A DNA stretch of 64,000 nt from an uncultured Chloroflexia bacterium (GCA_963700285.1 CAVOXA010000010.1:256001-320000); one strand, 5' to 3'; numbered from the stretch's first letter, positions 1-64,000 are shown. Notes: generated by a model not told the origin, from the sequence alone. Numbers and translations are program-made.

Positions 1-1545
<1,545 letters not shown>

Positions 1546-1683
1546 GGAACCCTCTACAAGCTTGAGATAGAACCAGTATACACCAGAAGGCTGATATAGA
1601 AAAAGAGGGCAGGGACCCGAGTTGGCCCGCACCTCTCGCCCAGGTTGGCCGCACACACCGCGCCAGGATTAAACATAAAAAGG

Positions 1684-1816
1684 GTAGACAGTAGACAAAG
1701 TAGACAAGGAGACAGACTATTATTTTGTCTACTATCCATCTCCTCCTGGCCCAAAAGGTCGAATGGTAGACAAAAGAGGGGGATGTCACCCCTGTCTACT
1801 TGTCTACTTGTCTCCC
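1684..1816. repeat. Cluster of GTAGACA/TGTCTAC direct and inverted repeats
   Basis: gtagaca-gtagacaaa-gtagacaa-ggagaca at 1684-1714, ttttgtctac...gtagacaaaa inverted pair at 1723-1775, tgtctac-ttgtctac-ttgtctcc at 1793-1816. Confidence 0.8.
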
Positions 1817-1958
1817 ATTCGGCTGTAGTCATATGGCTGTTCCGGGCATCCAGACTGCACCTGGTTGGTCGCTGTGCGGCGCACAGCCCAGTTGCGATAG
1901 CTCGGGAACTGACAGGGTGTCCAGGGCATGGGGGCTGCTTTTGGTTGATTCTAAGGGT

Positions 1959-1987
1959 AGTATAGCACAAATGTTCTATTTTGTCAA
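1959..1987 (-). promoter_or_regulatory. Sigma70 promoter with an overlapping LexA-like box
   Basis: Minus strand TTGACA-17 nt-TATACT; AGAACATTTGTGCT (1964-1977) lies in the spacer, one mismatch from GAAC-N4-GTTC. Confidence 0.7.
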
Positions 1988-2146
1988 GTGTTTGTGTTCA
2001 GAATTCGTTCAGATGCTCACCACAGAGGCACGGCCAGATGGAAGGCTGGTACAGCGGATGAGCGGGATTGGCGGATCTTCGCCCGGTAGTCCAGGGCCGA
2101 GTTCTGGGGGCAGATGCTGGCTGGCTGGATTGGGATACGCGACTTC

Positions 2147-2986
2147 TTAGTCGAGATCGCAATCTGTCCTGTCCTCAAAGAGGGTCAACTGTTGAGCCTG
2201 GCCGCCGGGTATATCGTGCAAGGTGCGCGATACCATCTCCTTACCCTCTGGCCCGCCTAACTGATTGATCATCTGTGTGATCTCCGGCATACAGTACTTG
2301 ACGAACGACTCACGGACTTCTTGGCCTGGGTAACGCAGCACTTCCCAACCGTCCAACTGGAGCTTGCGATCTCGACTCCGGTCTTTGGCCCAACGGACCG
2401 GATCAGTGTGGTAGTGTACTCCATCAGTCTCAACGTCAATCTTGCCACGCTCACAGAAGATGGCAAAGTCCAAGCGGTACCAACCATCTTGAAGGACGAC
2501 ATTCCACTGGCGCTCAGCTCGAATACGCAGGCTTTTGAACTCGGCCCATACGCGGTCCTCGAGCGGGCTGTCGTCAAAGATATCATTGATGTCTCTAGCC
2601 TGGAAGAACTTTCGCTGAGTGGTGGGGACAAAAACAATGCGATGCCCACGTTTGCCGCGTATGGGGCGGGGAAGCAGGTCCAGACTATGGAGCCGGAGCT
2701 GGTAGTACTCTCGTTCCGACTTGGAATTGACTACTTCATTCGGAAACAGCTCCTTTCGCCTGCGAACACGTATGTCGCGAACGAGACCATAGTATCTGAC
2801 GGCCCAACGTTCATCACCAAAGACCTTGGTCTGCCAAAAGGCCAACCACCTGGGCGGCCAGCGTCTAGGTACCTTGTCGACAGGGATCCGATACCAGAGC
2901 TGATCTCGCAAAATACCAAAGTCGCGCTCGTTGTTCATGATAGCGATGAGCACCTCGCCTCGGCCCGATTCTGGTTTTTTGGTCAT
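2147..2986 (-). CDS. DUF559 (Vsr-like) endonuclease with an N-terminal putative PUA/EVE-like domain
   Basis: C-terminus SPLE..W...YRLDFAI...IDVETDG..YH...D..RD..LQ..GW.VLR; aromatic-rich N-terminal domain (WYRIP, WLAFWQT). Confidence 0.8.
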   Translation of the reverse strand: MTKKPESGRGEVLIAIMNNERDFGILRDQLWYRIPVDKVPRRWPPRWLAFWQTKVFGDERWAVRYYGLVRDIRVRRRKELFPNEVVNSKSEREYYQLRLHSLDLLPRPIRGKRGHRIVFVPTTQRKFFQARDINDIFDDSPLEDRVWAEFKSLRIRAERQWNVVLQDGWYRLDFAIFCERGKIDVETDGVHYHTDPVRWAKDRSRDRKLQLDGWEVLRYPGQEVRESFVKYCMPEITQMINQLGGPEGKEMVSRTLHDIPGGQAQQLTLFEDRTDCDLD

Positions 2987-3720
2987 TCCGGCCTCCTGAC
3001 CCAGATCCAGCCTTCTTTTGTGGCCATCTGAAGGTCGTCGGGCTTTATCGCCCGCCCGCGGAGAAAGTCGAGTCCAGCCAGCACACAGAGGGCGGCATCC
3101 AGCGCGTCGTCGTTGTCCTCCATCAGGGTGCAGTCGGGAAGTAAGCTGAGGTGTTTGCCGAGGAACTCCAGGAGCGCTAGACGAGGGGCGCGTCCATCTC
3201 TCTTTTTGTAGCCCCGGGCGTCGATGCCGTAGGTGGCTAATGTGGCACCAGGGTAGACTTCAAGGACATGGATGCCGGCATCCAGTGGAGGCTGCCAGGC
3301 GAGGGGAATGGGCTGGCTGGTAGCCTCGCGCAGATCCTGGAGCAGGCCCAGCGCGGCGAGGGCGGTACGGGCGATGCGGTCGGCGCCGACGTCGAGGGGC
3401 AGTTTGCCGGTTGACTGCTTGACAGCCTTGTCGGTCAGGCGGCGGAACATGCTGTTGGCATCGAGGTGGATGGGGGCGCCGGCCTGATGAGGCTGAAGGT
3501 TCTGTCCCAGGCCGGCGGGCCAGCCCAGGGGAGCATCCAGAGCGAGCAAGGTGGGAGCGTCGGGGGAGGCCCTGGCGGCGACGGTGTCGACGAGGGAGCT
3601 GACCGTGGAGCCTATGATGACTTTCTCGATGCAGGTTGTACCTTCACGATCGTGGCCCAGGGCCAGCCCTACATTCTTGGGCTGTGTGGCGCAGTCGATG
3701 CCTATTATGGTGGTGGGCAT
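2983..3720 (-). CDS. DUF429 domain protein (predicted RNase H-like nuclease)
   Basis: IIGID, LDAPLGWP, R.TD, LEVYP and DD.LDA motifs; 4-nt overlap with the downstream gene. Confidence 0.85.
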   Translation of the reverse strand: MPTTIIGIDCATQPKNVGLALGHDREGTTCIEKVIIGSTVSSLVDTVAARASPDAPTLLALDAPLGWPAGLGQNLQPHQAGAPIHLDANSMFRRLTDKAVKQSTGKLPLDVGADRIARTALAALGLLQDLREATSQPIPLAWQPPLDAGIHVLEVYPGATLATYGIDARGYKKRDGRAPRLALLEFLGKHLSLLPDCTLMEDNDDALDAALCVLAGLDFLRGRAIKPDDLQMATKEGWIWVRRPE

Positions 3721-3804
3721 GGTCCTCCTCGTTCACCTTCCAGGAGGCTGGGAGCATCTTCGTCGCAGCTTGGAGGCCATACTAATTCATGACACTCGCT
3801 ATCG

Positions 3805-4876
3805 CTACGTCTTGAAGAGCTTGCTCCGGCCGCGGGTTTCGGGTTCGGCGGGCAGGGACTGATCTCGCTTGCGCTGACTGGCCCGATCCTGGGTAAACCA
3901 TTCCAGCCAATGAGCGGGGGCGTCGACATCCTCAGCGCCATGCTCGGTGATGCGCTGGCGAATCCGGCACAGCACCGGGGTATTGACTGCCGCCCCAGCG
4001 ACGATGGCCTGGCCCTTGGACAGCGCCGGCAGTTCTTTTAGTAGATCACGGCCCACACTCTCGACACTCTCGGCCACGCGGGCCTGGTCAACCGGGTTGA
4101 CAATGCGCAGGATGAATTGGGTCATGCACTGGGAGAGCACATCGGCGTCCAGCTTGCCGGGGCGCTGGCTGATGAGACCCACCGCCACGCCGAACTTGCG
4201 CCCCTCGGACAGGACGGTCTTGAGCACCTGCGAGCTGACCTGATCCGCCGCGGCCGGGGCAAAGTTGTGGGCCTCTTCGACAAGCACAAAGGCCGGGTAG
4301 GGGAGGTAGGTCTCCTCACCCTCGGCGGCCAGGCGCTTCTCCGTTTGCATCCGGGCGTGAAGCAGCCGTCGCAGCAGCGTGGCCACCACGACCTGCTGCT
4401 CTCGCTGATCGACCTCGTTGAGCTGCAAGACGGTGCACTGGCCCGGTCGGAAGAGCCGGTCCAGGGGCAGGCTTTGGAGGTTGTCAAAGATGCTGGAGCC
4501 TTCCAAACGTGAATTGATGCGCCAGATGACGGCATTGGCCGTGCCATAGTCCTCGCCCTGGGCCAGTTCTGCAGCTTGTTCTTCGATGCTCTGCTCGTCC
4601 TTGCCGCTCATTTGGCCTTCGACTTCGCGCACAGCCAGCCTGAACTGGGCCAGCGTCCACTTGGGGCCGTACTTGCGCCCGACGAGGTTGTAGGCCCGGC
4701 CCAGCACATAGTGCATCCGCTCCGATAGATCGGGCAGCAGATAGCGCAGGTCGCCCAACGTCAGGGACGAAACGCGCACCTTGACGTCGCCGGGGCGGAT
4801 GATCTCTACCCGGGGGCGGTACTCGTCGTCGGCGGCAAATTCATCCAATCCCTGCATTTGAGTCAGCGTGTCGTAT
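3805..4876 (-). pseudogene. HerA/FtsK-like ATPase, C-terminal half only
   Basis: Walker B VLVEEAHNFAP, EGRKFG and ISQRP are present; no Walker A; the reading frame upstream of the ATG gives YDTLTQ and then unrelated sequence. Confidence 0.75.
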
Positions 4877-5053
4877 CTTTGCTGGAATGGCTACTACACA
4901 TGGCCGATAGGCACGGCAACCTCACTGCGTCCCATCAGTTGCTGCCAATGTAGTCGGAGGGGCATGGGGTCTCTAGTGTACATATCCGCCAACACAAGTA
5001 GACCGCAACGGCTTTTCCAGGATTCCAGCCCCAATCCGTGATCCGGTGAAAAG

Positions 5054-5082
5054 ATTATAGCACTTGAGTACTCAAAAGGCAA
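5054..5082 (-). promoter_or_regulatory. Sigma70 promoter with a palindromic operator
   Basis: Minus strand TTGCCT-17 nt-TATAAT with extended TG; perfect palindrome TTGAGTACTCAA at 5064-5075. Confidence 0.55.
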
Positions 5083-5285
5083 AGTTGAGCACCTTGTCCA
5101 GTTTTCGGGACTTTGAGAAGTGTCTACTGTATTACCGCACGAGCGAACGCAAGGATATGGTTCGGGCGGCGCAGAGTAGGGAAGCCGAGGTTCGTGGCCC
5201 TACGCCTAGCTGAAGGCCTGGTACTACTCCCGAAAGCGAGTGCGAAAGAAACCATCTGGGGTGGATAAAACCGTCGTTACTTAAC

Positions 5286-5390
5286 GAGATCTATCTGCAC
5301 TTTTATCCATCTGCGATCCGAGATCAAGGCCCGCAGGCTTCAACCTACCTGGAAGCCGGCAGCTTCCAGGTAGGTGAAGCGGTCGCCGGC
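5286..5390. repeat. Diverged ~105-bp repeat, copy A
   Basis: Aligns with 6408-6512; contains the hairpin ACCTACCTGGAAGC-5 nt-GCTTCCAGGTAGGT (5343-5375). Confidence 0.85.
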
Positions 5391-5485
5391 TCCGGGCGAT
5401 GGCAGCCCGCGGCCGGCCCGCATGCTTTGGCAGCTACGCGGTGGGCAGTTATCTGAAACGAGGCCGGGTGGAGGGGTGATACCTC

Positions 5486-5679
5486 CTACGAGTCCCGCAG
5501 GTCTTTCCACATGCAGCAGCGCTTGTATTTCTTGCCACTGCCGCAAGGGCAGGGGGCGTTCCGGGCAACCCACTCCCTTGGGGGGCCGGCCATATCGTGA
5601 TCCCGGTCAAAGCCGTAGCTGATCGTGGCCAGATATGCACGCTCGGGTTGCTCTTTGCAGATAAGGGTATGAAACCCAC
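5486..5679 (-). pseudogene. SEC-C motif gene remnant
   Basis: A frame not shown in the ORF track reads [42 protein letters not shown]; the RBS and GTG at 5679 are out of frame with it. Confidence 0.7.
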
Positions 5680-5715
5680 CGGTTCCGCTCCTTTCCGGGT
5701 TCCATCTTTCAGATC

Positions 5716-6366
5716 TCAGTCAGACGTGCCCGTGCTCAACCGCTCCAGGCCACCCCAATCGGCCAGGAAGTAGAATTCAACGCCCGACAGCAGGCCGCCA
5801 TACCGCCGCAGCCACAGCTCCGGCACCTGCCGGTCGTTGCCAAAGACCAGAAACTTGGTCGACGCGCCGGTCTTTTCTAGCAACCAGACCTGTTCGGAGA
5901 TGACCGAGAACTTGGCCGGCGGCAGCCGCTGGCCGTGGACCAGGGTAAAGTACTTGGCATCGCCGGCGATGTCGCCCTTGGGGGACACCATGTCCCATTC
6001 CTTGGGCACGCCAGGCAACTGTCCGGGCGCCAGCGGAATGCCAAAGTGCTGACTCATCACAGCCCGCGCCAGATCCTCAAAGGCCCAGGGGCTGACCTGC
6101 CCCTCAACCCCGGCAGCCAGATCGCGGTACGAGGCCCGCCCCGGTGAGGCCAGTTGGACGGCGGGCGATTCGTCGGCCCAGAAGGTCCACTGTCGCCCCC
6201 GCTGCTCGCCACGGATGAGATGGGAGTACATCAGCTTCTGGGTAAGCAGATAGACCTGCTGGTGGGAGCCGATACCGGTGGCCTCCCGGATCTGGCCGTT
6301 GGTCGCATAGTCGGGCGAAATAGACCAGAGGTAATCGAGGATGCGCTCTTTACAAGTTCTGCTCAT
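5716..6366 (-). CDS. Putative winged-HTH plus PD-(D/E)XK nuclease fusion
   Basis: N-terminal wHTH-like segment ([23 protein letters not shown]); C-terminal FE..A...WDMVS...GDAKY. Confidence 0.6.
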
Positions 6367-6407
6367 TGTCGTGCTCACACTCCACCAGGCGATCTGCTGT
6401 ACTTTTC

Positions 6408-6512
6408 GAGATCTGCCTGCACTTTTGTCCATCTGGGACCTGGGATCGAGCCCCACAGGTTTCCACTTTCCTGGAAACTACCAGCTTCCAGGAAGGTGAA
6501 GCGGTCGCCAGC
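6408..6512. repeat. Diverged ~105-bp repeat, copy B
   Basis: gagatct..ctgcactttt.tccatctg...cagcttccagg.aggtgaagcggtcgcc shared with 5286-5390. Confidence 0.85.
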
Positions 6513-6540
6513 CGGCCCAGTGATTCCTTTTCGCGTCCTC

Positions 6541-6966
6541 TCAACCCACCAGATGCACCCAGGGCAGTTCGTGCCGCACAGCATGAGCCAGGCGCCGGTC
6601 GGCGGTCCAGAACTCGCCGCCCAGCCACTCGGCCAGGGCCACATAGTGAGCGTCGCAGGCAGCCGGCAGGGAGAAGCGTTCAGCCAGATCGAGGGCACGG
6701 CGATGCAACTCGGGTTCACCGTACAGATGGAGCGGCAGGGCCAGGGCGGCTTTGAGGGCCATTCGCACCGACGGGGCGCCCATTAGGCCCAGCGCCTGGT
6801 AGCGGTACAGGGCATTGGCCACTTCGTAATAGAGCAGGCTGGGGGCGGCCAGATTCCGCCCTCCGGCGGCCCACTGCTCCCAGCATTGGTGGACAGTCTC
6901 GTCCGCCGGGTCAGCGACCAGACGGATGACCAGGTTGGCGTCAACGCAGAGCCACGAGGTACTCAT
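6541..6966 (-). CDS. vapC: VapC/PIN-domain toxin
   Basis: VDAN, YEVANAL, DAHYVALAE and WTADRRL PIN motifs. Confidence 0.9.
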   Translation of the reverse strand: MSTSWLCVDANLVIRLVADPADETVHQCWEQWAAGGRNLAAPSLLYYEVANALYRYQALGLMGAPSVRMALKAALALPLHLYGEPELHRRALDLAERFSLPAACDAHYVALAEWLGGEFWTADRRLAHAVRHELPWVHLVG

Positions 6967-7243
6967 CCCGTTCCTCCCGCATCCCGCTCAGGATCTCTTC
7001 GGGCGGCGGCAGGGCACGCCCGCCCAGGTCGGCCTCGATCTGCGCCCGGGCCTGGCTGACCAATTCCTTCCAATCCTCCCGTGGTTGGCCTTGGAGCAAG
7101 CGCTCGTACCTTTCCACAGAGAGGACAACGACGGTGGATTTTCCTCCACGCTCGACGATGACCGGCTCACCGGTCTCCACGGCCTCGCGCATTAGCTCGC
7201 CAAAATGAATGCGCGCTTCAGTGGCACTGACCACTCGGTCCAT
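6941..7243 (-). CDS. Phd/YefM-family antitoxin
   Basis: VSATEARIHFGELM..V....PVIVERGGK; overlaps the toxin gene. Confidence 0.9.
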   Translation of the reverse strand: MDRVVSATEARIHFGELMREAVETGEPVIVERGGKSTVVVLSVERYERLLQGQPREDWKELVSQARAQIEADLGGRALPPPEEILSGMREERDEYLVALR

Positions 7244-7261
7244 GCTGGCCTCCTAATCGAT

Positions 7262-7317
7262 TAATTGATTGATTGATTACTCAATACAATTATACACCTT
7301 GTGGTCTGAGAGGTCAA
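7262..7317 (-). promoter_or_regulatory. TA operon promoter with a probable autoregulatory site
   Basis: Minus strand TTGACC-17 nt-TATAAT (7317-7289), followed by tandem AATC repeats. Confidence 0.6.
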
Positions 7318-7330
7318 GCAGGCATACCCT

Positions 7331-7416
7331 CACCGCCAAGGCGCAAAGGAGACCAAGAGAATCAGACAGGCATTCTTTGCGTCCTTTGCGACGCGCCTGG
7401 TACGTTGGCGGTTCAA
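7331..7416. repeat. REP-like palindromic element (CACCGC..AG.CGCAAAG family)
   Basis: caccgccaaggcgcaaag ... ctttgcg ... ttggcggtt; sister copy at 8199-8291. Confidence 0.6.
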
Positions 7417-7426
7417 GCTGTTGTGG

Positions 7427-8164
7427 CTAGCCGGCCGGGACGGCTTCCTCTACGACCGCCGGCTGGCGGTAAAGGCTGAAATAGGCGATGAAGCCGATGG
7501 CGACGTAGGCCAAGGTCTTGGGGATCATGAGCATGCCGATGGTAGGCACCTGCTGGACAAAGAGAATGACGGGGATGTACATGGCGTAGGAGACCAGGAT
7601 GCTGATGCCGATCCAGATAAAGGGCCGGTCGCCGGCGCGGCGGGCGTCGCGCAGGATGAGATAGGCGATGCCCAGGCCCAGGATGGTCAGGGGCAGGTTG
7701 CGATAGAGGGACCAGGGCTGGGGCGGCACGGTGTTGTTCCACTGGTTGGCGGCAGGGATCATGATGAGCAGGCGCAGGACGGCGGCGGCCAGGAGCAGGT
7801 ACTCGAAAGGGCCGTACTTTTTGTCAAAGCGGATGCGCCAGACCTCGAGCATGAGTACGTAGAAAACAGTGACCGTGATGGCGGTAGAAAGGGCGCCCAG
7901 GCCGACGAGCCCGAACTCCCGGCCAAAGATGGAGACGGTGGCTTGCAGGTCGCCCTGGGCAAAGGCCAGGACGCGAAAACCGACGTGGCCGGTATCGCCC
8001 AGGGCCAGGAAGGTAAAGGCCCAGCGGATAAGGCGGGCGACGCGCCGGTCGCCGGGGGCGACGGCGGACTCGTGGTGGGCCATGACGATGACGAGACCCC
8101 AGACGACGATGAGATAGACGACGTTGAAGGTAACTTCCATCCACATTCTGGCTGTTTCGGACAT
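7427..8164 (-). CDS. Conserved multi-pass membrane protein of unknown function
   Basis: About 7 hydrophobic segments; LA.GDTGHVGFR, RNLP and MIPKT motifs; RBS upstream. Confidence 0.75.
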   Translation of the reverse strand: MSETARMWMEVTFNVVYLIVVWGLVIVMAHHESAVAPGDRRVARLIRWAFTFLALGDTGHVGFRVLAFAQGDLQATVSIFGREFGLVGLGALSTAITVTVFYVLMLEVWRIRFDKKYGPFEYLLLAAAVLRLLIMIPAANQWNNTVPPQPWSLYRNLPLTILGLGIAYLILRDARRAGDRPFIWIGISILVSYAMYIPVILFVQQVPTIGMLMIPKTLAYVAIGFIAYFSLYRQPAVVEEAVPAG

Positions 8165-8198
8165 GAATGTTACTCGATTCCTCCTATATCAACAAGCT

Positions 8199-8291
8199 CA
8201 CCGCAAAGACGCAAAGAAAACCAAAGATGTTTTTTTGTTTTCCTTCGCGTTCACCGACTCCCTTCCAGTCGGCTGCGTCTTTGCGGTTCAA
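8199..8291. repeat. REP-like palindromic element
   Basis: 14-bp inverted repeat accgcaaagacgca / tgcgtctttgcggt. Confidence 0.7.
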
Positions 8292-8295
8292 GCTT

Positions 8296-10335
8296 TCACT
8301 TCACATACTTGTCAAACCAGGCGACTATGCGCTCCAAGCGGTCTACCCGGTGCTTGGGCTCGCCGCTGCGGGAAAGCTCGTGGCCTTCGCGGGGATAGCG
8401 CACCAGTTCGACCTCGCGCCCGAGCCGGCGCAGGGCGACAAACAGGCCCTCGGCGGCAGGGATGGGCGCGCGGTAGTCGTTCTCGGAATGGAGGAGCAGG
8501 AGCGGCGTATGCACGTTCTCGACGTAGGCCAAAGGCGAGTACTTCCACATCAGCTCGGGATCCTCCCACGGTGGGCAGCCGAACTCGCGCTCGGCAAAGC
8601 GCGGGATGTCGGTGGTGCTGTAAAAGCTGATGAGGTCATAGACTCCGCGCTGGGAGACCGCGGCCTTGAAGCGGTCGTCGTGGCCCACGATCCAGGCGGT
8701 CATAAAGCCGCCGTAAGAGCCGCCGGTGACGACCAGGCGCTCGGCGTCGACGTAGCCTTTGGCCAGTACCAGCTCCAGGCCGGCCAGCAGGTCGGGCAGA
8801 TCGGCCTCGCCCCAGCGGTTGAGGGCCGCGGCCCGAAAATCGCGGCCATAGCCGTCGGAGCCGCGGGGATTGGAGGCAAAAACGACATAGCCGGCCGCGG
8901 CCAGGACCTGCCACTCATGCCACATGGAGGCTCCGTGGCGGCTCCACATGGCGTGCGGGCCACCATGTATGGACAGGACCAGCGGATATTTCTGCCCCGG
9001 GTCAAAGTCAGGGGGCTTGACGATCCAGCCGTGAATGGGCATACCGTCGGGGCCCTCGAACCAGAGGTCCTCGACATCGCCCAGGGTTCTCCCGGCCAGC
9101 CAGCCGCCGTTGGCCTGGGTCAGGGGACGCTCAGAGCCCTCAAGGTCGGCGACATAGAGGTCGTAGGGCGCGCGGTCGGTACTGGCCACAAAACCCACCT
9201 GGCTGCCATCGGGAGATAGCGCGTAGGCCTCGATCTCGCGCTCGCCGCCAGAGACGGTCTCGATAGAGCCTCCGTCCAGGGACAGGCGGCGCAGGTCGAC
9301 GCGGCCCTTCTCGCCGACCAGGAAATAGATGGATGCACCATCAGGGCTCCAGCAGAGCTCCTGGGCGTGGGCATCCAGTTCAGCCGTGAGCACCCGGGGC
9401 TCGCCGCCCGAGGCGGGGATCAGCTTGATTTCGGCGTTGGCAATGGACCACACGTCGCCGGGCAGGCTGTTGTAGGCGATCCACCGCCCGTCGGGCGAGG
9501 GCCGGGGATTGTGGTCGGCGGTCTCGGGCCCGGTGAGGAACTGGGGCTGACCGCCATCCAGTGGGACACGAACGAGGTCAGGGTAGGAGAAAAAGTCGTC
9601 CTCACCCGGCCGGCGGTCGACGGTAGCCAGCAGGGCGCTGCCATCGGGCAGCCAGTGGGGATCGGCATAGTTGCGCTCGTCCTGGGTCAGGCGCTGGGGC
9701 CGGCCCACCACCTCGCCTGTCTCGACATCCAGGTCCAGGACGTAAAGGTGGGCGGTACGGTCGTCGTAGTAACTGGTGCCGGCGCGGTAGACAAAGCGGT
9801 CGATGACGCGGGGGTCGGTCTTTGCTGCCTCCGCCTTTGCCTTCTCCTCAGCGCGGCGCTTGATCTCGTCGGGATCGGGCGCCGTCTCGGGCTCGTCCGC
9901 GGCCGCGAGTTCCTGCGCCATCTCTGTAGCGTTCAGCCGCGAGGTGAAGGCCAGTCGCTTGCCGTCCGGGGACCATTGCGGCTCGCCAGCACCGTTCTCC
10001 ATGGCCGTCAGGCGGCGGGCCTCGCCGCCATCGGTGGGCATGAGATAGATCTGGGGCTTGGTCTTGTCGTCGCCGCGGTCAGAGACAAAGGCCAGCCAGC
10101 GGCCATCGGGGGACCAGCGCGGGGAGCTGTCGCGCTTGTCACCACTGGTGAAAGGCCGGCCCCGTTTCCCCTCGCCGCGGGCAGGCATGGTCCAGATGGC
10201 GCTCTTGTAGCCGTTGATCTTGCGATCCATCTCGGTACGGACGTAGGCCAGCCACTGGCCGTCGGGGCTGAAACGGGGGTCAGAGAGACTCACGATGTTG
10301 TACAGGTCATCGATGGTAATATGGGTCTGCATCAT
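8296..10335 (-). CDS. S9 family peptidase (acylaminoacyl-peptidase/DPP-like)
   Basis: WSPDG propeller repeats, IHGGP, GGSYGG nucleophile, D and EGH of the catalytic triad. Confidence 0.95.
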   Translation of the reverse strand: MMQTHITIDDLYNIVSLSDPRFSPDGQWLAYVRTEMDRKINGYKSAIWTMPARGEGKRGRPFTSGDKRDSSPRWSPDGRWLAFVSDRGDDKTKPQIYLMPTDGGEARRLTAMENGAGEPQWSPDGKRLAFTSRLNATEMAQELAAADEPETAPDPDEIKRRAEEKAKAEAAKTDPRVIDRFVYRAGTSYYDDRTAHLYVLDLDVETGEVVGRPQRLTQDERNYADPHWLPDGSALLATVDRRPGEDDFFSYPDLVRVPLDGGQPQFLTGPETADHNPRPSPDGRWIAYNSLPGDVWSIANAEIKLIPASGGEPRVLTAELDAHAQELCWSPDGASIYFLVGEKGRVDLRRLSLDGGSIETVSGGEREIEAYALSPDGSQVGFVASTDRAPYDLYVADLEGSERPLTQANGGWLAGRTLGDVEDLWFEGPDGMPIHGWIVKPPDFDPGQKYPLVLSIHGGPHAMWSRHGASMWHEWQVLAAAGYVVFASNPRGSDGYGRDFRAAALNRWGEADLPDLLAGLELVLAKGYVDAERLVVTGGSYGGFMTAWIVGHDDRFKAAVSQRGVYDLISFYSTTDIPRFAEREFGCPPWEDPELMWKYSPLAYVENVHTPLLLLHSENDYRAPIPAAEGLFVALRRLGREVELVRYPREGHELSRSGEPKHRVDRLERIVAWFDKYVK

Positions 10336-10597
10336 TGGGTTTCCTCCGTTGTGTTGTTGGGTTCCAAAAGTTCGTGGCCGTTATTATAACCGTTTAGCGG
10401 GCCGGAGGACAAGTTGGAGAGGGGGGAGTGAAGCGTGGAGAACTGAGGGCCTTCGGCTTCGCTCAGGGCGGGCGGCCCGGGGAGGGCATGGCAAGGCTCG
10501 GGCTGGCCGATAGAGAGATCTGGACAGGGACGAATGGCCGCGCGCGAGGCTTTGGCCCTGGGCGGCGGTGAGTGGATCTCGGGTTGTGTGAGTCAGG

Positions 10598-10855
10598 TTA
10601 CTCCTGGACGCGGTAGACGGTGTCGCCGGCACGCGCGCGGTCGGCAACGAGGATGCCTACCTGCTGTCCGGCAAAGCCCTCGTTGATGAAGCGTTTGTTG
10701 AGTTGCATGGAGGTGACACACTGTTCAAAGTCGGTGGTGGTGCCCAGAAAGTGGACGCGATCGTCCATCTTGAGGGTAGCGGTCAGTTCCACGCCCGCGA
10801 CGCCCAGGCGGGTCCAGTAGTGGATCACGGTACCAATGGGCTGCAATTCGGCCAT
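10598..10855 (-). CDS. Small translation-factor beta-barrel-like protein
   Basis: IGTVIHYW..LGVA...T.FEQ.V.SMQ...GQQVGI...R.GD.VY; GGAGG RBS. Confidence 0.7.
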   Translation of the reverse strand: MAELQPIGTVIHYWTRLGVAGVELTATLKMDDRVHFLGTTTDFEQCVTSMQLNKRFINEGFAGQQVGILVADRARAGDTVYRVQE

Positions 10856-11072
10856 CGCTACCTCCCTTCGTCACCGGCAGGAATCCTCACGCCTGCGGGC
10901 TTTACATGGCAGCATCCACATATCGCTAGCTTCGATCCAGTGCCAACATTATACCCCAAAGCCGGCCAGGCTGCAAGGGCCGTCCCCGGCGCTGCTAGGG
11001 CTGCTGCAAAGTCGTCATCGCGAGTGCTCCATGGCACAGGGCGCCACTCTAATAGGAATGACACCTGACCTC

Positions 11073-11305
11073 GTCATTGCGAGCGGAGGCGCTTTTTGCC
11101 GGAGCGAAAGCAATCCCCAACTACACAAGTGGAGACTGTCACCGCGAGGCCTCGTGGCGGTGCCTCGGCCCAAACGGCGGGCCTCGCAGTGACAGGATCG
11201 GTGTCATTAGTAGCGTCAGCGCCTGTACCGAGCCTGCCGAGGGAAAGCGATCTCCACTTGTGCCCTGGGGATTGCCACGGCGCAAACAGCGCGCCTCGCA
11301 ATGAC
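11073..11305. repeat. Nested palindromic element (GTCATTGCGAG...CTCGCAATGAC)
   Basis: 11-bp terminal inverted repeat; internal hairpin ctgtcaccgcgaggcc/ggcctcgcagtgacag; GAAAGCAATC motifs. Confidence 0.75.
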
Positions 11306-11564
11306 AGTCCTGGCAGGCAGTGCATGTCAAGAGATAACGCAACAGCCCTGCCGGTGCTGCCACGGAGGATGCTGAGAAAAGCGTAACATCTGTCTCACCC
11401 TGTGTTCTCCGTCCCGGTGGTAGAGAACCGTGGTAAGAAGCGAGGGCGCCGTCCCGGCGCTGATTTCGGTTGAGGTCCAAATGATGGTATACTGGGAGCG
11501 GCCTGGATGAACCGCGCCGGTCTTTGGGCGGTTGGCGTGCAGGATCAGGTGACAAGGAGCCAAC

Positions 11565-12503
11565 ATGGATATACGAGCGAGCGTGCAAAAGATCACCGAA
11601 AACGTGATGCAGGTGATCGTGGGCAAGGAAGACGTCATCGAGCTATGCCTGGTGGCGCTGCTGTGCGAAGGACACATCTTGCTGGAGGACGTTCCGGGCA
11701 TCGGGAAAACGACGCTGGCCAAGGCCATTGCCCGCAGCCTGGGCTGCAGCTTTAGGCGGATCCAGTTCACACCCGACCTGTTGCCTGGCGACGTGACGGG
11801 CATTCTCTATTTCAATCAGAAGGAACAGGAGTTCGAGTTCCGGCCAGGGCCTATCATGGCCCAGGTGGTGCTGGCCGACGAGATCAACCGGGCCACTCCC
11901 CGGACCCAGAGTTCCCTGCTAGAGGCCATGCAGGAACAGCAGGTGACAGTAGACGTGGAAACGATGAGACTGCCCCGCCCCTTCCTGGTACTGGCCACTC
12001 AGAACCCCATCGAGCTGGAGGGAACCTTTCCCCTGCCGGAGGCACAGGTGGACCGGTTCTTGCTCCGGATCGCCCTGGGCTACCCCAACGAGGAAGATGA
12101 AAACGAGATCCTGCTGCGCTATGAGCGGCAGGACCCACTGGAGGCGCTGGAGCCGGTGCTCCAGGCGGAAGAGCTACTGGCCATGCAGCAATACATACGG
12201 ACCGTGCGGGTCGAAGATTCGGTGCGGGAGTATATCGTCAAGGTAGTTCGGGCTACGCGGGAGCACGACGGGGTGGAGCTGGGCGTGAGTCCGCGGGGTA
12301 CGATGGCCCTGTACAGGACGTCGCAGGCGCTGGCCGCTATCCGGGGCCGCGAGTTTGTGATCCCCGACGACGTCAAGCAATTGGCACCAGCGGTCCTGAC
12401 CCACCGCATCATCATCAGTCCCCAGACGCGCCTCAGGGGCCGGCGGCCGGAGGAGGTCGTGATGGAGGTCGTCAATACGGTACCGGTGCCGGTGGAGGAC
12501 TGA
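11565..12503 (+). CDS. moxR: MoxR-family AAA+ ATPase
   Basis: EDVPGIGKT, RIQFTPDLLP, ADEINRA and ATQNPIE motifs. Confidence 0.95.
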   Translation: MDIRASVQKITENVMQVIVGKEDVIELCLVALLCEGHILLEDVPGIGKTTLAKAIARSLGCSFRRIQFTPDLLPGDVTGILYFNQKEQEFEFRPGPIMAQVVLADEINRATPRTQSSLLEAMQEQQVTVDVETMRLPRPFLVLATQNPIELEGTFPLPEAQVDRFLLRIALGYPNEEDENEILLRYERQDPLEALEPVLQAEELLAMQQYIRTVRVEDSVREYIVKVVRATREHDGVELGVSPRGTMALYRTSQALAAIRGREFVIPDDVKQLAPAVLTHRIIISPQTRLRGRRPEEVVMEVVNTVPVPVED

Positions 12504-12538
12504 GAATCGACTCAAAGGGGATTCTCAGATATCAGCAG

Positions 12539-12886
12539 TCACTCAAAATGCTCCAGAAAAGCCAGTACCTCCTGGAGCACCTGTTCCTGGGTCAGCCCAT
12601 CGGTAGGCAGGTAGAGATCGCAGTGGGCGCGAGCGTGGCGCAGCCGATGATGTTCCTCGTCCAGGTAGTCCTGGTCCCAGCCAACGCCCGACCGGCCTCG
12701 CTTCCAGGCCTCGGCCAGGGTGACATCCAGGTAGACGAGCACGTCTGGCGGGTTGAGCCGCTGCCACATGTCGGGCACGTAGGAATGGTCCTGAGCAGCC
12801 GAGTGGGCATCGCAGCCCACGGCCCGCAGCTTGGCTACCAGCACGCTCTTGCCGGAAGCGCAAGGCCCCACCACTTTGATACGCAT
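12539..12886 (-). CDS. Small P-loop kinase-like hypothetical protein
   Basis: VVGPCASGKS Walker A at the N-terminus; PDVLVYLD. Confidence 0.7.
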   Translation of the reverse strand: MRIKVVGPCASGKSVLVAKLRAVGCDAHSAAQDHSYVPDMWQRLNPPDVLVYLDVTLAEAWKRGRSGVGWDQDYLDEEHHRLRHARAHCDLYLPTDGLTQEQVLQEVLAFLEHFE

Positions 12887-12998
12887 GGTCCCCCAACCTG
12901 CGAATTGACTCAAGCAGGCCTGCCGGCCTGTTGAGTTTTGGTCCGCGGGCGCCCCTTCCGTTCAGGTGGGCCGCAGGTCCAAGTCCATGGCTGCCAGC

Positions 12999-13733
12999 TC
13001 AGATAGGCAAGCGCACCGACAGGCGACGCACATCGTCGGGCTGCCGGCGGGCCACAACCGAAACGACGACGACCGTCACGTCGTCCCCGGGACGGCCGCG
13101 ATCCAGCTCGACGGCGCGGGCCAGCAACGCGTCGGCCAGAGAGCGGGCATGGCCGACGGCGGGGCGGCCCTGCAACTGGCAGCGTACGAAATCTACCACG
13201 TCGAGGCGTTCCATGTAGCGGATTCCGGCCGACAGCACGCCATCGGTAAACACGACGACGTCCAGATCGGGCACGATGGGCAGTTCGTCAATGACGGGCC
13301 GGGTCCGGGCATGGATGCCGATGGCCTTGCTGGGCTCGTCCAGCACGCGCACCTCGCCCTCCGCGCCATGGGCGAGCAGTACCGGGCAGTGGCTGTTGCG
13401 CGAGACGACGATAGTTCGGGTCACCAGGTCCAGGGAGAGGATGTTGAGGGTGGCCGATACCTGCCCACCGCGCAGCGTGCGCAAATAGTCGTGCGCGGCG
13501 CGGGCTGCGGCTCCATCTCGAACCCCGTCAGCCAGAAGGGACACTGCTTTTCGCGCGACGATGTTGCTGATGGCCTTGGCGGATTTGCCGCTGCGCTGGC
13601 CGTCAACGACAACCAGCGACAGACCGCCGTGGGGCCGCTCGATCAGTTCCACACTGTCGCCGCTCTCGCTGACGGCGTATTTGCTGACCTTGGCCACGGC
13701 CACTTCAACCTCGAGTTTGGGGACAAGATCCAT
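12999..13733 (-). CDS. PP2C/SpoIIE-family phosphatase
   Basis: ESGD, VDGQ, FTDG and DDVT motifs. Confidence 0.85.
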   Translation of the reverse strand: MDLVPKLEVEVAVAKVSKYAVSESGDSVELIERPHGGLSLVVVDGQRSGKSAKAISNIVARKAVSLLADGVRDGAAARAAHDYLRTLRGGQVSATLNILSLDLVTRTIVVSRNSHCPVLLAHGAEGEVRVLDEPSKAIGIHARTRPVIDELPIVPDLDVVVFTDGVLSAGIRYMERLDVVDFVRCQLQGRPAVGHARSLADALLARAVELDRGRPGDDVTVVVVSVVARRQPDDVRRLSVRLPI

Positions 13734-13875
13734 GGCTGCCGGCACGTCTCCTGTTCTCGAATGGTAGAAAACTCGCTGAGATGCCGCCATTATACCGTAT
13801 CTGGGTCCAGGAAGCAAGCGCCGGTTGGGAGGGGCGGCGTGACGCCTGGACCGGCAGGTAGAGACGCCGCAGATG

Positions 13876-13903
13876 TGTCATTCCAGCGAAGGCGGGAATC
13901 CAC
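13876..13903. repeat. REP-like hairpin GTCATTCC.GCGAAGGCGGGAATCCA
   Basis: attccagc-gaag-gcgggaat stem. Confidence 0.55.
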
Positions 13904-13991
13904 TCCCGGCGAGCCACAGCATCCCTGAGATAGGGATTCGGACCGGTACAGTACTGTCTCCAGCCATCTGCCATGGCCCCGTCAATGCTTG

Positions 13992-14142
13992 AGGGTTGTT
14001 GCAGAGTACCTTGACCGGGCGATCCTCCCGCAGGATTGCGCTGACTGCTGCCCTGCTACTGGGTGATTCTGCTAGGATCTGGTGGTGCACTACATGCCAG
14101 AATCCTGCGGGAGGATGCCGAGCGCGACTGTGCAACAACCCT
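13992..14142. mobile_element. MITE-like element
   Basis: Terminal IRs AGGGTTGTTGCA(G/C)AGT match at 15 of 16 positions; perfect internal 16-bp IR at 14022-14037 / 14101-14116; no ORF. Confidence 0.55.
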
Positions 14143-14332
14143 GGTCGATGCTAGCAGGAGGATTGCTGACCTATCCGGGCCGTGGTATAATGGCTAGCTA
14201 TTCGGCGGTTTGAGCGATAGTTCTTGGCGCTCCAGGAGCGCGCTGAAAACGCGCATGATGAACCTGGCCCTGCGCCATGAGGCCTGTATGCGACCGAGCA
14301 GGGTACACGGTCTGGAAAAGGAATTGTAGGGT

Positions 14333-15586
14333 ATGGATCGGAAACGATGGATCCTCATTGCAGTTGCACTTGTAGCGGCTTGCCTGTGCGTCGCCGTCGT
14401 GGCAGGTGTGTTACTGGTGCAGAACGTTCCTGGCGCTGCCCGGTTGGTCCATGGGGACCCGGCCAGCCCGACGGCGGGGCCCACGATGCGAGCGACCTTT
14501 ACCCCACTGGTCCCCATCGCGACCTTGACCCTACCCGCTCTGCCAACGCCCACGGTCACGCCCAGTTCGACGCCAAGCGCAATGCCAAGCCCTACCGCGC
14601 TTCCCGGTGATACCGCAACCAGCGCCCCCCCGGCCGAGGCAGCCACGGAGGCGCCCTCCGCCACGCCCACCCTGGGACCACCAACCGCTACCCCTGTACC
14701 GGCGACGGTGCCGCCCACAGCGCCGCCCACGGCCGCGCCGCGGACGCAGTGGATCACTTTTGAGACCGAGCGGGGGGAATTGGGCGACTATGAAGTGTTC
14801 GTCATGGCGACCGACGGCTCGCGCGTGAGCAACTTGAGCCATTCCTGGGCCGACGATGTCGCCCCGGTCTGGTCGCCAGATGGCCGGCGCATTGCCTTCG
14901 TCTCCTTCCGGGATACCTTGGCCGGACGGTGGGACATGGGGCCTGGCTCGATCTGCGTGATGGATTTTGATCCTGTTTCCGGTGTGGGCGGGGGCAATGT
15001 GCGATGCCTGACGGACAAGGAGGGCAAGGATGGATGGCCAACCTGGTCGCCGGACGGGGGGCGCATCGCCTTTGAGAGCGACCGCAGCGGCAATTGGGAC
15101 ATCTGGGTGATGAACGCCGACGGCTCCGGGCTGGCCAATCTGAGCCGCAGCCCCGAGGACGAAGTGTACCCCGCCTGGTCACCCGACGGCAAAAAGATCG
15201 CCTTCACGTCCAAGCGGAGTGGGAACCTGGACGTCTGGGTGATGAACAGCGACGGCACCGGGCCGGTGAACCTGAGCAAGAACCCCAAACGGGACCGATA
15301 TGCGATGTGGTCGCCCGACGGCACCAAGATCGCGTTCAATACGGCGCGGGATGGGGATCAGGAGATCTATGTCATGAACGCCGACGGGTCGAACCAGACC
15401 AACGTCTCGCGCGCTCCCAAGAGCGTCGAAGGTCTGGCCGACTGGTCACCAGATGGCAAGCGCATGGTACTCTATAGCGACCGTTCCGGCAACAAGGAGA
15501 TCTTTGTCGTAGATCTGGCTTCCAACCAGTGGACCAACATCACCAACAATCCCGCCAGTGACGAGTTCTGCACCTGGTCGCCCTGA
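14333..15586 (+). CDS. Membrane-anchored TolB-like (PD40 repeat) protein with a Pro/Thr linker
   Basis: N-terminal hydrophobic anchor, PT-rich region, repeated WSPDG..IAF; upstream TTGCTG-17-TATAAT. Confidence 0.9.
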   Translation: MDRKRWILIAVALVAACLCVAVVAGVLLVQNVPGAARLVHGDPASPTAGPTMRATFTPLVPIATLTLPALPTPTVTPSSTPSAMPSPTALPGDTATSAPPAEAATEAPSATPTLGPPTATPVPATVPPTAPPTAAPRTQWITFETERGELGDYEVFVMATDGSRVSNLSHSWADDVAPVWSPDGRRIAFVSFRDTLAGRWDMGPGSICVMDFDPVSGVGGGNVRCLTDKEGKDGWPTWSPDGGRIAFESDRSGNWDIWVMNADGSGLANLSRSPEDEVYPAWSPDGKKIAFTSKRSGNLDVWVMNSDGTGPVNLSKNPKRDRYAMWSPDGTKIAFNTARDGDQEIYVMNADGSNQTNVSRAPKSVEGLADWSPDGKRMVLYSDRSGNKEIFVVDLASNQWTNITNNPASDEFCTWSP

Positions 15587-15640
15587 GGGAGAGTCTCTCT
15601 CGTACCCTTCCCGGCAAGCAGGGCCCCGCATGACGAGCGG

Positions 15641-16780
15641 CTAGCCGCTGCCGGCCAGCAGGGCGAGAACCACGCCGCCGGCCATGACCGAACCGATCTG
15701 GCCCGCCGTGTTGGCCCCCATGGCGTGCATCAGCAGAAAATTGGAAGGGTCTTCCTCCAGCGCGACGCGGTGCACCACACGGGCCGACATGGGGAAGGCG
15801 CTGATGCCTGCGGCGCCAATGAGGGGGTTGAACTTGTTGCCGCTAAAGATGCGCATGAGCTGGCCAAAGAGCACACCTCCAGCCGTGTCCAGAACAAAGG
15901 CCACGACGCCCATGGCCAGGATGCCAATCGTCCTCCAGTTGAGGAATTGCTCGGCCGTCATCGTAGCGCCGATGGCCAATCCGAGAAAGATGGTGACCAC
16001 GTTGGCCAGCTCGTTCTGGGCAGCCTTGCTGAGGCGCTCGACGACCAGCGCCTCACGCAGCAGATTGCCAAACATCAACATGCCGATGAGGGGCACGGCC
16101 AGGGGTACAAGCGCCCCGGCTATCAGGGTCACAACGATGGGAAAGAGGACGCGCGTCAGCCTGGACACCGGCTGTGAAGTGTAGGGCATCCGGATGCGTC
16201 GCTGTTCTTTGGTGGTCAGCGCGCGCATGACGGGTGGCTGGATGACAGGCACCAGCGACATGTAGGAATAGGCCGCCACGGCGATGGGGCCCAACAAGTG
16301 GGGCGCCAGTTTTCCGGCCACATAGATGCTGGTCGGGCCATCGGCCGAGCCGATAATTCCAATGGAAGCTGCTTCGTTTATGTCAAATCCAAGGAGCGTG
16401 GCCAGCAGCAAAGTGCCAAAGATGCCGAACTGGCCGGCGGCGCCCAGAAAGGCCATCTTTGGATTCTCTAGCAAGGGCCCAAAATCGGTCATGGCTCCCA
16501 CGCCGACAAAGATCAGCAGGGGGAACAGCTCGGTGAGGATCCCTGCCCTGTAGAGGATGTCGAGAAGGCCGTCGTGCTCGCCAATGCCCATGCCGGTCAG
16601 CGGGATGTTGGCCAGGATGCAGGAGAATCCGATGGGCAGCAACAACACCGGCTCGTATTCTTTGGCAATGGCCAGGTAAATCAACACCCCGCCCACAGCC
16701 ATCATTACCAGGCGGCCCGGCTCGCTGAACAGTGTGCCCAGCCCTGCGGTCAGCACATCAAAAACGGTCGCCCAATCCAT
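15641..16780 (-). CDS. oadB: Na+-translocating decarboxylase beta subunit
   Basis: EP.LLLPIGF, GAMTDFGP, IG.ADGPT, AYSYM and SAFPMSAR motifs. Confidence 0.95.
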   Translation of the reverse strand: MDWATVFDVLTAGLGTLFSEPGRLVMMAVGGVLIYLAIAKEYEPVLLLPIGFSCILANIPLTGMGIGEHDGLLDILYRAGILTELFPLLIFVGVGAMTDFGPLLENPKMAFLGAAGQFGIFGTLLLATLLGFDINEAASIGIIGSADGPTSIYVAGKLAPHLLGPIAVAAYSYMSLVPVIQPPVMRALTTKEQRRIRMPYTSQPVSRLTRVLFPIVVTLIAGALVPLAVPLIGMLMFGNLLREALVVERLSKAAQNELANVVTIFLGLAIGATMTAEQFLNWRTIGILAMGVVAFVLDTAGGVLFGQLMRIFSGNKFNPLIGAAGISAFPMSARVVHRVALEEDPSNFLLMHAMGANTAGQIGSVMAGGVVLALLAGSG

Positions 16781-16792
16781 GGACCTGGCCTC

Positions 16793-17227
16793 CTATTCCA
16801 CAACAAACAAGAGGTCGCCATAGTCGACGGTCTGCCCGTCGTGGACCTGGACCTGGCGTACGATGCCGGCATGGAGGGAGCGAATGGGACTCTTCATCTT
16901 CATCGCTTCCAGAGCACAAAGGACCTGGCCCGGCTGCACCTGGTCGCCGATCTGGACGGCGATGTCGAGGATCGTGCCAGGCATTGGGGCCGTCACCTGG
17001 AATGATCCGGCCTCGGCACTGGAGACCGAAGCCTGGTCAGAAAGGGCTGAAGGGACGCTGGCCTCTTCTACCGCTTGCAGGTCGACGCTGAAAGCCTCTC
17101 CATCGACAATGACCGTCAAGGGCGATTCCTTGGGGTCACCCACCTCTACGTTGTAGGACTTGGCGCCAATAGCGACGCGAAACCTTCTCACAGAGTTGTT
17201 CTCCCTTCCTCCAGATTGCTGGTCCAT
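16793..17227 (-). CDS. Biotin carboxyl carrier subunit
   Basis: APMPG and LEAMKM biotinylation motif. Confidence 0.95.
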   Translation of the reverse strand: MDQQSGGRENNSVRRFRVAIGAKSYNVEVGDPKESPLTVIVDGEAFSVDLQAVEEASVPSALSDQASVSSAEAGSFQVTAPMPGTILDIAVQIGDQVQPGQVLCALEAMKMKSPIRSLHAGIVRQVQVHDGQTVDYGDLLFVVE

Positions 17228-17332
17228 CGCTGGGTCATGGTCAGGCGCCGTGGGCCCAGGGACATCTGTCCATTGCTGTGCGAGCTACTCACGGCCCCGG
17301 TTGAGGCACTTTCACCAAGTGCGGGGCGTCTT

Positions 17333-17665
17333 CTATGGCCGACGGTCCAGCGCTTGGGCGCGATGGGATGCCTGCCAGGGGCTGGTCGTGTCTGGCCTGT
17401 GGGCCACATCCCAGGCGCCGGCAGCGTGGCTTTCGTTCTGAGCCCCGGCCCTGACGATGGCGGCCACCACGGCGGCCACCACGGCCCGTTCTTCCGACTC
17501 GTCCCCGGGCTCAGGCGCTTTGTCTTTGAAAGTGGATCGAGGGCGAAAAAGACGCCCCATCAGTAAGATGGCCAGCACGATCAACCCCAAGGCCAGGAAC
17601 ACAAGTCCCATGCCTATAACGGTGATGGCCAGGCCCTGGAGCACTGTATCCAAGTTCAAGATCAT
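17333..17665 (-). CDS. oadG: OadG/MmdD-family decarboxylase subunit
   Basis: GL.ITVIGMGLVFL.L transmembrane segment, VAAVVAAI and SPW motifs. Confidence 0.85.
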   Translation of the reverse strand: MILNLDTVLQGLAITVIGMGLVFLALGLIVLAILLMGRLFRPRSTFKDKAPEPGDESEERAVVAAVVAAIVRAGAQNESHAAGAWDVAHRPDTTSPWQASHRAQALDRRP

Positions 17666-17690
17666 GCCTCCGTACAAGAACCGGTAACAA

Positions 17691-17726
17691 ACCAAGTCGG
17701 ACTCCAGGCCTGGAGTCCGACTTGGT
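17691..17726. repeat. Perfect 36-bp palindrome
   Basis: ACCAAGTCGGACTCCAGGCCTGGAGTCCGACTTGGT equals its reverse complement. Confidence 0.9.
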
Positions 17727-17744
17727 AAGGCGTTGGCAAAACGA

Positions 17745-18249
17745 TCAGAAGTACATGTACTTGTTCCACACTTCGGGTGCGCTAGCCCCCTCCAGCAGCG
17801 TGAAGGCCAGGTAGCGGGGCCGGCGCGGCTGGCAGCGCAGCGGCATCCCCGCTTCGTCAGGCGTGCGGTTGCCTTTGCGGCGGTTGCATGGCCCACAGGC
17901 AGTAGCCACGTTCTCCCAGCGGGTCTCGCCCCCCCGAGAACGAGGCAGCACGTGATCGATGGTCAGACTGGGCCTTGCCTGGCTGGGCGCCGCAGTACTG
18001 ACAGGTATAGTGGTCGCGGGCCATGACGGTCCGGCGAGAGACAGGTAAGGAAATTCGTCGCGGGATGCGCACATAGTAGACGAGGCGAATGACGAGAGGC
18101 ACGGGCAAGGCAAGCTGTTCCGAGCGCAGCCAAGCCTCGGCCGCCTCCACAATCTCCGCCTTCTCCTTGAGAAGAAGAAGCACAGCGCGGCGCACTGAAA
18201 CCACGTTCAGCGGCTCGTAGGTTGCGTTCAGGACCAACACGTGGTTCAT
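17745..18249 (-). CDS. HNH endonuclease (frameshift near 17975)
   Basis: [20 protein letters not shown], then in another frame [24 protein letters not shown]. Confidence 0.9.
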
Positions 18250-18308
18250 GGTCCGCTCTTCTTTCCCTCCACCTCGACAGGGGGCAAGCCATCACCTAGC
18301 TCAACCAG

Positions 18309-18380
18309 TGGGCCCTGCAGGATTCGAACCTGCGACCAACCGGTTATGAGCCGGTCGCTCTGCCGCTGAGCTAAGGGCCC
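18309..18380 (-). tRNA. tRNA-Ile2 (CAT anticodon, lysidine type)
   Basis: GGGCCCTTAGCTCAGCGGCAGAGCGACCGGCTCATAACCGG...GTTCGAATCC...GGGCCCA; the acceptor stem is Ile2-like, not fMet-like. Confidence 0.85.
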
Positions 18381-18386
18381 GGCAGA

Positions 18387-18457
18387 CTCGGGGGCGAGGA
18401 TTCGAACCTCGATATAGGGTTCCAAAGACCCTTGTCCTGCCATTAGACGACCCCCGA
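18387..18457 (-). tRNA. tRNA-Gln (TTG)
   Basis: TCGGGGGTCGTCTAATGGCAGGACAAGGGTCTTTGGAACCCT...GTTCGAATCCTCGCCCCCGAG. Confidence 0.92.
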
Positions 18458-18473
18458 ACGTATGAGCGCAGCT

Positions 18474-18502
18474 ATTTTAGCACAAGTGTTATGAAACTGC
18501 AA
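18474..18502 (-). promoter_or_regulatory. Promoter of the tRNA operon
   Basis: Minus strand TTGCAG-17 nt-TAAAAT with extended TG. Confidence 0.6.
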
Positions 18503-18560
18503 GCGTACTCCCGCGCCGAGTAGGGACGATTGCCGAATCGTTGGTTTGCCGAATTGGGGC

Positions 18561-18589
18561 TTGACAAACCAGGCCATATCCTATATACT
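18561..18589 (+). promoter_or_regulatory. Promoter upstream of the first GntR gene
   Basis: TTGACA-17 nt-TATACT. Confidence 0.7.
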
Positions 18590-18737
18590 ATAGACAGCAG
18601 GCTATTTCTTATGGATCTTTCTGAGTTGAGGATCCATTGACTGGCCCAATCCGATCTGTTCGAGAGGCTCGAGTCCATCCACCCGCACGGAGGGGGTGGG
18701 TTACCCATGCAGGAGTGAGACAGGGAGAATGGGTTGA

Positions 18738-19442
18738 ATGAGCACTAGAGAATCTGCGCTGGCCGGGGTGGAGAGGATTCAGAGAGGGCCTCTGCGAGAG
18801 CAGGTTCAAGCCCAGGTCAAGGGCCTCATCCTGACCAACGGCCTGCAACCTGGCCAACCCATCGTCATCGACCGGCTGGCCAGTGAGCTTGGCGTTAGCC
18901 ACACACCAGTGCGCGAAGCCCTGGCTATGCTACAGCATGACGGCCTCGTACGGATGCGCCCATACGGGCACCCCAGGGTTACCGAGATCGAAATCTCCGA
19001 CGTACATGAAGTGTATGAGATGCGTATCGTGCTCGAGGGTTGGGCCATCAGGAGGGCCACGCCAGTATTGCCCGAAGGGGAACTCGATGAGATGGAAAGG
19101 ACATTGAATCGTGCCCGCCAGGATGCGGAACGCTCTCGGTTTGACTCTCATCTGGCATCGGACCTGGCAATACACGGGATGATCTTGGGCTCAAACGGGA
19201 ACAAACTCTTTGCTCGCCTGGCACAATTGGTCAGTGACCGGTCCGTTCGCATCCGATCCTTGGCCGAATCCATTGCACCCGCAAGGACGGTACTTTTAAT
19301 CGTCAGTGAGCATTTTGCGCTGTTGGAAGCACTGCGAACCCGCGATCCTGAGCTGGCCCACGCATCTCTCAACGCACACCTGGAGGCTGGGATGGTGCGA
19401 ACGATTGGTGCTTTGGAGGAGATCAGATCAAGTGATACCTGA
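18738..19442 (+). CDS. GntR-family (FCD) transcriptional regulator
   Basis: LA.ELGVS.TPVREAL HTH; FCD C-terminus. Confidence 0.95.
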   Translation: MSTRESALAGVERIQRGPLREQVQAQVKGLILTNGLQPGQPIVIDRLASELGVSHTPVREALAMLQHDGLVRMRPYGHPRVTEIEISDVHEVYEMRIVLEGWAIRRATPVLPEGELDEMERTLNRARQDAERSRFDSHLASDLAIHGMILGSNGNKLFARLAQLVSDRSVRIRSLAESIAPARTVLLIVSEHFALLEALRTRDPELAHASLNAHLEAGMVRTIGALEEIRSSDT

Positions 19443-19679
19443 ACATACCGGAGGGGAATCAGCAGACTGCGGCATCCCGGTGGCAGCTAGGGACTGGTCA
19501 AAGTACAAAGAAAAGGAGGTGACTTTTTCGGACAAACCACGACCGCGCCCAGAGGGTAGCGATGCCAAAGCAGGCAACCCAAGGTTCTAAGGAGGTGATG
19601 CGACTGGGCACTTGATCGTCTTCCATTAGCACAGATCGAAACAGATCCACCATTCACCATTGACGAGGAGGAAAGGAAA

Positions 19680-21470
19680 ATGAAACAGCTCAGTATTGTA
19701 CTCTGTCTGGTCGTGATCGTTTCATTGGTGGCTGCCTGTGGTGGTGCGGAGCCACAGGTCATCAAAGAGACTGTCATCGTCGAACAGACGGTCAAGGAGA
19801 CCGTCATCGTGGAAGGCACCGCCCAGGTGGTAGAGAAGGTGGTGACCGAGATCGTGGAAAAAGAGGTCGAGAAGGTGATCACCGCCACTCCCAAAGAGGA
19901 AGAGGAAACCTTTGTGATCGTCGGTGACCCCCAATCGCTCGAGTTTCTCAATCTGATGTATACTCAGGGAGGAAACTCACTGCTCGCTTCCAAGCTGGCC
20001 CAGCGAGGGCTGCTTTGGCTCGACGAGAACGGCAACTGGGTACCCGAGGCGGCGACCGAGGTCCCTTCGGCTGACAATGGTGGGATTTCCGGCAACAGTG
20101 TCACGTACAAGCTCCGAGAGGGCCTGACCTTCCACGATGGCACCCCCTTAACAGCCGACGCCTTTAAGGCTACCTGGGAGGCCATTATGGATCCGGGCAA
20201 CACACCTATTACCCGCACCGGATACGACAAGATCGAGTCGATTGACACACCAGACGACTATACGCTGACGATCAACTTTGCGGAGCCCTATGCGTCGTGG
20301 CCTATCCTCTTTGACTATGTATTCCCCAGACACGTCATCGAAGAGAACTCCCCTGGGCTGGATGAATCTGAGGCCATGCGGCAACCAGTGGGCATTGGTC
20401 CCTACAAAGTCATCGAATGGAGGCCAGGTGAATACATCGAATACGAAGCTTTTGATGGCTATTGGCGGGGCCGGCCCAATATCGACCGTCTGATCTGGCG
20501 CATCATCCCCAGTGACGAGGCGCTGGTCGCTGCGCTCGAAGCTGGAGAAGTCGATATTCTCAGGTCTACGCCATCAACGTACATGCCTCACCTCATGGAA
20601 CTTGAGGAACAGGGCATGATTGCGATGTATCCCCCCATAGGCGGCGGCATGGGCTCAGAGCGTTATCACATGAACCCTGGCGTGCCTATCTTCCAGAATC
20701 ACAATGTCCGCCTCGCACTCCAACATGCCGTGGACAAGCAGAAAATCATCAACGAAGTACTGGAAGTTCCGGCGATGATCCCCTACCCTAGCGAGTGGAA
20801 CGGCAATCCCTACGTCAACACCGAGCTTGTGGACTATGAGTACGATCCAGAGCTGGCTGCCCAGTTGCTGGATGAGGTGGGCTGGAGGGATGAAGACGGC
20901 GATGGCATACGAGAAGCACACAATGTGGGATATGGTGACATCGCAGACGGTACGCCCATGAGCTTTGTCCATACCACAACCACCGAGAGCCAACAGCGGG
21001 AGAACGTACAACTCGTCGTCCAGCAGATGTTCAAGGACATTGGCGTCGACATGCAGATCGAAAACCGGCAGTCCGCGATCTTGTTCACTACGTGGGACCA
21101 GGGTGGTGGTTGGTCTCATGGCGATTACGAGATGGCCGGCTGGGCTGATTCCATCAGGACACCCGAGCCCGAGGCATCCCAGCGATTCCTATGCAGCCAG
21201 ATCGCCTCTGAAGAGAACCCAGGCGGAGCGCAGTGGATGCGCTACTGCAACCCTGAAGTAGACGAATTGCTCCTGGCCCAGCAAACGGAGTTTGATCCTG
21301 CAAAGCGAAGAGAGCTTCTCTGGCAGGCCCAGCAACTCATTCACGACGATGCCTACACGATCCATCTATTCAGAACACTCACTGACCTCGCTGCGGATGC
21401 CGAGCTACAGCACTTGGAAAACCGCCCCTATGTCGCCTTTGTCGGCAACATCGAGGAACTGGAATGGTAG
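19680..21470 (+). CDS. Peptide/nickel ABC substrate-binding lipoprotein (family 5)
   Basis: LVAAC lipobox, LREG.TFHDG.PLTA, VRLAL..AVD and YCNPEVD motifs. Confidence 0.95.
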   Translation: MKQLSIVLCLVVIVSLVAACGGAEPQVIKETVIVEQTVKETVIVEGTAQVVEKVVTEIVEKEVEKVITATPKEEEETFVIVGDPQSLEFLNLMYTQGGNSLLASKLAQRGLLWLDENGNWVPEAATEVPSADNGGISGNSVTYKLREGLTFHDGTPLTADAFKATWEAIMDPGNTPITRTGYDKIESIDTPDDYTLTINFAEPYASWPILFDYVFPRHVIEENSPGLDESEAMRQPVGIGPYKVIEWRPGEYIEYEAFDGYWRGRPNIDRLIWRIIPSDEALVAALEAGEVDILRSTPSTYMPHLMELEEQGMIAMYPPIGGGMGSERYHMNPGVPIFQNHNVRLALQHAVDKQKIINEVLEVPAMIPYPSEWNGNPYVNTELVDYEYDPELAAQLLDEVGWRDEDGDGIREAHNVGYGDIADGTPMSFVHTTTTESQQRENVQLVVQQMFKDIGVDMQIENRQSAILFTTWDQGGGWSHGDYEMAGWADSIRTPEPEASQRFLCSQIASEENPGGAQWMRYCNPEVDELLLAQQTEFDPAKRRELLWQAQQLIHDDAYTIHLFRTLTDLAADAELQHLENRPYVAFVGNIEELEW

Positions 21471-21499
21471 GAGCTTGAGATAGCAGTCCTAGAATGTCC

Positions 21500-21533
21500 G
21501 GGGACCCCTAGTTTGTGAGGGCTGGGGGTCCCC
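21500..21533 (+). terminator. Stem-loop after the SBP gene
   Basis: GGGGACCCCTAG...CTGGGGGTCCCC; no U tract, so possibly a stabilising hairpin. Confidence 0.45.
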
Positions 21534-21675
21534 GTAGGCTAAAGCTCGAGACAGGGAGGAACTCTGGGGGGAAGGTTGGATTGTCCCGCATTGCCTCGGC
21601 ACGGTAGCAACAGTGCTCATTGCGGAATGGAGCGTTTCCGGCTGCCATTTCGAGAATCTCGGAGGTTCGTTCAGG

Positions 21676-22641
21676 ATGACTGCCTACGTCGTACGTAGAC
21701 TGCTGCAGACGATACCAATCATCCTTATCATATCGCTTTTTGGTTTCATGATCATCAGCGCGACCGGTGATCCGTTGGCTGCCTATACGGTCGATGCCTC
21801 CCTTTCCGGGGAAGATATCGCCCGCTTGCGCGCCAAATATGGCCTGGACCAACCCGTTCCTATCCAGTACTTGAACTGGCTGAGGAACTTGGTCGTCGGT
21901 GATTGGGGTCGCTCCTTCTACACCAAGAAACTTGTTTTCGACATGGTGATCGAAACGCTGCCGAATACGCTGCTCTTGGTCACAGTATCCTACACCGCGA
22001 CCCTCATCGCGGCGGTCATATTGGGCATCGTCACAGCCGTCCGCCAGTATTCACTGCTTGACCATGGGATCACTTTGGTCAGTTTCGTCGGCATTGCTAT
22101 GCCGGACTTTTGGCTGGGCCTCCTACTTATCACCGCCTTTGCGATCCAGCCCAAGGCTGCAGGACTGCCCTACATGCCCGTGGGTGGGATGTTCGACCAT
22201 CGGGTCGGAAAGACAGTACCGCAGGTTGCATGGCACGTGATTCTGCCCGCTTTTGCGCTATCCTTCAGCATGACCGCGCGTTACGTTCGATACGTTCGCT
22301 CGTCGATCCTCGAGGAACTGAGCCTTGACTATGTTCGGACTGCGCGATCAAAAGGTATGAGGGAAAGCTTGGTGATGGTACGCCACGTCTTAAAGAACGC
22401 GCTCCTGCCCCTGCTGACACTGATCGGGCTCAACATACCCAATCTACTATCCGGTACAATCGTGATCGAATCCATATTCGCCTGGCCAGGGATGGGTCGA
22501 CTGTTCTGGACTGCAGCATCAAGAGTTGATATCCCAATTCTGATGGCTATGCTGATGTTTGTGTCCATTCTGACCGTTTTTTCCGCCGTGGTGACGGACG
22601 TACTCTATGCTGTGGTCGATCCAAGGATCAGGTACTCATGA
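21676..22641 (+). CDS. ABC permease (DppB/OppB-like)
   Basis: YGLDQP..IQY, DYVRTARSKG and DPRIR motifs. Confidence 0.95.
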   Translation: MTAYVVRRLLQTIPIILIISLFGFMIISATGDPLAAYTVDASLSGEDIARLRAKYGLDQPVPIQYLNWLRNLVVGDWGRSFYTKKLVFDMVIETLPNTLLLVTVSYTATLIAAVILGIVTAVRQYSLLDHGITLVSFVGIAMPDFWLGLLLITAFAIQPKAAGLPYMPVGGMFDHRVGKTVPQVAWHVILPAFALSFSMTARYVRYVRSSILEELSLDYVRTARSKGMRESLVMVRHVLKNALLPLLTLIGLNIPNLLSGTIVIESIFAWPGMGRLFWTAASRVDIPILMAMLMFVSILTVFSAVVTDVLYAVVDPRIRYS

Positions 22642-23630
22642 CCGGAGAGGATCCCGCCGCTATGACTTCAGCAGATAGCCACCCAGTTATCCAGCCTTCA
22701 GCCACCAGATCCCCAGCTGGCGATCAGCCAAAGAGTGGGCAAGATGGGAATGGCCGGGTCGCAACCGCGACCCTGGTGAGGCCCGAGGAATCGATCACCC
22801 GCCTGGTATGGCGACGGTTTCGCCGGCACAGACTGGCCACCGTCAGTGCAATGGTTCTGCTGGCTCTGATTGTGATCTGCTTCACGGTGCCCCTGTTCAT
22901 CCCGGAGGACGCTGCCAACGAAGTTAATCTGGATGTAAAGTTGCAGGCCCCTAGCCTGGAACATCCATTTGGGACGGACGCAGTCGGGCGCGATCTGCTC
23001 CTCCGATGCATCTATGGGGGCCAGATCTCTCTTCGCATTGGCATCCTTGCTGCACTGCTCGCGGTGACGACAGGAGTCTTGGTTGGAGCGATTGCCGGGT
23101 ACAATGTTGGTCTGGTCGACAATGTCCTCATGCGCTTCACAGAGGCATTGATGAGCATCCCTACGCTTTTCATCCTTATCGTTCTGGGCCGGATTCTCGG
23201 CCCGAGCCTCACCATTACCACATTCACCATCGGCGCGTTGGCCTGGATGGGCACAGCCCGGCTTGTCCGGGCTGAGATCCTTTCGCTCAAGGAACAGGAT
23301 TTCGTGCTCGCTGCTGGATCGATCGGCGTGCCCCCGAAGAGGATTCTGCTGCAGCATCTCCTGCCGAATGTGGTGGCAGTGATTGTGGTTTCGGCAACAC
23401 TCATGGTTGGTCAGGCGATCATGATGGAAGCAGCACTCAGTTTCTTGGGACTTGGCGTTCAACCGCCCACAGCCACCTGGGGCAACATGCTCAGTCGCGC
23501 CCAAGGCTACCTGCGCGAGGCCCCGTGGATCGCCTTCTTCCCAGGTTTCCTGATCCTGATCACGGTGCTTTGCGTCAACTTTATCGGTGATGGCCTTCGT
23601 GATGCTATGGACCCTCACGCAATCCGCTGA
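22638..23630 (+). CDS. ABC permease (DppC/OppC-like)
   Basis: HPFGTD..GRD, EAALSFLGLG and GDGLRDA motifs. Confidence 0.95.
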   Translation: MTGEDPAAMTSADSHPVIQPSATRSPAGDQPKSGQDGNGRVATATLVRPEESITRLVWRRFRRHRLATVSAMVLLALIVICFTVPLFIPEDAANEVNLDVKLQAPSLEHPFGTDAVGRDLLLRCIYGGQISLRIGILAALLAVTTGVLVGAIAGYNVGLVDNVLMRFTEALMSIPTLFILIVLGRILGPSLTITTFTIGALAWMGTARLVRAEILSLKEQDFVLAAGSIGVPPKRILLQHLLPNVVAVIVVSATLMVGQAIMMEAALSFLGLGVQPPTATWGNMLSRAQGYLREAPWIAFFPGFLILITVLCVNFIGDGLRDAMDPHAIR

Positions 23631-23727
23631 GCAGTACGGACTCTGGCAGTTGCGTGGGCAAACAAGGTGTTCGATCAGGGTCATACGTGACAGCAAGACA
23701 TCAGAAGAAAGACGTGGAGGACAAGCA

Positions 23728-25026
23728 ATGCGGATCTATGAAGCGGATGTGCTGATCGACGGCAGCGGCGCTGCACCCCAGCAGAACGTTGAGATTTTTG
23801 TCGACGAACAGGGCGTAATTCGAGACGTCGCCTCTGCCGGGACCAAAGAGCGACCGGCGGACGCTGTGGTGTATGCCAACCCCGGCAAGACTGCGCTGCC
23901 GGGTTTCATCGATGTCCATGTGCACCTGATGTTCGGAGAAGCCGGCCGCAGCTACAAGGACGTCTGGCACAACGATAGCGATTCCCTGATGGCGTTGCGC
24001 GGCCCGCGCAATGCCTACATTCACCTTCGGGCGGGTGTGACGACGCTGCGTGATGCCGGCGCCGTCCGTGACGTGGGTTTTGCAATCAAAGAGGCTGCTG
24101 AAGCCGGTCTATACCTCACACCACGGATACTCGTCTCCGGCCGTCCTGTGACCATCACCGGCGGGCATTTCTGGTGGTGCGGCCAGGAAGCGGACGGGAC
24201 TGACGCAGTTCGCCGGGCCGTTCGCCAACTGGTCAAACAGGGCGCTGATTTCATCAAGATCATGGCCAGTGGTGGGGGAACCGTCGGTACGGATAGCACA
24301 CGAGCTTCCTATTCCGTGGAGGAGCTAAAGGCCATCGTAGACGAGGCCCACCAATTCGGCCTCCGGACAGCAGCCCACTGCATCTCCGCCGACTCGGTGG
24401 TCAGAGCTGCTGAGGCTGGCGTTGACGAGATCGAACACTTTAACTTTATGCATCCGGACGGCAGCAGGACTTGGGGCCAGGCAGCAGCCGACACGATCTT
24501 GGAAAAAGGGCTCTTTGTAAGCCCAACCATCCAGACAGGCTGGAGCCGGATCGAGCAGCTTCAGCAGAAGCAAGCGGAGGGCACCCTGACCGCTTTGGAG
24601 CACCGGCAGCTCGAGGCCGGTCTCTACAAGACCAACTCCAAGCTGGAGTTCATCGGCCGCTTTCACGAGATGGGTATCCCCATCGCCGCCGGCACCGACT
24701 CGATCTCAAAGTTTGGTGACTATGCCATTGGGCTCGAGCTGCTGCACCGGGCCGGCCTGTCGCCGATGGACGTGATCATGTCGGCGACAAGTATAGCCGC
24801 AAGGTCAATCGGTATGGAGGACAAAGTCGGCACAGTGAAACCTGGCATGCTGGCCGACCTGGTCTATGTCGACGGGGATCCACTGGCTGACGTCAAGGTT
24901 CTTGACCAGGTTGCTGCAGTTGTCCTGAACGGGCAGCTTGTGGTTGACAAGCGGCTCGAATCGGCGGTGGATGTGCCGGCGCATGCAAAAGGCAAGGTCG
25001 TTCTATCACCGATCCCTGGATGCTAG
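23728..25026 (+). CDS. Amidohydrolase (prolidase-like subgroup)
   Basis: PGFIDVHVH, GVTTLRD, IKIMASGG, AAHC, IEH and AGTD motifs. Confidence 0.9.
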   Translation: MRIYEADVLIDGSGAAPQQNVEIFVDEQGVIRDVASAGTKERPADAVVYANPGKTALPGFIDVHVHLMFGEAGRSYKDVWHNDSDSLMALRGPRNAYIHLRAGVTTLRDAGAVRDVGFAIKEAAEAGLYLTPRILVSGRPVTITGGHFWWCGQEADGTDAVRRAVRQLVKQGADFIKIMASGGGTVGTDSTRASYSVEELKAIVDEAHQFGLRTAAHCISADSVVRAAEAGVDEIEHFNFMHPDGSRTWGQAAADTILEKGLFVSPTIQTGWSRIEQLQQKQAEGTLTALEHRQLEAGLYKTNSKLEFIGRFHEMGIPIAAGTDSISKFGDYAIGLELLHRAGLSPMDVIMSATSIAARSIGMEDKVGTVKPGMLADLVYVDGDPLADVKVLDQVAAVVLNGQLVVDKRLESAVDVPAHAKGKVVLSPIPGC

Positions 25027-25082
25027 GCCAGGGACCGAAGAACATTTCTCAGCATCGATTCCATACCACAAAGGAGGTTGTC

Positions 25083-25451
25083 ATGAAAAAAGAAACTATC
25101 TTGGGGAGCCCGGGTGCGCCATATGCCAAGGCAGTGAAGGCCAATGGTTTTCTGTTCGTCTCGGGCAACGTCGCGGTCGATCCAGCGACGGGAAAGGCGC
25201 CAGATGGTATCGGAGCCCAAACCCGCCTCATCCTGGAGAACCTTAAAGGAATCCTGGAAGAGCAAGGCTCATCCCTGGAAGACGTCGTCAAAGTCAATAT
25301 CTACCTTGTGAACGTTCGGGATTTTGGCGAGATGAACGCGGTCTATAAAGAGTTCTTTGGCGCCGAACCGCCAACCCGCACGACAGTAGGCATCCACGAA
25401 TTGGCCCGCAGGGATTTCCTGATCGAGATCGACTTGATGGCAGCGCTCTGA
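25083..25451 (+). CDS. RidA/YjgF-family protein
   Basis: FLFVSG, MN.VY.EFF...PPTRT and IEID motifs. Confidence 0.92.
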   Translation: MKKETILGSPGAPYAKAVKANGFLFVSGNVAVDPATGKAPDGIGAQTRLILENLKGILEEQGSSLEDVVKVNIYLVNVRDFGEMNAVYKEFFGAEPPTRTTVGIHELARRDFLIEIDLMAAL

Positions 25452-25680
25452 TGCCACGATCGGCAGGCTGCAGTACCTGCTCGCAGTAGGCGCTTTCCGT
25501 TCGCCACATATTTCAGTACGCGCCTTGGCGCTGAAGCATGCCCTGAGCACCGTCGAAAGCCGCCTACCACGAACCCCTATCGTGATCTACTGAGAGCAGG
25601 CTGAGTGACTCTGCCGTCACAGGGATTCAAACCTATGGCTCTGTCCAAGGTCGACAGGGCCGAAGAGGTGTCCCACTGAA

Positions 25681-25728
25681 AGGGAAGACAGCACGTGGAT
25701 GTCCTTCTTTCCAGGTGCTGTCTTCCCT
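25681..25728. terminator. Strong hairpin
   Basis: AGGGAAGACAGCAC / GTGCTGTCTTCCCT, 14-bp IR. Confidence 0.5.
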
Positions 25729-25767
25729 CAGCATCAGTAAAGAACTGACGGTTTCAAGACACCGTCT

Positions 25768-27084
25768 TTGAAGGGCCAATGGAATGTAACACCTGGAGGT
25801 CGAGATCTGGTGGGTATCGCCTTTGATGTCCAGGAGTTTTGGGGCCTGTCCGACGCCAAAATTGCATTGGAATCGGCTCTAGTCCCATCCTCCGACCCCA
25901 TCGCCGCCTTTGAAGGGGCATTTGCGGATTACGTCGGGGGCCTGGACGCCGCTTTCCTGGTCAGTGGGCGAGAGGCGATCTACCAAGGGCTCAAGCTGGT
26001 AGGAGTTGGGTCGGGGGACCAGGTGCTCCTTTCCGCCTTCAACTGCTCCCGCGTGGCCGATGCGGTGTTGCGCTGCCGCGCTGTTCCCATCCTGGTCGAC
26101 ATCAGGCTGCCCGGCGGCGAGATCGACTTGGATCTTGTTCTTCAAACGCTGTCTCCCAAGGTTCGGGCCGTGATCGTCCCTCACCTGTATGGCATCCCCG
26201 TGGACCTGCGCGGTATCAAGGAGGAATTGGAGCAGCAGGACATCGCCCTCATCGAAGACTGCGCGCACTGCCTGGGCGCCTCAGTCGGGGGCACCCCGGC
26301 TGGAAGCCAGGGCAGCTTTTCCATCTTTTCCTTCAATACCGGCAAACCCATGACGCTGGCAAACGGCGGAATGCTAGTCTGCTCGGATCCCGGAGAGCTG
26401 GAATGTTTCAGGTGCTTGAAGGCGCAATGGAAAGATCAGCTTTCAGCAGACCCGAAAGGGGAATACGAGTACATTGAGCGGACGATGGAGGCGATGACGA
26501 CCATGCGTCGCAGCGCCAGAAAGGGAAACCCGCCCAAACAGCCGGTTGCGGCAAAACCAAAATCCTGGCGACCGCCAGCCGGACACGCCGGGCTCTGGCT
26601 GTACAACCGTCTTCGTCCGGCCCTACCCCTCACGCATCCATTCAACGAGGAGTTTTTCGCGGTGGGAGCTGTGCGCGCCCATTTGGGGCTTGCGCTACTG
26701 CGCAGATGGCCTGAGATCAAGGAGATCCGCGATCGACAAGCGGAGTATCTCAGGGCCCGAATCCGCCAGCGGCCATGGGGAGACATTCCGACAGTGGCAG
26801 CGAACATTGAACCAGCCTACTACAAGGTGAATCTGTTCGCTGGAGAACTGACGGCAGCACAGGTAGAGCAGGCCATCACCCGCCTTCGACGTGCCGGCTT
26901 CTGGGCCGGCAGGTGGCCCTTCCTCGAGGACATTCCCCACCTCGTTGGACGGTTCCGGGGTAGATCCAAGCTTCCCAATATGCGCAGAATGGCGCGCCAC
27001 GGCCTGCACCTGCCCATTCATCAGGAGATGAGTGATGAGGATCTAGATCAGATGCTTGATATCCTGTATTCGGTACAGCCCTGA
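25768..27084 (+). CDS. DegT/DnrJ/EryC1/StrS-family aminotransferase
   Basis: SGREA, HLYG, IEDCAH, FSF..GK and LPIH motifs; start codon uncertain. Confidence 0.85.
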   Translation: MKGQWNVTPGGRDLVGIAFDVQEFWGLSDAKIALESALVPSSDPIAAFEGAFADYVGGLDAAFLVSGREAIYQGLKLVGVGSGDQVLLSAFNCSRVADAVLRCRAVPILVDIRLPGGEIDLDLVLQTLSPKVRAVIVPHLYGIPVDLRGIKEELEQQDIALIEDCAHCLGASVGGTPAGSQGSFSIFSFNTGKPMTLANGGMLVCSDPGELECFRCLKAQWKDQLSADPKGEYEYIERTMEAMTTMRRSARKGNPPKQPVAAKPKSWRPPAGHAGLWLYNRLRPALPLTHPFNEEFFAVGAVRAHLGLALLRRWPEIKEIRDRQAEYLRARIRQRPWGDIPTVAANIEPAYYKVNLFAGELTAAQVEQAITRLRRAGFWAGRWPFLEDIPHLVGRFRGRSKLPNMRRMARHGLHLPIHQEMSDEDLDQMLDILYSVQP

Positions 27085-27134
27085 GTTCGTTACATCTATG
27101 GTTGCAGAGGCAAAGTCTGTTGTCATCATAGGAG

Positions 27135-28580
27135 ATGAGGAAAATGACGAGACGAAATAAAGTTCATCGGTTCATTGAGGAGCAGGCGGACCAACACCTG
27201 GAACGACTGCGGGATTTCCTGGCCCAACCAAGCGTCAGTCAGGAAGGCGAGGAAGGCGTCCGCGCGTGTGCGGATCTGTTGTTGGGCTACTTTCAGAAAC
27301 TCGGCTGCCGGGAGGCAGAACTTGTGGAGACGTCCGGCCTTCCGGCCGTATGGGCCTACTATGACGCCGGGGCGCCAAAGACCGTGGCGGTCTATGGCTT
27401 TTATGACACCAACGTGCTGGGCAGCCATTGGGACTATCCTCCCTATGAGACTGTCGTGGCTGAACTCGCACCCTTTGAAGCCGTGGTATACGGGCCGGGT
27501 CCAAGTCAGAAAGGCGGGTTAGTAACCTTCCTGAACGCGCTGTCAGCCATCGAAGCAGTGGAAGGCAATCTGCCCGTCAACTTGATGTTCGTCTGTGAGG
27601 GTGAGGAGTGGTTAGGGAGTCCCCACATCCCCATGCTTATCGACCGCTACCGCGACTACCTGGCCCAGGCCGATACCTTTCTTAGCCCTACTGCCTGCCA
27701 GACAGCTACAGGGGAGGTGACCGTTTACCTGGGCAACAAGGGCTGCATTCACATCGAGCTGGAATGCTCCGGTGACCGATGGGGACGAGGGCCCATCGGC
27801 GGCCCGCTGCACTCCTCGCGCCAGCCGGTCGTCGACGCTCCAGTATGGCGGCTCGTGCAGGCCCTGGCCACCTTCTACGACCCCACCATCAACCGGAGCC
27901 TGGTCGAGGGTTTCTACGACGGCCTGCTCGAGCCCACGGCCGAGGAGCAGATTCTGATTGACGAACTGGCCGAGCGCTACCGGGGCCGGGAAGCAGCCGC
28001 CGTCGGCTGCGGGTCGGTACGGCACCTCAGCGGCGATGTCTCCGGGCGGGATGTTTTTGTGAACATGTGCTTCGAACCGACGATGAACATCAGTGGACTA
28101 CGGGCTGGCTACACCGGGCCCGGGACCAAGTTCTGGACGCTGCCCCACGCAGGCTTTTGCAATATCGACGCCCGGCTCCCGGCAAACATGGACCCAGTAA
28201 TCCTATTGCAGCAGATTCGAGACCACCTGGACCGACATGGCTATAGCGATATCGGAATGAAGGTACTAGAGTCCACGCCCAGCGCCCACACACTCACGAT
28301 GCAGGATGAGGTCACCCAGGCAGCGCTGCGTGTGTTCCGGGCATGGGATGTCGAGCCGGTCATTTGGCCACGCGCGGGGTCAGGTGGACCCACTGGGCAT
28401 TTCAGCCGTCTGTTGGAACTCAAGCCCCTAATCTCAACCGGCATGGGGCACAGTGGCCATGCCGGAGACAATGAATTTCTGGTAGTAAAGGGGAATGACA
28501 AGGTCGGTGGTCTGGTGGAATTGGCAAAGTCCTTTGTCGACTTGCTGTACAGCTATGCGGCCTACCCTGATGACTTCTGA
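27135..28580 (+). CDS. M20/M25/M40 metallohydrolase, atypical
   Basis: QPSVS, LPVNLMFVCEGEE, LGNKG and GYTGPG motifs; several metal ligands substituted. Confidence 0.85.
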   Translation: MRKMTRRNKVHRFIEEQADQHLERLRDFLAQPSVSQEGEEGVRACADLLLGYFQKLGCREAELVETSGLPAVWAYYDAGAPKTVAVYGFYDTNVLGSHWDYPPYETVVAELAPFEAVVYGPGPSQKGGLVTFLNALSAIEAVEGNLPVNLMFVCEGEEWLGSPHIPMLIDRYRDYLAQADTFLSPTACQTATGEVTVYLGNKGCIHIELECSGDRWGRGPIGGPLHSSRQPVVDAPVWRLVQALATFYDPTINRSLVEGFYDGLLEPTAEEQILIDELAERYRGREAAAVGCGSVRHLSGDVSGRDVFVNMCFEPTMNISGLRAGYTGPGTKFWTLPHAGFCNIDARLPANMDPVILLQQIRDHLDRHGYSDIGMKVLESTPSAHTLTMQDEVTQAALRVFRAWDVEPVIWPRAGSGGPTGHFSRLLELKPLISTGMGHSGHAGDNEFLVVKGNDKVGGLVELAKSFVDLLYSYAAYPDDF

Positions 28581-28622
28581 GACGCGTCCAGCCATGGCCC
28601 CATCCTCGGGAAATGGATCAGT

Positions 28623-28685
28623 TTGACAGACGGTAGAACACGTGCTACACTGTCCAGACCATCGCTTCTGTCGACAATCGACGAT
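28623..28685 (+). promoter_or_regulatory. Promoter and probable GntR operator
   Basis: TTGACA-17 nt-TACACT, then the palindrome TGTCGACA followed by ATCGAC. Confidence 0.6.
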
Positions 28686-28757
28686 ATGGCGCCGATGAAC
28701 GCTGGCATGGAGAGCCTGCCTGCCAGCATCTCTCACACAACAGAGGTCCAAGCACAG

Positions 28758-29474
28758 ATGTCAGAGTTGCTTCCGTTGCAACCCCTCAAGGTACTAAATC
28801 TACGCGAGCATATCGAGCGCCTCGTCCGCAATGCCATCCTGGGCGGCGACTTTGAGCCTGGCGAACGCCTGGTCGAGTCGGCCATCGCCGAGCAGCTCAA
28901 TGTCAGCCGGGCGCCCGTGCGCGAGGCGCTGGCCGGCCTGGAACGGGAAGGTGTCGTCGTTCACGTCCCCCGCAGGGGCTATTCCGTCATCAAGTTCACG
29001 GACAAGGATGTCCAAGAGATCTATAGCCTTCGCCTGTTGCTGGAGACCGAGGCATTGCGCCGGGCGGTGAGGCGCGCCTCCGAGCAGGATCTGGCCGAGA
29101 TGCAGCGCATCGTGGATGAGCTGGGCGAGGCGGTACTGGAGCAGACAGACGCCGAGCGGATCGTTGAGCTGGACCTCTCCTTCCACGGGTACATCTGTCG
29201 CATGGCCGATCACAGCCGGCTATACGCCGCCTGGCAGAGCACGAGTACCCAGGCACGGATCCTGATCGGCTTGACCAGCCGGACGTTCTATCACCAACCT
29301 GAGCAGCCCAAAGAACTACATCAGCGCATTCTGGAAACCATTCGGAAAAAAGACCTGGAACGCGGAGAAGCGTACCTTACTGACCACATCTTGGACGCTC
29401 AACGGCGGGCGAGTCTGGCGCGCCAGCAAGTAGCGCGCGACAGACTGCCCGAAGGGAAAACGGAGACCCATTGA
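28758..29474 (+). CDS. GntR-family (FCD) transcriptional regulator
   Basis: PGERLVE..IAEQLNVSRAPVREAL; D..FH. Confidence 0.95.
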   Translation: MSELLPLQPLKVLNLREHIERLVRNAILGGDFEPGERLVESAIAEQLNVSRAPVREALAGLEREGVVVHVPRRGYSVIKFTDKDVQEIYSLRLLLETEALRRAVRRASEQDLAEMQRIVDELGEAVLEQTDAERIVELDLSFHGYICRMADHSRLYAAWQSTSTQARILIGLTSRTFYHQPEQPKELHQRILETIRKKDLERGEAYLTDHILDAQRRASLARQQVARDRLPEGKTETH

Positions 29475-30181
29475 TGAAAATCCTGATCATCAATCCCAAT
29501 ACTTCGGAGCAGATGACCGACAAGATCCGGGCGGTAGCGGAAGAGGCCAAGGGTCACGACTGCCAGGTCACGGTCGTCTGCCCCCAGCATGGTCCGATCA
29601 CCATCGAGTCGTCGTACGATGAGGCCTTTGCCATTGCGCCAACTATCGACCTTGTCAGGCAGGCTAGCGAGGAAGACTATGACGCCATCATTCTAGCTTG
29701 TTTCTGCGAAGTTGGCGTTGAAGCAGCCAGGGAGATCTCGTCGATCCCGGTCCTGGGGCTGGAGGAAGCAACGCTGTCCATCGCCCTGCTGCTGGGTGAA
29801 AAGTTTGGCATCATGACCGAGAAACGCCCTCGGGTGGCGATGAAGGTACGTCACATCCGCCGCTACGGCCTGCTGGAGCGCCTGGCCGCGGTCCGCCCCC
29901 TCGAACTGTCGGTAGCCGAGCTGGCTGCTGATCCGGAGGGGACAAAGACAGCCGGACTCGCACTGGCACGCCGCATGGTGGAGGAGGATGGCGCCGAAGT
30001 GATCATCATGGGCTGCGCAGCCATGGCGGGCTACAGCGACGACCTGGAGAAGGAGCTTGGCATCCCTGTCCTGGACCCGCTCAAGGTGTCCTTGAAGGTA
30101 GCCGAATCCCTGGTACACCTGGGGCTGACCCATAGCCGGGTCGGGTTGTACGCGCCACCAACGCCCAAGGAGTTCAAGTAG
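29471..30181 (+). CDS. Hydantoin/allantoin racemase (Asp/Glu racemase family)
   Basis: INPNTS, ACF and MGCAAM catalytic cysteine motifs. Confidence 0.92.
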   Translation: MMKILIINPNTSEQMTDKIRAVAEEAKGHDCQVTVVCPQHGPITIESSYDEAFAIAPTIDLVRQASEEDYDAIILACFCEVGVEAAREISSIPVLGLEEATLSIALLLGEKFGIMTEKRPRVAMKVRHIRRYGLLERLAAVRPLELSVAELAADPEGTKTAGLALARRMVEEDGAEVIIMGCAAMAGYSDDLEKELGIPVLDPLKVSLKVAESLVHLGLTHSRVGLYAPPTPKEFK

Positions 30182-30189
30182 CGAGAGCA

Positions 30190-30239
30190 GGACCTCGGAG
30201 GTTTTTCAGTGAATCGAATCATTCGCAACTTTGAGGTCC
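30190..30239. repeat. GACCTCGGAGGT-family REP-like hairpin
   Basis: ggacctcggaggtt...aactttgaggtcc; near-identical to 31640-31687. Confidence 0.75.
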
Positions 30240-30258
30240 GAGAAGATCGGAGGGAACC

Positions 30259-31626
30259 TTGAAGACGCTAGATCTCATCGTACAGGGAGACGTCGTTCTC
30301 CCGGAAGGAACCATCAAGGATGGCATCATCGGCATCCTCGATGGAAGGATCGCAGGCATCTTTGACGAAGCGGTGGACCCACCCCATCAGGATGCCGTTC
30401 GGGTACCAGGCCAGTATGTCCTGCCGGGCATGATCGACGGCCACGTACACTGCTTCAGCACACCCAACGAAGGCTTTACCGATGCCACCAGGGCCGCGGC
30501 CGCCGGCGGCGTTACCACCATCATCGAGATGCCCTACGACCTGGGCCGGCCGGTCATGTCCCGGGACCAATTCCTGGACAAACGGCAGCGCCTGGAGGCA
30601 GAGAGCCTTATCGATGTGGCCCTGCTGGCAACGATCAAAAAGACGGGGGGCCTGGATCAGATTCCGCTGATGGCCGAGGCGGGCGCCTGCGGCATCAAGG
30701 CATCCCTCTTTGAGACGGACCCAGATCGCTTTCCCCGGATCCCTGATTATGAGCTGTTCAGGGCCTTTGAACTGATCCGCGAAACAGGGCTGCCCATTGG
30801 GCTGCACGCGGAGAATGACGAACTGGTTCAATGGACCACCAAGCAGGCTCGGGTCGACGGTTCTGACCCAGCAGCGCACTGCAGAAGCCGGCCCGAAATC
30901 GTCGAATCCAGCGCCGTGGTCAAGGCATTGGAGCTTGCCCATGCGACCGGAGTCCGCCTCCATATCTACCACGCCAGCTTTGCCCGCATCTTTGAACTCG
31001 TGGATTGGTACCGGCAGCAGGGTACGAAGGTCACTGCCGAGACCTGCACGCACTATTTGACACTGGCCGAGGAGGATATGGCCCGCCTAAAAGCGAAAGG
31101 CAAGATCAATCCCCCGCTGCGTCCCGCGGCGGAGCACGAAAAACTGTGGGCGCTATGCGCCTCGGGCCAGGTAGATATGCTTACGTCCGATCACGCGCCC
31201 TGGCTGGCTGAATACAAGACGCATCCCAACATCTTTGACAACGCCTCAGGCGCGCCTGGCGTACAGACCATCGTCCCCATGATCTACAGCGAGGGAGTGG
31301 CCAAAGGGCGGCTGACCATCCACGATATGGTCCGGCTCTTGTCACAGAAGCCGGCGGAGATCTTTGGCCTCGCACCCCGCAAAGGGCAGATCCGCGTCGG
31401 GGCAGATGCGGATCTCACAATCATCGATCCCAATGCCGAATGGGTGCTAGATGACGCGGACCAGCTCTCTTCGGCCGGCTGGAGCCCCTATCACGGCTGG
31501 TCGATGACGGGAAAGGTGAGCAAGACCATCCTGCGCGGCCAGGTTGTTTTTGACGGCGAGCAGGTATTGGCAGAGCCGGGGACAGGAAATTTTGTGCCGG
31601 GAAAGCACAGCCCGGGTATTGCATAG
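30259..31626 (+). CDS. Allantoinase/hydantoinase-like cyclic amidohydrolase
   Basis: DGHVH, GGVTTIIEMP, K, HAE, H, ETC.HYL, KINPPLR and SDHAP motifs. Confidence 0.9.
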   Translation: MKTLDLIVQGDVVLPEGTIKDGIIGILDGRIAGIFDEAVDPPHQDAVRVPGQYVLPGMIDGHVHCFSTPNEGFTDATRAAAAGGVTTIIEMPYDLGRPVMSRDQFLDKRQRLEAESLIDVALLATIKKTGGLDQIPLMAEAGACGIKASLFETDPDRFPRIPDYELFRAFELIRETGLPIGLHAENDELVQWTTKQARVDGSDPAAHCRSRPEIVESSAVVKALELAHATGVRLHIYHASFARIFELVDWYRQQGTKVTAETCTHYLTLAEEDMARLKAKGKINPPLRPAAEHEKLWALCASGQVDMLTSDHAPWLAEYKTHPNIFDNASGAPGVQTIVPMIYSEGVAKGRLTIHDMVRLLSQKPAEIFGLAPRKGQIRVGADADLTIIDPNAEWVLDDADQLSSAGWSPYHGWSMTGKVSKTILRGQVVFDGEQVLAEPGTGNFVPGKHSPGIA

Positions 31627-31639
31627 ACCTCTAGCGCCA

Positions 31640-31687
31640 AGACCTGGGAGGTTTCATTGAATCGAAGATTCGCAACCTCCGAGATCT
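31640..31687. repeat. GACCTCGGAGGT-family REP-like hairpin
   Basis: agacctgggaggtt...aacctccgagatct. Confidence 0.75.
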
Positions 31688-31713
31688 AGGCTTTTGTTGG
31701 GAGCAGGAGCAGA

Positions 31714-32961
31714 ATGCAAGCAGATTCTTTCCGCGAGATTCCAAATGCCGAACGACTGGCAGCCGACATCGAAACCTTGGCGGCCATTACCAACCCGGAG
31801 CAGCCTTATACCCGCCGGCCCTTTACCGAACTCTTCCAGAGGGGCAGGCAGTGGCTTCGAAAAGAGATGGAGGCAGCAGGGCTGAGCGTAACCCTGGACG
31901 CGGCCGGCAACCTGGTGGGCAGGCAGGCAGGCCACGAGGACCTGCCACCTCTGATGATCGGTTCCCACACCGACACTGTGGCCGGGGGCGGGCGCTTTGA
32001 CGGTGTCATCGGAATTGTCGGGGGGCTAGAGATCGTCCGCTGCCTCAATGAGCTAGGCATCCGCCTGCGACACCCGCTGGAGGTCGTAGATTTTCTGGCC
32101 GAGGAGCCCACCGACTTTGGCGTGTCCACCGTGGGCAGTCGGGGGATGGTTGGCGCCCTGTCTCCAGAACTCTTGGCCAAGACGAATGAGCAAGGACGCC
32201 CACTGTCCGAGGCGCTCGCCGAACTAGGGGGGCGCCCGGAGGAGGTTCCCGGTAAAGTGCGACATCGCGGCGACATCGCGGCCTATCTGGAAATGCACAT
32301 CGAGCAGGGGCCAGTCCTGGATCAGGCGGGGATCCCCCTGGCTTCCGTGACCGGCATCGCCGGCATCCGGCGCTTTACCGTGACCATCGATGGCGAATCC
32401 AACCACGCGGGCACTACGCCCATGGAGCTTCGCCGCGATGCGCTGGTGGCTGCGTCACGCTTTGTCATCGAGTCCGAGCTGGTATTCCGCTCAGAGGCGA
32501 ACTCGGTGGGGACGATTGGCTATATACAGATCAGTCCCAACATGGCCAACGTTGTACCCGGGCAGGCAGAACTGATCGTAGAGATGCGGAGCATCGATCC
32601 TCAGATCATTGACCGCATTGACGAGCGATTGCACCAGAAAGCGCAAGAGGTTGCTCAGGAACGGGGGATCTCTATCAGGATGAGCCCGCTGACGGATGCC
32701 ACACCGGTGCAGGCCGATCCCAGGCTGATCGAAATCACCACGCAGGCCTGCCGCCAGACGGACCCACGGGCGCTCGTACTGCCCAGCGGCGCCGGCCACG
32801 ATGCCACACAGATCGGCACCATCGCGCCCATCGGCATGATTTTTGTTCCGAGCCGCAACGGCATCAGCCACAATCCTGCAGAATGGACGGACATGGAGGA
32901 TATCGCCCTGGGCGTCCAGGCCATGGCGCGGGCCCTGGTCCTCGCCGACGAGGCTTTCTAG
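31714..32961 (+). CDS. N-carbamoyl-L-amino acid hydrolase/allantoate amidohydrolase (M20)
   Basis: GSHTD, GGRFDG, EE, EMHIEQGP, NHAGTTPM, SGAGHD and SHNP.E motifs. Confidence 0.93.
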   Translation: MQADSFREIPNAERLAADIETLAAITNPEQPYTRRPFTELFQRGRQWLRKEMEAAGLSVTLDAAGNLVGRQAGHEDLPPLMIGSHTDTVAGGGRFDGVIGIVGGLEIVRCLNELGIRLRHPLEVVDFLAEEPTDFGVSTVGSRGMVGALSPELLAKTNEQGRPLSEALAELGGRPEEVPGKVRHRGDIAAYLEMHIEQGPVLDQAGIPLASVTGIAGIRRFTVTIDGESNHAGTTPMELRRDALVAASRFVIESELVFRSEANSVGTIGYIQISPNMANVVPGQAELIVEMRSIDPQIIDRIDERLHQKAQEVAQERGISIRMSPLTDATPVQADPRLIEITTQACRQTDPRALVLPSGAGHDATQIGTIAPIGMIFVPSRNGISHNPAEWTDMEDIALGVQAMARALVLADEAF

Positions 32962-32987
32962 AGCTGCGGAGCCCTGGCTTTGCATCC

Positions 32988-33033
32988 AGCCTTGCGAAGG
33001 CTCAACGAACGTGGTTCGCGCCTTCGCAAGGCT
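32988..33033. terminator. Hairpin between convergent genes
   Basis: AGCCTTGCGAAGGC / GCCTTCGCAAGGCT. Confidence 0.6.
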
Positions 33034-33038
33034 GTTTT

Positions 33039-34034
33039 CTATGGCAGGGTGATGGTCTCTTCTGTTTCGGCTGAACGGTAGATAGCCAGAACGACCTCCA
33101 AGGACTTTAGGCCGTCGTTGGCAGTTATGGCCGGTTCGCGGTCCTCCTGAATGGCCGCGACAAACTCCTCCGCCTGCCGGCAAAAGTTATAGTGCTGGCC
33201 TAGCCGGCTAGCAGAGGTCTGAGTTTCCAGCCGGGTCTGCAGGCTGTTGCTGCTCACCTCCACCGCTTCGCGGGTGACGCGCAGCATCCCCTCGGTGCCA
33301 AAGATCTCGGTCTCCCACACAGACGGTTGGGCCCAGTAGGCGGGCGCGTTGGCTGTGGATGTGGCTACGGCGCCGCTGGCAAAGGTCAGCAGGGCTACGG
33401 CTCCATCCTCTACCTCAGAGTCCGGATCCCAGCGACGAACCTGGGCCGTGACGGAGGTGACCTCACTGCCCACCAGCCAGCGCAGGCGATCTATGGCGTG
33501 GATGGCGGTGTACATCATCACCCCGCCGCCGGCAGCCTCTTTCTGGGCCACCCAGGCGGGCAGCTCCGGTTTGCGCGGGGCATTCATCACGCTGCGAACC
33601 ACCTGGGGGAGGCCCACGCGGCCCTCGTCCAGCCACTGCTTTGCGAACTGGGCCTCGTCGCGAAAGCGGTGAACAAAGCTCATGGTCAGTTTGACACCTG
33701 CTGCCTGGCATAACTCGACGATGCGCCGGCCATCGTCGATGGTAGTGGCGATGGGCTTTTCCATCAGCACGTGGACGCCCTGCTCGGTGGCGGCCTCTGT
33801 GGGTTCCACATGCATATTGTGCGGGAGCCCCACCACGAGGATATCCAGGTCAAGGTCCATCAGGCGCCGCCAATCGGCGACGGCAACTCCACCAAAGCGA
33901 TCCGCCAGCGCCCCGGCCCGTTCTACGACGATATCGGCTGTGCCGGCGATGGTGGCTCCCTCCGTCGCCGCAAAGGCAATTGCGTGGCGCTCGCCCACCT
34001 GGCCCGCGCCAATGATTCCTACGCGCAATGTCAT
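33039..34034 (-). CDS. Gfo/Idh/MocA oxidoreductase
   Basis: GIIGAG, EKP and GGG.....IH.ID motifs. Confidence 0.93.
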   Translation of the reverse strand: MTLRVGIIGAGQVGERHAIAFAATEGATIAGTADIVVERAGALADRFGGVAVADWRRLMDLDLDILVVGLPHNMHVEPTEAATEQGVHVLMEKPIATTIDDGRRIVELCQAAGVKLTMSFVHRFRDEAQFAKQWLDEGRVGLPQVVRSVMNAPRKPELPAWVAQKEAAGGGVMMYTAIHAIDRLRWLVGSEVTSVTAQVRRWDPDSEVEDGAVALLTFASGAVATSTANAPAYWAQPSVWETEIFGTEGMLRVTREAVEVSSNSLQTRLETQTSASRLGQHYNFCRQAEEFVAAIQEDREPAITANDGLKSLEVVLAIYRSAETEETITLP

Positions 34035-34115
34035 GATCTACCCTCCATGAAAACTCGACCCGTTGCAGGGTTCCAGGCCTCAGACCTCCGAGGTCTGGTT
34101 GTGCGATCCAGATGT

Positions 34116-35393
34116 TCAGGCGGCTGACGGCCTGAGTCTAACACCGAATTGCAGCACACCCAAGCTCAGGAAGAAAAGGAATGTGGCAGCGTAAAAGATA
34201 ACGACCAGCCCGAAGGCGTCGCCAATGGACGCCGCGGCGAGAGGCGCCACGGCCCCTACGAGGCTGCCGGGCAGGAAGAACAGAGCAAAGGCCAGCCCCC
34301 GTTGTTTTCCAGGCGACAGCTTGGCCATGATCGCGGCAGTGGCCGCCATACCCAGAAAAGTCAAGAAGCCATAGGTCAGGTACAGAACAACAAAGCCCAC
34401 ATTGTTGGGAATGAGGAAAGCCAAGGCATAGCACACGTAGGACAGCGACAGGATGAAGAGAAGCCACCTCTTCTCTCCGTACCGTACGGCAAAAAAGCCA
34501 CCCAACACGGCGCCGGCGATCCCCACCAGCGTGTTGAGCCCGATGAGCGTACTGGCCGTAGGTCCAGAGAACGCCCTGTCGTCGACCATGTACAGGGCCA
34601 TGAAAGACTGGCTCATCGAGGTGGCCATCGACTTTACGGCAATGTAAATCAGGAACATGATCATGCTGGGCGTGAGCAGCGAAGAGAACCCAGCCTTGGG
34701 TGTACCAGCGGCGGTGACTACCCCCACGTCATCTTTTGGCGCGGATCGGAGGAACAGCACAGATACGATACCCAGTAGAAGGGGCAAGGCCCAAAACAGG
34801 TACACCTGCCGCCAACCGAAGGCAAAGACCCCCATCAAGATGGTGATTGAAAGGGGGCCAAGGGCCACGCCCAAAGTCCCACCGGCTCCGTGAAAGCCCA
34901 ACGCCTTGAGCCTGGCCCTGGGTTCGAAAAGCCTGGTGACAAAACTATAGGCTGCGGGGTGGTACACCGTAGTGTTGATGTACACGAGGCTGACAGCGAC
35001 GATCAACACGACAGGGGTGAGGGCCTGACTGGCCAGAAGAGCACCCGCGGTGGCGATAGCGAGAGCAACTACGATCATCAGCCTGGAACCGAACCTATCA
35101 GACAGCAAACCCGTAGGGATAGACAGGAGCGCCTGGCAGAGAGCAGGAATGGCAGCGATGAGGCCCAGTTGCTGGAGCGATAGGCTGAATTCGACCTGAA
35201 GGACAGGGAATAGCGTCGTGTGGATGCGGGTAAACACGTGCGTGAGCATGTGCGTCATGGTCATGACGAGCAGCCCATAACTGAATATCGATCTGTTACC
35301 CGCTACGGCGTCGGCTGTCCTACCAACCCAACCACGCCCCGCCGTTGGGGCACTCCCTTGATCGTCGTCAACGACGCTCGGAGCCATAGTCAC
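34116..35393 (-). CDS. MFS transporter
   Basis: About 12 TM segments; GLLSDRFGSR and YHPAA motifs. Confidence 0.92.
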   Translation of the reverse strand: MTMAPSVVDDDQGSAPTAGRGWVGRTADAVAGNRSIFSYGLLVMTMTHMLTHVFTRIHTTLFPVLQVEFSLSLQQLGLIAAIPALCQALLSIPTGLLSDRFGSRLMIVVALAIATAGALLASQALTPVVLIVAVSLVYINTTVYHPAAYSFVTRLFEPRARLKALGFHGAGGTLGVALGPLSITILMGVFAFGWRQVYLFWALPLLLGIVSVLFLRSAPKDDVGVVTAAGTPKAGFSSLLTPSMIMFLIYIAVKSMATSMSQSFMALYMVDDRAFSGPTASTLIGLNTLVGIAGAVLGGFFAVRYGEKRWLLFILSLSYVCYALAFLIPNNVGFVVLYLTYGFLTFLGMAATAAIMAKLSPGKQRGLAFALFFLPGSLVGAVAPLAAASIGDAFGLVVIFYAATFLFFLSLGVLQFGVRLRPSAA

Positions 35394-35466
35394 CCTCCCT
35401 TAATCTGCCGCGTCCCAGGCCAACCCGGATGCCGGTCAGATTCGAGCACTGTTCTGTCGCCAGCAA

Positions 35467-36084
35467 TCAGTGCGGTCTTTTGATCTCCAACACATAGGGT
35501 CTGTGGGCTGCTGTGCTGTGGAATTCTTTCCAGAAACCCAGCGATTCCTCCGGGGTCAGCAGACGTGTCAGCTTCAAGTAGACGGGATCCGCGCCCGGAA
35601 AAACAAAGGTAGGCGCACCAAACACGTCCAGCCCTTCGGCCCGCGAATGGTCTTTGGCCAGGCGATGCAGACAGGTTGGATCGACGAGCGCCTGCTCAAA
35701 GGCGGCCATATCGAGGCCGACCTGCGCTGCTACCGCGCGCAGCATCTCGGGCTCGCCCAGCTTTTGGCCCCGCTGATGTCTTTCGCGCAGCAAGGCTAGA
35801 TGAAAGCGTCGGAAAGCCTCTTCGCCCTGGCGCCGCGCCGCCTCAGCAGCCCAGAAAGCGCGAAGAGCCATGGCATAGCTCGACTCTTCCCAATCCTCGC
35901 CGCTCAGAGGCTGTTCCCAGACCTTCCAGGTATCCCCATTCTCATGATTCACCTGGTGCAGCGAGAAGAAACACCAGTGGATATCGAGTTCACCCGGCAA
36001 CGCCTCGTCAACACTCAGGAGCCACTCCGTGGCCCGATAAACGTACGGTCACACATAATCATAGTAGACATCAAATTCAATCAT
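35467..36084 (-). CDS. DsbA/FrnE-like thioredoxin-fold selenoprotein (Sec at codon 12)
   Basis: GGGAGG RBS and ATG at 36084; MIEFDVYYDYV-TGA-PYVYRA is in frame with the ORF at 35467-36000; SECIS-like hairpin; GAPTF cis-Pro loop. Confidence 0.85.
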
Positions 36085-36169
36085 GCATCCCTCCCAATTC
36101 CAGATCCCTCAGTGACCCGATTTGCCCGCGTTGCGGGGCCCGGCCAGGTGAGAAGCCTTGGCGTCGTAC

Positions 36170-37547
36170 TCAAGACGTGCGGTCCGCAAACTCCTGGAAG
36201 ATCGTCGCCGCGAACTTGATGCCCTGCATGTAGCGGTCGACGGGCATGTTCTCATTGGGCGCGTGCAGGTTGTTGTCGGGAGCGCCAAAACCACTCAGCA
36301 CCGCCGGGTGCGGAATGTGGATCATGATGATGCCCTGGGTGCTGACACCGGCGACCATCGGCGGCTCGCCCCAGACGCGCTCGGCGGCGTGGATGATGGC
36401 CTGGCTGATGGCCTCGCGTACGGGCGTCTTGTACGGATTGGGACGCGCCGCGCGCACGACGATCTCGACGTCGTCAAAGCCGTGCTTTTCCAGGTGCGCT
36501 TCCAGCTTCTTGAGCTGATCCAGCGGCTCCAGGTTGGGCGGGCAGCGAAAGTCGAGCTTGGCCGAAGCCTGGGTGGGCACGATGGTCTTGCTGCCCTCGC
36601 CCGTGTAGCCGGCCACCAGGCCATTGATATTGCACGATGCGCCATAGTGGATGGCCTTCAACAACTCCAGGTCATCGTCGAAGGGAAAGTCGCGGGTCAG
36701 GCCAAACTGGCGGCGCAGTATCTTCACGGTCAAAGTGGGCTCAGTTCCTCGCGCAGGTAGTACATATCATCCTCATCAGGGGGCAGCAGGTCGTCGTACC
36801 AGCCTTCGATGAGGATGCGGCCATTCGGCGTCGAACATGCTGTTCGAGACAGTGTACCAGCCGCCAGGGCGCGCTTTTGGCCTGCATCAACTGGGCCCGC
36901 CCGCTCCAAAAGTCGATCTCGTGGGTCTTGACCCGCAGTTCGACGACCAGGATGGCCTTGATGCCCAGGTGGATCTCGGGCTTGTAGGAGGTGCGATGCA
37001 CGCCGCCATCCAGCCCAATGCTGGCGTCGCACTGGCACAGGTCCTGATTGTTCAGCACCCATTCTTCGAGGTGGGGGCTGCCCATCTCCTCTTCGCCCTC
37101 AAAGAGGTAGACCAGGTTCACCGGCAGAGCGCCACGGACCTCTTTGAAGGCCCGCGCTGGCCCGGACCAGGGCCAGCACGCCCGACTTGTCGTCCGTAGC
37201 GCCCCGGGCATAGATCACGCCGTCGCGGATGTTGGCCTCAAAGGGCGGCTCGATCCATTTCTCCAGGGGCTCTGGCGGCTGGACGTCATAGTGGCCGTAG
37301 CACAGCAGCGTACTGGCGTTGGGATCCGCCGGCTTTTTCGGTGGCGTACACCAGGTCCGGCCCGCCAGGAACCGGAATGCGGCGGACATTGGTCAATGCC
37401 GTTGTCCAGCATCTGCCGCTTCAGCAGCTCCGCGCATTCGTCCAGCCCGATGTTCTGGGCGCTGATGCTCGGTTGACGGAGCAATTCTTGAAGCTCCGCG
37501 ACCTCTTCGTCGCGATGCTCTTCGATCCAATCATAGATGTCCTGCAT
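36170..37547 (-). CDS. M20 metallopeptidase (several frameshifts)
   Basis: [31 protein letters not shown] and LHAPNE motifs across frames. Confidence 0.88.
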
Positions 37548-37559
37548 GGTTATCCTCCC

Positions 37560-38937
37560 TTATTGTTGGCCATAGTACCACATGATAGCGGCCGCGTACT
37601 TGATCCCTTTGATATAGTGCTCCAGATCAACGCTCTCGTTGGGCGCGTGCAGATTGCAGTCGGGTTGGGCAAAGCCGGTGAGCACAGTGGGCATCCACAC
37701 GTGCTTGAGGATGGTGCCCTCGGCGCTGACGCCGCTGACCACCGGCGCGTTGCCAAACACCAGTTCGGCGGCCTGTATGATCGCCTGGCTGATGTCCTCC
37801 TTGACGCTGATTTTGAAGGGTGGCTCGGGCGTACCGGTCAGGAAGATCAGCTCAATGTCGCCAAAGCCGCGATCGACCAGGTGCTTGCGCAGCCTCTCGA
37901 CCGCTTTGTCGGGGTCGATATGAGGGGGTAGGCGCAGGTCCAGCTTGGCCCGGGCCTCGTTGGGCACGATGGTCTTGCCGCCTTCACCCTGGTAGCCGCT
38001 GGTCAGCCCGGCAATGTTGCAGGTCGGCTCGTACGGACTTGGCCATGAGGGCCTCTACTCCCTCGCGGCCCAGAGCAAACTGGTCAATGCCCCAGCCCTC
38101 TTTCATCTTGTCCAGGTCCAGGCGGGCAGCATTGGCCTCTAGCAGCTCGATCTCTTCCTCGCCCAGTTCGATGACCTCGTCGTACCAACCATCGACAAGA
38201 ATGCGCCTGTTTCCATCCACCAGGCTGTTGAGGGCGCGGACCAGATCCCAGGCCGGCTGAGGCAGCAATGGAGCGTTCTTGCTGTGGATGTCGGCGTTGG
38301 CTCCCCGGGCGATAAGCTCGATGAACATCACGCTTTTGAGGCCCAAGCCCACCCGGGGTACTAGTTCGCTGGTATCCACGCCACCGTCGAGGCAGTGCAT
38401 GGCATCGGCCTGCACCAACTCGGGGTTGGCCTCGATATAGGGTCCCAGGTGGGGCGATCCGATCTCCTCTTCCCCCTCGGTGATAAACTTGACGCCCACG
38501 GGCGGCTCGCCCAGGGTCTGGCACCAGGCTTTTGCCGCCTTGACAAAGGCCAGTACGCCCGATTTGTTGTCCGTCGCCCCCCTGCCCCACAGGCGGCCAT
38601 CGGCCAACTGGGCACTGTAGGGCGGATAGGTCCAAGCATCCAGCGGTTCGGGCGGCTGAACGTCATAGTGGGCATAGGCCAGCAAAATCTTGGGCGAAAG
38701 ACTGCTGGGCACATGGCCAAAGACACAGGGAGGCCCGCCCGGAAGGGGATGCGCCTTGCCATCCAATCCGTCGGCGTGCATGATCTCTACCACCAAGCCA
38801 GCGCACTCCTCAAGCCCTATCTTCTGGGCGCTGACGCTGGGCTGCTGTACCAGTCGCTGGAGATCGGCCATCGCCTCATCACGGTGGGCGTCGATCCAGT
38901 CGAACGCTGCCTGGAGTCTCGAATCAAGCTTGGTCAC
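37560..38937 (-). CDS. M20 metallopeptidase (frameshift near 38035)
   Basis: YAHYDVQP, GATDNKSG, EGEEEIGS and LHAPNE motifs. Confidence 0.9.
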
Positions 38938-38973
38938 AAGAGCTATCCTTTCTATCCCACGCAGGTCATCAGC

Positions 38974-40056
38974 CTACAGCCATACCTGCGGAATGCCGTG
39001 CTCCTGATAGAAGGCACGCATCTGTAGGCGCTGGCCGGTTCGGGCAGCCTCGATGCAAGCCCGGGTCAGGGCAAGTGTCTTGAGATGGTCTTTCCCACTG
39101 GTCTCCACGGACCGACCTGACAGCAACGCCTCGACGAACTCGGCCAGCAGGCCCCGGGTATCGTCAACAAAGTGCTCGACCGGCTCGAGTTTGACGGACA
39201 GCAGGGGCTCCGCTTCGTGCTTGAATCGTTCCCCGGTCATTGCCAACTCTGGCGAAAACCTGACTACATAAAGGTCATCGAACTGGGCCTTCTGGATCAG
39301 GACGCCGCCCGAGCAATCGGTACGCCAGCGGAAGTTGAACTCGTTCCAGGCCGCGGTCCAGGTGCCCAGGTAGTTGACACGCAAGCCGCCCTCAAAACAG
39401 AGCAGGGCCGAGACGTTGCTGTCATCCTGGTAGACACTCCAGGGCGGGTTCCAGGTATCAGCCTGGACCCAGACCACCTCACGATCGTAGCAGTAGCGCA
39501 TCAGATCCAGGTGGTGGATCGATTGCTCGAGCAGCATGGGCTGCTCCTGGGTCAGGCAATGGTCATTCAGATCGGCCCGCCTGCCGTCACGATGGCGAAG
39601 GTAGGTGAACTGGGCAAAGGAGGGTTCGCCCAACAGTCGCTGGCGGATCGCGCGCTTGATCGCCTGGTGAGCAGGCAGGTAGCGAAAATTCATGCCTACC
39701 ATCAACTGCAGGCCACGCCTCTCCGCCTCACCGACGAGGTCAAGCGCCTCGGCCAGGTCCTCGGCCAGCGGTTTCTCGGCGAGCACGTGCATGCCCCGGC
39801 GAAAAGCCAGCATGATCTGTTCGTGGTGGACCTCTGGCGGCGTGGCCAACACCATGGCATCTGGCGCTGTCGCGTCAAGAGCGACAGGCAGGCTGGTGAA
39901 ACAGGGAACCCCCTGAGGGTCAAAAAGGCCCTCCGTGTTGAGGTCTGGAAAACGGCGGTCGACGTAGGCGACAGTCTCCGCATCCGCTTCTTCGCGGATG
40001 ACCCGGGCCCATTGCCTGCCTCTGACGCCGACGCCTACCAGGACTATCCTGATCAC
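38974..40056 (-). CDS. Gfo/Idh/MocA oxidoreductase
   Basis: LVGVG.RG, EKP and IHHLD motifs; GTG start with RBS. Confidence 0.9.
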   Translation of the reverse strand: MIRIVLVGVGVRGRQWARVIREEADAETVAYVDRRFPDLNTEGLFDPQGVPCFTSLPVALDATAPDAMVLATPPEVHHEQIMLAFRRGMHVLAEKPLAEDLAEALDLVGEAERRGLQLMVGMNFRYLPAHQAIKRAIRQRLLGEPSFAQFTYLRHRDGRRADLNDHCLTQEQPMLLEQSIHHLDLMRYCYDREVVWVQADTWNPPWSVYQDDSNVSALLCFEGGLRVNYLGTWTAAWNEFNFRWRTDCSGGVLIQKAQFDDLYVVRFSPELAMTGERFKHEAEPLLSVKLEPVEHFVDDTRGLLAEFVEALLSGRSVETSGKDHLKTLALTRACIEAARTGQRLQMRAFYQEHGIPQVWL

Positions 40057-40066
40057 GCTTTTCTCC

Positions 40067-41062
40067 TTAGGTACCGGGCTCAAGTAACGTTGGATGCGCT
40101 CTGGCCCAGGCGAGATAGCTGGACAACCCTGCCCGCAGGTCATACCTGGGTACAAAGCCAAACTCAGCCGTGGCCCTGCCGATGTCCAATACACTGCGGT
40201 CGCCCTCATGGGCGACCTCTACGGCCGCCATCTGGCCTGGCAGCCGATGGCCGAAAACGAAATCTGGCTCCAGGCCGTGCAGGGTTTCCAACACCTCGCC
40301 CAGGGAGTAGGCCGCTCCAGAGGATACATTATAGACATTGTGCTCGAGTTCGGCTGCCAGAGCGAGATGCCGCCAGATCACACCCGCGTCCGCCGCGTGG
40401 GCATAACAGCGCCTATTGGCCTCTCCCCTGGCCTGGACGGGCTGCCGGTCCAGGCAGGCGCGTACCAGGGTATAGATCACAGAAGGGCGGGTCCGCGTTG
40501 CGGTAGCCCGTTCCATGGGGCCATAGATCGAGGACATCCTGCCACTCACGGTCGACAGACCAAAGAGGCTCTTGTACCGTTTCAGGATCTGCTCGCTTGC
40601 GAGTTTGCAGATGACGTACAAACCCTGGGCCTTGACAGGGCTCCGTTCAGTCACGATGGTGTCCCTGTTCTCTACAGGCGCATAGACCCCGGATGAACTC
40701 ATGAGCACAAAGCGGTCAGCCGACACGGTTCGTGCGACATCCAGCAGGCTGACAGTACCCATCAGGTTCACGTTTACAATACGCTGCGGGTTGGCGCGTT
40801 CCATCTCAGCAGTCGGTGTAATGGCGGCCCCATGGACAAGGCGCCGCACCTCGTACCTCTCGGCCATCTCCAGCACAGCGGCGGTGTCCAACACGTCAGC
40901 CGTGACGAACCGGACCCTGTCCTGCAGCCCGCCCAAAAACTGGCGGTATGCTGGGCTTGCCGGGAACAGGTCCAGGGCAATAACCGCCTCGCCCGCCTCG
41001 GCAAGGGCATAGACGACGTGAGCGCAGGCAAAGCCAGTGGCCCCAGTCACAAGTGTGGTCAT
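40067..41062 (-). CDS. NAD-dependent epimerase/dehydratase (extended SDR)
   Basis: TGATGF, SSSGVY, Y...K and YGP motifs. Confidence 0.9.
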   Translation of the reverse strand: MTTLVTGATGFACAHVVYALAEAGEAVIALDLFPASPAYRQFLGGLQDRVRFVTADVLDTAAVLEMAERYEVRRLVHGAAITPTAEMERANPQRIVNVNLMGTVSLLDVARTVSADRFVLMSSSGVYAPVENRDTIVTERSPVKAQGLYVICKLASEQILKRYKSLFGLSTVSGRMSSIYGPMERATATRTRPSVIYTLVRACLDRQPVQARGEANRRCYAHAADAGVIWRHLALAAELEHNVYNVSSGAAYSLGEVLETLHGLEPDFVFGHRLPGQMAAVEVAHEGDRSVLDIGRATAEFGFVPRYDLRAGLSSYLAWARAHPTLLEPGT

Positions 41063-41940
41063 TTGCGCGGCCGGTATCCTCTGCTGGTGGGATAGGGTTC
41101 GATCAACTCGATGGTGACACCGGTCGAGTACTCGGGGTAGATGAAAGCCTCAAAGCCATCGGGGCGGTTGGTAAAGATCTTGTGCTCAAAGATGGGGACT
41201 CCCTGACCCGTGACGCGAACGACGGCATCCCGAATATCGGCTACCTCGATGCAAAGGTGCTCTAGGCCTTCGCCTTTTTCATCCAGGAACTGGCGAACGC
41301 GGGCGTTTTCCCCCCAGCTCTCGGTCATGTGCAGCCAGAGGCGGTCGTTCCCGGGCTCGATCATGACGTCCTTCTGCTCGCCATCGTGCTGGTCGGTGCG
41401 CAGCGCGCGGGCGCGCAGATCAAACAGGCGCTCAAAGCCAGTGGCCGCTGCTTCCAGGTCGCGGACGGCTACGCCGATGTGCTGCAGGCCCAATACCCCC
41501 GAGTCACTAGTCGGGACAGCCGGCTCCCAGATTCCGGGAGCCGGCTGGAGCAACTCCACTGTGACGCCATGGAGATAGTCGCCAGGCACGGCAAAGCGGC
41601 GCCCCAGAGGCGTATCGATCAGGGCCCCATCCGCGAGATCCACGCCCGCCTGCCGAACCCGCTCAAATTCAGCCTCAACGTCGTCCGTCAAAAAGGCAAC
41701 TCGTTCGAGGCCCGGCCCTCTTTTGTTCAAAAAGCTGGACAGCGCCGACCCTGGCTGCCAGCTCTCCATGGCGTAGAGCCAGCAGCCATTGGGAAAGGCG
41801 ATACGTGCTCCCTTGTCCATCCCCAGGAAGGGATCGGGGTCCATGCGCTCCCCAGACAGGCCCAATAGATCCCGGAATGCGTGCCGCGTACGGTCGACAT
41901 CCTCCACGACAAAGCCCACGTAAAGTAACTCAAGAATCAC
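41059..41940 (-). CDS. Two-domain VOC (methylmalonyl-CoA epimerase-like) protein
   Basis: LQHIGVAV, GEGLEHL and GVTIELIE motifs; the N-terminal repeat is degenerate. Confidence 0.85.
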   Translation of the reverse strand: MILELLYVGFVVEDVDRTRHAFRDLLGLSGERMDPDPFLGMDKGARIAFPNGCWLYAMESWQPGSALSSFLNKRGPGLERVAFLTDDVEAEFERVRQAGVDLADGALIDTPLGRRFAVPGDYLHGVTVELLQPAPGIWEPAVPTSDSGVLGLQHIGVAVRDLEAAATGFERLFDLRARALRTDQHDGEQKDVMIEPGNDRLWLHMTESWGENARVRQFLDEKGEGLEHLCIEVADIRDAVVRVTGQGVPIFEHKIFTNRPDGFEAFIYPEYSTGVTIELIEPYPTSRGYRPRK

Positions 41941-42047
41941 GAATCTTGTCCCTCCTTCTGCTCATTGTCAAAGCCCTGACAGGTATCTCTTCCAGCTTTG
42001 AAGCTCTGCGCCCAGATGGTATAGGATGGCGCAGTGGATCAAACCTG

Positions 42048-43058
42048 TCAGGTCTGGTCCACCCGGGGAACCAAATTGTCCCGTACTTCGTCGACGACGG
42101 CATAGAAACAGAGCCAGTCCCCGGTGAGGACCATGGGGCGGAAGCGCAGGCCAAAAACCATACCGTCCTCGGGCGCCCGCACGACCTCGATCTCATCGCC
42201 GTACAGATTATAGATGTGGCCCAACAGGGTCCCCTTTTCCATGGGTACGCGCAGCCGGACATCCTCGCCTATCCACAGGCCGCTCTCATTGGCCAGCAGG
42301 GCGATCTGGTGGCCCCGCTGCCATGTCTCCGGATACTGGGCCTGGCCAGCGATCATGCCATAGTGGCGCATTACGTTGAGATAGGCATCGGAGAGCCGAC
42401 GGCCAACGTCGTGAAAGTCGGTGGTCAGCATCTTGCACCAGCCGCCCAACTCCACGGTGATGGCCCCGTGGCCTTCTTGGGCCAGCATCGAGGAGGGGCT
42501 GCCCCGCCCCACGCCGCTGGTGTTGACCAGATCCCAGTCGGGTCCCATCGCGCCGGCCAGTTCCAGGCACCGGGGCGTCTCGGCAGCAAAGATGGTCGTA
42601 TCCAGGAAGGAATGGTCGCCACCCGAATGGATGGCAATATGCAGGTCACAGGTGTCTTTGACCGCTTCCCAGTGCGCCCAGGCGACACGGTCGGTAGCAT
42701 AGCCATCAGGGCTACCGGGGTAGATGCGATTCATGTCATAAGTGAACGTGTCACGCGGATCGCCGCGGTCGCCGCGCATAAAGGCCTCGATGTTCATCAC
42801 GGGTACAGCTACCAGGGTACCCACCATCTGTTTGGGATCGAGCTGGGGCAGGGTAAGCATGATCGAGTAGGGGCCTTCGGGCTCGTCGCCATGGGTCGCA
42901 CCACTGATCCAGAGGCGGGGACCATCCTCCATGCCCCGGTAGACGATGATGGGCAATTCCCGCTCGCGCCCATACATGTCAGGCCCAATGGGGATCCCGC
43001 CGCGTTTGGCTTCTCCGGGCATGACCGATACTGTTCCGATCTCTAAGGGTTCTGTCAT
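42048..43058 (-). CDS. Succinylglutamate desuccinylase/aspartoacylase-family (AstE/EutE-like) deacylase
   Basis: HGDE, DMNR, IHSG and VELG motifs; C-terminal biotinyl-like hairpin. Confidence 0.9.
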   Translation of the reverse strand: MTEPLEIGTVSVMPGEAKRGGIPIGPDMYGRERELPIIVYRGMEDGPRLWISGATHGDEPEGPYSIMLTLPQLDPKQMVGTLVAVPVMNIEAFMRGDRGDPRDTFTYDMNRIYPGSPDGYATDRVAWAHWEAVKDTCDLHIAIHSGGDHSFLDTTIFAAETPRCLELAGAMGPDWDLVNTSGVGRGSPSSMLAQEGHGAITVELGGWCKMLTTDFHDVGRRLSDAYLNVMRHYGMIAGQAQYPETWQRGHQIALLANESGLWIGEDVRLRVPMEKGTLLGHIYNLYGDEIEVVRAPEDGMVFGLRFRPMVLTGDWLCFYAVVDEVRDNLVPRVDQT

Positions 43059-43140
43059 ACTTGACCTCCTAGCACTTGATAATAACGTTACCACGATTTC
43101 GGCGAATACGCCCGCGCATGGGTGCGGGTTAGCGCTTGAA

Positions 43141-44307
43141 CTAACTGCGCGCGCGTCCGTCCAAAACGCGCGTCATCCGGGCCGCAGCTTCCTGGAGCCG
43201 TTCTTTGGACGTAAGGAAGGATATGCGCAAGTGCTGGCCCCATAGGTCGCCAAAGGAGTTACCGGGAAAGACCAGCACGCGTCCATCTCTGAGGAAGTGG
43301 TAGGACAATTCCTCGGCCGGCATGCCCGTACTGGAGGCATTGGGAAAGACATAGAAGGCGCCCTTGGGCCGGCCGTAAACAAAGCCCATCCCGTCAAGCC
43401 CCGCCATGAGGACGCAGCGCCGCTCGTCGTAGATGCGCCTGTACTCCTCGACGCAGTCCTGGGGGCCGTTCAAGGCTGCAGTGGCCGCCCACTGCGAGAC
43501 CACCGATGTTGCGCGGCTGGCCGTGCTCTTGAAGCCTCGCATGGCATCGACAAGCGGCGCAGGAGCGGCGACGTACCCTATGCGCCAGCCGGTCATAGCA
43601 TAGGCCTTGGATACGGCGTTGAGGGTGATGGCCCGCTCCTTCATACCGGGTAGTGAGGCGATGCTTAGATGGACCGCATCATCATACAGGTAGCGATCAT
43701 AGATCTCGTCAGAGATAACGATGAGGTTGCGCTCCTGAGCGATCTCGGCCAGCCGCCGGATATGCTCAGGAGAGATCACACCAGAGGTGGGGTTGCTGGG
43801 CGTCACCAGAAGAAGCGCTTTGCTGTTGGGCGTGATGCGCGCTTCCACCTCCTCAGGACGCAGGTCAAAATCATCCTCTTCGTAGGTCGGCACGGACACT
43901 ATCTTTCCGCCGGCCAGGTTGATGGCCCCATCGTAGGAGGTGTACCTGGGGTCGGGCATCAAGATCTCGTCGCCAGGGTTCACCAGCGCCTGTATGAGGA
44001 AGAACAATGCTTCCTGGCCGCCCGTCGTAACCTGAACCTCTGTTTCAGGATCGACCAGGATATTGTTATCGCGGCGCAGCTTGCCGGCGATGGCCTGCCT
44101 GAGTTCGAGCAGACCCTGGGGCGGAGGAACTTCCAGCGCCAGGCCCCAACGCAGGGCATCCTGGGCTGCCTGGACGATGTGCCGCGGTGTGTCGAGATCA
44201 GGGTCGCCCCGGCCCAAGGTGATCACGTCGTCCATGGCGGCGGCCATCTCCATCATCTTGTAGCGTAGCTGCGTACCGCTGTCGGACACTTTTTTCTGGC
44301 CGCTCAT
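43141..44307 (-). CDS. PLP aminotransferase class I/II (Lys-bearing)
   Basis: GDPD, GGQEA, PSNPT, DEIY and SKAYAMTGWRIG motifs. Confidence 0.93.
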   Translation of the reverse strand: MSGQKKVSDSGTQLRYKMMEMAAAMDDVITLGRGDPDLDTPRHIVQAAQDALRWGLALEVPPPQGLLELRQAIAGKLRRDNNILVDPETEVQVTTGGQEALFFLIQALVNPGDEILMPDPRYTSYDGAINLAGGKIVSVPTYEEDDFDLRPEEVEARITPNSKALLLVTPSNPTSGVISPEHIRRLAEIAQERNLIVISDEIYDRYLYDDAVHLSIASLPGMKERAITLNAVSKAYAMTGWRIGYVAAPAPLVDAMRGFKSTASRATSVVSQWAATAALNGPQDCVEEYRRIYDERRCVLMAGLDGMGFVYGRPKGAFYVFPNASSTGMPAEELSYHFLRDGRVLVFPGNSFGDLWGQHLRISFLTSKERLQEAAARMTRVLDGRARS

Positions 44308-45509
44308 TGCCCACCCCCAATCCCATGTCCCAGCGCCTGTCGCATGCGGCGCATCGCCTGCTCCAGTTCTGAGAAGGTGGGCCACAGGGAGAGCCGGACA
44401 TGGCCACCTCCCTGCGAACCGAAGCGGCTGCCAGGCATCGTCATGACGCCCGCCTGGCCAAGCAGCCAGGCAGCAAAATCCTCTGAAGAGCGGCCGGTAC
44501 CGCGTACATCCACAAACAGGTATGGCGTGGCGACCGGCTGGCTATGGGGCAATCTCATGCCATCCAAAGCTGCAAGCACGTACCGCCTCTTGGCATCCAG
44601 CTCGGCCCTTCTGTGCAGCAGCCAGTCCTGCGAGCCGGTGACGGCCTCTAGCGCTGCATACTGGGACATGGCACTGGTGCAGATGGTCATGGCCTGCCTC
44701 AGGTTGCGCACCGGCGCCACCAGTGACCGGGCACCTGCAAAGTAGCCCACCCGCCAGCCAGCCAGAGCATGGAGCCTCGAAAAACTGCCCACAACGACCG
44801 TTCGCTGGGCCGCTTCAGGGAAAGAGACGATACTCGTGTGGCGTACGTCGCCGTTCAAGGATTCGTCCAACGATTCGTCAGCGATGACGGTTAGATGACG
44901 CTCCTGGACCAGCTCGGCGACACGGGCCATCTCATCCGCCGGGATAATCGCACCTGTAGGATCAGCAGGATCTCTCAGCAGCAGGACACGGCTCTTGGGC
45001 CCAAGAGCTTGGCGAATACGATCTGCCGTCATCACAAAGCCATCATCCGCCAGAAGGGGAACTGGGACGACGTCTCCCCCAGCCAGGCGGATGGCTTCAT
45101 CGACCCAAGCCGGGCGCAGAGCAGGGACAAGAACCTCAGTCTCCGGCTGCGCCAGCACCTGAAGGGCGATAAAGACCCCCTCTCGTCCCCCGCAGGAGAT
45201 GACCACCTCGGTGGCGGGGTCGACTGTGAAGCCTTGCTCACTTTCCAGCTTACGGGCCACAGCCTGGGCCAATGCTGGCAGGCCAGACCGGGTGGTATAG
45301 TGCGTCTCACCTTCGTCGAGCGAGAGCACCACCGCCTGGATCACGTTCTGGGGGAGCAGGCCAGGCCCATAGTCCGTACTCAAATCGAGGATCCCAGCAA
45401 AGCCGGATTGCCCGGGCTGCGCCTGCGGCGGCGGCGTCACACTCCAGTCTCTGGCCCGTCTGGCAAGGGCAGCCGCCATCGGGCCCGGATCGGCACCTGT
45501 TTTCTCCAT
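44304..45509 (-). CDS. Class I/II aminotransferase homologue lacking the PLP lysine
   Basis: THYT, DESL and SFSRLHALAGWRVG motifs; 4-nt overlap with the next gene. Confidence 0.88.
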   Translation of the reverse strand: MEKTGADPGPMAAALARRARDWSVTPPPQAQPGQSGFAGILDLSTDYGPGLLPQNVIQAVVLSLDEGETHYTTRSGLPALAQAVARKLESEQGFTVDPATEVVISCGGREGVFIALQVLAQPETEVLVPALRPAWVDEAIRLAGGDVVPVPLLADDGFVMTADRIRQALGPKSRVLLLRDPADPTGAIIPADEMARVAELVQERHLTVIADESLDESLNGDVRHTSIVSFPEAAQRTVVVGSFSRLHALAGWRVGYFAGARSLVAPVRNLRQAMTICTSAMSQYAALEAVTGSQDWLLHRRAELDAKRRYVLAALDGMRLPHSQPVATPYLFVDVRGTGRSSEDFAAWLLGQAGVMTMPGSRFGSQGGGHVRLSLWPTFSELEQAMRRMRQALGHGIGGGQ

Positions 45510-45570
45510 GGAACACACATCCCTTCCAGTCACTGGCTACCACACCCGATGCGGTAGCAGGCATTGAGAC

Positions 45571-46452
45571 TCAGCGATAGGCGCCCAGGCCCATCAAACG
45601 GGCCACATTGGCCTGAGGGGCATGGACGGGCAGGATCTCGCTGCCGGAACCCGTCATGAACATTGTCATCCCTGGGCCAAAGCCGGTACGTACGCTGTCG
45701 CCATGTCCAACGATGCCGACGCTCATGGCACCCCGCCAGTAGCCCGGAGCATAGAGACACTCATAGTCTTCCACGGCAATGATGTCGCCCAGCCTGAGAT
45801 CCTGCAGAGCATATTTCTCCACCACACCGGGCGAGCCGGTCTGGATTTGAAGACAGCCACCGTCACTATCCAGCCCAGTGCCAGCACCCATAAGCTCAGC
45901 CGGGAGGGTGGCCACAACCGGTACCTGGAGCTGGCCACCCGACTCGGTGATGCCGATCATTTCCAGGAGAGCAGGATCTATGTTCTTCACCTCGATACCG
46001 GCAAAGCCCTCGATGGCCGCGCCGCGGCCAAATGCTTTGACCACGATGGGATCTCCAACAGCAAGGTCGTCCAGCGCCTCGGGCGGAAAGTCAATGATGA
46101 CGTGGTCCATAAAGCGCCCGCTCTTGCCGGTAACGGTGCCCTTGGCCCCTTTGGCCCGGCCAGACATGACCACAGCTTCATTGCCAACGGAGGCGTAGAC
46201 CTTGAGCGCCCTGTGGGCGGCGGCGTCCTGGGCTCGAATACTCACCCCGGGCTCGATCAGTTCCGCGGCCCAACCGAGCGCCGGGTCACCACTGCGCACA
46301 TTGTACACAATGCCACCGTTTAGCGGCAGCAGCGAAGGCTTACCTTCGCGCGAGATAAAGTGGGGGTTCCAGGGAACAGAGGGGAATCGCGGCGCGTCAA
46401 CCTGACCCATGACCGAGATCCGGACCAACCTTTTTTTGTTTGTGGTTATCAT
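45571..46452 (-). CDS. DUF4438 family protein (copy B)
   Basis: TN...LV..SV.G, GGIVYNVR.GD, EPGVS, VGN.A.V.SG.AKG, LRLGD and GPG motifs. Confidence 0.85.
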   Translation of the reverse strand: MITTNKKRLVRISVMGQVDAPRFPSVPWNPHFISREGKPSLLPLNGGIVYNVRSGDPALGWAAELIEPGVSIRAQDAAAHRALKVYASVGNEAVVMSGRAKGAKGTVTGKSGRFMDHVIIDFPPEALDDLAVGDPIVVKAFGRGAAIEGFAGIEVKNIDPALLEMIGITESGGQLQVPVVATLPAELMGAGTGLDSDGGCLQIQTGSPGVVEKYALQDLRLGDIIAVEDYECLYAPGYWRGAMSVGIVGHGDSVRTGFGPGMTMFMTGSGSEILPVHAPQANVARLMGLGAYR

Positions 46453-46465
46453 TTGATGCTCTCCT

Positions 46466-47388
46466 CTATGCCCATCGACCAAAGTTCAGATAGTTGGCGA
46501 TATTTGCGTCCGAGTCAATACGGGGTACGATATGCGGGGTCGGGCAGGATAGCAGCGTCATGACCCCGGGACCGTGCCCCGTCATGAAACAATCGCCATG
46601 GTTGATCAAGCCGATGACAACAGCCCCCTCTTGATAGCCGCGCCCGTAGGTGTGATCTTGATCCTGGATCGCTACCAAGTCACCGAGGCGCAGATCCGTC
46701 AGTCCAAGCTCGCGCATCAGGGCCCGATCCTCGGTGGCCATATCCTGGTCCACGAACTCTGGGAACAGCTCCATGCCCGAACCCATGATCTGGGGCGGGA
46801 ACATGTGCGTCACCGGCACGCTCAGCTTGCCATCACCCGTGGGTTCCAGGGGCAGGGACTCGATCAACTGCGGGCTGCACTTTCGCACGCTGATGTGGGG
46901 GTAGTCAAGCAACTCCAACCCGAGGCCGTAGGTTTTGATGAGAATCCTGTCGCCGACACACATATAGTCCAGGTGTTCGGGCTCAAAATCGATGAGCAAG
47001 CGGGCATGCTCTCCTGAAACCATGCCAGTGGCTCCCGCCGCTTCACCAGAGACGACGACAGCCTGGTTGCCCACACAGGTCAAATAGTGCATGGCATAGT
47101 CTTGCTGCTCGTCCGGGTTGTGGATCGACACCCCCGGCTCTAGATGGTCGGCTTCCCAGCCAAAGGCTGGATCGCCAACGCGCACGTTGTAGGCAATCCC
47201 GGCCATGCCGATGGGGATAGTGGAACGGCCAGAGTTGTCCGGTCGATAGCCCGGTCCCAGCTTTGGCGGAGAATCTCTCCCAGTACGGCCATTTCTACCA
47301 GATGGTCTCTATTGGTTTGAATCACTTGGACCTCCGTCACGGGCTCCACCTTTGCGGCGATGGTGGAGGACGCCGTATCGTCGTTCAT
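46466..47388 (-). CDS. DUF4438 family protein (copy A; frameshift near 47272)
   Basis: TNRDHLVEMAVLGEI, then GIAYNVRVGD, ADHLEPGVS, CVGN and HGD...GHGPGV. Confidence 0.85.
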
Positions 47389-48551
47389 CACGATGTCGCT
47401 AACAGGTTATGAACCACATATTTGATCTGGTCCGCAGTCAACTCGGGGAACATGGGCAGGCACAACAGTTCCTTTGCGACTTGCTCGGTCACAGGCAGAT
47501 CTCCTTCCCTGTATCCCTGCTCGCGGTAGATCGACTGCAGGTGCACCGGAGGCGTATAGAGCACGTTGGTATGGATGCCCTCTTTGGCCAGACGTATCCG
47601 GACCTCATCACGGCTCCCAACACGAATCACATAGTTGCGATAGACGTGCTCGTATCCCTCGGGAGCATAGGGCGTCCGCACATTCGCTCCAGCCAGTAGC
47701 TCGCTGTATGTGGCGGCCACCTCACGCCGGCGCGCGATCCAACCCTCGACGTGGCGCAGCTTGGTGTGCAGGACCGCAGCCTGGAGGGTATCCAGGTGGT
47801 TGTGATAGCCTTCTACCTCATGTTCCAGGGGCTGGAGCAATGTGACCGGTCCAACCTGCTCAAAGCGCCGCCGCTCACCATAGCTGCCCCACAATCGGAC
47901 CCTGTCGGCCAGCTCGGGGTCGTCGGTGACCACCATGCCCCCATCTCCGTAGGCGCCGAGGATCTTGTGGGGTGCGAAACTGAAGCAACCCAGGTGGCCC
48001 ATACTGCCAGCCAGCCGGCCACGGTAGCGGGCGCCAAAGGCCAGTGCCGCGTCCTCGACCACCAGCAGGTCGTGCCTCCCCGCAATATCGAGGATGGGCT
48101 CCATGTCGGCCGGCAGGCCATAGAGATGGATAGGCATGATAGCCCGGGTCCGAGCTGTGATTTTGGCCTCTATCAGGGTGGGATCGATGTTAAAAGTCCG
48201 CGCATCGATATCGACGAAAACCGGTGTTGCCCCCGTATGGCTAATGGCCGAGGCCGAAGCCACATCTGTGTTCGCCGCCGTAATCACCTCGTCACCCGGT
48301 CCCAGGCCGCCGGCCTTGAGCGCCAGGAAGAGGGCCGCGTATCCCGAGCCTACACCGATGGCATGCCGTGCTCCACAGGCACGGGCGAATGCTGCCTCAA
48401 AAGAGCCCAGTTCCTCGCCCCGCTCGAATTCACCGCTGTCCAACACACGCTGGATGGCGGCGTCAAGCTCCTCTTTGATGGATGCATACTGCAGCCGGAG
48501 ATCGCCATACGGCACGACCAGGTCTGAAGCCGATCTGCCCGCTTTGTCCAT
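47388..48551 (-). CDS. DegT/DnrJ/EryC1/StrS-family aminotransferase
   Basis: HLYG, VEDAA, FSFAPHKILGAYGDGG and LPM motifs. Confidence 0.93.
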   Translation of the reverse strand: MDKAGRSASDLVVPYGDLRLQYASIKEELDAAIQRVLDSGEFERGEELGSFEAAFARACGARHAIGVGSGYAALFLALKAGGLGPGDEVITAANTDVASASAISHTGATPVFVDIDARTFNIDPTLIEAKITARTRAIMPIHLYGLPADMEPILDIAGRHDLLVVEDAALAFGARYRGRLAGSMGHLGCFSFAPHKILGAYGDGGMVVTDDPELADRVRLWGSYGERRRFEQVGPVTLLQPLEHEVEGYHNHLDTLQAAVLHTKLRHVEGWIARRREVAATYSELLAGANVRTPYAPEGYEHVYRNYVIRVGSRDEVRIRLAKEGIHTNVLYTPPVHLQSIYREQGYREGDLPVTEQVAKELLCLPMFPELTADQIKYVVHNLLATS

Positions 48552-48614
48552 CGTTGCTCTGCCTTTCTTCACATCGAGCTTGCCTCGGAAGCCCGGACCC
48601 CCATGAGGACTTGG

Positions 48615-49804
48615 CTAAACCGTCACAGTCAGCGATTCCATGTCCCTGGGATAGTGGGTCAGGCGCTCATGGCCGTCCTCCGTGACCAGGATGGTATCAG
48701 AGTGGCGGAAGCCGGCATCACCCGGGAAATAGAGGCCGGGCTCGCAACTGAACATCATGCCGGGCTCCAGCACGGTCTGGTCGCCGGGATCCAGATAGGG
48801 GTGCTCGTGGGTTTCGATCCCTTTGCCGTGGCCGGCGTGGTGGCGCAGCGCGCCCTCCATGCCATGCTTCCTGGTCACACCCACCACGGCGTCCCACACG
48901 TCGCAGCAGCGGACGCCAGGCTTGACGGCCTCCATGCCCACCGTTTGAGCTTCCAGCATGACCTGGAACCGGGTCTCGTCGATGGGGCGGCGCCGCCCAA
49001 AGAACCCAGAGCGCTCCGTCTCCCCGATATAGTTGCAGACAGCGGTACCGTAGGTGATCATGACTACCGAGTCCGGCTCGAGGCGGGCGGTCCCCTTGGG
49101 ACCATGAGGCAAGGAGCTGGAGCCGCCAAATAAAGTGCGCCCAAATACCAAGCCCTCGGGCGTAGCCGTTAAAGTCAATGATCTCGGGCAGTTCGGCCAG
49201 CATCTTTTGGATGACGGCCTCCTCAGCCTGGCGGTGCACCTCGTACTCGGAGACCCCCTCGCGAAGCAGCGAGAAGCCAACGCCGACCAGGTAGTCACAA
49301 TAGCGGCTGCCCAGCCGCATGAGGGCGATTTCCTCCGGCTGTTTGATCAGCCGCAGCTCAACCAACAACCGGTGGGCATTGCTGCACCCCGTCTCCCAGA
49401 CCTGCCCGGAGGGCCTCGTAGCCCTCGACGGCATCGGACATCACCAGGTTGGCCATATCGACGCCCACACGCTTACCGGAAAAGCCCCGGTCCGCCAACC
49501 TCTGCGCAACCCAGTCCCAATCGCCCTCCGGATAGTCAAAGTAGGTGTCCACGTCCTCCAGCCACGGGGACTTGGCGTGCAACTGGTCGATCTCTAGTTC
49601 TGTGGTGATGGCAAAAACCTGTCCATCGGGCAGAAATCCTATGCCGATGGGCCTCTCCGTGCTCATATGGAAAAAGCCGGTCAGGTAGGCAATGGTCGTC
49701 GCGTCAAAGACCATCAACAGGTCCAAACCGGCGGCGTTGATTCGCTTGAACAACTCCTGGCGCCGGTCGGCATGAAACCCTTGGCTTAGTTTATAGGTCT
49801 CCAT
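48615..49804 (-). CDS. M24-family (creatinase/Xaa-Pro-like) hydrolase (frameshifts)
   Basis: YLTGF...TERP, LRLIK..EEI, PHG, HHAGHG, HE.P, EPG and FRHSDT motifs. Confidence 0.88.
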
Positions 49805-49872
49805 CTTGGATCCTTTCTCACCAGGGCAAACAGTCACCCTGTCTGTTGGTTGCAACGCACACAATATGAGTG

Positions 49873-51101
49873 CTACTTGACTGCCACCCCGCCCTTGAAG
49901 ACCTGGACGATCCTGGCCTCCTCTTGAAGGGTACGGATGTCGACCAGCGGATCACCGTCCAGGATGACGAGGTCTGCATACTTGCCGGGCTCGATGGTAC
50001 CTACCTTCTGGCCCATGTCGAGGCACTCTGCCCCTACCTTGGTAGCGGCGACAATCGCCTCCATGGGCGTGAAACCGAGCTTGACAAATTCCTCCAGCTC
50101 GCGGGCGTTTTGGCCGTGATAGACCAGGAACCCGGCGTCGGTACCAGCGGCGATCTTGACCCCCGCCTTGCGGGCACGTTCCATGGAACCCAGCTTGTCC
50201 TCCTGAGCCCGGAGCAGCCAGGCGTAAACGTCCTCCGGAAGGGGCTCCTCATCCGCCCCCTCGACGCTGAGCGTATTGACCAGCAGGGTAGGCACCAGAA
50301 AGACGTCACGCTCGGCCATCATATCCACCTGCTCCTCCGTGAGCCAGTGGGCGTGTTCCACCGAACTCGACTCCCGCCCGAATGGCATCGGTGAGTCCAG
50401 GCCCCCCGGAGGTGTGGGCCGCTACGCGCTTGTTGCACCAGCGGGCCTCCTCACAGATGGCCGCCATCTCTTCGTAGGTCATCTCCTGGATCCAGGGCGC
50501 ATCCAGGTCATGGCCGCTGCCCCCGCAGGCATTGATCTTGATAAGGTCCACCCCCCACTTGATCTGGGTCCGGGCCGCTTTGCGGCACTCCCAGGGTCCG
50601 TCGCAGACCCCTGTACGGCCGGCAATCGTCACCGCCGGTGACCAATAGGGCTTGTCCATGTGCCCACCGGTGCGGCTCAGCCCCTGACCCGCCACTCGCA
50701 GACGAGGACCCTGTACGGTACCCTCGTCGATGGCGTTGCGCAGGGCAACGTCGACGTAGACCGGGTGAAGCCATGCTCCGCAGAGACGTAAAGCCCATAC
50801 GCAAAGATTGCAGGCCATAGCTGTAGGCTCGCAGGGCAATTGTACCCTCGAACTCGCGTGCCTCGGCGAGGGCATAGTTGGCGCTCGGCCCCCCCGGCGT
50901 GTGAATGTGTACGTGGGCATCGACGAGACCCGGCAGGAGCGTCTTGTCGCCCGCATCCAGTACCTCGGCGCCGGGTGGAATCTCGACCTCTTGGGCCGAG
51001 CTGACCTGGCTGATCTTGTCGCCATCGACGAGCACCACGGCGTCGCTCAGGGGCTCGCCACCGTGGCCGTCGATCAGGGTTCCAACACGGATCGCTAGCA
51101 T
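49873..51101 (-). CDS. Amidohydrolase, prolidase-like (frameshifts)
   Basis: PGLVDAHVH, TGGH.D, IK, VAAH, VEH and AGTDAG motifs. Confidence 0.88.
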
Positions 51102-51121
51102 GGCATCTCCATCCTGTCCAC

Positions 51122-52615
51122 CTAATGTCGCCATCCCAACCAAAAACTCTCGTCAGTCTCCAAATAGGGGCTGACGTCAAAGCGGGCAAAGGCCCGGGCT
51201 GCAGCTTCGCGCGCCCCTTCCAGGACCGAAGCCTCGTCCACCGATAGGATTTTTCGGCCCTGCATCAACATCTTGCCGTCGACCAGGACCGTGTCCACAT
51301 CGTTGCCGTTGGCATAGAAAGCCAGCAGGCGCGGCACCATCGAGTCAGGCACCAGGTGGGGCCGGTTCATGTCCACCAGGATGATATCCGCCCGCTTGCC
51401 CATCTCCAGCGAACCAACCTGGTCGTCGAGGCCCAAGCGCACGGGCGGCGTCAATGGTCACCATGCGCAGCGCCTTCCCCGCGGGGATCAACCGAAAGTC
51501 GCCAAACCGCTGTCCACTGGGCCCACATGGCCCGCGAGATCTCTTTGAAGAGATCGTAGGAACAGTAGGGCGCCGTCCCATCAGTGGAGATGGTGACGTT
51601 GGCCCCGGCCTGCAGCAACTCGACCGCAGGACAGACGCCATGGACGATATTCTCGGCTGTAAAGGGCACCAGGGCAACGTTGACACCTTCTTCCCCAAGC
51701 GGCCGAACCTCATCCTCGGCCCAGGCCGTTGCAGTGGGCCAGCACGACGTCCGGCCCCAGCAACCGGCGAACGCGCTCTGGTCCAAAACGCTCCAGCCCA
51801 AAGGTGATCGAGTCCCTGAAGGCGTGGGAGTGGAGCAGGACTTCGTAGCGGTCTGCCAGGTCCCTGATCTCATCCGCCTTTTCGATGATCACGGGCAGAT
51901 GCTCATCGGTGTAGGTAAAAGGGAATTTGGGATGGGTCGCGTGCCGACCAAAGAGGTAGGGATACGTGCAGCGCCGCCTGGACACGACCATCCGCAGCGC
52001 CATGCCAGGCCTCGATGAACGAGACCGAGTTTTGCAGGGCCTGCTCGTAGGTAAATCGGCGCCGGCACAGGCTGGCCACCGTTCCACAGCGTCCCCTACC
52101 AGGGTTCTGGCAGGTGGGACACAAAGGGATCTGGTGGGCCTACGCCCAGCACCCCGCGGATGCCCACCGACTCGACGGCCTCGGCCTGGCGCATGGCAAA
52201 GATCGGGCTATCCATACGGGCCGGCGTCGCACCGACGACGGTCAGGCCGCAGGTCACGCCGAACCTGAGCCGCTCCACGGCAGACAGCAACCCCTCAGCA
52301 GACCACCACTCCTCGTCGGCAGCGTGGAAGTAGAGGTCGTTGGTCGGCCAACCCAGCTCGGGATGGCGGATGGCTTTGATCATACCGTGGCCGGCATGGC
52401 CATAAGTGTCCACCAGGCCGGGCATGACAGCTTTGTACCTGGCATCCAGGATGCTATCGGCCTCAAAGTCCCGGCGCACATCCTGCGATGGAACCGACGG
52501 CAGCGATGGCATTGCCCTGCTACAGCCACTGCGCCATCGCGATGACGCGATGCTGGGGGTCCATGGTCACGACCACGCCCCCTTCGATTATCAGGTCTAC
52601 GCGCTTTCTGTTCAC
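51122..52615 (-). CDS. TRZ/ATZ-type amidohydrolase (frameshifts)
   Basis: GGVVVTMD, PGLVDTYGH, LAHC, STDG and GSLE.GKRAD motifs. Confidence 0.85.
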
Positions 52616-52682
52616 AGTGCGCTCGTGCCTTTCCAAGAATCCTGGCGAAGGTGCAAACGCTTGCGCCGTCGCCAAGATCGAA

Positions 52683-53577
52683 CTAGTCCTCTGGATAATC
52701 CCAACTGGTCGCGTGGGGCTGGATCAGCTCCACTGTCGCACCGGCGTTGTACTGGCCATAGACAAACGATTCATAGCCATCGTTGGCGTCAAAGATCTTG
52801 TCCTGGAAGACAGGCACGCCGATGTCGCGCAGATGCTGTACATCGGCTTCGATACTCGTGGTCTGCAGGGCAATGATGCTCCAGGCCCTCGCCCTGGTCC
52901 GCCAGGAACTTGGACACACGGGACTCGGGGTTCCAGTTCTGGACCACGTGCAGCCAGCACTCGTTGCCCAGCAGAATGCGGGCGTCGTACTGCATGCCTT
53001 TGCCCTGATCGTCGCGAAAGTCTCTGCAGCCCAGCCCAAACAGCTTCTCAAAGAGCTGGCAGGTGGCCCCTTGAGTTTTTGACCGCCACGCCAATGTGCT
53101 GCAGCCGGATGAGGCCCATCTTGGCGCTTACCGGGCCAGTCTCCTGCGGATAGTTCCAACTGGTAGCATGTGGCTGGATCAGCTCAACCGTGATGCCCGG
53201 CGTTGTATTCAGGGTAGACGAAGGCCTCAAAACCATCGGCGCGCGTCAAAGATCTTGTCCTGATAGAGGGTACACCCGACATCACGCACGCGCTGCACAT
53301 CGGCTTCGATGTCATCGCTCTCCAGGGCGATGTGCTCCAGGCCCTCGCCATGCTCTCTCCAGGAACTGGTAGACGCGCGACCTCGGGATTCCAGTTCTGG
53401 ACCATGTGCAGCCAGCAGTCATTGCCCAGCAGCATGCGCGAATCGTACTGCATGCCCTTGCCCTGGTCGTCGCGAAAGTCCTGGCATTTGAGCCCAAAGA
53501 GCTTGTCGAATCGCTCGCAGGCCGCAGTGCATGTCGCGGACCGCGAGGCCGATGTGTTGCACTCGAATGATGGCCAT
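52683..53577 (-). CDS. Two-domain VOC protein with near-identical halves (frameshifts)
   Basis: QHIG.AV...DDQGKGMQYD...LGN.CWLH.VQNWNPE...GLEH...VELIQPHATSW occurs twice. Confidence 0.85.
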
Positions 53578-53598
53578 GTTCTAATCCTCCATCCGACT

Positions 53599-55292
53599 CT
53601 ATCCCAACGCCACCGTGTGAGCATCCTGGCCCGCGCGCTGGCTCAGGGCCTTGACCGTCACCTCTGCCGGGCCGCCGCCCTCGACCCGGACCACCCACTC
53701 TGCCTTTTTCGAGGCCTTGTGCCAGTCGATAAAGCGGGAGTACTTCATGCCTCGCTCTGACCGGCCCGACAGGTGATCCAGATCCTGCTGCGGCTTGCCG
53801 GCGACCAGCTCCAACCCTATCACCCAGGGCGAGTTCGGCGATCACAGGTGTGACCACCTTGGCGTCGATGGCCCGCCGGGTGACGTAGGTAGGCAGGTAG
53901 CCCAGGTTCTCAACGATGGCCTCGATCTTGAACAGCTCATCAGCCACTCTTGTGGCTTTCACATCGCTGATATTCAGCCGAGGCGATATCAGCGCGTGCT
54001 GCAGGGTGAACAGCATGTTCTTGTGACACAGTTCGGGCAGGTGGTGGGCGGGCGGGTTACGGAACATGAACAGCCGCTTCCAGCCGCCCAACTCCACGGG
54101 CCCCAATTGCGGGTGCTCAAAGGGCGTCCAGTCCATAAAACCCTCGCCCTCGAGCTGCTCGTCGCTCCACTTGAGCAACTTGAGGTTCTCCTCCTCGTTG
54201 AGGGGCCGGATGGGGAAGAACCAGTCCTTTTCGATACCGGCTGCGGCATACACGTCCCACAGTTCGGTGACGATGCCAATGATGCCCCGCTGCACGTACA
54301 AAAAGCCGCCCGATGTGCCCAGCCTGCGGGGAACGTTGGGGATGTTAAAGTCGTTCTCGTCAGCGAGCAGACCGTAGCCGGTGGTTTCGGCGCCCATTTC
54401 ACCGATCCGCCGCAAGACAACCGTGTCCTCGTAGGGTGTGCCGCCCGGCGGGACCTCAAAGGGCAGCAGGATGACGCCCGCGTTGGTGTGATAGTTCACC
54501 GCGCCGTTGATGTTGGGATGATCCAGGACAAAGCGGGTAACAGCCATGAATCTCCGGCTCGGCGAGAGGATACTCGCCAGCGCCATACTGCTCGTTCTCG
54601 GGTCCCCAGGCGTAGGGATAGTTACGGTTCAGGTTGCCATCCTGGGGCCGGGGGACAGTGGCATCGGCGCCGTCGAAATCCTCGATTTCGCCCTCAGGAA
54701 GCAGCCGGTAGTACTCGCCGCCATGCTCCCACAGCTCACGGTGGACCAGGATGCGGGGGTCTTTTTCGGAGGCTTTCCACTCGCCCTTTTCGTCGCGGAT
54801 GCGCATGTCGCTGACAAAGCCATCGCCGTTCACGTCGGCATAGTGCAGGCCGGGCCCAAACTGGTCTTCGCCGGGCATATAGCGGCCATTGCCAATCCAC
54901 TCGTGGTAGATACCCTTCAGGGCAATCTCCATGCCGTCGGGATTGACCACGGGCAGGATGTAAAAGGTCTGCCAGTCCAGCAGGCGGGTGACCATCTCGT
55001 CCTGCCCATAGTTGGTCACCAGGTACCAGGCAGTGTACAGGCTGACCACGGCACCCGAGATCTCCTCGGGATGGGTCACGCCGTCGATATAGTAGCCAGG
55101 CTTGTCACCGGGCTCACCGGTGGCCTTGTTGGTGATCTCGATGAGCCACAGCCCGCGCCCCTGCAGGCTGGCACCGATGTTATGCAGGGTGGCCAGTTCG
55201 GGATAGGCTTCGGCCAGCCCCTTTAGCGCAGCCTCTGTCTGCGCGGCGTCATAGTAGCGGTCAAAGTCCATTTCAAATCGTGACTCGCTCAT
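53599..55292 (-). CDS. M14 zinc carboxypeptidase (frameshifts)
   Basis: HPEE, NPDG, NLNRNY, YHT and ELW motifs. Confidence 0.88.
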
Positions 55293-55350
55293 TTCGATTC
55301 CTCTCCAGAGTCCTTCGCGCGGTGTCGGTGTATGCTAGGCTGCTTCAGGT

Positions 55351-56640
55351 CTACAGAGTGAGCCAGCACCAATCCTTGGTCAGGGGAGTATTGTTCAGAA
55401 CAATGCCCCGCTCCTTTCCAACCAGGATGGTATTGGAGTGATTGTAGCCCCAGCCGCCCTGGGGATTGTAAAGCCCTGGCTCATTGCTCATGAGCATGCC
55501 TTCTTGCAGCACCGTCTCATCACCCAGGGCCAGGCAGGGGGCCTGATGACCCTCCATGCCGATGCCATGGGCCGGGCGGTGATAGACGAATTCCTCCAGG
55601 CCGGCATCCCTGGGCAGCTTGAGGACACTGGCTGGCAATCTCGTTGCAGGCCAGGCCTGCCCGGCACAGTTCGGCCTGAAGCTCGGTCATCTGGGTATGT
55701 ACTTCCCAGGTCTTTTTCTGCAGGTCGTTCATGGGCGCAAGTTGCACCGCCCGGTAGCATTCGCCCACGTAACCGCCCAGGTGCACCCAGCCAGCAAGCT
55801 GGATGGCATCGCCGTGCTCGATCTGGTGATAGTAGAACTGGTTGGGATGAGGATAGGCGGTACTGGCACCGGCACGACAGACCAAAAAGATGTCGATGCC
55901 AACGGCGTTGTGGGGCCGGCCATCAGGCTTGAGCCAGCCCATCAGCAGGTCGGTGATGTAGCGCTTGGTCTCGACCTGGACGTCATAGTCGGTGACGCTG
56001 GTGCCATATTCCAGGATAAAGGCCCGGGCGTATTCGAGCATGTGGTCCTGGAGATCGAGCGCCTTCTGGGTCAGGGCCAGCTCTTCGGCGTCCTTGATCT
56101 GGCGCATCTTGAGGCAGAGGTCACCGACGATCCTGAAGGTGGCCTGGGGCAGAGCGGCCTGCATCCGGGCAGCGACGCTGGGGCCCACTTCCGATTCGAT
56201 GCCCAGGGTGGCCGTGGCCAAAGCCCCGGTTACCCAGACTGCCCAGCATCCACTGCAGCAGGTCCTGGGGCGGACCCGGCTCGCAGACAAAGGTGTCGTA
56301 AGCTCCATGATGGGGATAGTCAAAGTACCATTCGGCGTCCTGGATCCACCAGGTATCGACCAGGTCGCGATCCAGGGCCGGGTGGTAGATGACAGGCTCA
56401 CCCTTTGCCGGGACAAAGAGCCAGAAGGGCCGCTCGGTCTTGGAGTGAAAGAGCCCGGAGAAATAGATGATGTTCCAGACATCCTCCAGGATGATGCCAT
56501 CCAGGCCGTTCTCCGACAGGGTGGCCTGGAGGCGCGTCATATTCTGCCGGTACCAGGCTTCCGGCAGCCGGAAAGGCGGCTCCAAGGGTGTGCATAGGTG
56601 GGATCAGATCCGTGGTCTCCAAGTCAGATTGTGCGTTCAT
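55351..56640 (-). CDS. M24-family hydrolase (frameshifts)
   Basis: TERP, MRQIKD..EL, YPH, HRPAHGIG..GH, EPG and NHSNT motifs. Confidence 0.85.
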
Positions 56641-56700
56641 GCTCTCCCAGTCCCGTAGACGACCGGGCGTGGACCACAGTCCACGCCAAGCGTATTAGCA

Positions 56701-56792
56701 AGACCTCGGAGGCTTTTCAGGCCAGCCGGTACGCTCGGCCGGATGCGCCCAGAACGCCGAGAACCCGTACACAACTCAAAGCTCCGAGGTCC
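56701..56792. repeat. GACCTCGGAGG-family REP-like element
   Basis: agacctcggaggcttt ... aaagctccgaggtcc; related palindrome cagacctccgaggtctg at 34081-34097. Confidence 0.6.
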
Positions 56793-56804
56793 GGATATGT
56801 AGAC

Positions 56805-57747
56805 TCAGCCCCCAGCCATGATGGCGTCGACTTCTGCGACCTCGTCCGCAGACAGGTCCAATCGGCTGCTTTGACGTTGCTCAGCACATGGTCCAGCTTG
56901 GTCGCGCCAGAGATGACCGAACAGACCGCTGGGCTGGGCCATCAGCCAGGCCTGGGCCAGCTCGTTCAGACCACGACCATGGTCGGCGGACCAGCTTCCA
57001 GTTTTTCGATGCGGTCATAGTTGGCGTCGGTCATGTACTTTTGCACATAGTCGCTGACCGCGCCCCGGGATCCGGGTGGGGCTGGCTCGCCCCGCTCGTA
57101 CTTGCCGGTGAGAAAGCCGCCCGCCAGCGGGAAATAGGGCACAAAGCCCACGTTGTGGGCCCGGCAGTAGGGCAGCACCTCCCGTTCGGCCCGCCGTTCC
57201 AGCATGCTGTACTCCGACTGGATGACGACGATGGGCGTCCAGCCACGGACTTCTGTCAGCAGGTTGGCGTGGGCCAGTTGCCACGAGGCAAAGTCAGAGA
57301 CGCCCACGTAGCGGATCTTGCCCATGCGGATCAGGTCATCCAGCGTCCGCAAGGTCTCTTCGATGGGCGTGTGGTCGTCCCAGCGGTGGACATAGTACAG
57401 ATCGATGTGGTCGCTCTGCAGGCGCCGCAGGCTGTTCTCAACAGCATTCATGATGTGATAGCGCGAGGCGCCGCGATCGTTGGTACCCTCCCCGGTGGGG
57501 AACCAGAACTTGCTGGCCAGGACAAACTTGTCCCATCGCCCCTTCAGCGCCACACCCAGCGTCTCCTCCGAGCGCCCTTTCTGGTAGCTATTGGAGGTAT
57601 CAATGTGGTTGATGCCGATGGTCGATGGCGGCGTCGATGATGTCTGGTGACCTCCTTCTGGGGCAGCATTTCAGAGCCGAAACGGTTGGTTCCTATACCA
57701 ATCACCGATACACGCACGCCCGAATTTCCTAGTTGGCGGTATTCCAT
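56805..57747 (-). CDS. Aldo/keto reductase (frameshifts)
   Basis: MEYRQLGNSG..VS.IG.GT, SLRRLQ.D.IDLY..H, GKIRY.GVS and PLAGGFLTGKY motifs. Confidence 0.92.
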
Positions 57748-57810
57748 TTCAATCCCCCCTTTTTCGAATTGCTGGTATAACTCAGCCCATCCTCCCACAG
57801 GTCTCCAACC

Positions 57811-58434
57811 TCATGCCTTGAAAGTACCCTGAAAGTCCAGCGTCTCGACCAAAAAGATCCCTTGCTTGATGCCCTTCACGAGCTTATGTTCCTTGGCCAA
57901 CAACACCTCCAAGGCGGCAGCCAGGCCCGCTTCCTCTTCTTGGGGAACAACCACCACCCCGTTGTCGTCTCCGAGGATGATGTCGCCCGGATGAACGACG
58001 ATTCCGCCGCAGCTCACCGGTACCTGGGTTCGGCCCAGCCGCCGGTTGGTCCCAACGCGGGGAGTCACCCCCCGGGCGAATACGGGAAAGCCCACTTCGC
58101 GCAAGCCCTCCACATCGCGGACCGCACCGTCAATCACGATGCCGGCAAAGCCCCTGGTCCTGCACTCCAGGGCCATAATCTCACCCAGGAGCGCACCAGA
58201 GCCGACGTCGCCCTCGCCATCGACCACGATCAGGTCGCCAGGAAAGGCTTCAACCAGGGCCTTGTGCACGGTGATGATGCTTCCCGGGTAGGCCTTGACG
58301 GTGAAAGCCCGGCCAAGCATCCGGAAACCTGGAACCGCTGGTTTGATGCCGGGATGCATGACGCCCAGCGAACCCAACACATCGCTGACATTGGCCGAAG
58401 TCGCCGGGCCGAATATTTTCTCTAGATCAGACAT
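57811..58434 (-). CDS. RraA/HMG-aldolase family protein
   Basis: GEIM, DGAVRD and V.PGDI..GD..GVV motifs. Confidence 0.92.
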   Translation of the reverse strand: MSDLEKIFGPATSANVSDVLGSLGVMHPGIKPAVPGFRMLGRAFTVKAYPGSIITVHKALVEAFPGDLIVVDGEGDVGSGALLGEIMALECRTRGFAGIVIDGAVRDVEGLREVGFPVFARGVTPRVGTNRRLGRTQVPVSCGGIVVHPGDIILGDDNGVVVVPQEEEAGLAAALEVLLAKEHKLVKGIKQGIFLVETLDFQGTFKA

Positions 58435-59197
58435 TGTCCATTCCTCCCGTGGGGTTCCTCAAGTCAAGCACTGCTTCTGGTGTCCGGCCCAGCGGATCAC
58501 GCTGGGCAACCGCTTTGGCCAAACTGCGGTGGATGCCAGGCGCCGCAGCCCGCAACTCGTCCTCATTGGCATTGAGGACGCGACCGTCCTCGACGACCTG
58601 TTGGCCGGCGACAAAGACGGTATCCACATCCTGGCCTCTGCCAAATAGAACCAGGGAGCGCACCAGATCCAGCACAGGGCCATAGTGACAGTGAGAAAGG
58701 TCGACGCAGACGAGATCAGCCTGCGCGCCGGCTGCCAGCCGGCCAGGATCCTGGCGTCCGAGGGCATCCGCGCTGCCCACTGTCGCCGCAGCAAAGACCT
58801 CCTGGCAGGTGGGCCGTTCAGCGGTCCGGGCCGTCTGTTTGCCCATGAACCAGGCCAGCCGCATCTCCTCGATGATGTCCGAGGGCCAGATGTCGCAGCC
58901 GATGCCCACGTTCACACCGTGGTCCAGGTAACGGGGCAGGCTGTGCAGCGCCTCACCCCCGCTGAAGAACAAGCGGGGGGAATGGGCCACGGAGGACCCG
59001 GCATCGGCGATGAGGCTCAGATCCCGGTCGGGATCCCCACCCACATCCGGGTGCCCGCTGGTATAGACACAGTGCCCCAGGATGATGTCAGGGCCCAGAA
59101 AACCAATACGATGCCGCAGCGGTTCGCCGGCGCTGTCCCAGACAGCAACCCAGCCTCCACACACCTTGGTAATCGGGGCTTTTGCTTTTGCGACCAA
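58427..59197 (-). pseudogene. Internally deleted paralogue of the adjacent amidohydrolase
   Basis: GGWVAVWD...RHRI is fused directly to GFLGPDIILGHC; the C-terminal half closely matches 59257-60729. Confidence 0.85.
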
Positions 59198-59256
59198 CTT
59201 GCCTCCCCCTGCCTCGAAAGGTCTCTTGACAGAATCTCAAAGGAAAAGGAGGAAGG

Positions 59257-60729
59257 CTATGCCTCAAGTCCCAGGATCGACTCGATGGTACGGTGCAGGG
59301 GATCCCGCTCCGAAGCAGCTTGGGCAAGCTTGCACAGGATGCTGGGCGCCGCGGCACGCAGCGCATCCTCGTCTGCATTCAGCACACGCCCCCCTTTGAC
59401 AACGGGGCGACCATGCACAAAGATCGTGTCCACGTCCTGGCCCTTGCCAAAGGCAACCAGTGAACGTATCGGGTCCAGGACGGGGCCATAGTGATACCCC
59501 GACATATCGACACAGACAATGTCGGCGCTCGCGCCTGGCGCCAATCGGCCGAGGTCAGCGCGGCCCATGGCGTCCGCGCTGCCAACCGTCGCCGCGGTAA
59601 AGACCTCCAGGCAAGTTGGCCGATCTGCCGTCCTGTTGGTATGCTTACCCAGGAACCAGGCCAGTCGCATCTCCTCGATAATGTCCACCGGCCAGATGTC
59701 ACAGCCGAGCCCAACGTTGATGCCGTGGTCCAGATAGCGCGGCAGGGAGTGCATCGCTATCCCCCCACGGGCAAAGGGCAAGGGCGAGTGCGCTACCGAG
59801 GAACCGGCATCCGCGATCAGCTTCAGGTCCCGATCTGGGTCGCCGCCCACCGCCGGGTGGCCGCTGATGAAAATACAGTGCCCCAGGATGATATCCGGTC
59901 CGAGGAAACCAATGTTGTACAGGTGGCCCACCGGAGTGTCTCCATAGAGACGCCGGACCAGATCCACCTCGCCCAGATATTGGGCGGTATGGATCTCGAT
60001 ACGTAGATCCCTGGCCCGCGCTTCCCTCAGGGCCACTGCCAGCAATGCCGGGCTGTTGTTGTCCACGGCGTGGGGGCAAAGGATGACTTGTACGCGTTCG
60101 TCATGGGTCTTGTGGTGCTCCTCGGCAAAGCGCAGCGCTGCCTGCAGGAGCTCCATCCCCATCTCTTCATCCCAATGCCAATCACGAGAACCATCCGCTT
60201 TCTGATAGCCTCGGGCCGAGCGAAAACCGAGCGCCAGGTAGGCCCGGCTGCCGATACGGCCCACTACCTCGGCCAGGAATGCCTCGTCGGTGGGGGGATT
60301 GCCCAGCCACCAGATGGGACCGTAGCCATGCGCATCGACAACCGTCGTCGTGCCGGTGCGCAACATTTGCACCAGGGAGAACTCGGCGCTCATCCTTTGC
60401 TCTTCCAGGGTCAATGTCGGCCACATGAAGAGGGGAGCCATCTCTGCGAACTCTTGGCTGGGCGCGAACCGGCCGGCGCGGGAGACATCAACCACGGACG
60501 CCATGAGCTCGACGCCGACGTGGCCGTGCAGGTTGATGAAGCCGGGGCAGATGAACCACTCGAGATTTTCGAGCATGGCATCGGCTTGGCCCTCAAAGCG
60601 CGGTCCGGCGTACAGGATCCGATTCCCTTCGAAGGCAACCTCCCCCCTCTCGACGATACGATGCCGCGGAAAAGGTGCCCCATCTCCATCCCAGACTGCG
60701 ACCCAGCCACCTCGTAGCAGTGTGATCAT
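59257..60729 (-). CDS. TRZ/ATZ-type amidohydrolase
   Basis: PGFINLHGH, GTTT, IHTAQ, GHC and GCD motifs. Confidence 0.9.
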   Translation of the reverse strand: MITLLRGGWVAVWDGDGAPFPRHRIVERGEVAFEGNRILYAGPRFEGQADAMLENLEWFICPGFINLHGHVGVELMASVVDVSRAGRFAPSQEFAEMAPLFMWPTLTLEEQRMSAEFSLVQMLRTGTTTVVDAHGYGPIWWLGNPPTDEAFLAEVVGRIGSRAYLALGFRSARGYQKADGSRDWHWDEEMGMELLQAALRFAEEHHKTHDERVQVILCPHAVDNNSPALLAVALREARARDLRIEIHTAQYLGEVDLVRRLYGDTPVGHLYNIGFLGPDIILGHCIFISGHPAVGGDPDRDLKLIADAGSSVAHSPLPFARGGIAMHSLPRYLDHGINVGLGCDIWPVDIIEEMRLAWFLGKHTNRTADRPTCLEVFTAATVGSADAMGRADLGRLAPGASADIVCVDMSGYHYGPVLDPIRSLVAFGKGQDVDTIFVHGRPVVKGGRVLNADEDALRAAAPSILCKLAQAASERDPLHRTIESILGLEA

Positions 60730-60794
60730 TGGTGTATGCCTTTCGTCTACCTTTGGCAGAATCGCCCGGCAGCCAGGGCCGAGCGCCCTGATGC

Positions 60795-61694
60795 TTACAG
60801 CAGGTCTGCCTCGTTGAGTATCCCCTGGAGTTCCTGGCGGTGGGCCTCGTCCAAGGGCAGGAGGGGCAAGCGCGGCGGTCCGCCATAATAGCCGACCATG
60901 TCCAGGGCCGCCTTGAGGCCACTAACACCGAAACGACTGGTGATGGCCAGGTTGACCGGCAGCATCCGCAGGTGGAGGTCGCGCCCCTTTTCGATGTCGC
61001 CGGCGTTAAAGAGGTCAAACAAGGCGACCGATTCGTCAGGCGCCATGTTGGCCAGGGCGAGAATGCCCCCCGTGACGCCGATGGCCAGCGATGGATAGAA
61101 AAAATTGGCCGAACCGGACAGCACCTGGAAGGAAGGATCGGCCCGGCGGATGGTCTCGCCCATCTTGGGCATGTTGCCGCCTGTATCCTTTACGCCAATG
61201 ATGTTGGGATGGTACGACAGTTCGATCAACAGGTCCGCCGCCAGATCCATGCCGGTCGCGGGCGGCAGGTTGTAGATAAGGATGGGGATGGAAGAACTGT
61301 CGGCGACGTCGCAATAGTACCTGGTCAGCACAGGCACGGTCATCTGGCCCTTGTAGTAGTTGGGGTTTACCACAATGGCTGCATCGGCGCCAATTTCGGC
61401 CGCTTTCTCGGTCAGCCGGAGTGTGTGGACCGTCGACTCGCTGGCCGTGCCGGCGATCATCAGCCGGTGGTGGGGGATTGCCTGGCGGGCCGTCCGCAGC
61501 ACGTCCAGCCTTTCTTCCTCGTTGAGGTAGACCCATTCGCCGTTGGAACCCAGCACCACGTAGCCACAGAGTCCTGTCTGGTTCCACTTGTCGAGGTTGG
61601 ATTCCATCTTGTCGTGGGCAACGTTGCCAGCATCGTCAAAAGAAGTCACAATGGGTGTGAATACACCGCGCAACGAGACAGTAGATTCGGTCAT
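60795..61694 (-). CDS. DHDPS-family aldolase (4-hydroxy-2-oxoglutarate aldolase-like)
   Basis: GSNGE, YN.P, G.KDT and RLPL motifs. Confidence 0.88.
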   Translation of the reverse strand: MTESTVSLRGVFTPIVTSFDDAGNVAHDKMESNLDKWNQTGLCGYVVLGSNGEWVYLNEEERLDVLRTARQAIPHHRLMIAGTASESTVHTLRLTEKAAEIGADAAIVVNPNYYKGQMTVPVLTRYYCDVADSSSIPILIYNLPPATGMDLAADLLIELSYHPNIIGVKDTGGNMPKMGETIRRADPSFQVLSGSANFFYPSLAIGVTGGILALANMAPDESVALFDLFNAGDIEKGRDLHLRMLPVNLAITSRFGVSGLKAALDMVGYYGGPPRLPLLPLDEAHRQELQGILNEADLL

Positions 61695-61750
61695 GATCCT
61701 CCTCCCTTCCTGGACATGCTCCTGATCGGGTCCAGAGGCACCGCAGTCGC

Positions 61751-62413
61751 CTATGCCAGCCGGGCCCGAACTTTTTCTGCGGATCCGCTCATCTCCGAGA
61801 TCTTGGCGCCCTTCAATAGCTCGTTCTGCGCCCAGGCGCCCCGTTTCTGGCGCACCTCGGCCTGGTCAACCAACTCCGCGGCGGCTTCCGGAGACATGAT
61901 CAGGATCCCATCGGAATCTGCAACAACCAGGTCCCCGGGATTCACCGCAACCCCGCCAATCTGGACCTGTGTGTTGATCTCTCCACTCTCAGCCAGCCCC
62001 TTGGTCGTCAAGGCGGTGATAGACCTGGCATAGACGGGAAAGGCAAACTCCTGGATCTCGAGAAAGTCGGTAGCGCAGCCATCCACGATCGTGCCAGCGA
62101 TCCCCCGTATCTTGGCGGCCAGGGAGGTCATACCCCCCCAACAGGCGTGTTTGCCGTCGCCGTTGCGATCGATCAAGATCACGTCGCCTGGCTCGGCCAT
62201 GTCGATGGCTACGTGCACAACGGCGCTGTCCAGGGCAGTGGTACGGACGGTAAAGGCCGGCCCTACGACGCTGCAGGGTCTCCAGAGCGGCTGGAGACCC
62301 GGATCACAGAAACCAAACTCCAACATATGGCCGACCGTAGCCGGCTCTATCGACCTGTAGCGTTCGATCAACTCCGCAGATAGGCTGGTAGCACGTGGAT
62401 TGATGACGATCAT
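61751..62413 (-). CDS. RraA-family protein
   Basis: GPAFTV, WGG, DG..TD and V.PGDLV.AD..G motifs. Confidence 0.88.
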   Translation of the reverse strand: MIVINPRATSLSAELIERYRSIEPATVGHMLEFGFCDPGLQPLWRPCSVVGPAFTVRTTALDSAVVHVAIDMAEPGDVILIDRNGDGKHACWGGMTSLAAKIRGIAGTIVDGCATDFLEIQEFAFPVYARSITALTTKGLAESGEINTQVQIGGVAVNPGDLVVADSDGILIMSPEAAAELVDQAEVRQKRGAWAQNELLKGAKISEMSGSAEKVRARLA

Positions 62414-62506
62414 GCATCCCCCTTTTCCTATGACTGTTCGTGACAGGCTAGGCTCATGGCACCGCTTCAGCGCCACTTCCCAGGTATAGTTGTACGGGCG
62501 ACCGGA

Positions 62507-63328
62507 TCAGCGCTGAATTCCCTGGCCATAGTCGCTGGTGCTATCCAAGACGGACATCGTCTCATGGATAGCTCGCGCAGTGTCGATGACAAACCGCTCC
62601 TGCTCCGGTGGCTCGCACAGCGCAAACTTTGTCATGACGGCCAGGGCGTAGGGCCGTCGTGGCAGGTAGACGATCCCGGCGTCGCAGCGCACGCGTTCCA
62701 TACCGCCGGGTTTGTTAGCCAGCGGCACCGTCGCCGGAAGAGCACGGTTGAAGAGCGGAGCGCCCTTTTGCTTCTTTAGGATGGACAGACAGCGTTCCGC
62801 CACGCCCGGGCTGGGCTCTCCCCGGTACAGCAGATCCAACATCTCCACGAGGTCGGCCGGGGTGGCCGTGTTCTCCAGATTGCGGGCCACCGCGTCCTGA
62901 TCCTGCATTTTGCGCCGCAGGGTGGTGCGCGCCAGTCCCATTTCCCGAATCAGGGCATTGGTCGCCTCCATGCCAGCCAGGTCGATGCACAGGTTCGTGG
63001 CCGTATTGTCCGAGACGATGATCATCAGGATGGCTATGTTCAGCCAGCTTAGCTCGACCTCGCCCTCCAGGTAGGTAAGCACACCGCTGCCGGGGACGTC
63101 CAGATCCGGCGTCAGGCGTAGCACCTCGTCCAGGTCAATCTCTCCCCGCTCGGCGCGGAGCAGGAGCTGGGTCAGGACGTGGATCTTGATGGTGGAGGCT
63201 GTGGGAAACTCTTCGTCGCCGCGGATAGAAAAGCCGCCACCGCGGCTCAAGTCCTTGACACAGACGCCGGCCACGCCGGGGAACTCGTCCACCCTATGCG
63301 CGATCTCGCGTTCCAGTCGTTGCCACAA
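62507..63328 (-). CDS. Class A beta-lactamase-like serine hydrolase (no signal peptide)
   Basis: ASTIK (SxxK), SDNTATN and NKPG motifs. Confidence 0.88.
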   Translation of the reverse strand: MWQRLEREIAHRVDEFPGVAGVCVKDLSRGGGFSIRGDEEFPTASTIKIHVLTQLLLRAERGEIDLDEVLRLTPDLDVPGSGVLTYLEGEVELSWLNIAILMIIVSDNTATNLCIDLAGMEATNALIREMGLARTTLRRKMQDQDAVARNLENTATPADLVEMLDLLYRGEPSPGVAERCLSILKKQKGAPLFNRALPATVPLANKPGGMERVRCDAGIVYLPRRPYALAVMTKFALCEPPEQERFVIDTARAIHETMSVLDSTSDYGQGIQR

Positions 63329-63369
63329 TGCGCGACATCGCTCATATCCAATCCCTCCCTCTCAGATTC

Positions 63370-64000
63370 CTACTCGGACTCTCGCCCATACTCTTCCATG
63401 ATGGTCGCCGCATACTTGCAGCCGCGGATATAGTCGAAAATGGCAATGTTTTCGTCCGGCGCGTGCAGGTTGGCTTTGATGGGCCCAAAACCGGTGAGCA
63501 CGGTCGGCATCGGTACGTGACTGATGATGGTACCTTCGGCTGTCACGCCTTGCACGAACGGAACCTGGCCAAAGACACGCTCAGCAGCACGGATGATTGC
63601 CCGGGCGATGGCGGCATTCATCGGCGTGCGCCACGGATGACGGCGGGCCGTGATCACGTGGACCTCGACATCGTCAAAACCACCCGCTGCCAGGTGGGCC
63701 TTGAGTTTTTCCAACTGTACCAAGGGATCCAGGTAAGGCGGGCAACGAAAGTCGAGCTTGCACACGGCCGAAGGCGGGACGGCCGTCTTGGCGCCAGGGC
63801 CGGTATAGCCAGCCTCCAGGCCACAGATGGTGCAGGTCGCGCCAAAGGATCGTTCCACGAGCAGATCCAGGGGCGATTTGCCGGGCGGCAGGGAAGAGAC
63901 GCCCAGGACGGCCATTTTCTGATCCACGTCAAAATCAGCCAGCGCCCTCTCCAGCCAGGCAATGTCCTCCTCGGTGGGTTCGTCCCAGTCATCGTACCAG
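63370..64000 (-). CDS. M20 metallopeptidase, C-terminal part
   Basis: GYTGPG.KT, KLDFR and LHAPDE motifs; continues past the window end. Confidence 0.88.
   Translation of the reverse strand, partial: WYDDWDEPTEEDIAWLERALADFDVDQKMAVLGVSSLPPGKSPLDLLVERSFGATCTICGLEAGYTGPGAKTAVPPSAVCKLDFRCPPYLDPLVQLEKLKAHLAAGGFDDVEVHVITARRHPWRTPMNAAIARAIIRAAERVFGQVPFVQGVTAEGTIISHVPMPTVLTGFGPIKANLHAPDENIAIFDYIRGCKYAATIMEEYGRESE

Follow-up and report, generated by a model that had tools for sequence, protein, structure and literature searches.

The window analysed here, a stretch of 64,000 nucleotides from an uncultured Chloroflexia bacterium, contains nine open reading frames (ORFs) between positions 38974 and 48551, all on the minus strand and all with Pfam matches above cut-off in a scan of the window ORFs. 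They encode a DegT aminotransferase, two proteins each consisting of DUF4438 and DUF4438_C domains, two Aminotran_1_2 aminotransferases, an AstE_AspA deacylase, a glyoxalase/VOC protein, an epimerase and a GFO_IDH_MocA oxidoreductase, in agreement with the nine co-oriented genes named in the initial annotation. The overlaps described at 44304-44307 and 41059-41062 are real and span 4 nt, whereas a third, at 47388, is probably incidental. The limits of the unit, however, had been drawn too narrowly, as co-oriented M24, amidohydrolase, M14, VOC, aldolase-like and M20 genes lie on its flanks. Downstream, two tandem M20 dipeptidase-like genes (36170..38937 (-)), frameshifted here and intact in a relative, extend the gene run, and its 3' end is probably the segment encoding a DsbA-like protein, an MFS transporter and a second Gfo/Idh/MocA protein (33039..36000 (-)). 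Directly upstream of DegT, an M24-family hydrolase (48615..49804 (-)), broken by frameshifts into three pieces here but complete in the relative, belongs to the unit although it lies outside the earlier bounds. It is followed upstream by two amidohydrolases, a second two-domain VOC protein, an M14 carboxypeptidase and a second M24 protein (49873..56588 (-)), most of them frameshifted in the assembly, and by an aldo-keto reductase, two RraA-like proteins, two deaminase-type amidohydrolases, a DHDPS-family lyase, a beta-lactamase-like protein and an M20 peptidase (56855..64000 (-)). The run continues beyond the window to a peptide ABC importer (G000:C10:323035-326766), 3-7 kb past the window end. 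We note that the surrounding ~100 kb are rich in amide hydrolases, and some neighbour genes may therefore be passengers. Promoter and terminator scans returned 3 and 16 hits (4.8 and 11.5 expected), both near chance.

The two DUF4438 genes, copy a (46466..47325 (-)) and copy b (45571..46452 (-)), encode proteins with 39% identity that score 147/151 and 149/123 bits, respectively, against PF14505/PF20999 (cut-offs 24.9/27). A 1-nt frameshift in copy a at 47272 is likely an assembly error, since a short-read contig (2 other differences over 242 nt) has an extra base at this position and the gene is intact in a 92%-identical relative. Translation of copy a likely starts with the GTG at 47325, which follows a GGAGG; an ATG is present at 47388, but the sequence following it is not conserved in the relative, hence the doubt about the overlap there. 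Copy a retains the residues D60, H61, E63, H107, S183, D193, D195, H243 and H251, all nine of which are present without exception in the 12 a-type and 5 single-gene proteins compared. Copy b of the window carries the substitutions H61L, H107S, S183A, D193C, D195Q and H251F; among 13 b-type proteins H61 is retained once, and H107, S183, D193 and H251 in none. It does retain K106 and a loop His found in single-gene DUF4438 proteins.

The closest known protein is TM1086 of Thermotoga maritima (PDB 3DCL, 3N99; PF14505 and PF20999), which has the same family and fold (E 2e-67 by sequence). The intact copy a of the relative, modelled with a pLDDT of 96, superimposes on it with a TM-score of 0.93, an rmsd of 1.4 and a Z of 41. 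Fold searches with the whole of copy a and with its C-terminal domain otherwise returned generic beta-barrels (Z up to 8.0 for the N-terminal part, up to 4.5 for the C-terminal domain), and a search of the ESM Atlas with DUF4438 families excluded gave no usable match. Neither domain resembles a characterised enzyme; the absence of a fold match beyond TM1086 is no proof of a new fold, and the fold does not inform on the DUF4438 reaction. Genes of the TM1086 type are single genes in unrelated contexts, which give no substrate hint, whereas here an ordered pair of an intact and a degenerate copy lies inside a catabolic cluster. We found no function for DUF4438 or TM1086 in print: the TM1086 paper reports crystallisation only, titles and abstract beginnings of literature on 3DCL and 3N99 hold nothing functional, a search for 3N99 together with Thermotoga returned no literature, and the term DUF4438 is absent from the literature searched (subscription journals largely uncovered). 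The PDB entries of TM1086 comprise assemblies of 5 and 30 chains, and the crystallisation paper gives an asymmetric unit of 'more than 1 MD' (PMC2661377).

A predicted complex of copies a and b scores 0.36 (best control 0.00), with at least 95% of contacts agreeing between runs and a partner pLDDT of at least 89, and lends weak support to complex formation. Of 78 solved pairs, 51 attain the mark applied, as do 2 of 108 mismatched ones; scores up to 0.60 comprise only 5 of the 78 solved pairs together with all 4 passing mismatches, and the score obtained here may stem from the solved homo-oligomer of the family. In a separate DUF4438 lineage (support 100/99), a degenerate and an intact copy are fused in one chain (20 proteins, not counting the a+b fusion P0271, on one contig, and the Gfo-partial DUF4438 protein P0291, as both may be assembly read-throughs). 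A signal-peptide-like extension is found in 15 of the 20 by a hydropathy rule that is crude, as 9 of 30 cytoplasmic-type controls also reach 2.0, and is therefore relied on only together with the 24-30 residue extension preceding the domain. The extensions suggest that the reaction of the fusion proteins takes place outside the cytoplasm; as members of a distinct lineage, however, these secreted fusions may serve another function.

The two class I aminotransferases show a comparable division. Both genes described in the initial annotation are present, but one encodes a protein without the catalytic lysine. Aminotransferase 1 (44304..45506 (-)) is degenerate: it has Arg at the PLP lysine position, DP in place of NP and DESL in place of DEIY, and thus lacks the lysine, NP and DxxY motifs of active class I enzymes, while the HY tyrosine is retained. 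Aminotransferase 2 (43141..44307 (-)) has intact the lysine, NP, DxxY and same-subunit PLP residues of an active class I enzyme, but Val stands in the column of the HY tyrosine, the interface residue expected of a self-sufficient homodimer. The closest solved relatives of both are fold-type I class I enzymes of P. horikoshii (1DJU, 1GD9) and the AspAT of T. thermophilus, with the P. horikoshii aromatic aminotransferase 1DJU closest to aminotransferase 2. The P. horikoshii and T. thermophilus enzymes are homodimers with two sites. The interface residue Tyr70 is supplied by the other subunit, and we take the HY tyrosine of the cluster proteins to be equivalent to it. One study describes Tyr70 as touching the PLP phosphate at the subunit interface (PMC6715241). 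Here, in contrast to the homodimers, lysine and interface tyrosine reside in two genes. The tyrosine is present in 28 of 28 degenerate copies, none of which has the lysine (two end before its position, and one is a broken intact-type gene), in 0 of 23 covered intact copies paired with a degenerate one, and in 17 of 18 intact copies without such a partner (the remaining one sits at a contig edge). Its loss is confined to one well-supported clade and one other sequence, so that these counts reflect one or two events; several loci are also near-duplicates. Alphaproteobacterial clusters have two intact aminotransferases instead. From the split residues, aminotransferases 1 and 2 are predicted to form a heterodimer with a single active site; no heterodimeric aminotransferase is among the literature matches listed. 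The top NCBIfam match of both proteins, GntC, was rejected (247 and 320 bits, cut-off 415). In one RNA-library run, four short near-identical contigs lie over the aminotransferase genes; contigs of this kind cannot show transcription.

The DegT/DnrJ aminotransferase (47388..48551 (-)) has its PLP lysine and belongs to a cluster-specific clade with an FSFAP[HRL]K motif: seven cluster DegTs, including that of the window, group apart from six other DegTs of the genome (SH-aLRT 97). Its closest solved relatives include sugar transaminases of the DesV, QdtB and WbpE types, while the named DegT equivalogs (PseC, ArnB, WecE, DesI and others) reach at best 248 bits against an NCBIfam cut-off of 423.5. 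The AstE/AspA-family deacylase (42048..43058 (-)) has intact HxxE, NR, H and E motifs, and its best solved relative is, weakly, DoeB (E 7e-20). The two-domain VOC protein (41059..41940 (-)) retains a His/His/Glu pattern in its C-terminal domain and lacks both His in the N-terminal one; with the single-domain VOC that most other clusters encode, it shares no more than 24-29% identity. The extended SDR of the epimerase/dehydratase family (40067..41062 (-)) has a YxxxK motif, and relatives of the Gfo/Idh/MocA oxidoreductase (38974..40056 (-)) with 40-50% identity occur in a further 15 of the long pair loci. For the upstream M24 protein, the relative's intact copy was compared with prolidase 6XMR, whose five metal ligands we take to be D, D, H, E and E. 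Three of the five are changed (D to Y, D to E and E to S), which departs from the ligand set of a Xaa-Pro peptidase and makes a creatinase/DoeA-like protein likely; four orthologues of other clusters are also ligand-altered.

In 66 of 67 testable loci, which come from at least four phyla, copy b is immediately preceded by copy a. The pair is present in 20 of 23 GTDB loci, and the trees of both copies have matching subgroups; a search of 72,556 plasmids gave no match. The order of the nine genes is found only in one same-genus relative and is not conserved beyond it, while gene content recurs in varying order. At least two of 18 recurring neighbour families occur in 42 of 46 long pair loci (each at least 8 kb with a b-type gene) and in none of 14 long single-gene loci. 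Tandem DUF4438 genes in unrelated contexts, which together with an order conserved nowhere else would have counted against a functional module, are limited to the 4 of 46 long loci with fewer than two usual neighbours. Counted within 10-kb flanks on our own ORF calls, and hence as lower bounds, the neighbours in the 46 loci are class I aminotransferases (32), Ldh_2 (32), VOC (29), hydantoinase-like proteins (23), peptide permeases (18-19), AstE, Gfo, GntR and M24 (16 each), SDR (15), GHL10-like proteins (13), epimerases (12-14), M14 (12) and M32 (11) carboxypeptidases, M20 (10) and PuuE-like proteins (8). A loose scavenging island, in which broad-specificity hydrolases of blocked peptides lie near the DUF4438 pair outside any single pathway, would explain the varying order, the ~100 kb of similar hydrolases and the four loci lacking usual neighbours. 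It is very unlikely given that different phyla share the same sets of orthologues (40-62% identity), that 35 of the 46 loci hold at least five of the 18 families and that the trees of both copies match.

The conserved content, with importer and GntR regulator, supports the view of an uncharacterised catabolic module that gives a handle on DUF4438. Synthesis of an amino-sugar-containing metabolite or glycan had already been disfavoured, and we regard it as extremely unlikely: DegT, Gfo and epimerase are typical of NDP-amino-sugar synthesis, and one pair locus (L009) also has an NDP-hexose 2,3-dehydratase and a GT2, but importer, GntR and many hydrolases predominate. As reported in the initial annotation, neither glycosyltransferases nor nucleotidyltransferases occur among the window ORFs scanned (our own ORF picks), nor among the 16 ORFs of the next 18 kb upstream; ligases and flippases are missing from the ORFs scanned too, and none of the four is among the recurring families, whereas a biosynthetic cluster would be expected to include a nucleotidyltransferase together with a glycosyltransferase or flippase.

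An N-acyl amino sugar had been among the substrates proposed, yet an amino acid or peptide looks likelier. In the amino-sugar scheme, peptidases and deacylase would strip the acyl group from an aminoacyl or N-acyl amino sugar, aminocyclitol or aminonucleoside, DegT would remove the ring amine, and Gfo and epimerase would oxidise and isomerise the sugar. The separate DegT clade and its sugar-transaminase relatives fit this scheme, as do a further cluster in which DegT adjoins Gfo and the frequencies of Gfo, epimerase and GHL10-like genes. We nevertheless consider it unlikely, as only 6 of 46 long pair loci have a DegT within 10 kb, just one of them together with a window-type Gfo. In addition, the best DegT match in the Aureimonas jatrophae genome reaches only 35% identity and lies away from the cluster there, the recurring families include no sugar kinase, and enzymes of amino-acid and ureide type are the most frequent neighbours. 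The deacylase points the same way, since aspartoacylase/DoeB-type enzymes act on N-acyl amino acids according to a study on ectoine degradation (PMC3187862). The doeABCD cluster of Halomonas elongata described there also combines a creatinase-like M24, an AstE/AspA deacylase and a transaminase; the recurring neighbours here differ in lacking an aldehyde dehydrogenase and in adding a peptide importer, carboxypeptidases, sugar-type redox enzymes and DUF4438. Ectoine degradation itself finds no support in the DoeA and DoeB equivalogs, which score far below cut-off (69 bits against 613 for DoeA, 82 against 403 for DoeB).

In its hydantoinase-like, PuuE-like, Ldh_2, isochorismatase and oxoprolinase neighbours and its family-5 solute-binding importers, the cluster resembles creatinine, hydantoin and allantoin catabolism, and may resemble mannityl-opine catabolism of Agrobacterium. 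In the cluster core, all curated models for these pathways stay below cut-off, and we know of no DUF4438 protein in any of them. An oxidised or modified purine-type nucleoside or ureide (substituted allantoin, guanidinohydantoin), degraded by AllB-/PuuE-like ring-opening, AllD-like oxidation and glyoxylate reduction, would account for the hydantoinase/AllB-like, AllD/ComC-like Ldh_2 and PuuE-like genes as well as for a 2-hydroxyacid dehydrogenase (12 of 46 loci) and a ureidoglycolate-lyase-like protein (2 of 46). This explanation is distinctly unlikely: cluster relatives stay below the equivalog cut-offs (AllB 305/358, AllD 134/496, PuuE 355/425), Ldh_2, a family with a catalytic His, has a GQG-type motif at the expected position, M14 and M32 carboxypeptidases fit poorly, and the window cluster lacks these pathway genes. 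The window genome and the relative have no close Ldh_2 orthologue (best 35-37%), and in the window genome the common VOC, hydantoinase and GHL10-like genes have no close orthologues either; its pathway may therefore differ from the common one.

On balance, and with some reserve, we read the nine genes as the central part of a longer conserved cluster which likely degrades an imported, chemically modified amino acid or short peptide, predicted to bear a cyclic amide or amidine group and probably also a polyol derived from a sugar. All evidence for this predicted substrate is indirect. By analogy with ectoine and creatinine breakdown, the enzymes point to ring-opening, deacylation and transamination, and not mainly to an amino sugar; a sugar or polyol part is plausible in view of the cluster-specific DegT clade and the Gfo, epimerase and GHL10-like neighbours. 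The gene content observed, its recurrence together with a GntR regulator and an ABC importer of the peptide type, and the residue patterns lead us to infer the following order of steps. The importer would take up peptides, from which M14, M32 and M20 peptidases would release the modified residue; the metal-poor creatinase/DoeA-like M24 and hydantoinase-like amidohydrolases would open its ring, and the AstE-type enzyme would strip the resulting N-acyl group. The aminotransferase heterodimer, with lysine from 2 and tyrosine from 1 at its single PLP site, would then yield a 2-oxo acid, while Gfo, SDR, DegT, VOC and aldolase-like enzymes would handle the polyol or keto-acid part. Copies a and b of DUF4438 likely form a hetero-oligomer, to which a would contribute a His/Asp, possibly metal-binding, site and b a few interface residues; the reaction is most likely a hydrolysis or elimination without NAD, PLP or ATP.

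Among specific compounds, our first guess, though one of low probability, is a glycation adduct, either an arginine hydroimidazolone (for instance MG-H1 or 3DG-H) or an Amadori product. The Amadori pathways Frl and Gfr use a fructosamine kinase or PTS plus a SIS-type deglycase (PMC12735817); none of these is among the window Pfam matches or the recurring families. No cluster for hydroimidazolone or glycated-adduct catabolism is named in the titles and abstract beginnings of the literature matches listed, and a search combining hydroimidazolone, bacterial degradation and gene cluster found no paper (subscription journals largely uncovered). The wider scenario is likewise improbable: bacteria would recycle glycation-damaged peptides by import, adduct release, creatinine-like ring-opening and recovery of nitrogen and carbon, with DUF4438 as a new hydrolase or lyase fold, working as an intact-degenerate hetero-oligomer beside a single-site heterodimeric class I aminotransferase.

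Aureimonas jatrophae DSM 25025, a cultured strain, has the complete cluster, and the function of DUF4438 is directly testable there, as the conserved cluster has its own importer and regulator. From the split PLP-site residues follows a sharp prediction that is cheap to check, namely that the heterodimer is obligate and has a single site. Should a glycation adduct be the substrate, the cluster would reveal how environmental bacteria mineralise the nitrogen of damaged proteins, and would provide enzymes against such adducts.

The nine minus-strand genes of the initial annotation (window positions 38974..48551) and their family labels are borne out by open reading frames and profile matches. Likely starts on this strand lie at 48551 (DegT), 47325 and 46452 (DUF4438 copies a and b), 45506 and 44307 (class I aminotransferase genes 1 and 2), 43058 (AstE-type deacylase), 41940 (VOC), 41062 (epimerase) and 40056 (Gfo/Idh/MocA), with intergenic gaps of -4 to 107 nt. 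The source genome comprises 7.05 Mb on 22 contigs, and frameshifts are frequent in the assembly: most genes flanking the nine are broken here and whole in the relative, a genome of the same genus with a matching cluster. Copy a is the sole frameshifted gene among the nine (position 47272); the lost base is present in a short-read contig, and the gene is intact in the relative. The co-oriented run extends from ~33,000 to past the window end, where it continues with a solute-binding protein of family 5 and a pair of permeases; these share 34-60% identity with their counterparts in other DUF4438 clusters. Within this catabolic run, a class A beta-lactamase-like protein (PF13354; 62510-63292, minus strand) is probably a serine amidase and not a resistance gene.

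The tandem arrangement of copies a and b is conserved. A query with copy b against GTDB genomes returned 23 loci: 20 with an a+b pair, one in which b sits at the edge of its contig, and two archaeal single genes. The pairs are found in Chloroflexota (Thermomicrobiales included), Armatimonadota, Pseudomonadota and Deinococcota. Together, the GTDB loci, the best 80 of the 439 loci from metagenomes and one further genome locus yielded 79 loci with a b-type gene. Of the 67 among them with sufficient sequence, 66 have copy a directly upstream of copy b. The pair is rare, occurring in 2 of 61 relatives (the window genome counted) and in 2 of 401 phylum genomes.

In the 46 of these loci that span at least 8 kb, class I aminotransferase and Ldh_2 dehydrogenase genes are the commonest neighbours (32 loci each), ahead of VOC (29) and hydantoinase-like amidohydrolase genes (23). 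Peptide permeases follow in 18-19 loci, then AstE, Gfo, GntR and M24 (16 each), SDR (15), a GHL10-like protein (13), 2-hydroxyacid dehydrogenase, M14 and epimerase (12 each), M32 (11), M20 (10), PuuE-like (8) and DegT (6); the counts are not independent, since several loci are near-duplicates. Gene order differs between lineages, and only the relative shares the order of all nine genes. DegT occurs together with AstE or Gfo in a single locus of the 46. No close Ldh_2 orthologue was found in the window's genus, and the VOC and epimerase of the window share only 24-38% identity with their equivalents in other clusters; the window therefore holds an unusual version of the cluster, uniting the DegT-bearing and the Gfo/epimerase/AstE-bearing types. 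The Ldh_2 family of the clusters (L112:3539-4615 and orthologues) carries an invariant G-x-G-Q-G motif at the position expected to hold a catalytic histidine. The GHL10-like protein of 13 of the 46 loci (L012:15588-17015) has 476 residues and no Pfam or NCBIfam match; by its features it is close to clusters of GHL10 glycoside-hydrolase-like proteins, with a score of 0.97 and the family assigned to 20% of their members.

Copies a (46466..47325) and b (45571..46452) are both related by sequence search to TM1086, a single-gene DUF4438 of Thermotoga maritima with a solved structure, which is also the sole match for structure models, whether of the full-length protein or of its C-terminal domain alone. 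Nine residues (D60, H61, E63, H107, S183, D193, D195, H243 and H251) do not vary among a-type and single-gene proteins. The b-type has largely lost them and instead keeps K106 and a loop histidine that are present in single-gene proteins and missing from the a-type. In the tree, the a and b copies form separate supported groups with matching subgroups, and in a separate lineage of 20 proteins a degenerate and an intact copy are fused in one chain, 15 of them with a signal-peptide-like extension. The predicted a+b complex scores 0.36 versus 0.00 for the best control, a weak support. We infer that a and b assemble into a hetero-oligomer whose sites lie between subunits, and that the reaction would be hydrolytic or eliminative, without a nucleotide cofactor.

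The window genome harbors a third DUF4438 of the single type (G000:C1:1425513-1426388), directly downstream of a gene that, judged by eye, resembles the saccharopine dehydrogenase family. Aureimonas jatrophae DSM 25025 is a cultured strain with a complete cluster (G455:C15, about 549-579 kb). In its phylum, a single DUF4438 match turned up in 64 of the 401 genomes sampled; these genomes are nearly all small (1.6-3.1 Mb) and probably represent one lineage. By our own reading, 8 of the 10 loci of this kind that were retrieved (L165-L170, L173 and L175; genomes G552, G556, G621, G468, G504, G480, G615 and G488) have a nitrilase-family gene just downstream of the single-gene DUF4438. For the six of these nitrilase-family genes that were scanned, the closest match is deaminated glutathione amidase, with scores short of the cut-off. 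This context hints at a role of single-gene DUF4438 in metabolite repair.

The aminotransferases, too, come as one intact-looking and one degenerate copy. Gene 1 (44304..45506) has lost the lysine, NP and DxxY motifs and keeps the tyrosine of the HY motif; gene 2 (43141..44307) keeps the former three and has lost the tyrosine. Across loci, this tyrosine is present in 28/28 degenerate copies, 0/23 covered paired intact copies and 17/18 unpaired intact copies. In class I aminotransferases the interface tyrosine acts from the neighbouring subunit. Where the subunits meet, it is described as contacting the phosphate of PLP (PMC6715241). Read most simply, both proteins would form a heterodimer with one site. 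The degenerate partner is short in 11 loci (~235-245 residues, or truncated in the alignment), consistent with retention of the large domain. The tyrosine/lysine split arose once or twice and is therefore one strong co-evolutionary event rather than 23.

The AstE-type deacylase has intact zinc motifs, with DoeB and aspartoacylases as its closest families. The M24 protein immediately upstream of the nine genes has lost prolidase metal ligands, as would be expected of creatinase/DoeA-type amidine hydrolases. Ectoine is described as being degraded by an M24 protein, an AstE-type enzyme and a transaminase in series (PMC3187862), a combination that the window cluster shares. That the window enzymes are DoeA and DoeB themselves is ruled out by scores.

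Further catabolic genes lie nearby. A separate hydantoin-utilisation operon (28695-32961, plus strand), convergent with the DUF4438 cluster, encodes GntR, an Asp/Glu/hydantoin racemase, a hydantoin amidohydrolase resembling ErtD (512 bits versus a cut-off of 650) and an N-carbamoyl-glutamate amidohydrolase of the ErtE type, whose score exceeds its cut-off (540/520). At 18768-28577 (plus strand) lies a second catabolic unit of the peptide-ABC kind, made up of GntR, a solute-binding protein, two permeases, an amidohydrolase, RidA, a divergent DegT-like gene and an M20-like gene. Three subunits of a sodium-transporting decarboxylase (beta, gamma and biotin-carrier) are encoded at 15644-17695 (minus strand). 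About 75 kb upstream of the cluster, G000:C10:376884-381056 groups an amidohydrolase, an intact aminotransferase, VOC, RidA and GntR. Its amidohydrolase is 64-72% identical to the counterpart in alphaproteobacterial DUF4438 clusters, and the group is possibly a displaced piece of the pathway. SFAP-motif DegT proteins also occur in another peptide-ABC cluster (L152:9265-16215, L153:6952-10702) with MmgE/PrpD-like genes, two AstE-like genes and one M24, as read by eye.

Three lines of gene content bear on the substrate. A peptide-borne residue would account for the carboxypeptidases and the peptide importer, a cyclic ureide or amidine for the neighbours that resemble hydantoinase, PuuE and AllD, and a polyol or sugar part for the DegT clade, Gfo, the epimerase, lyases of the DHDPS/RraA type and the GHL10-like protein. 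The amino-sugar substrate proposed in the initial annotation appears unlikely. Our favoured specific guess is a glycation adduct, because a sugar-derived amino-acid adduct unites these three lines. The Amadori routes described in PMC12735817 rely on kinases and deglycases, which are absent here. No functional description was found in the literature searched, in which subscription journals are poorly covered. The cluster is real, uncharacterised and catabolic, of a familiar general kind, and it holds, in DUF4438, an enzyme family of uncharacterised chemistry.
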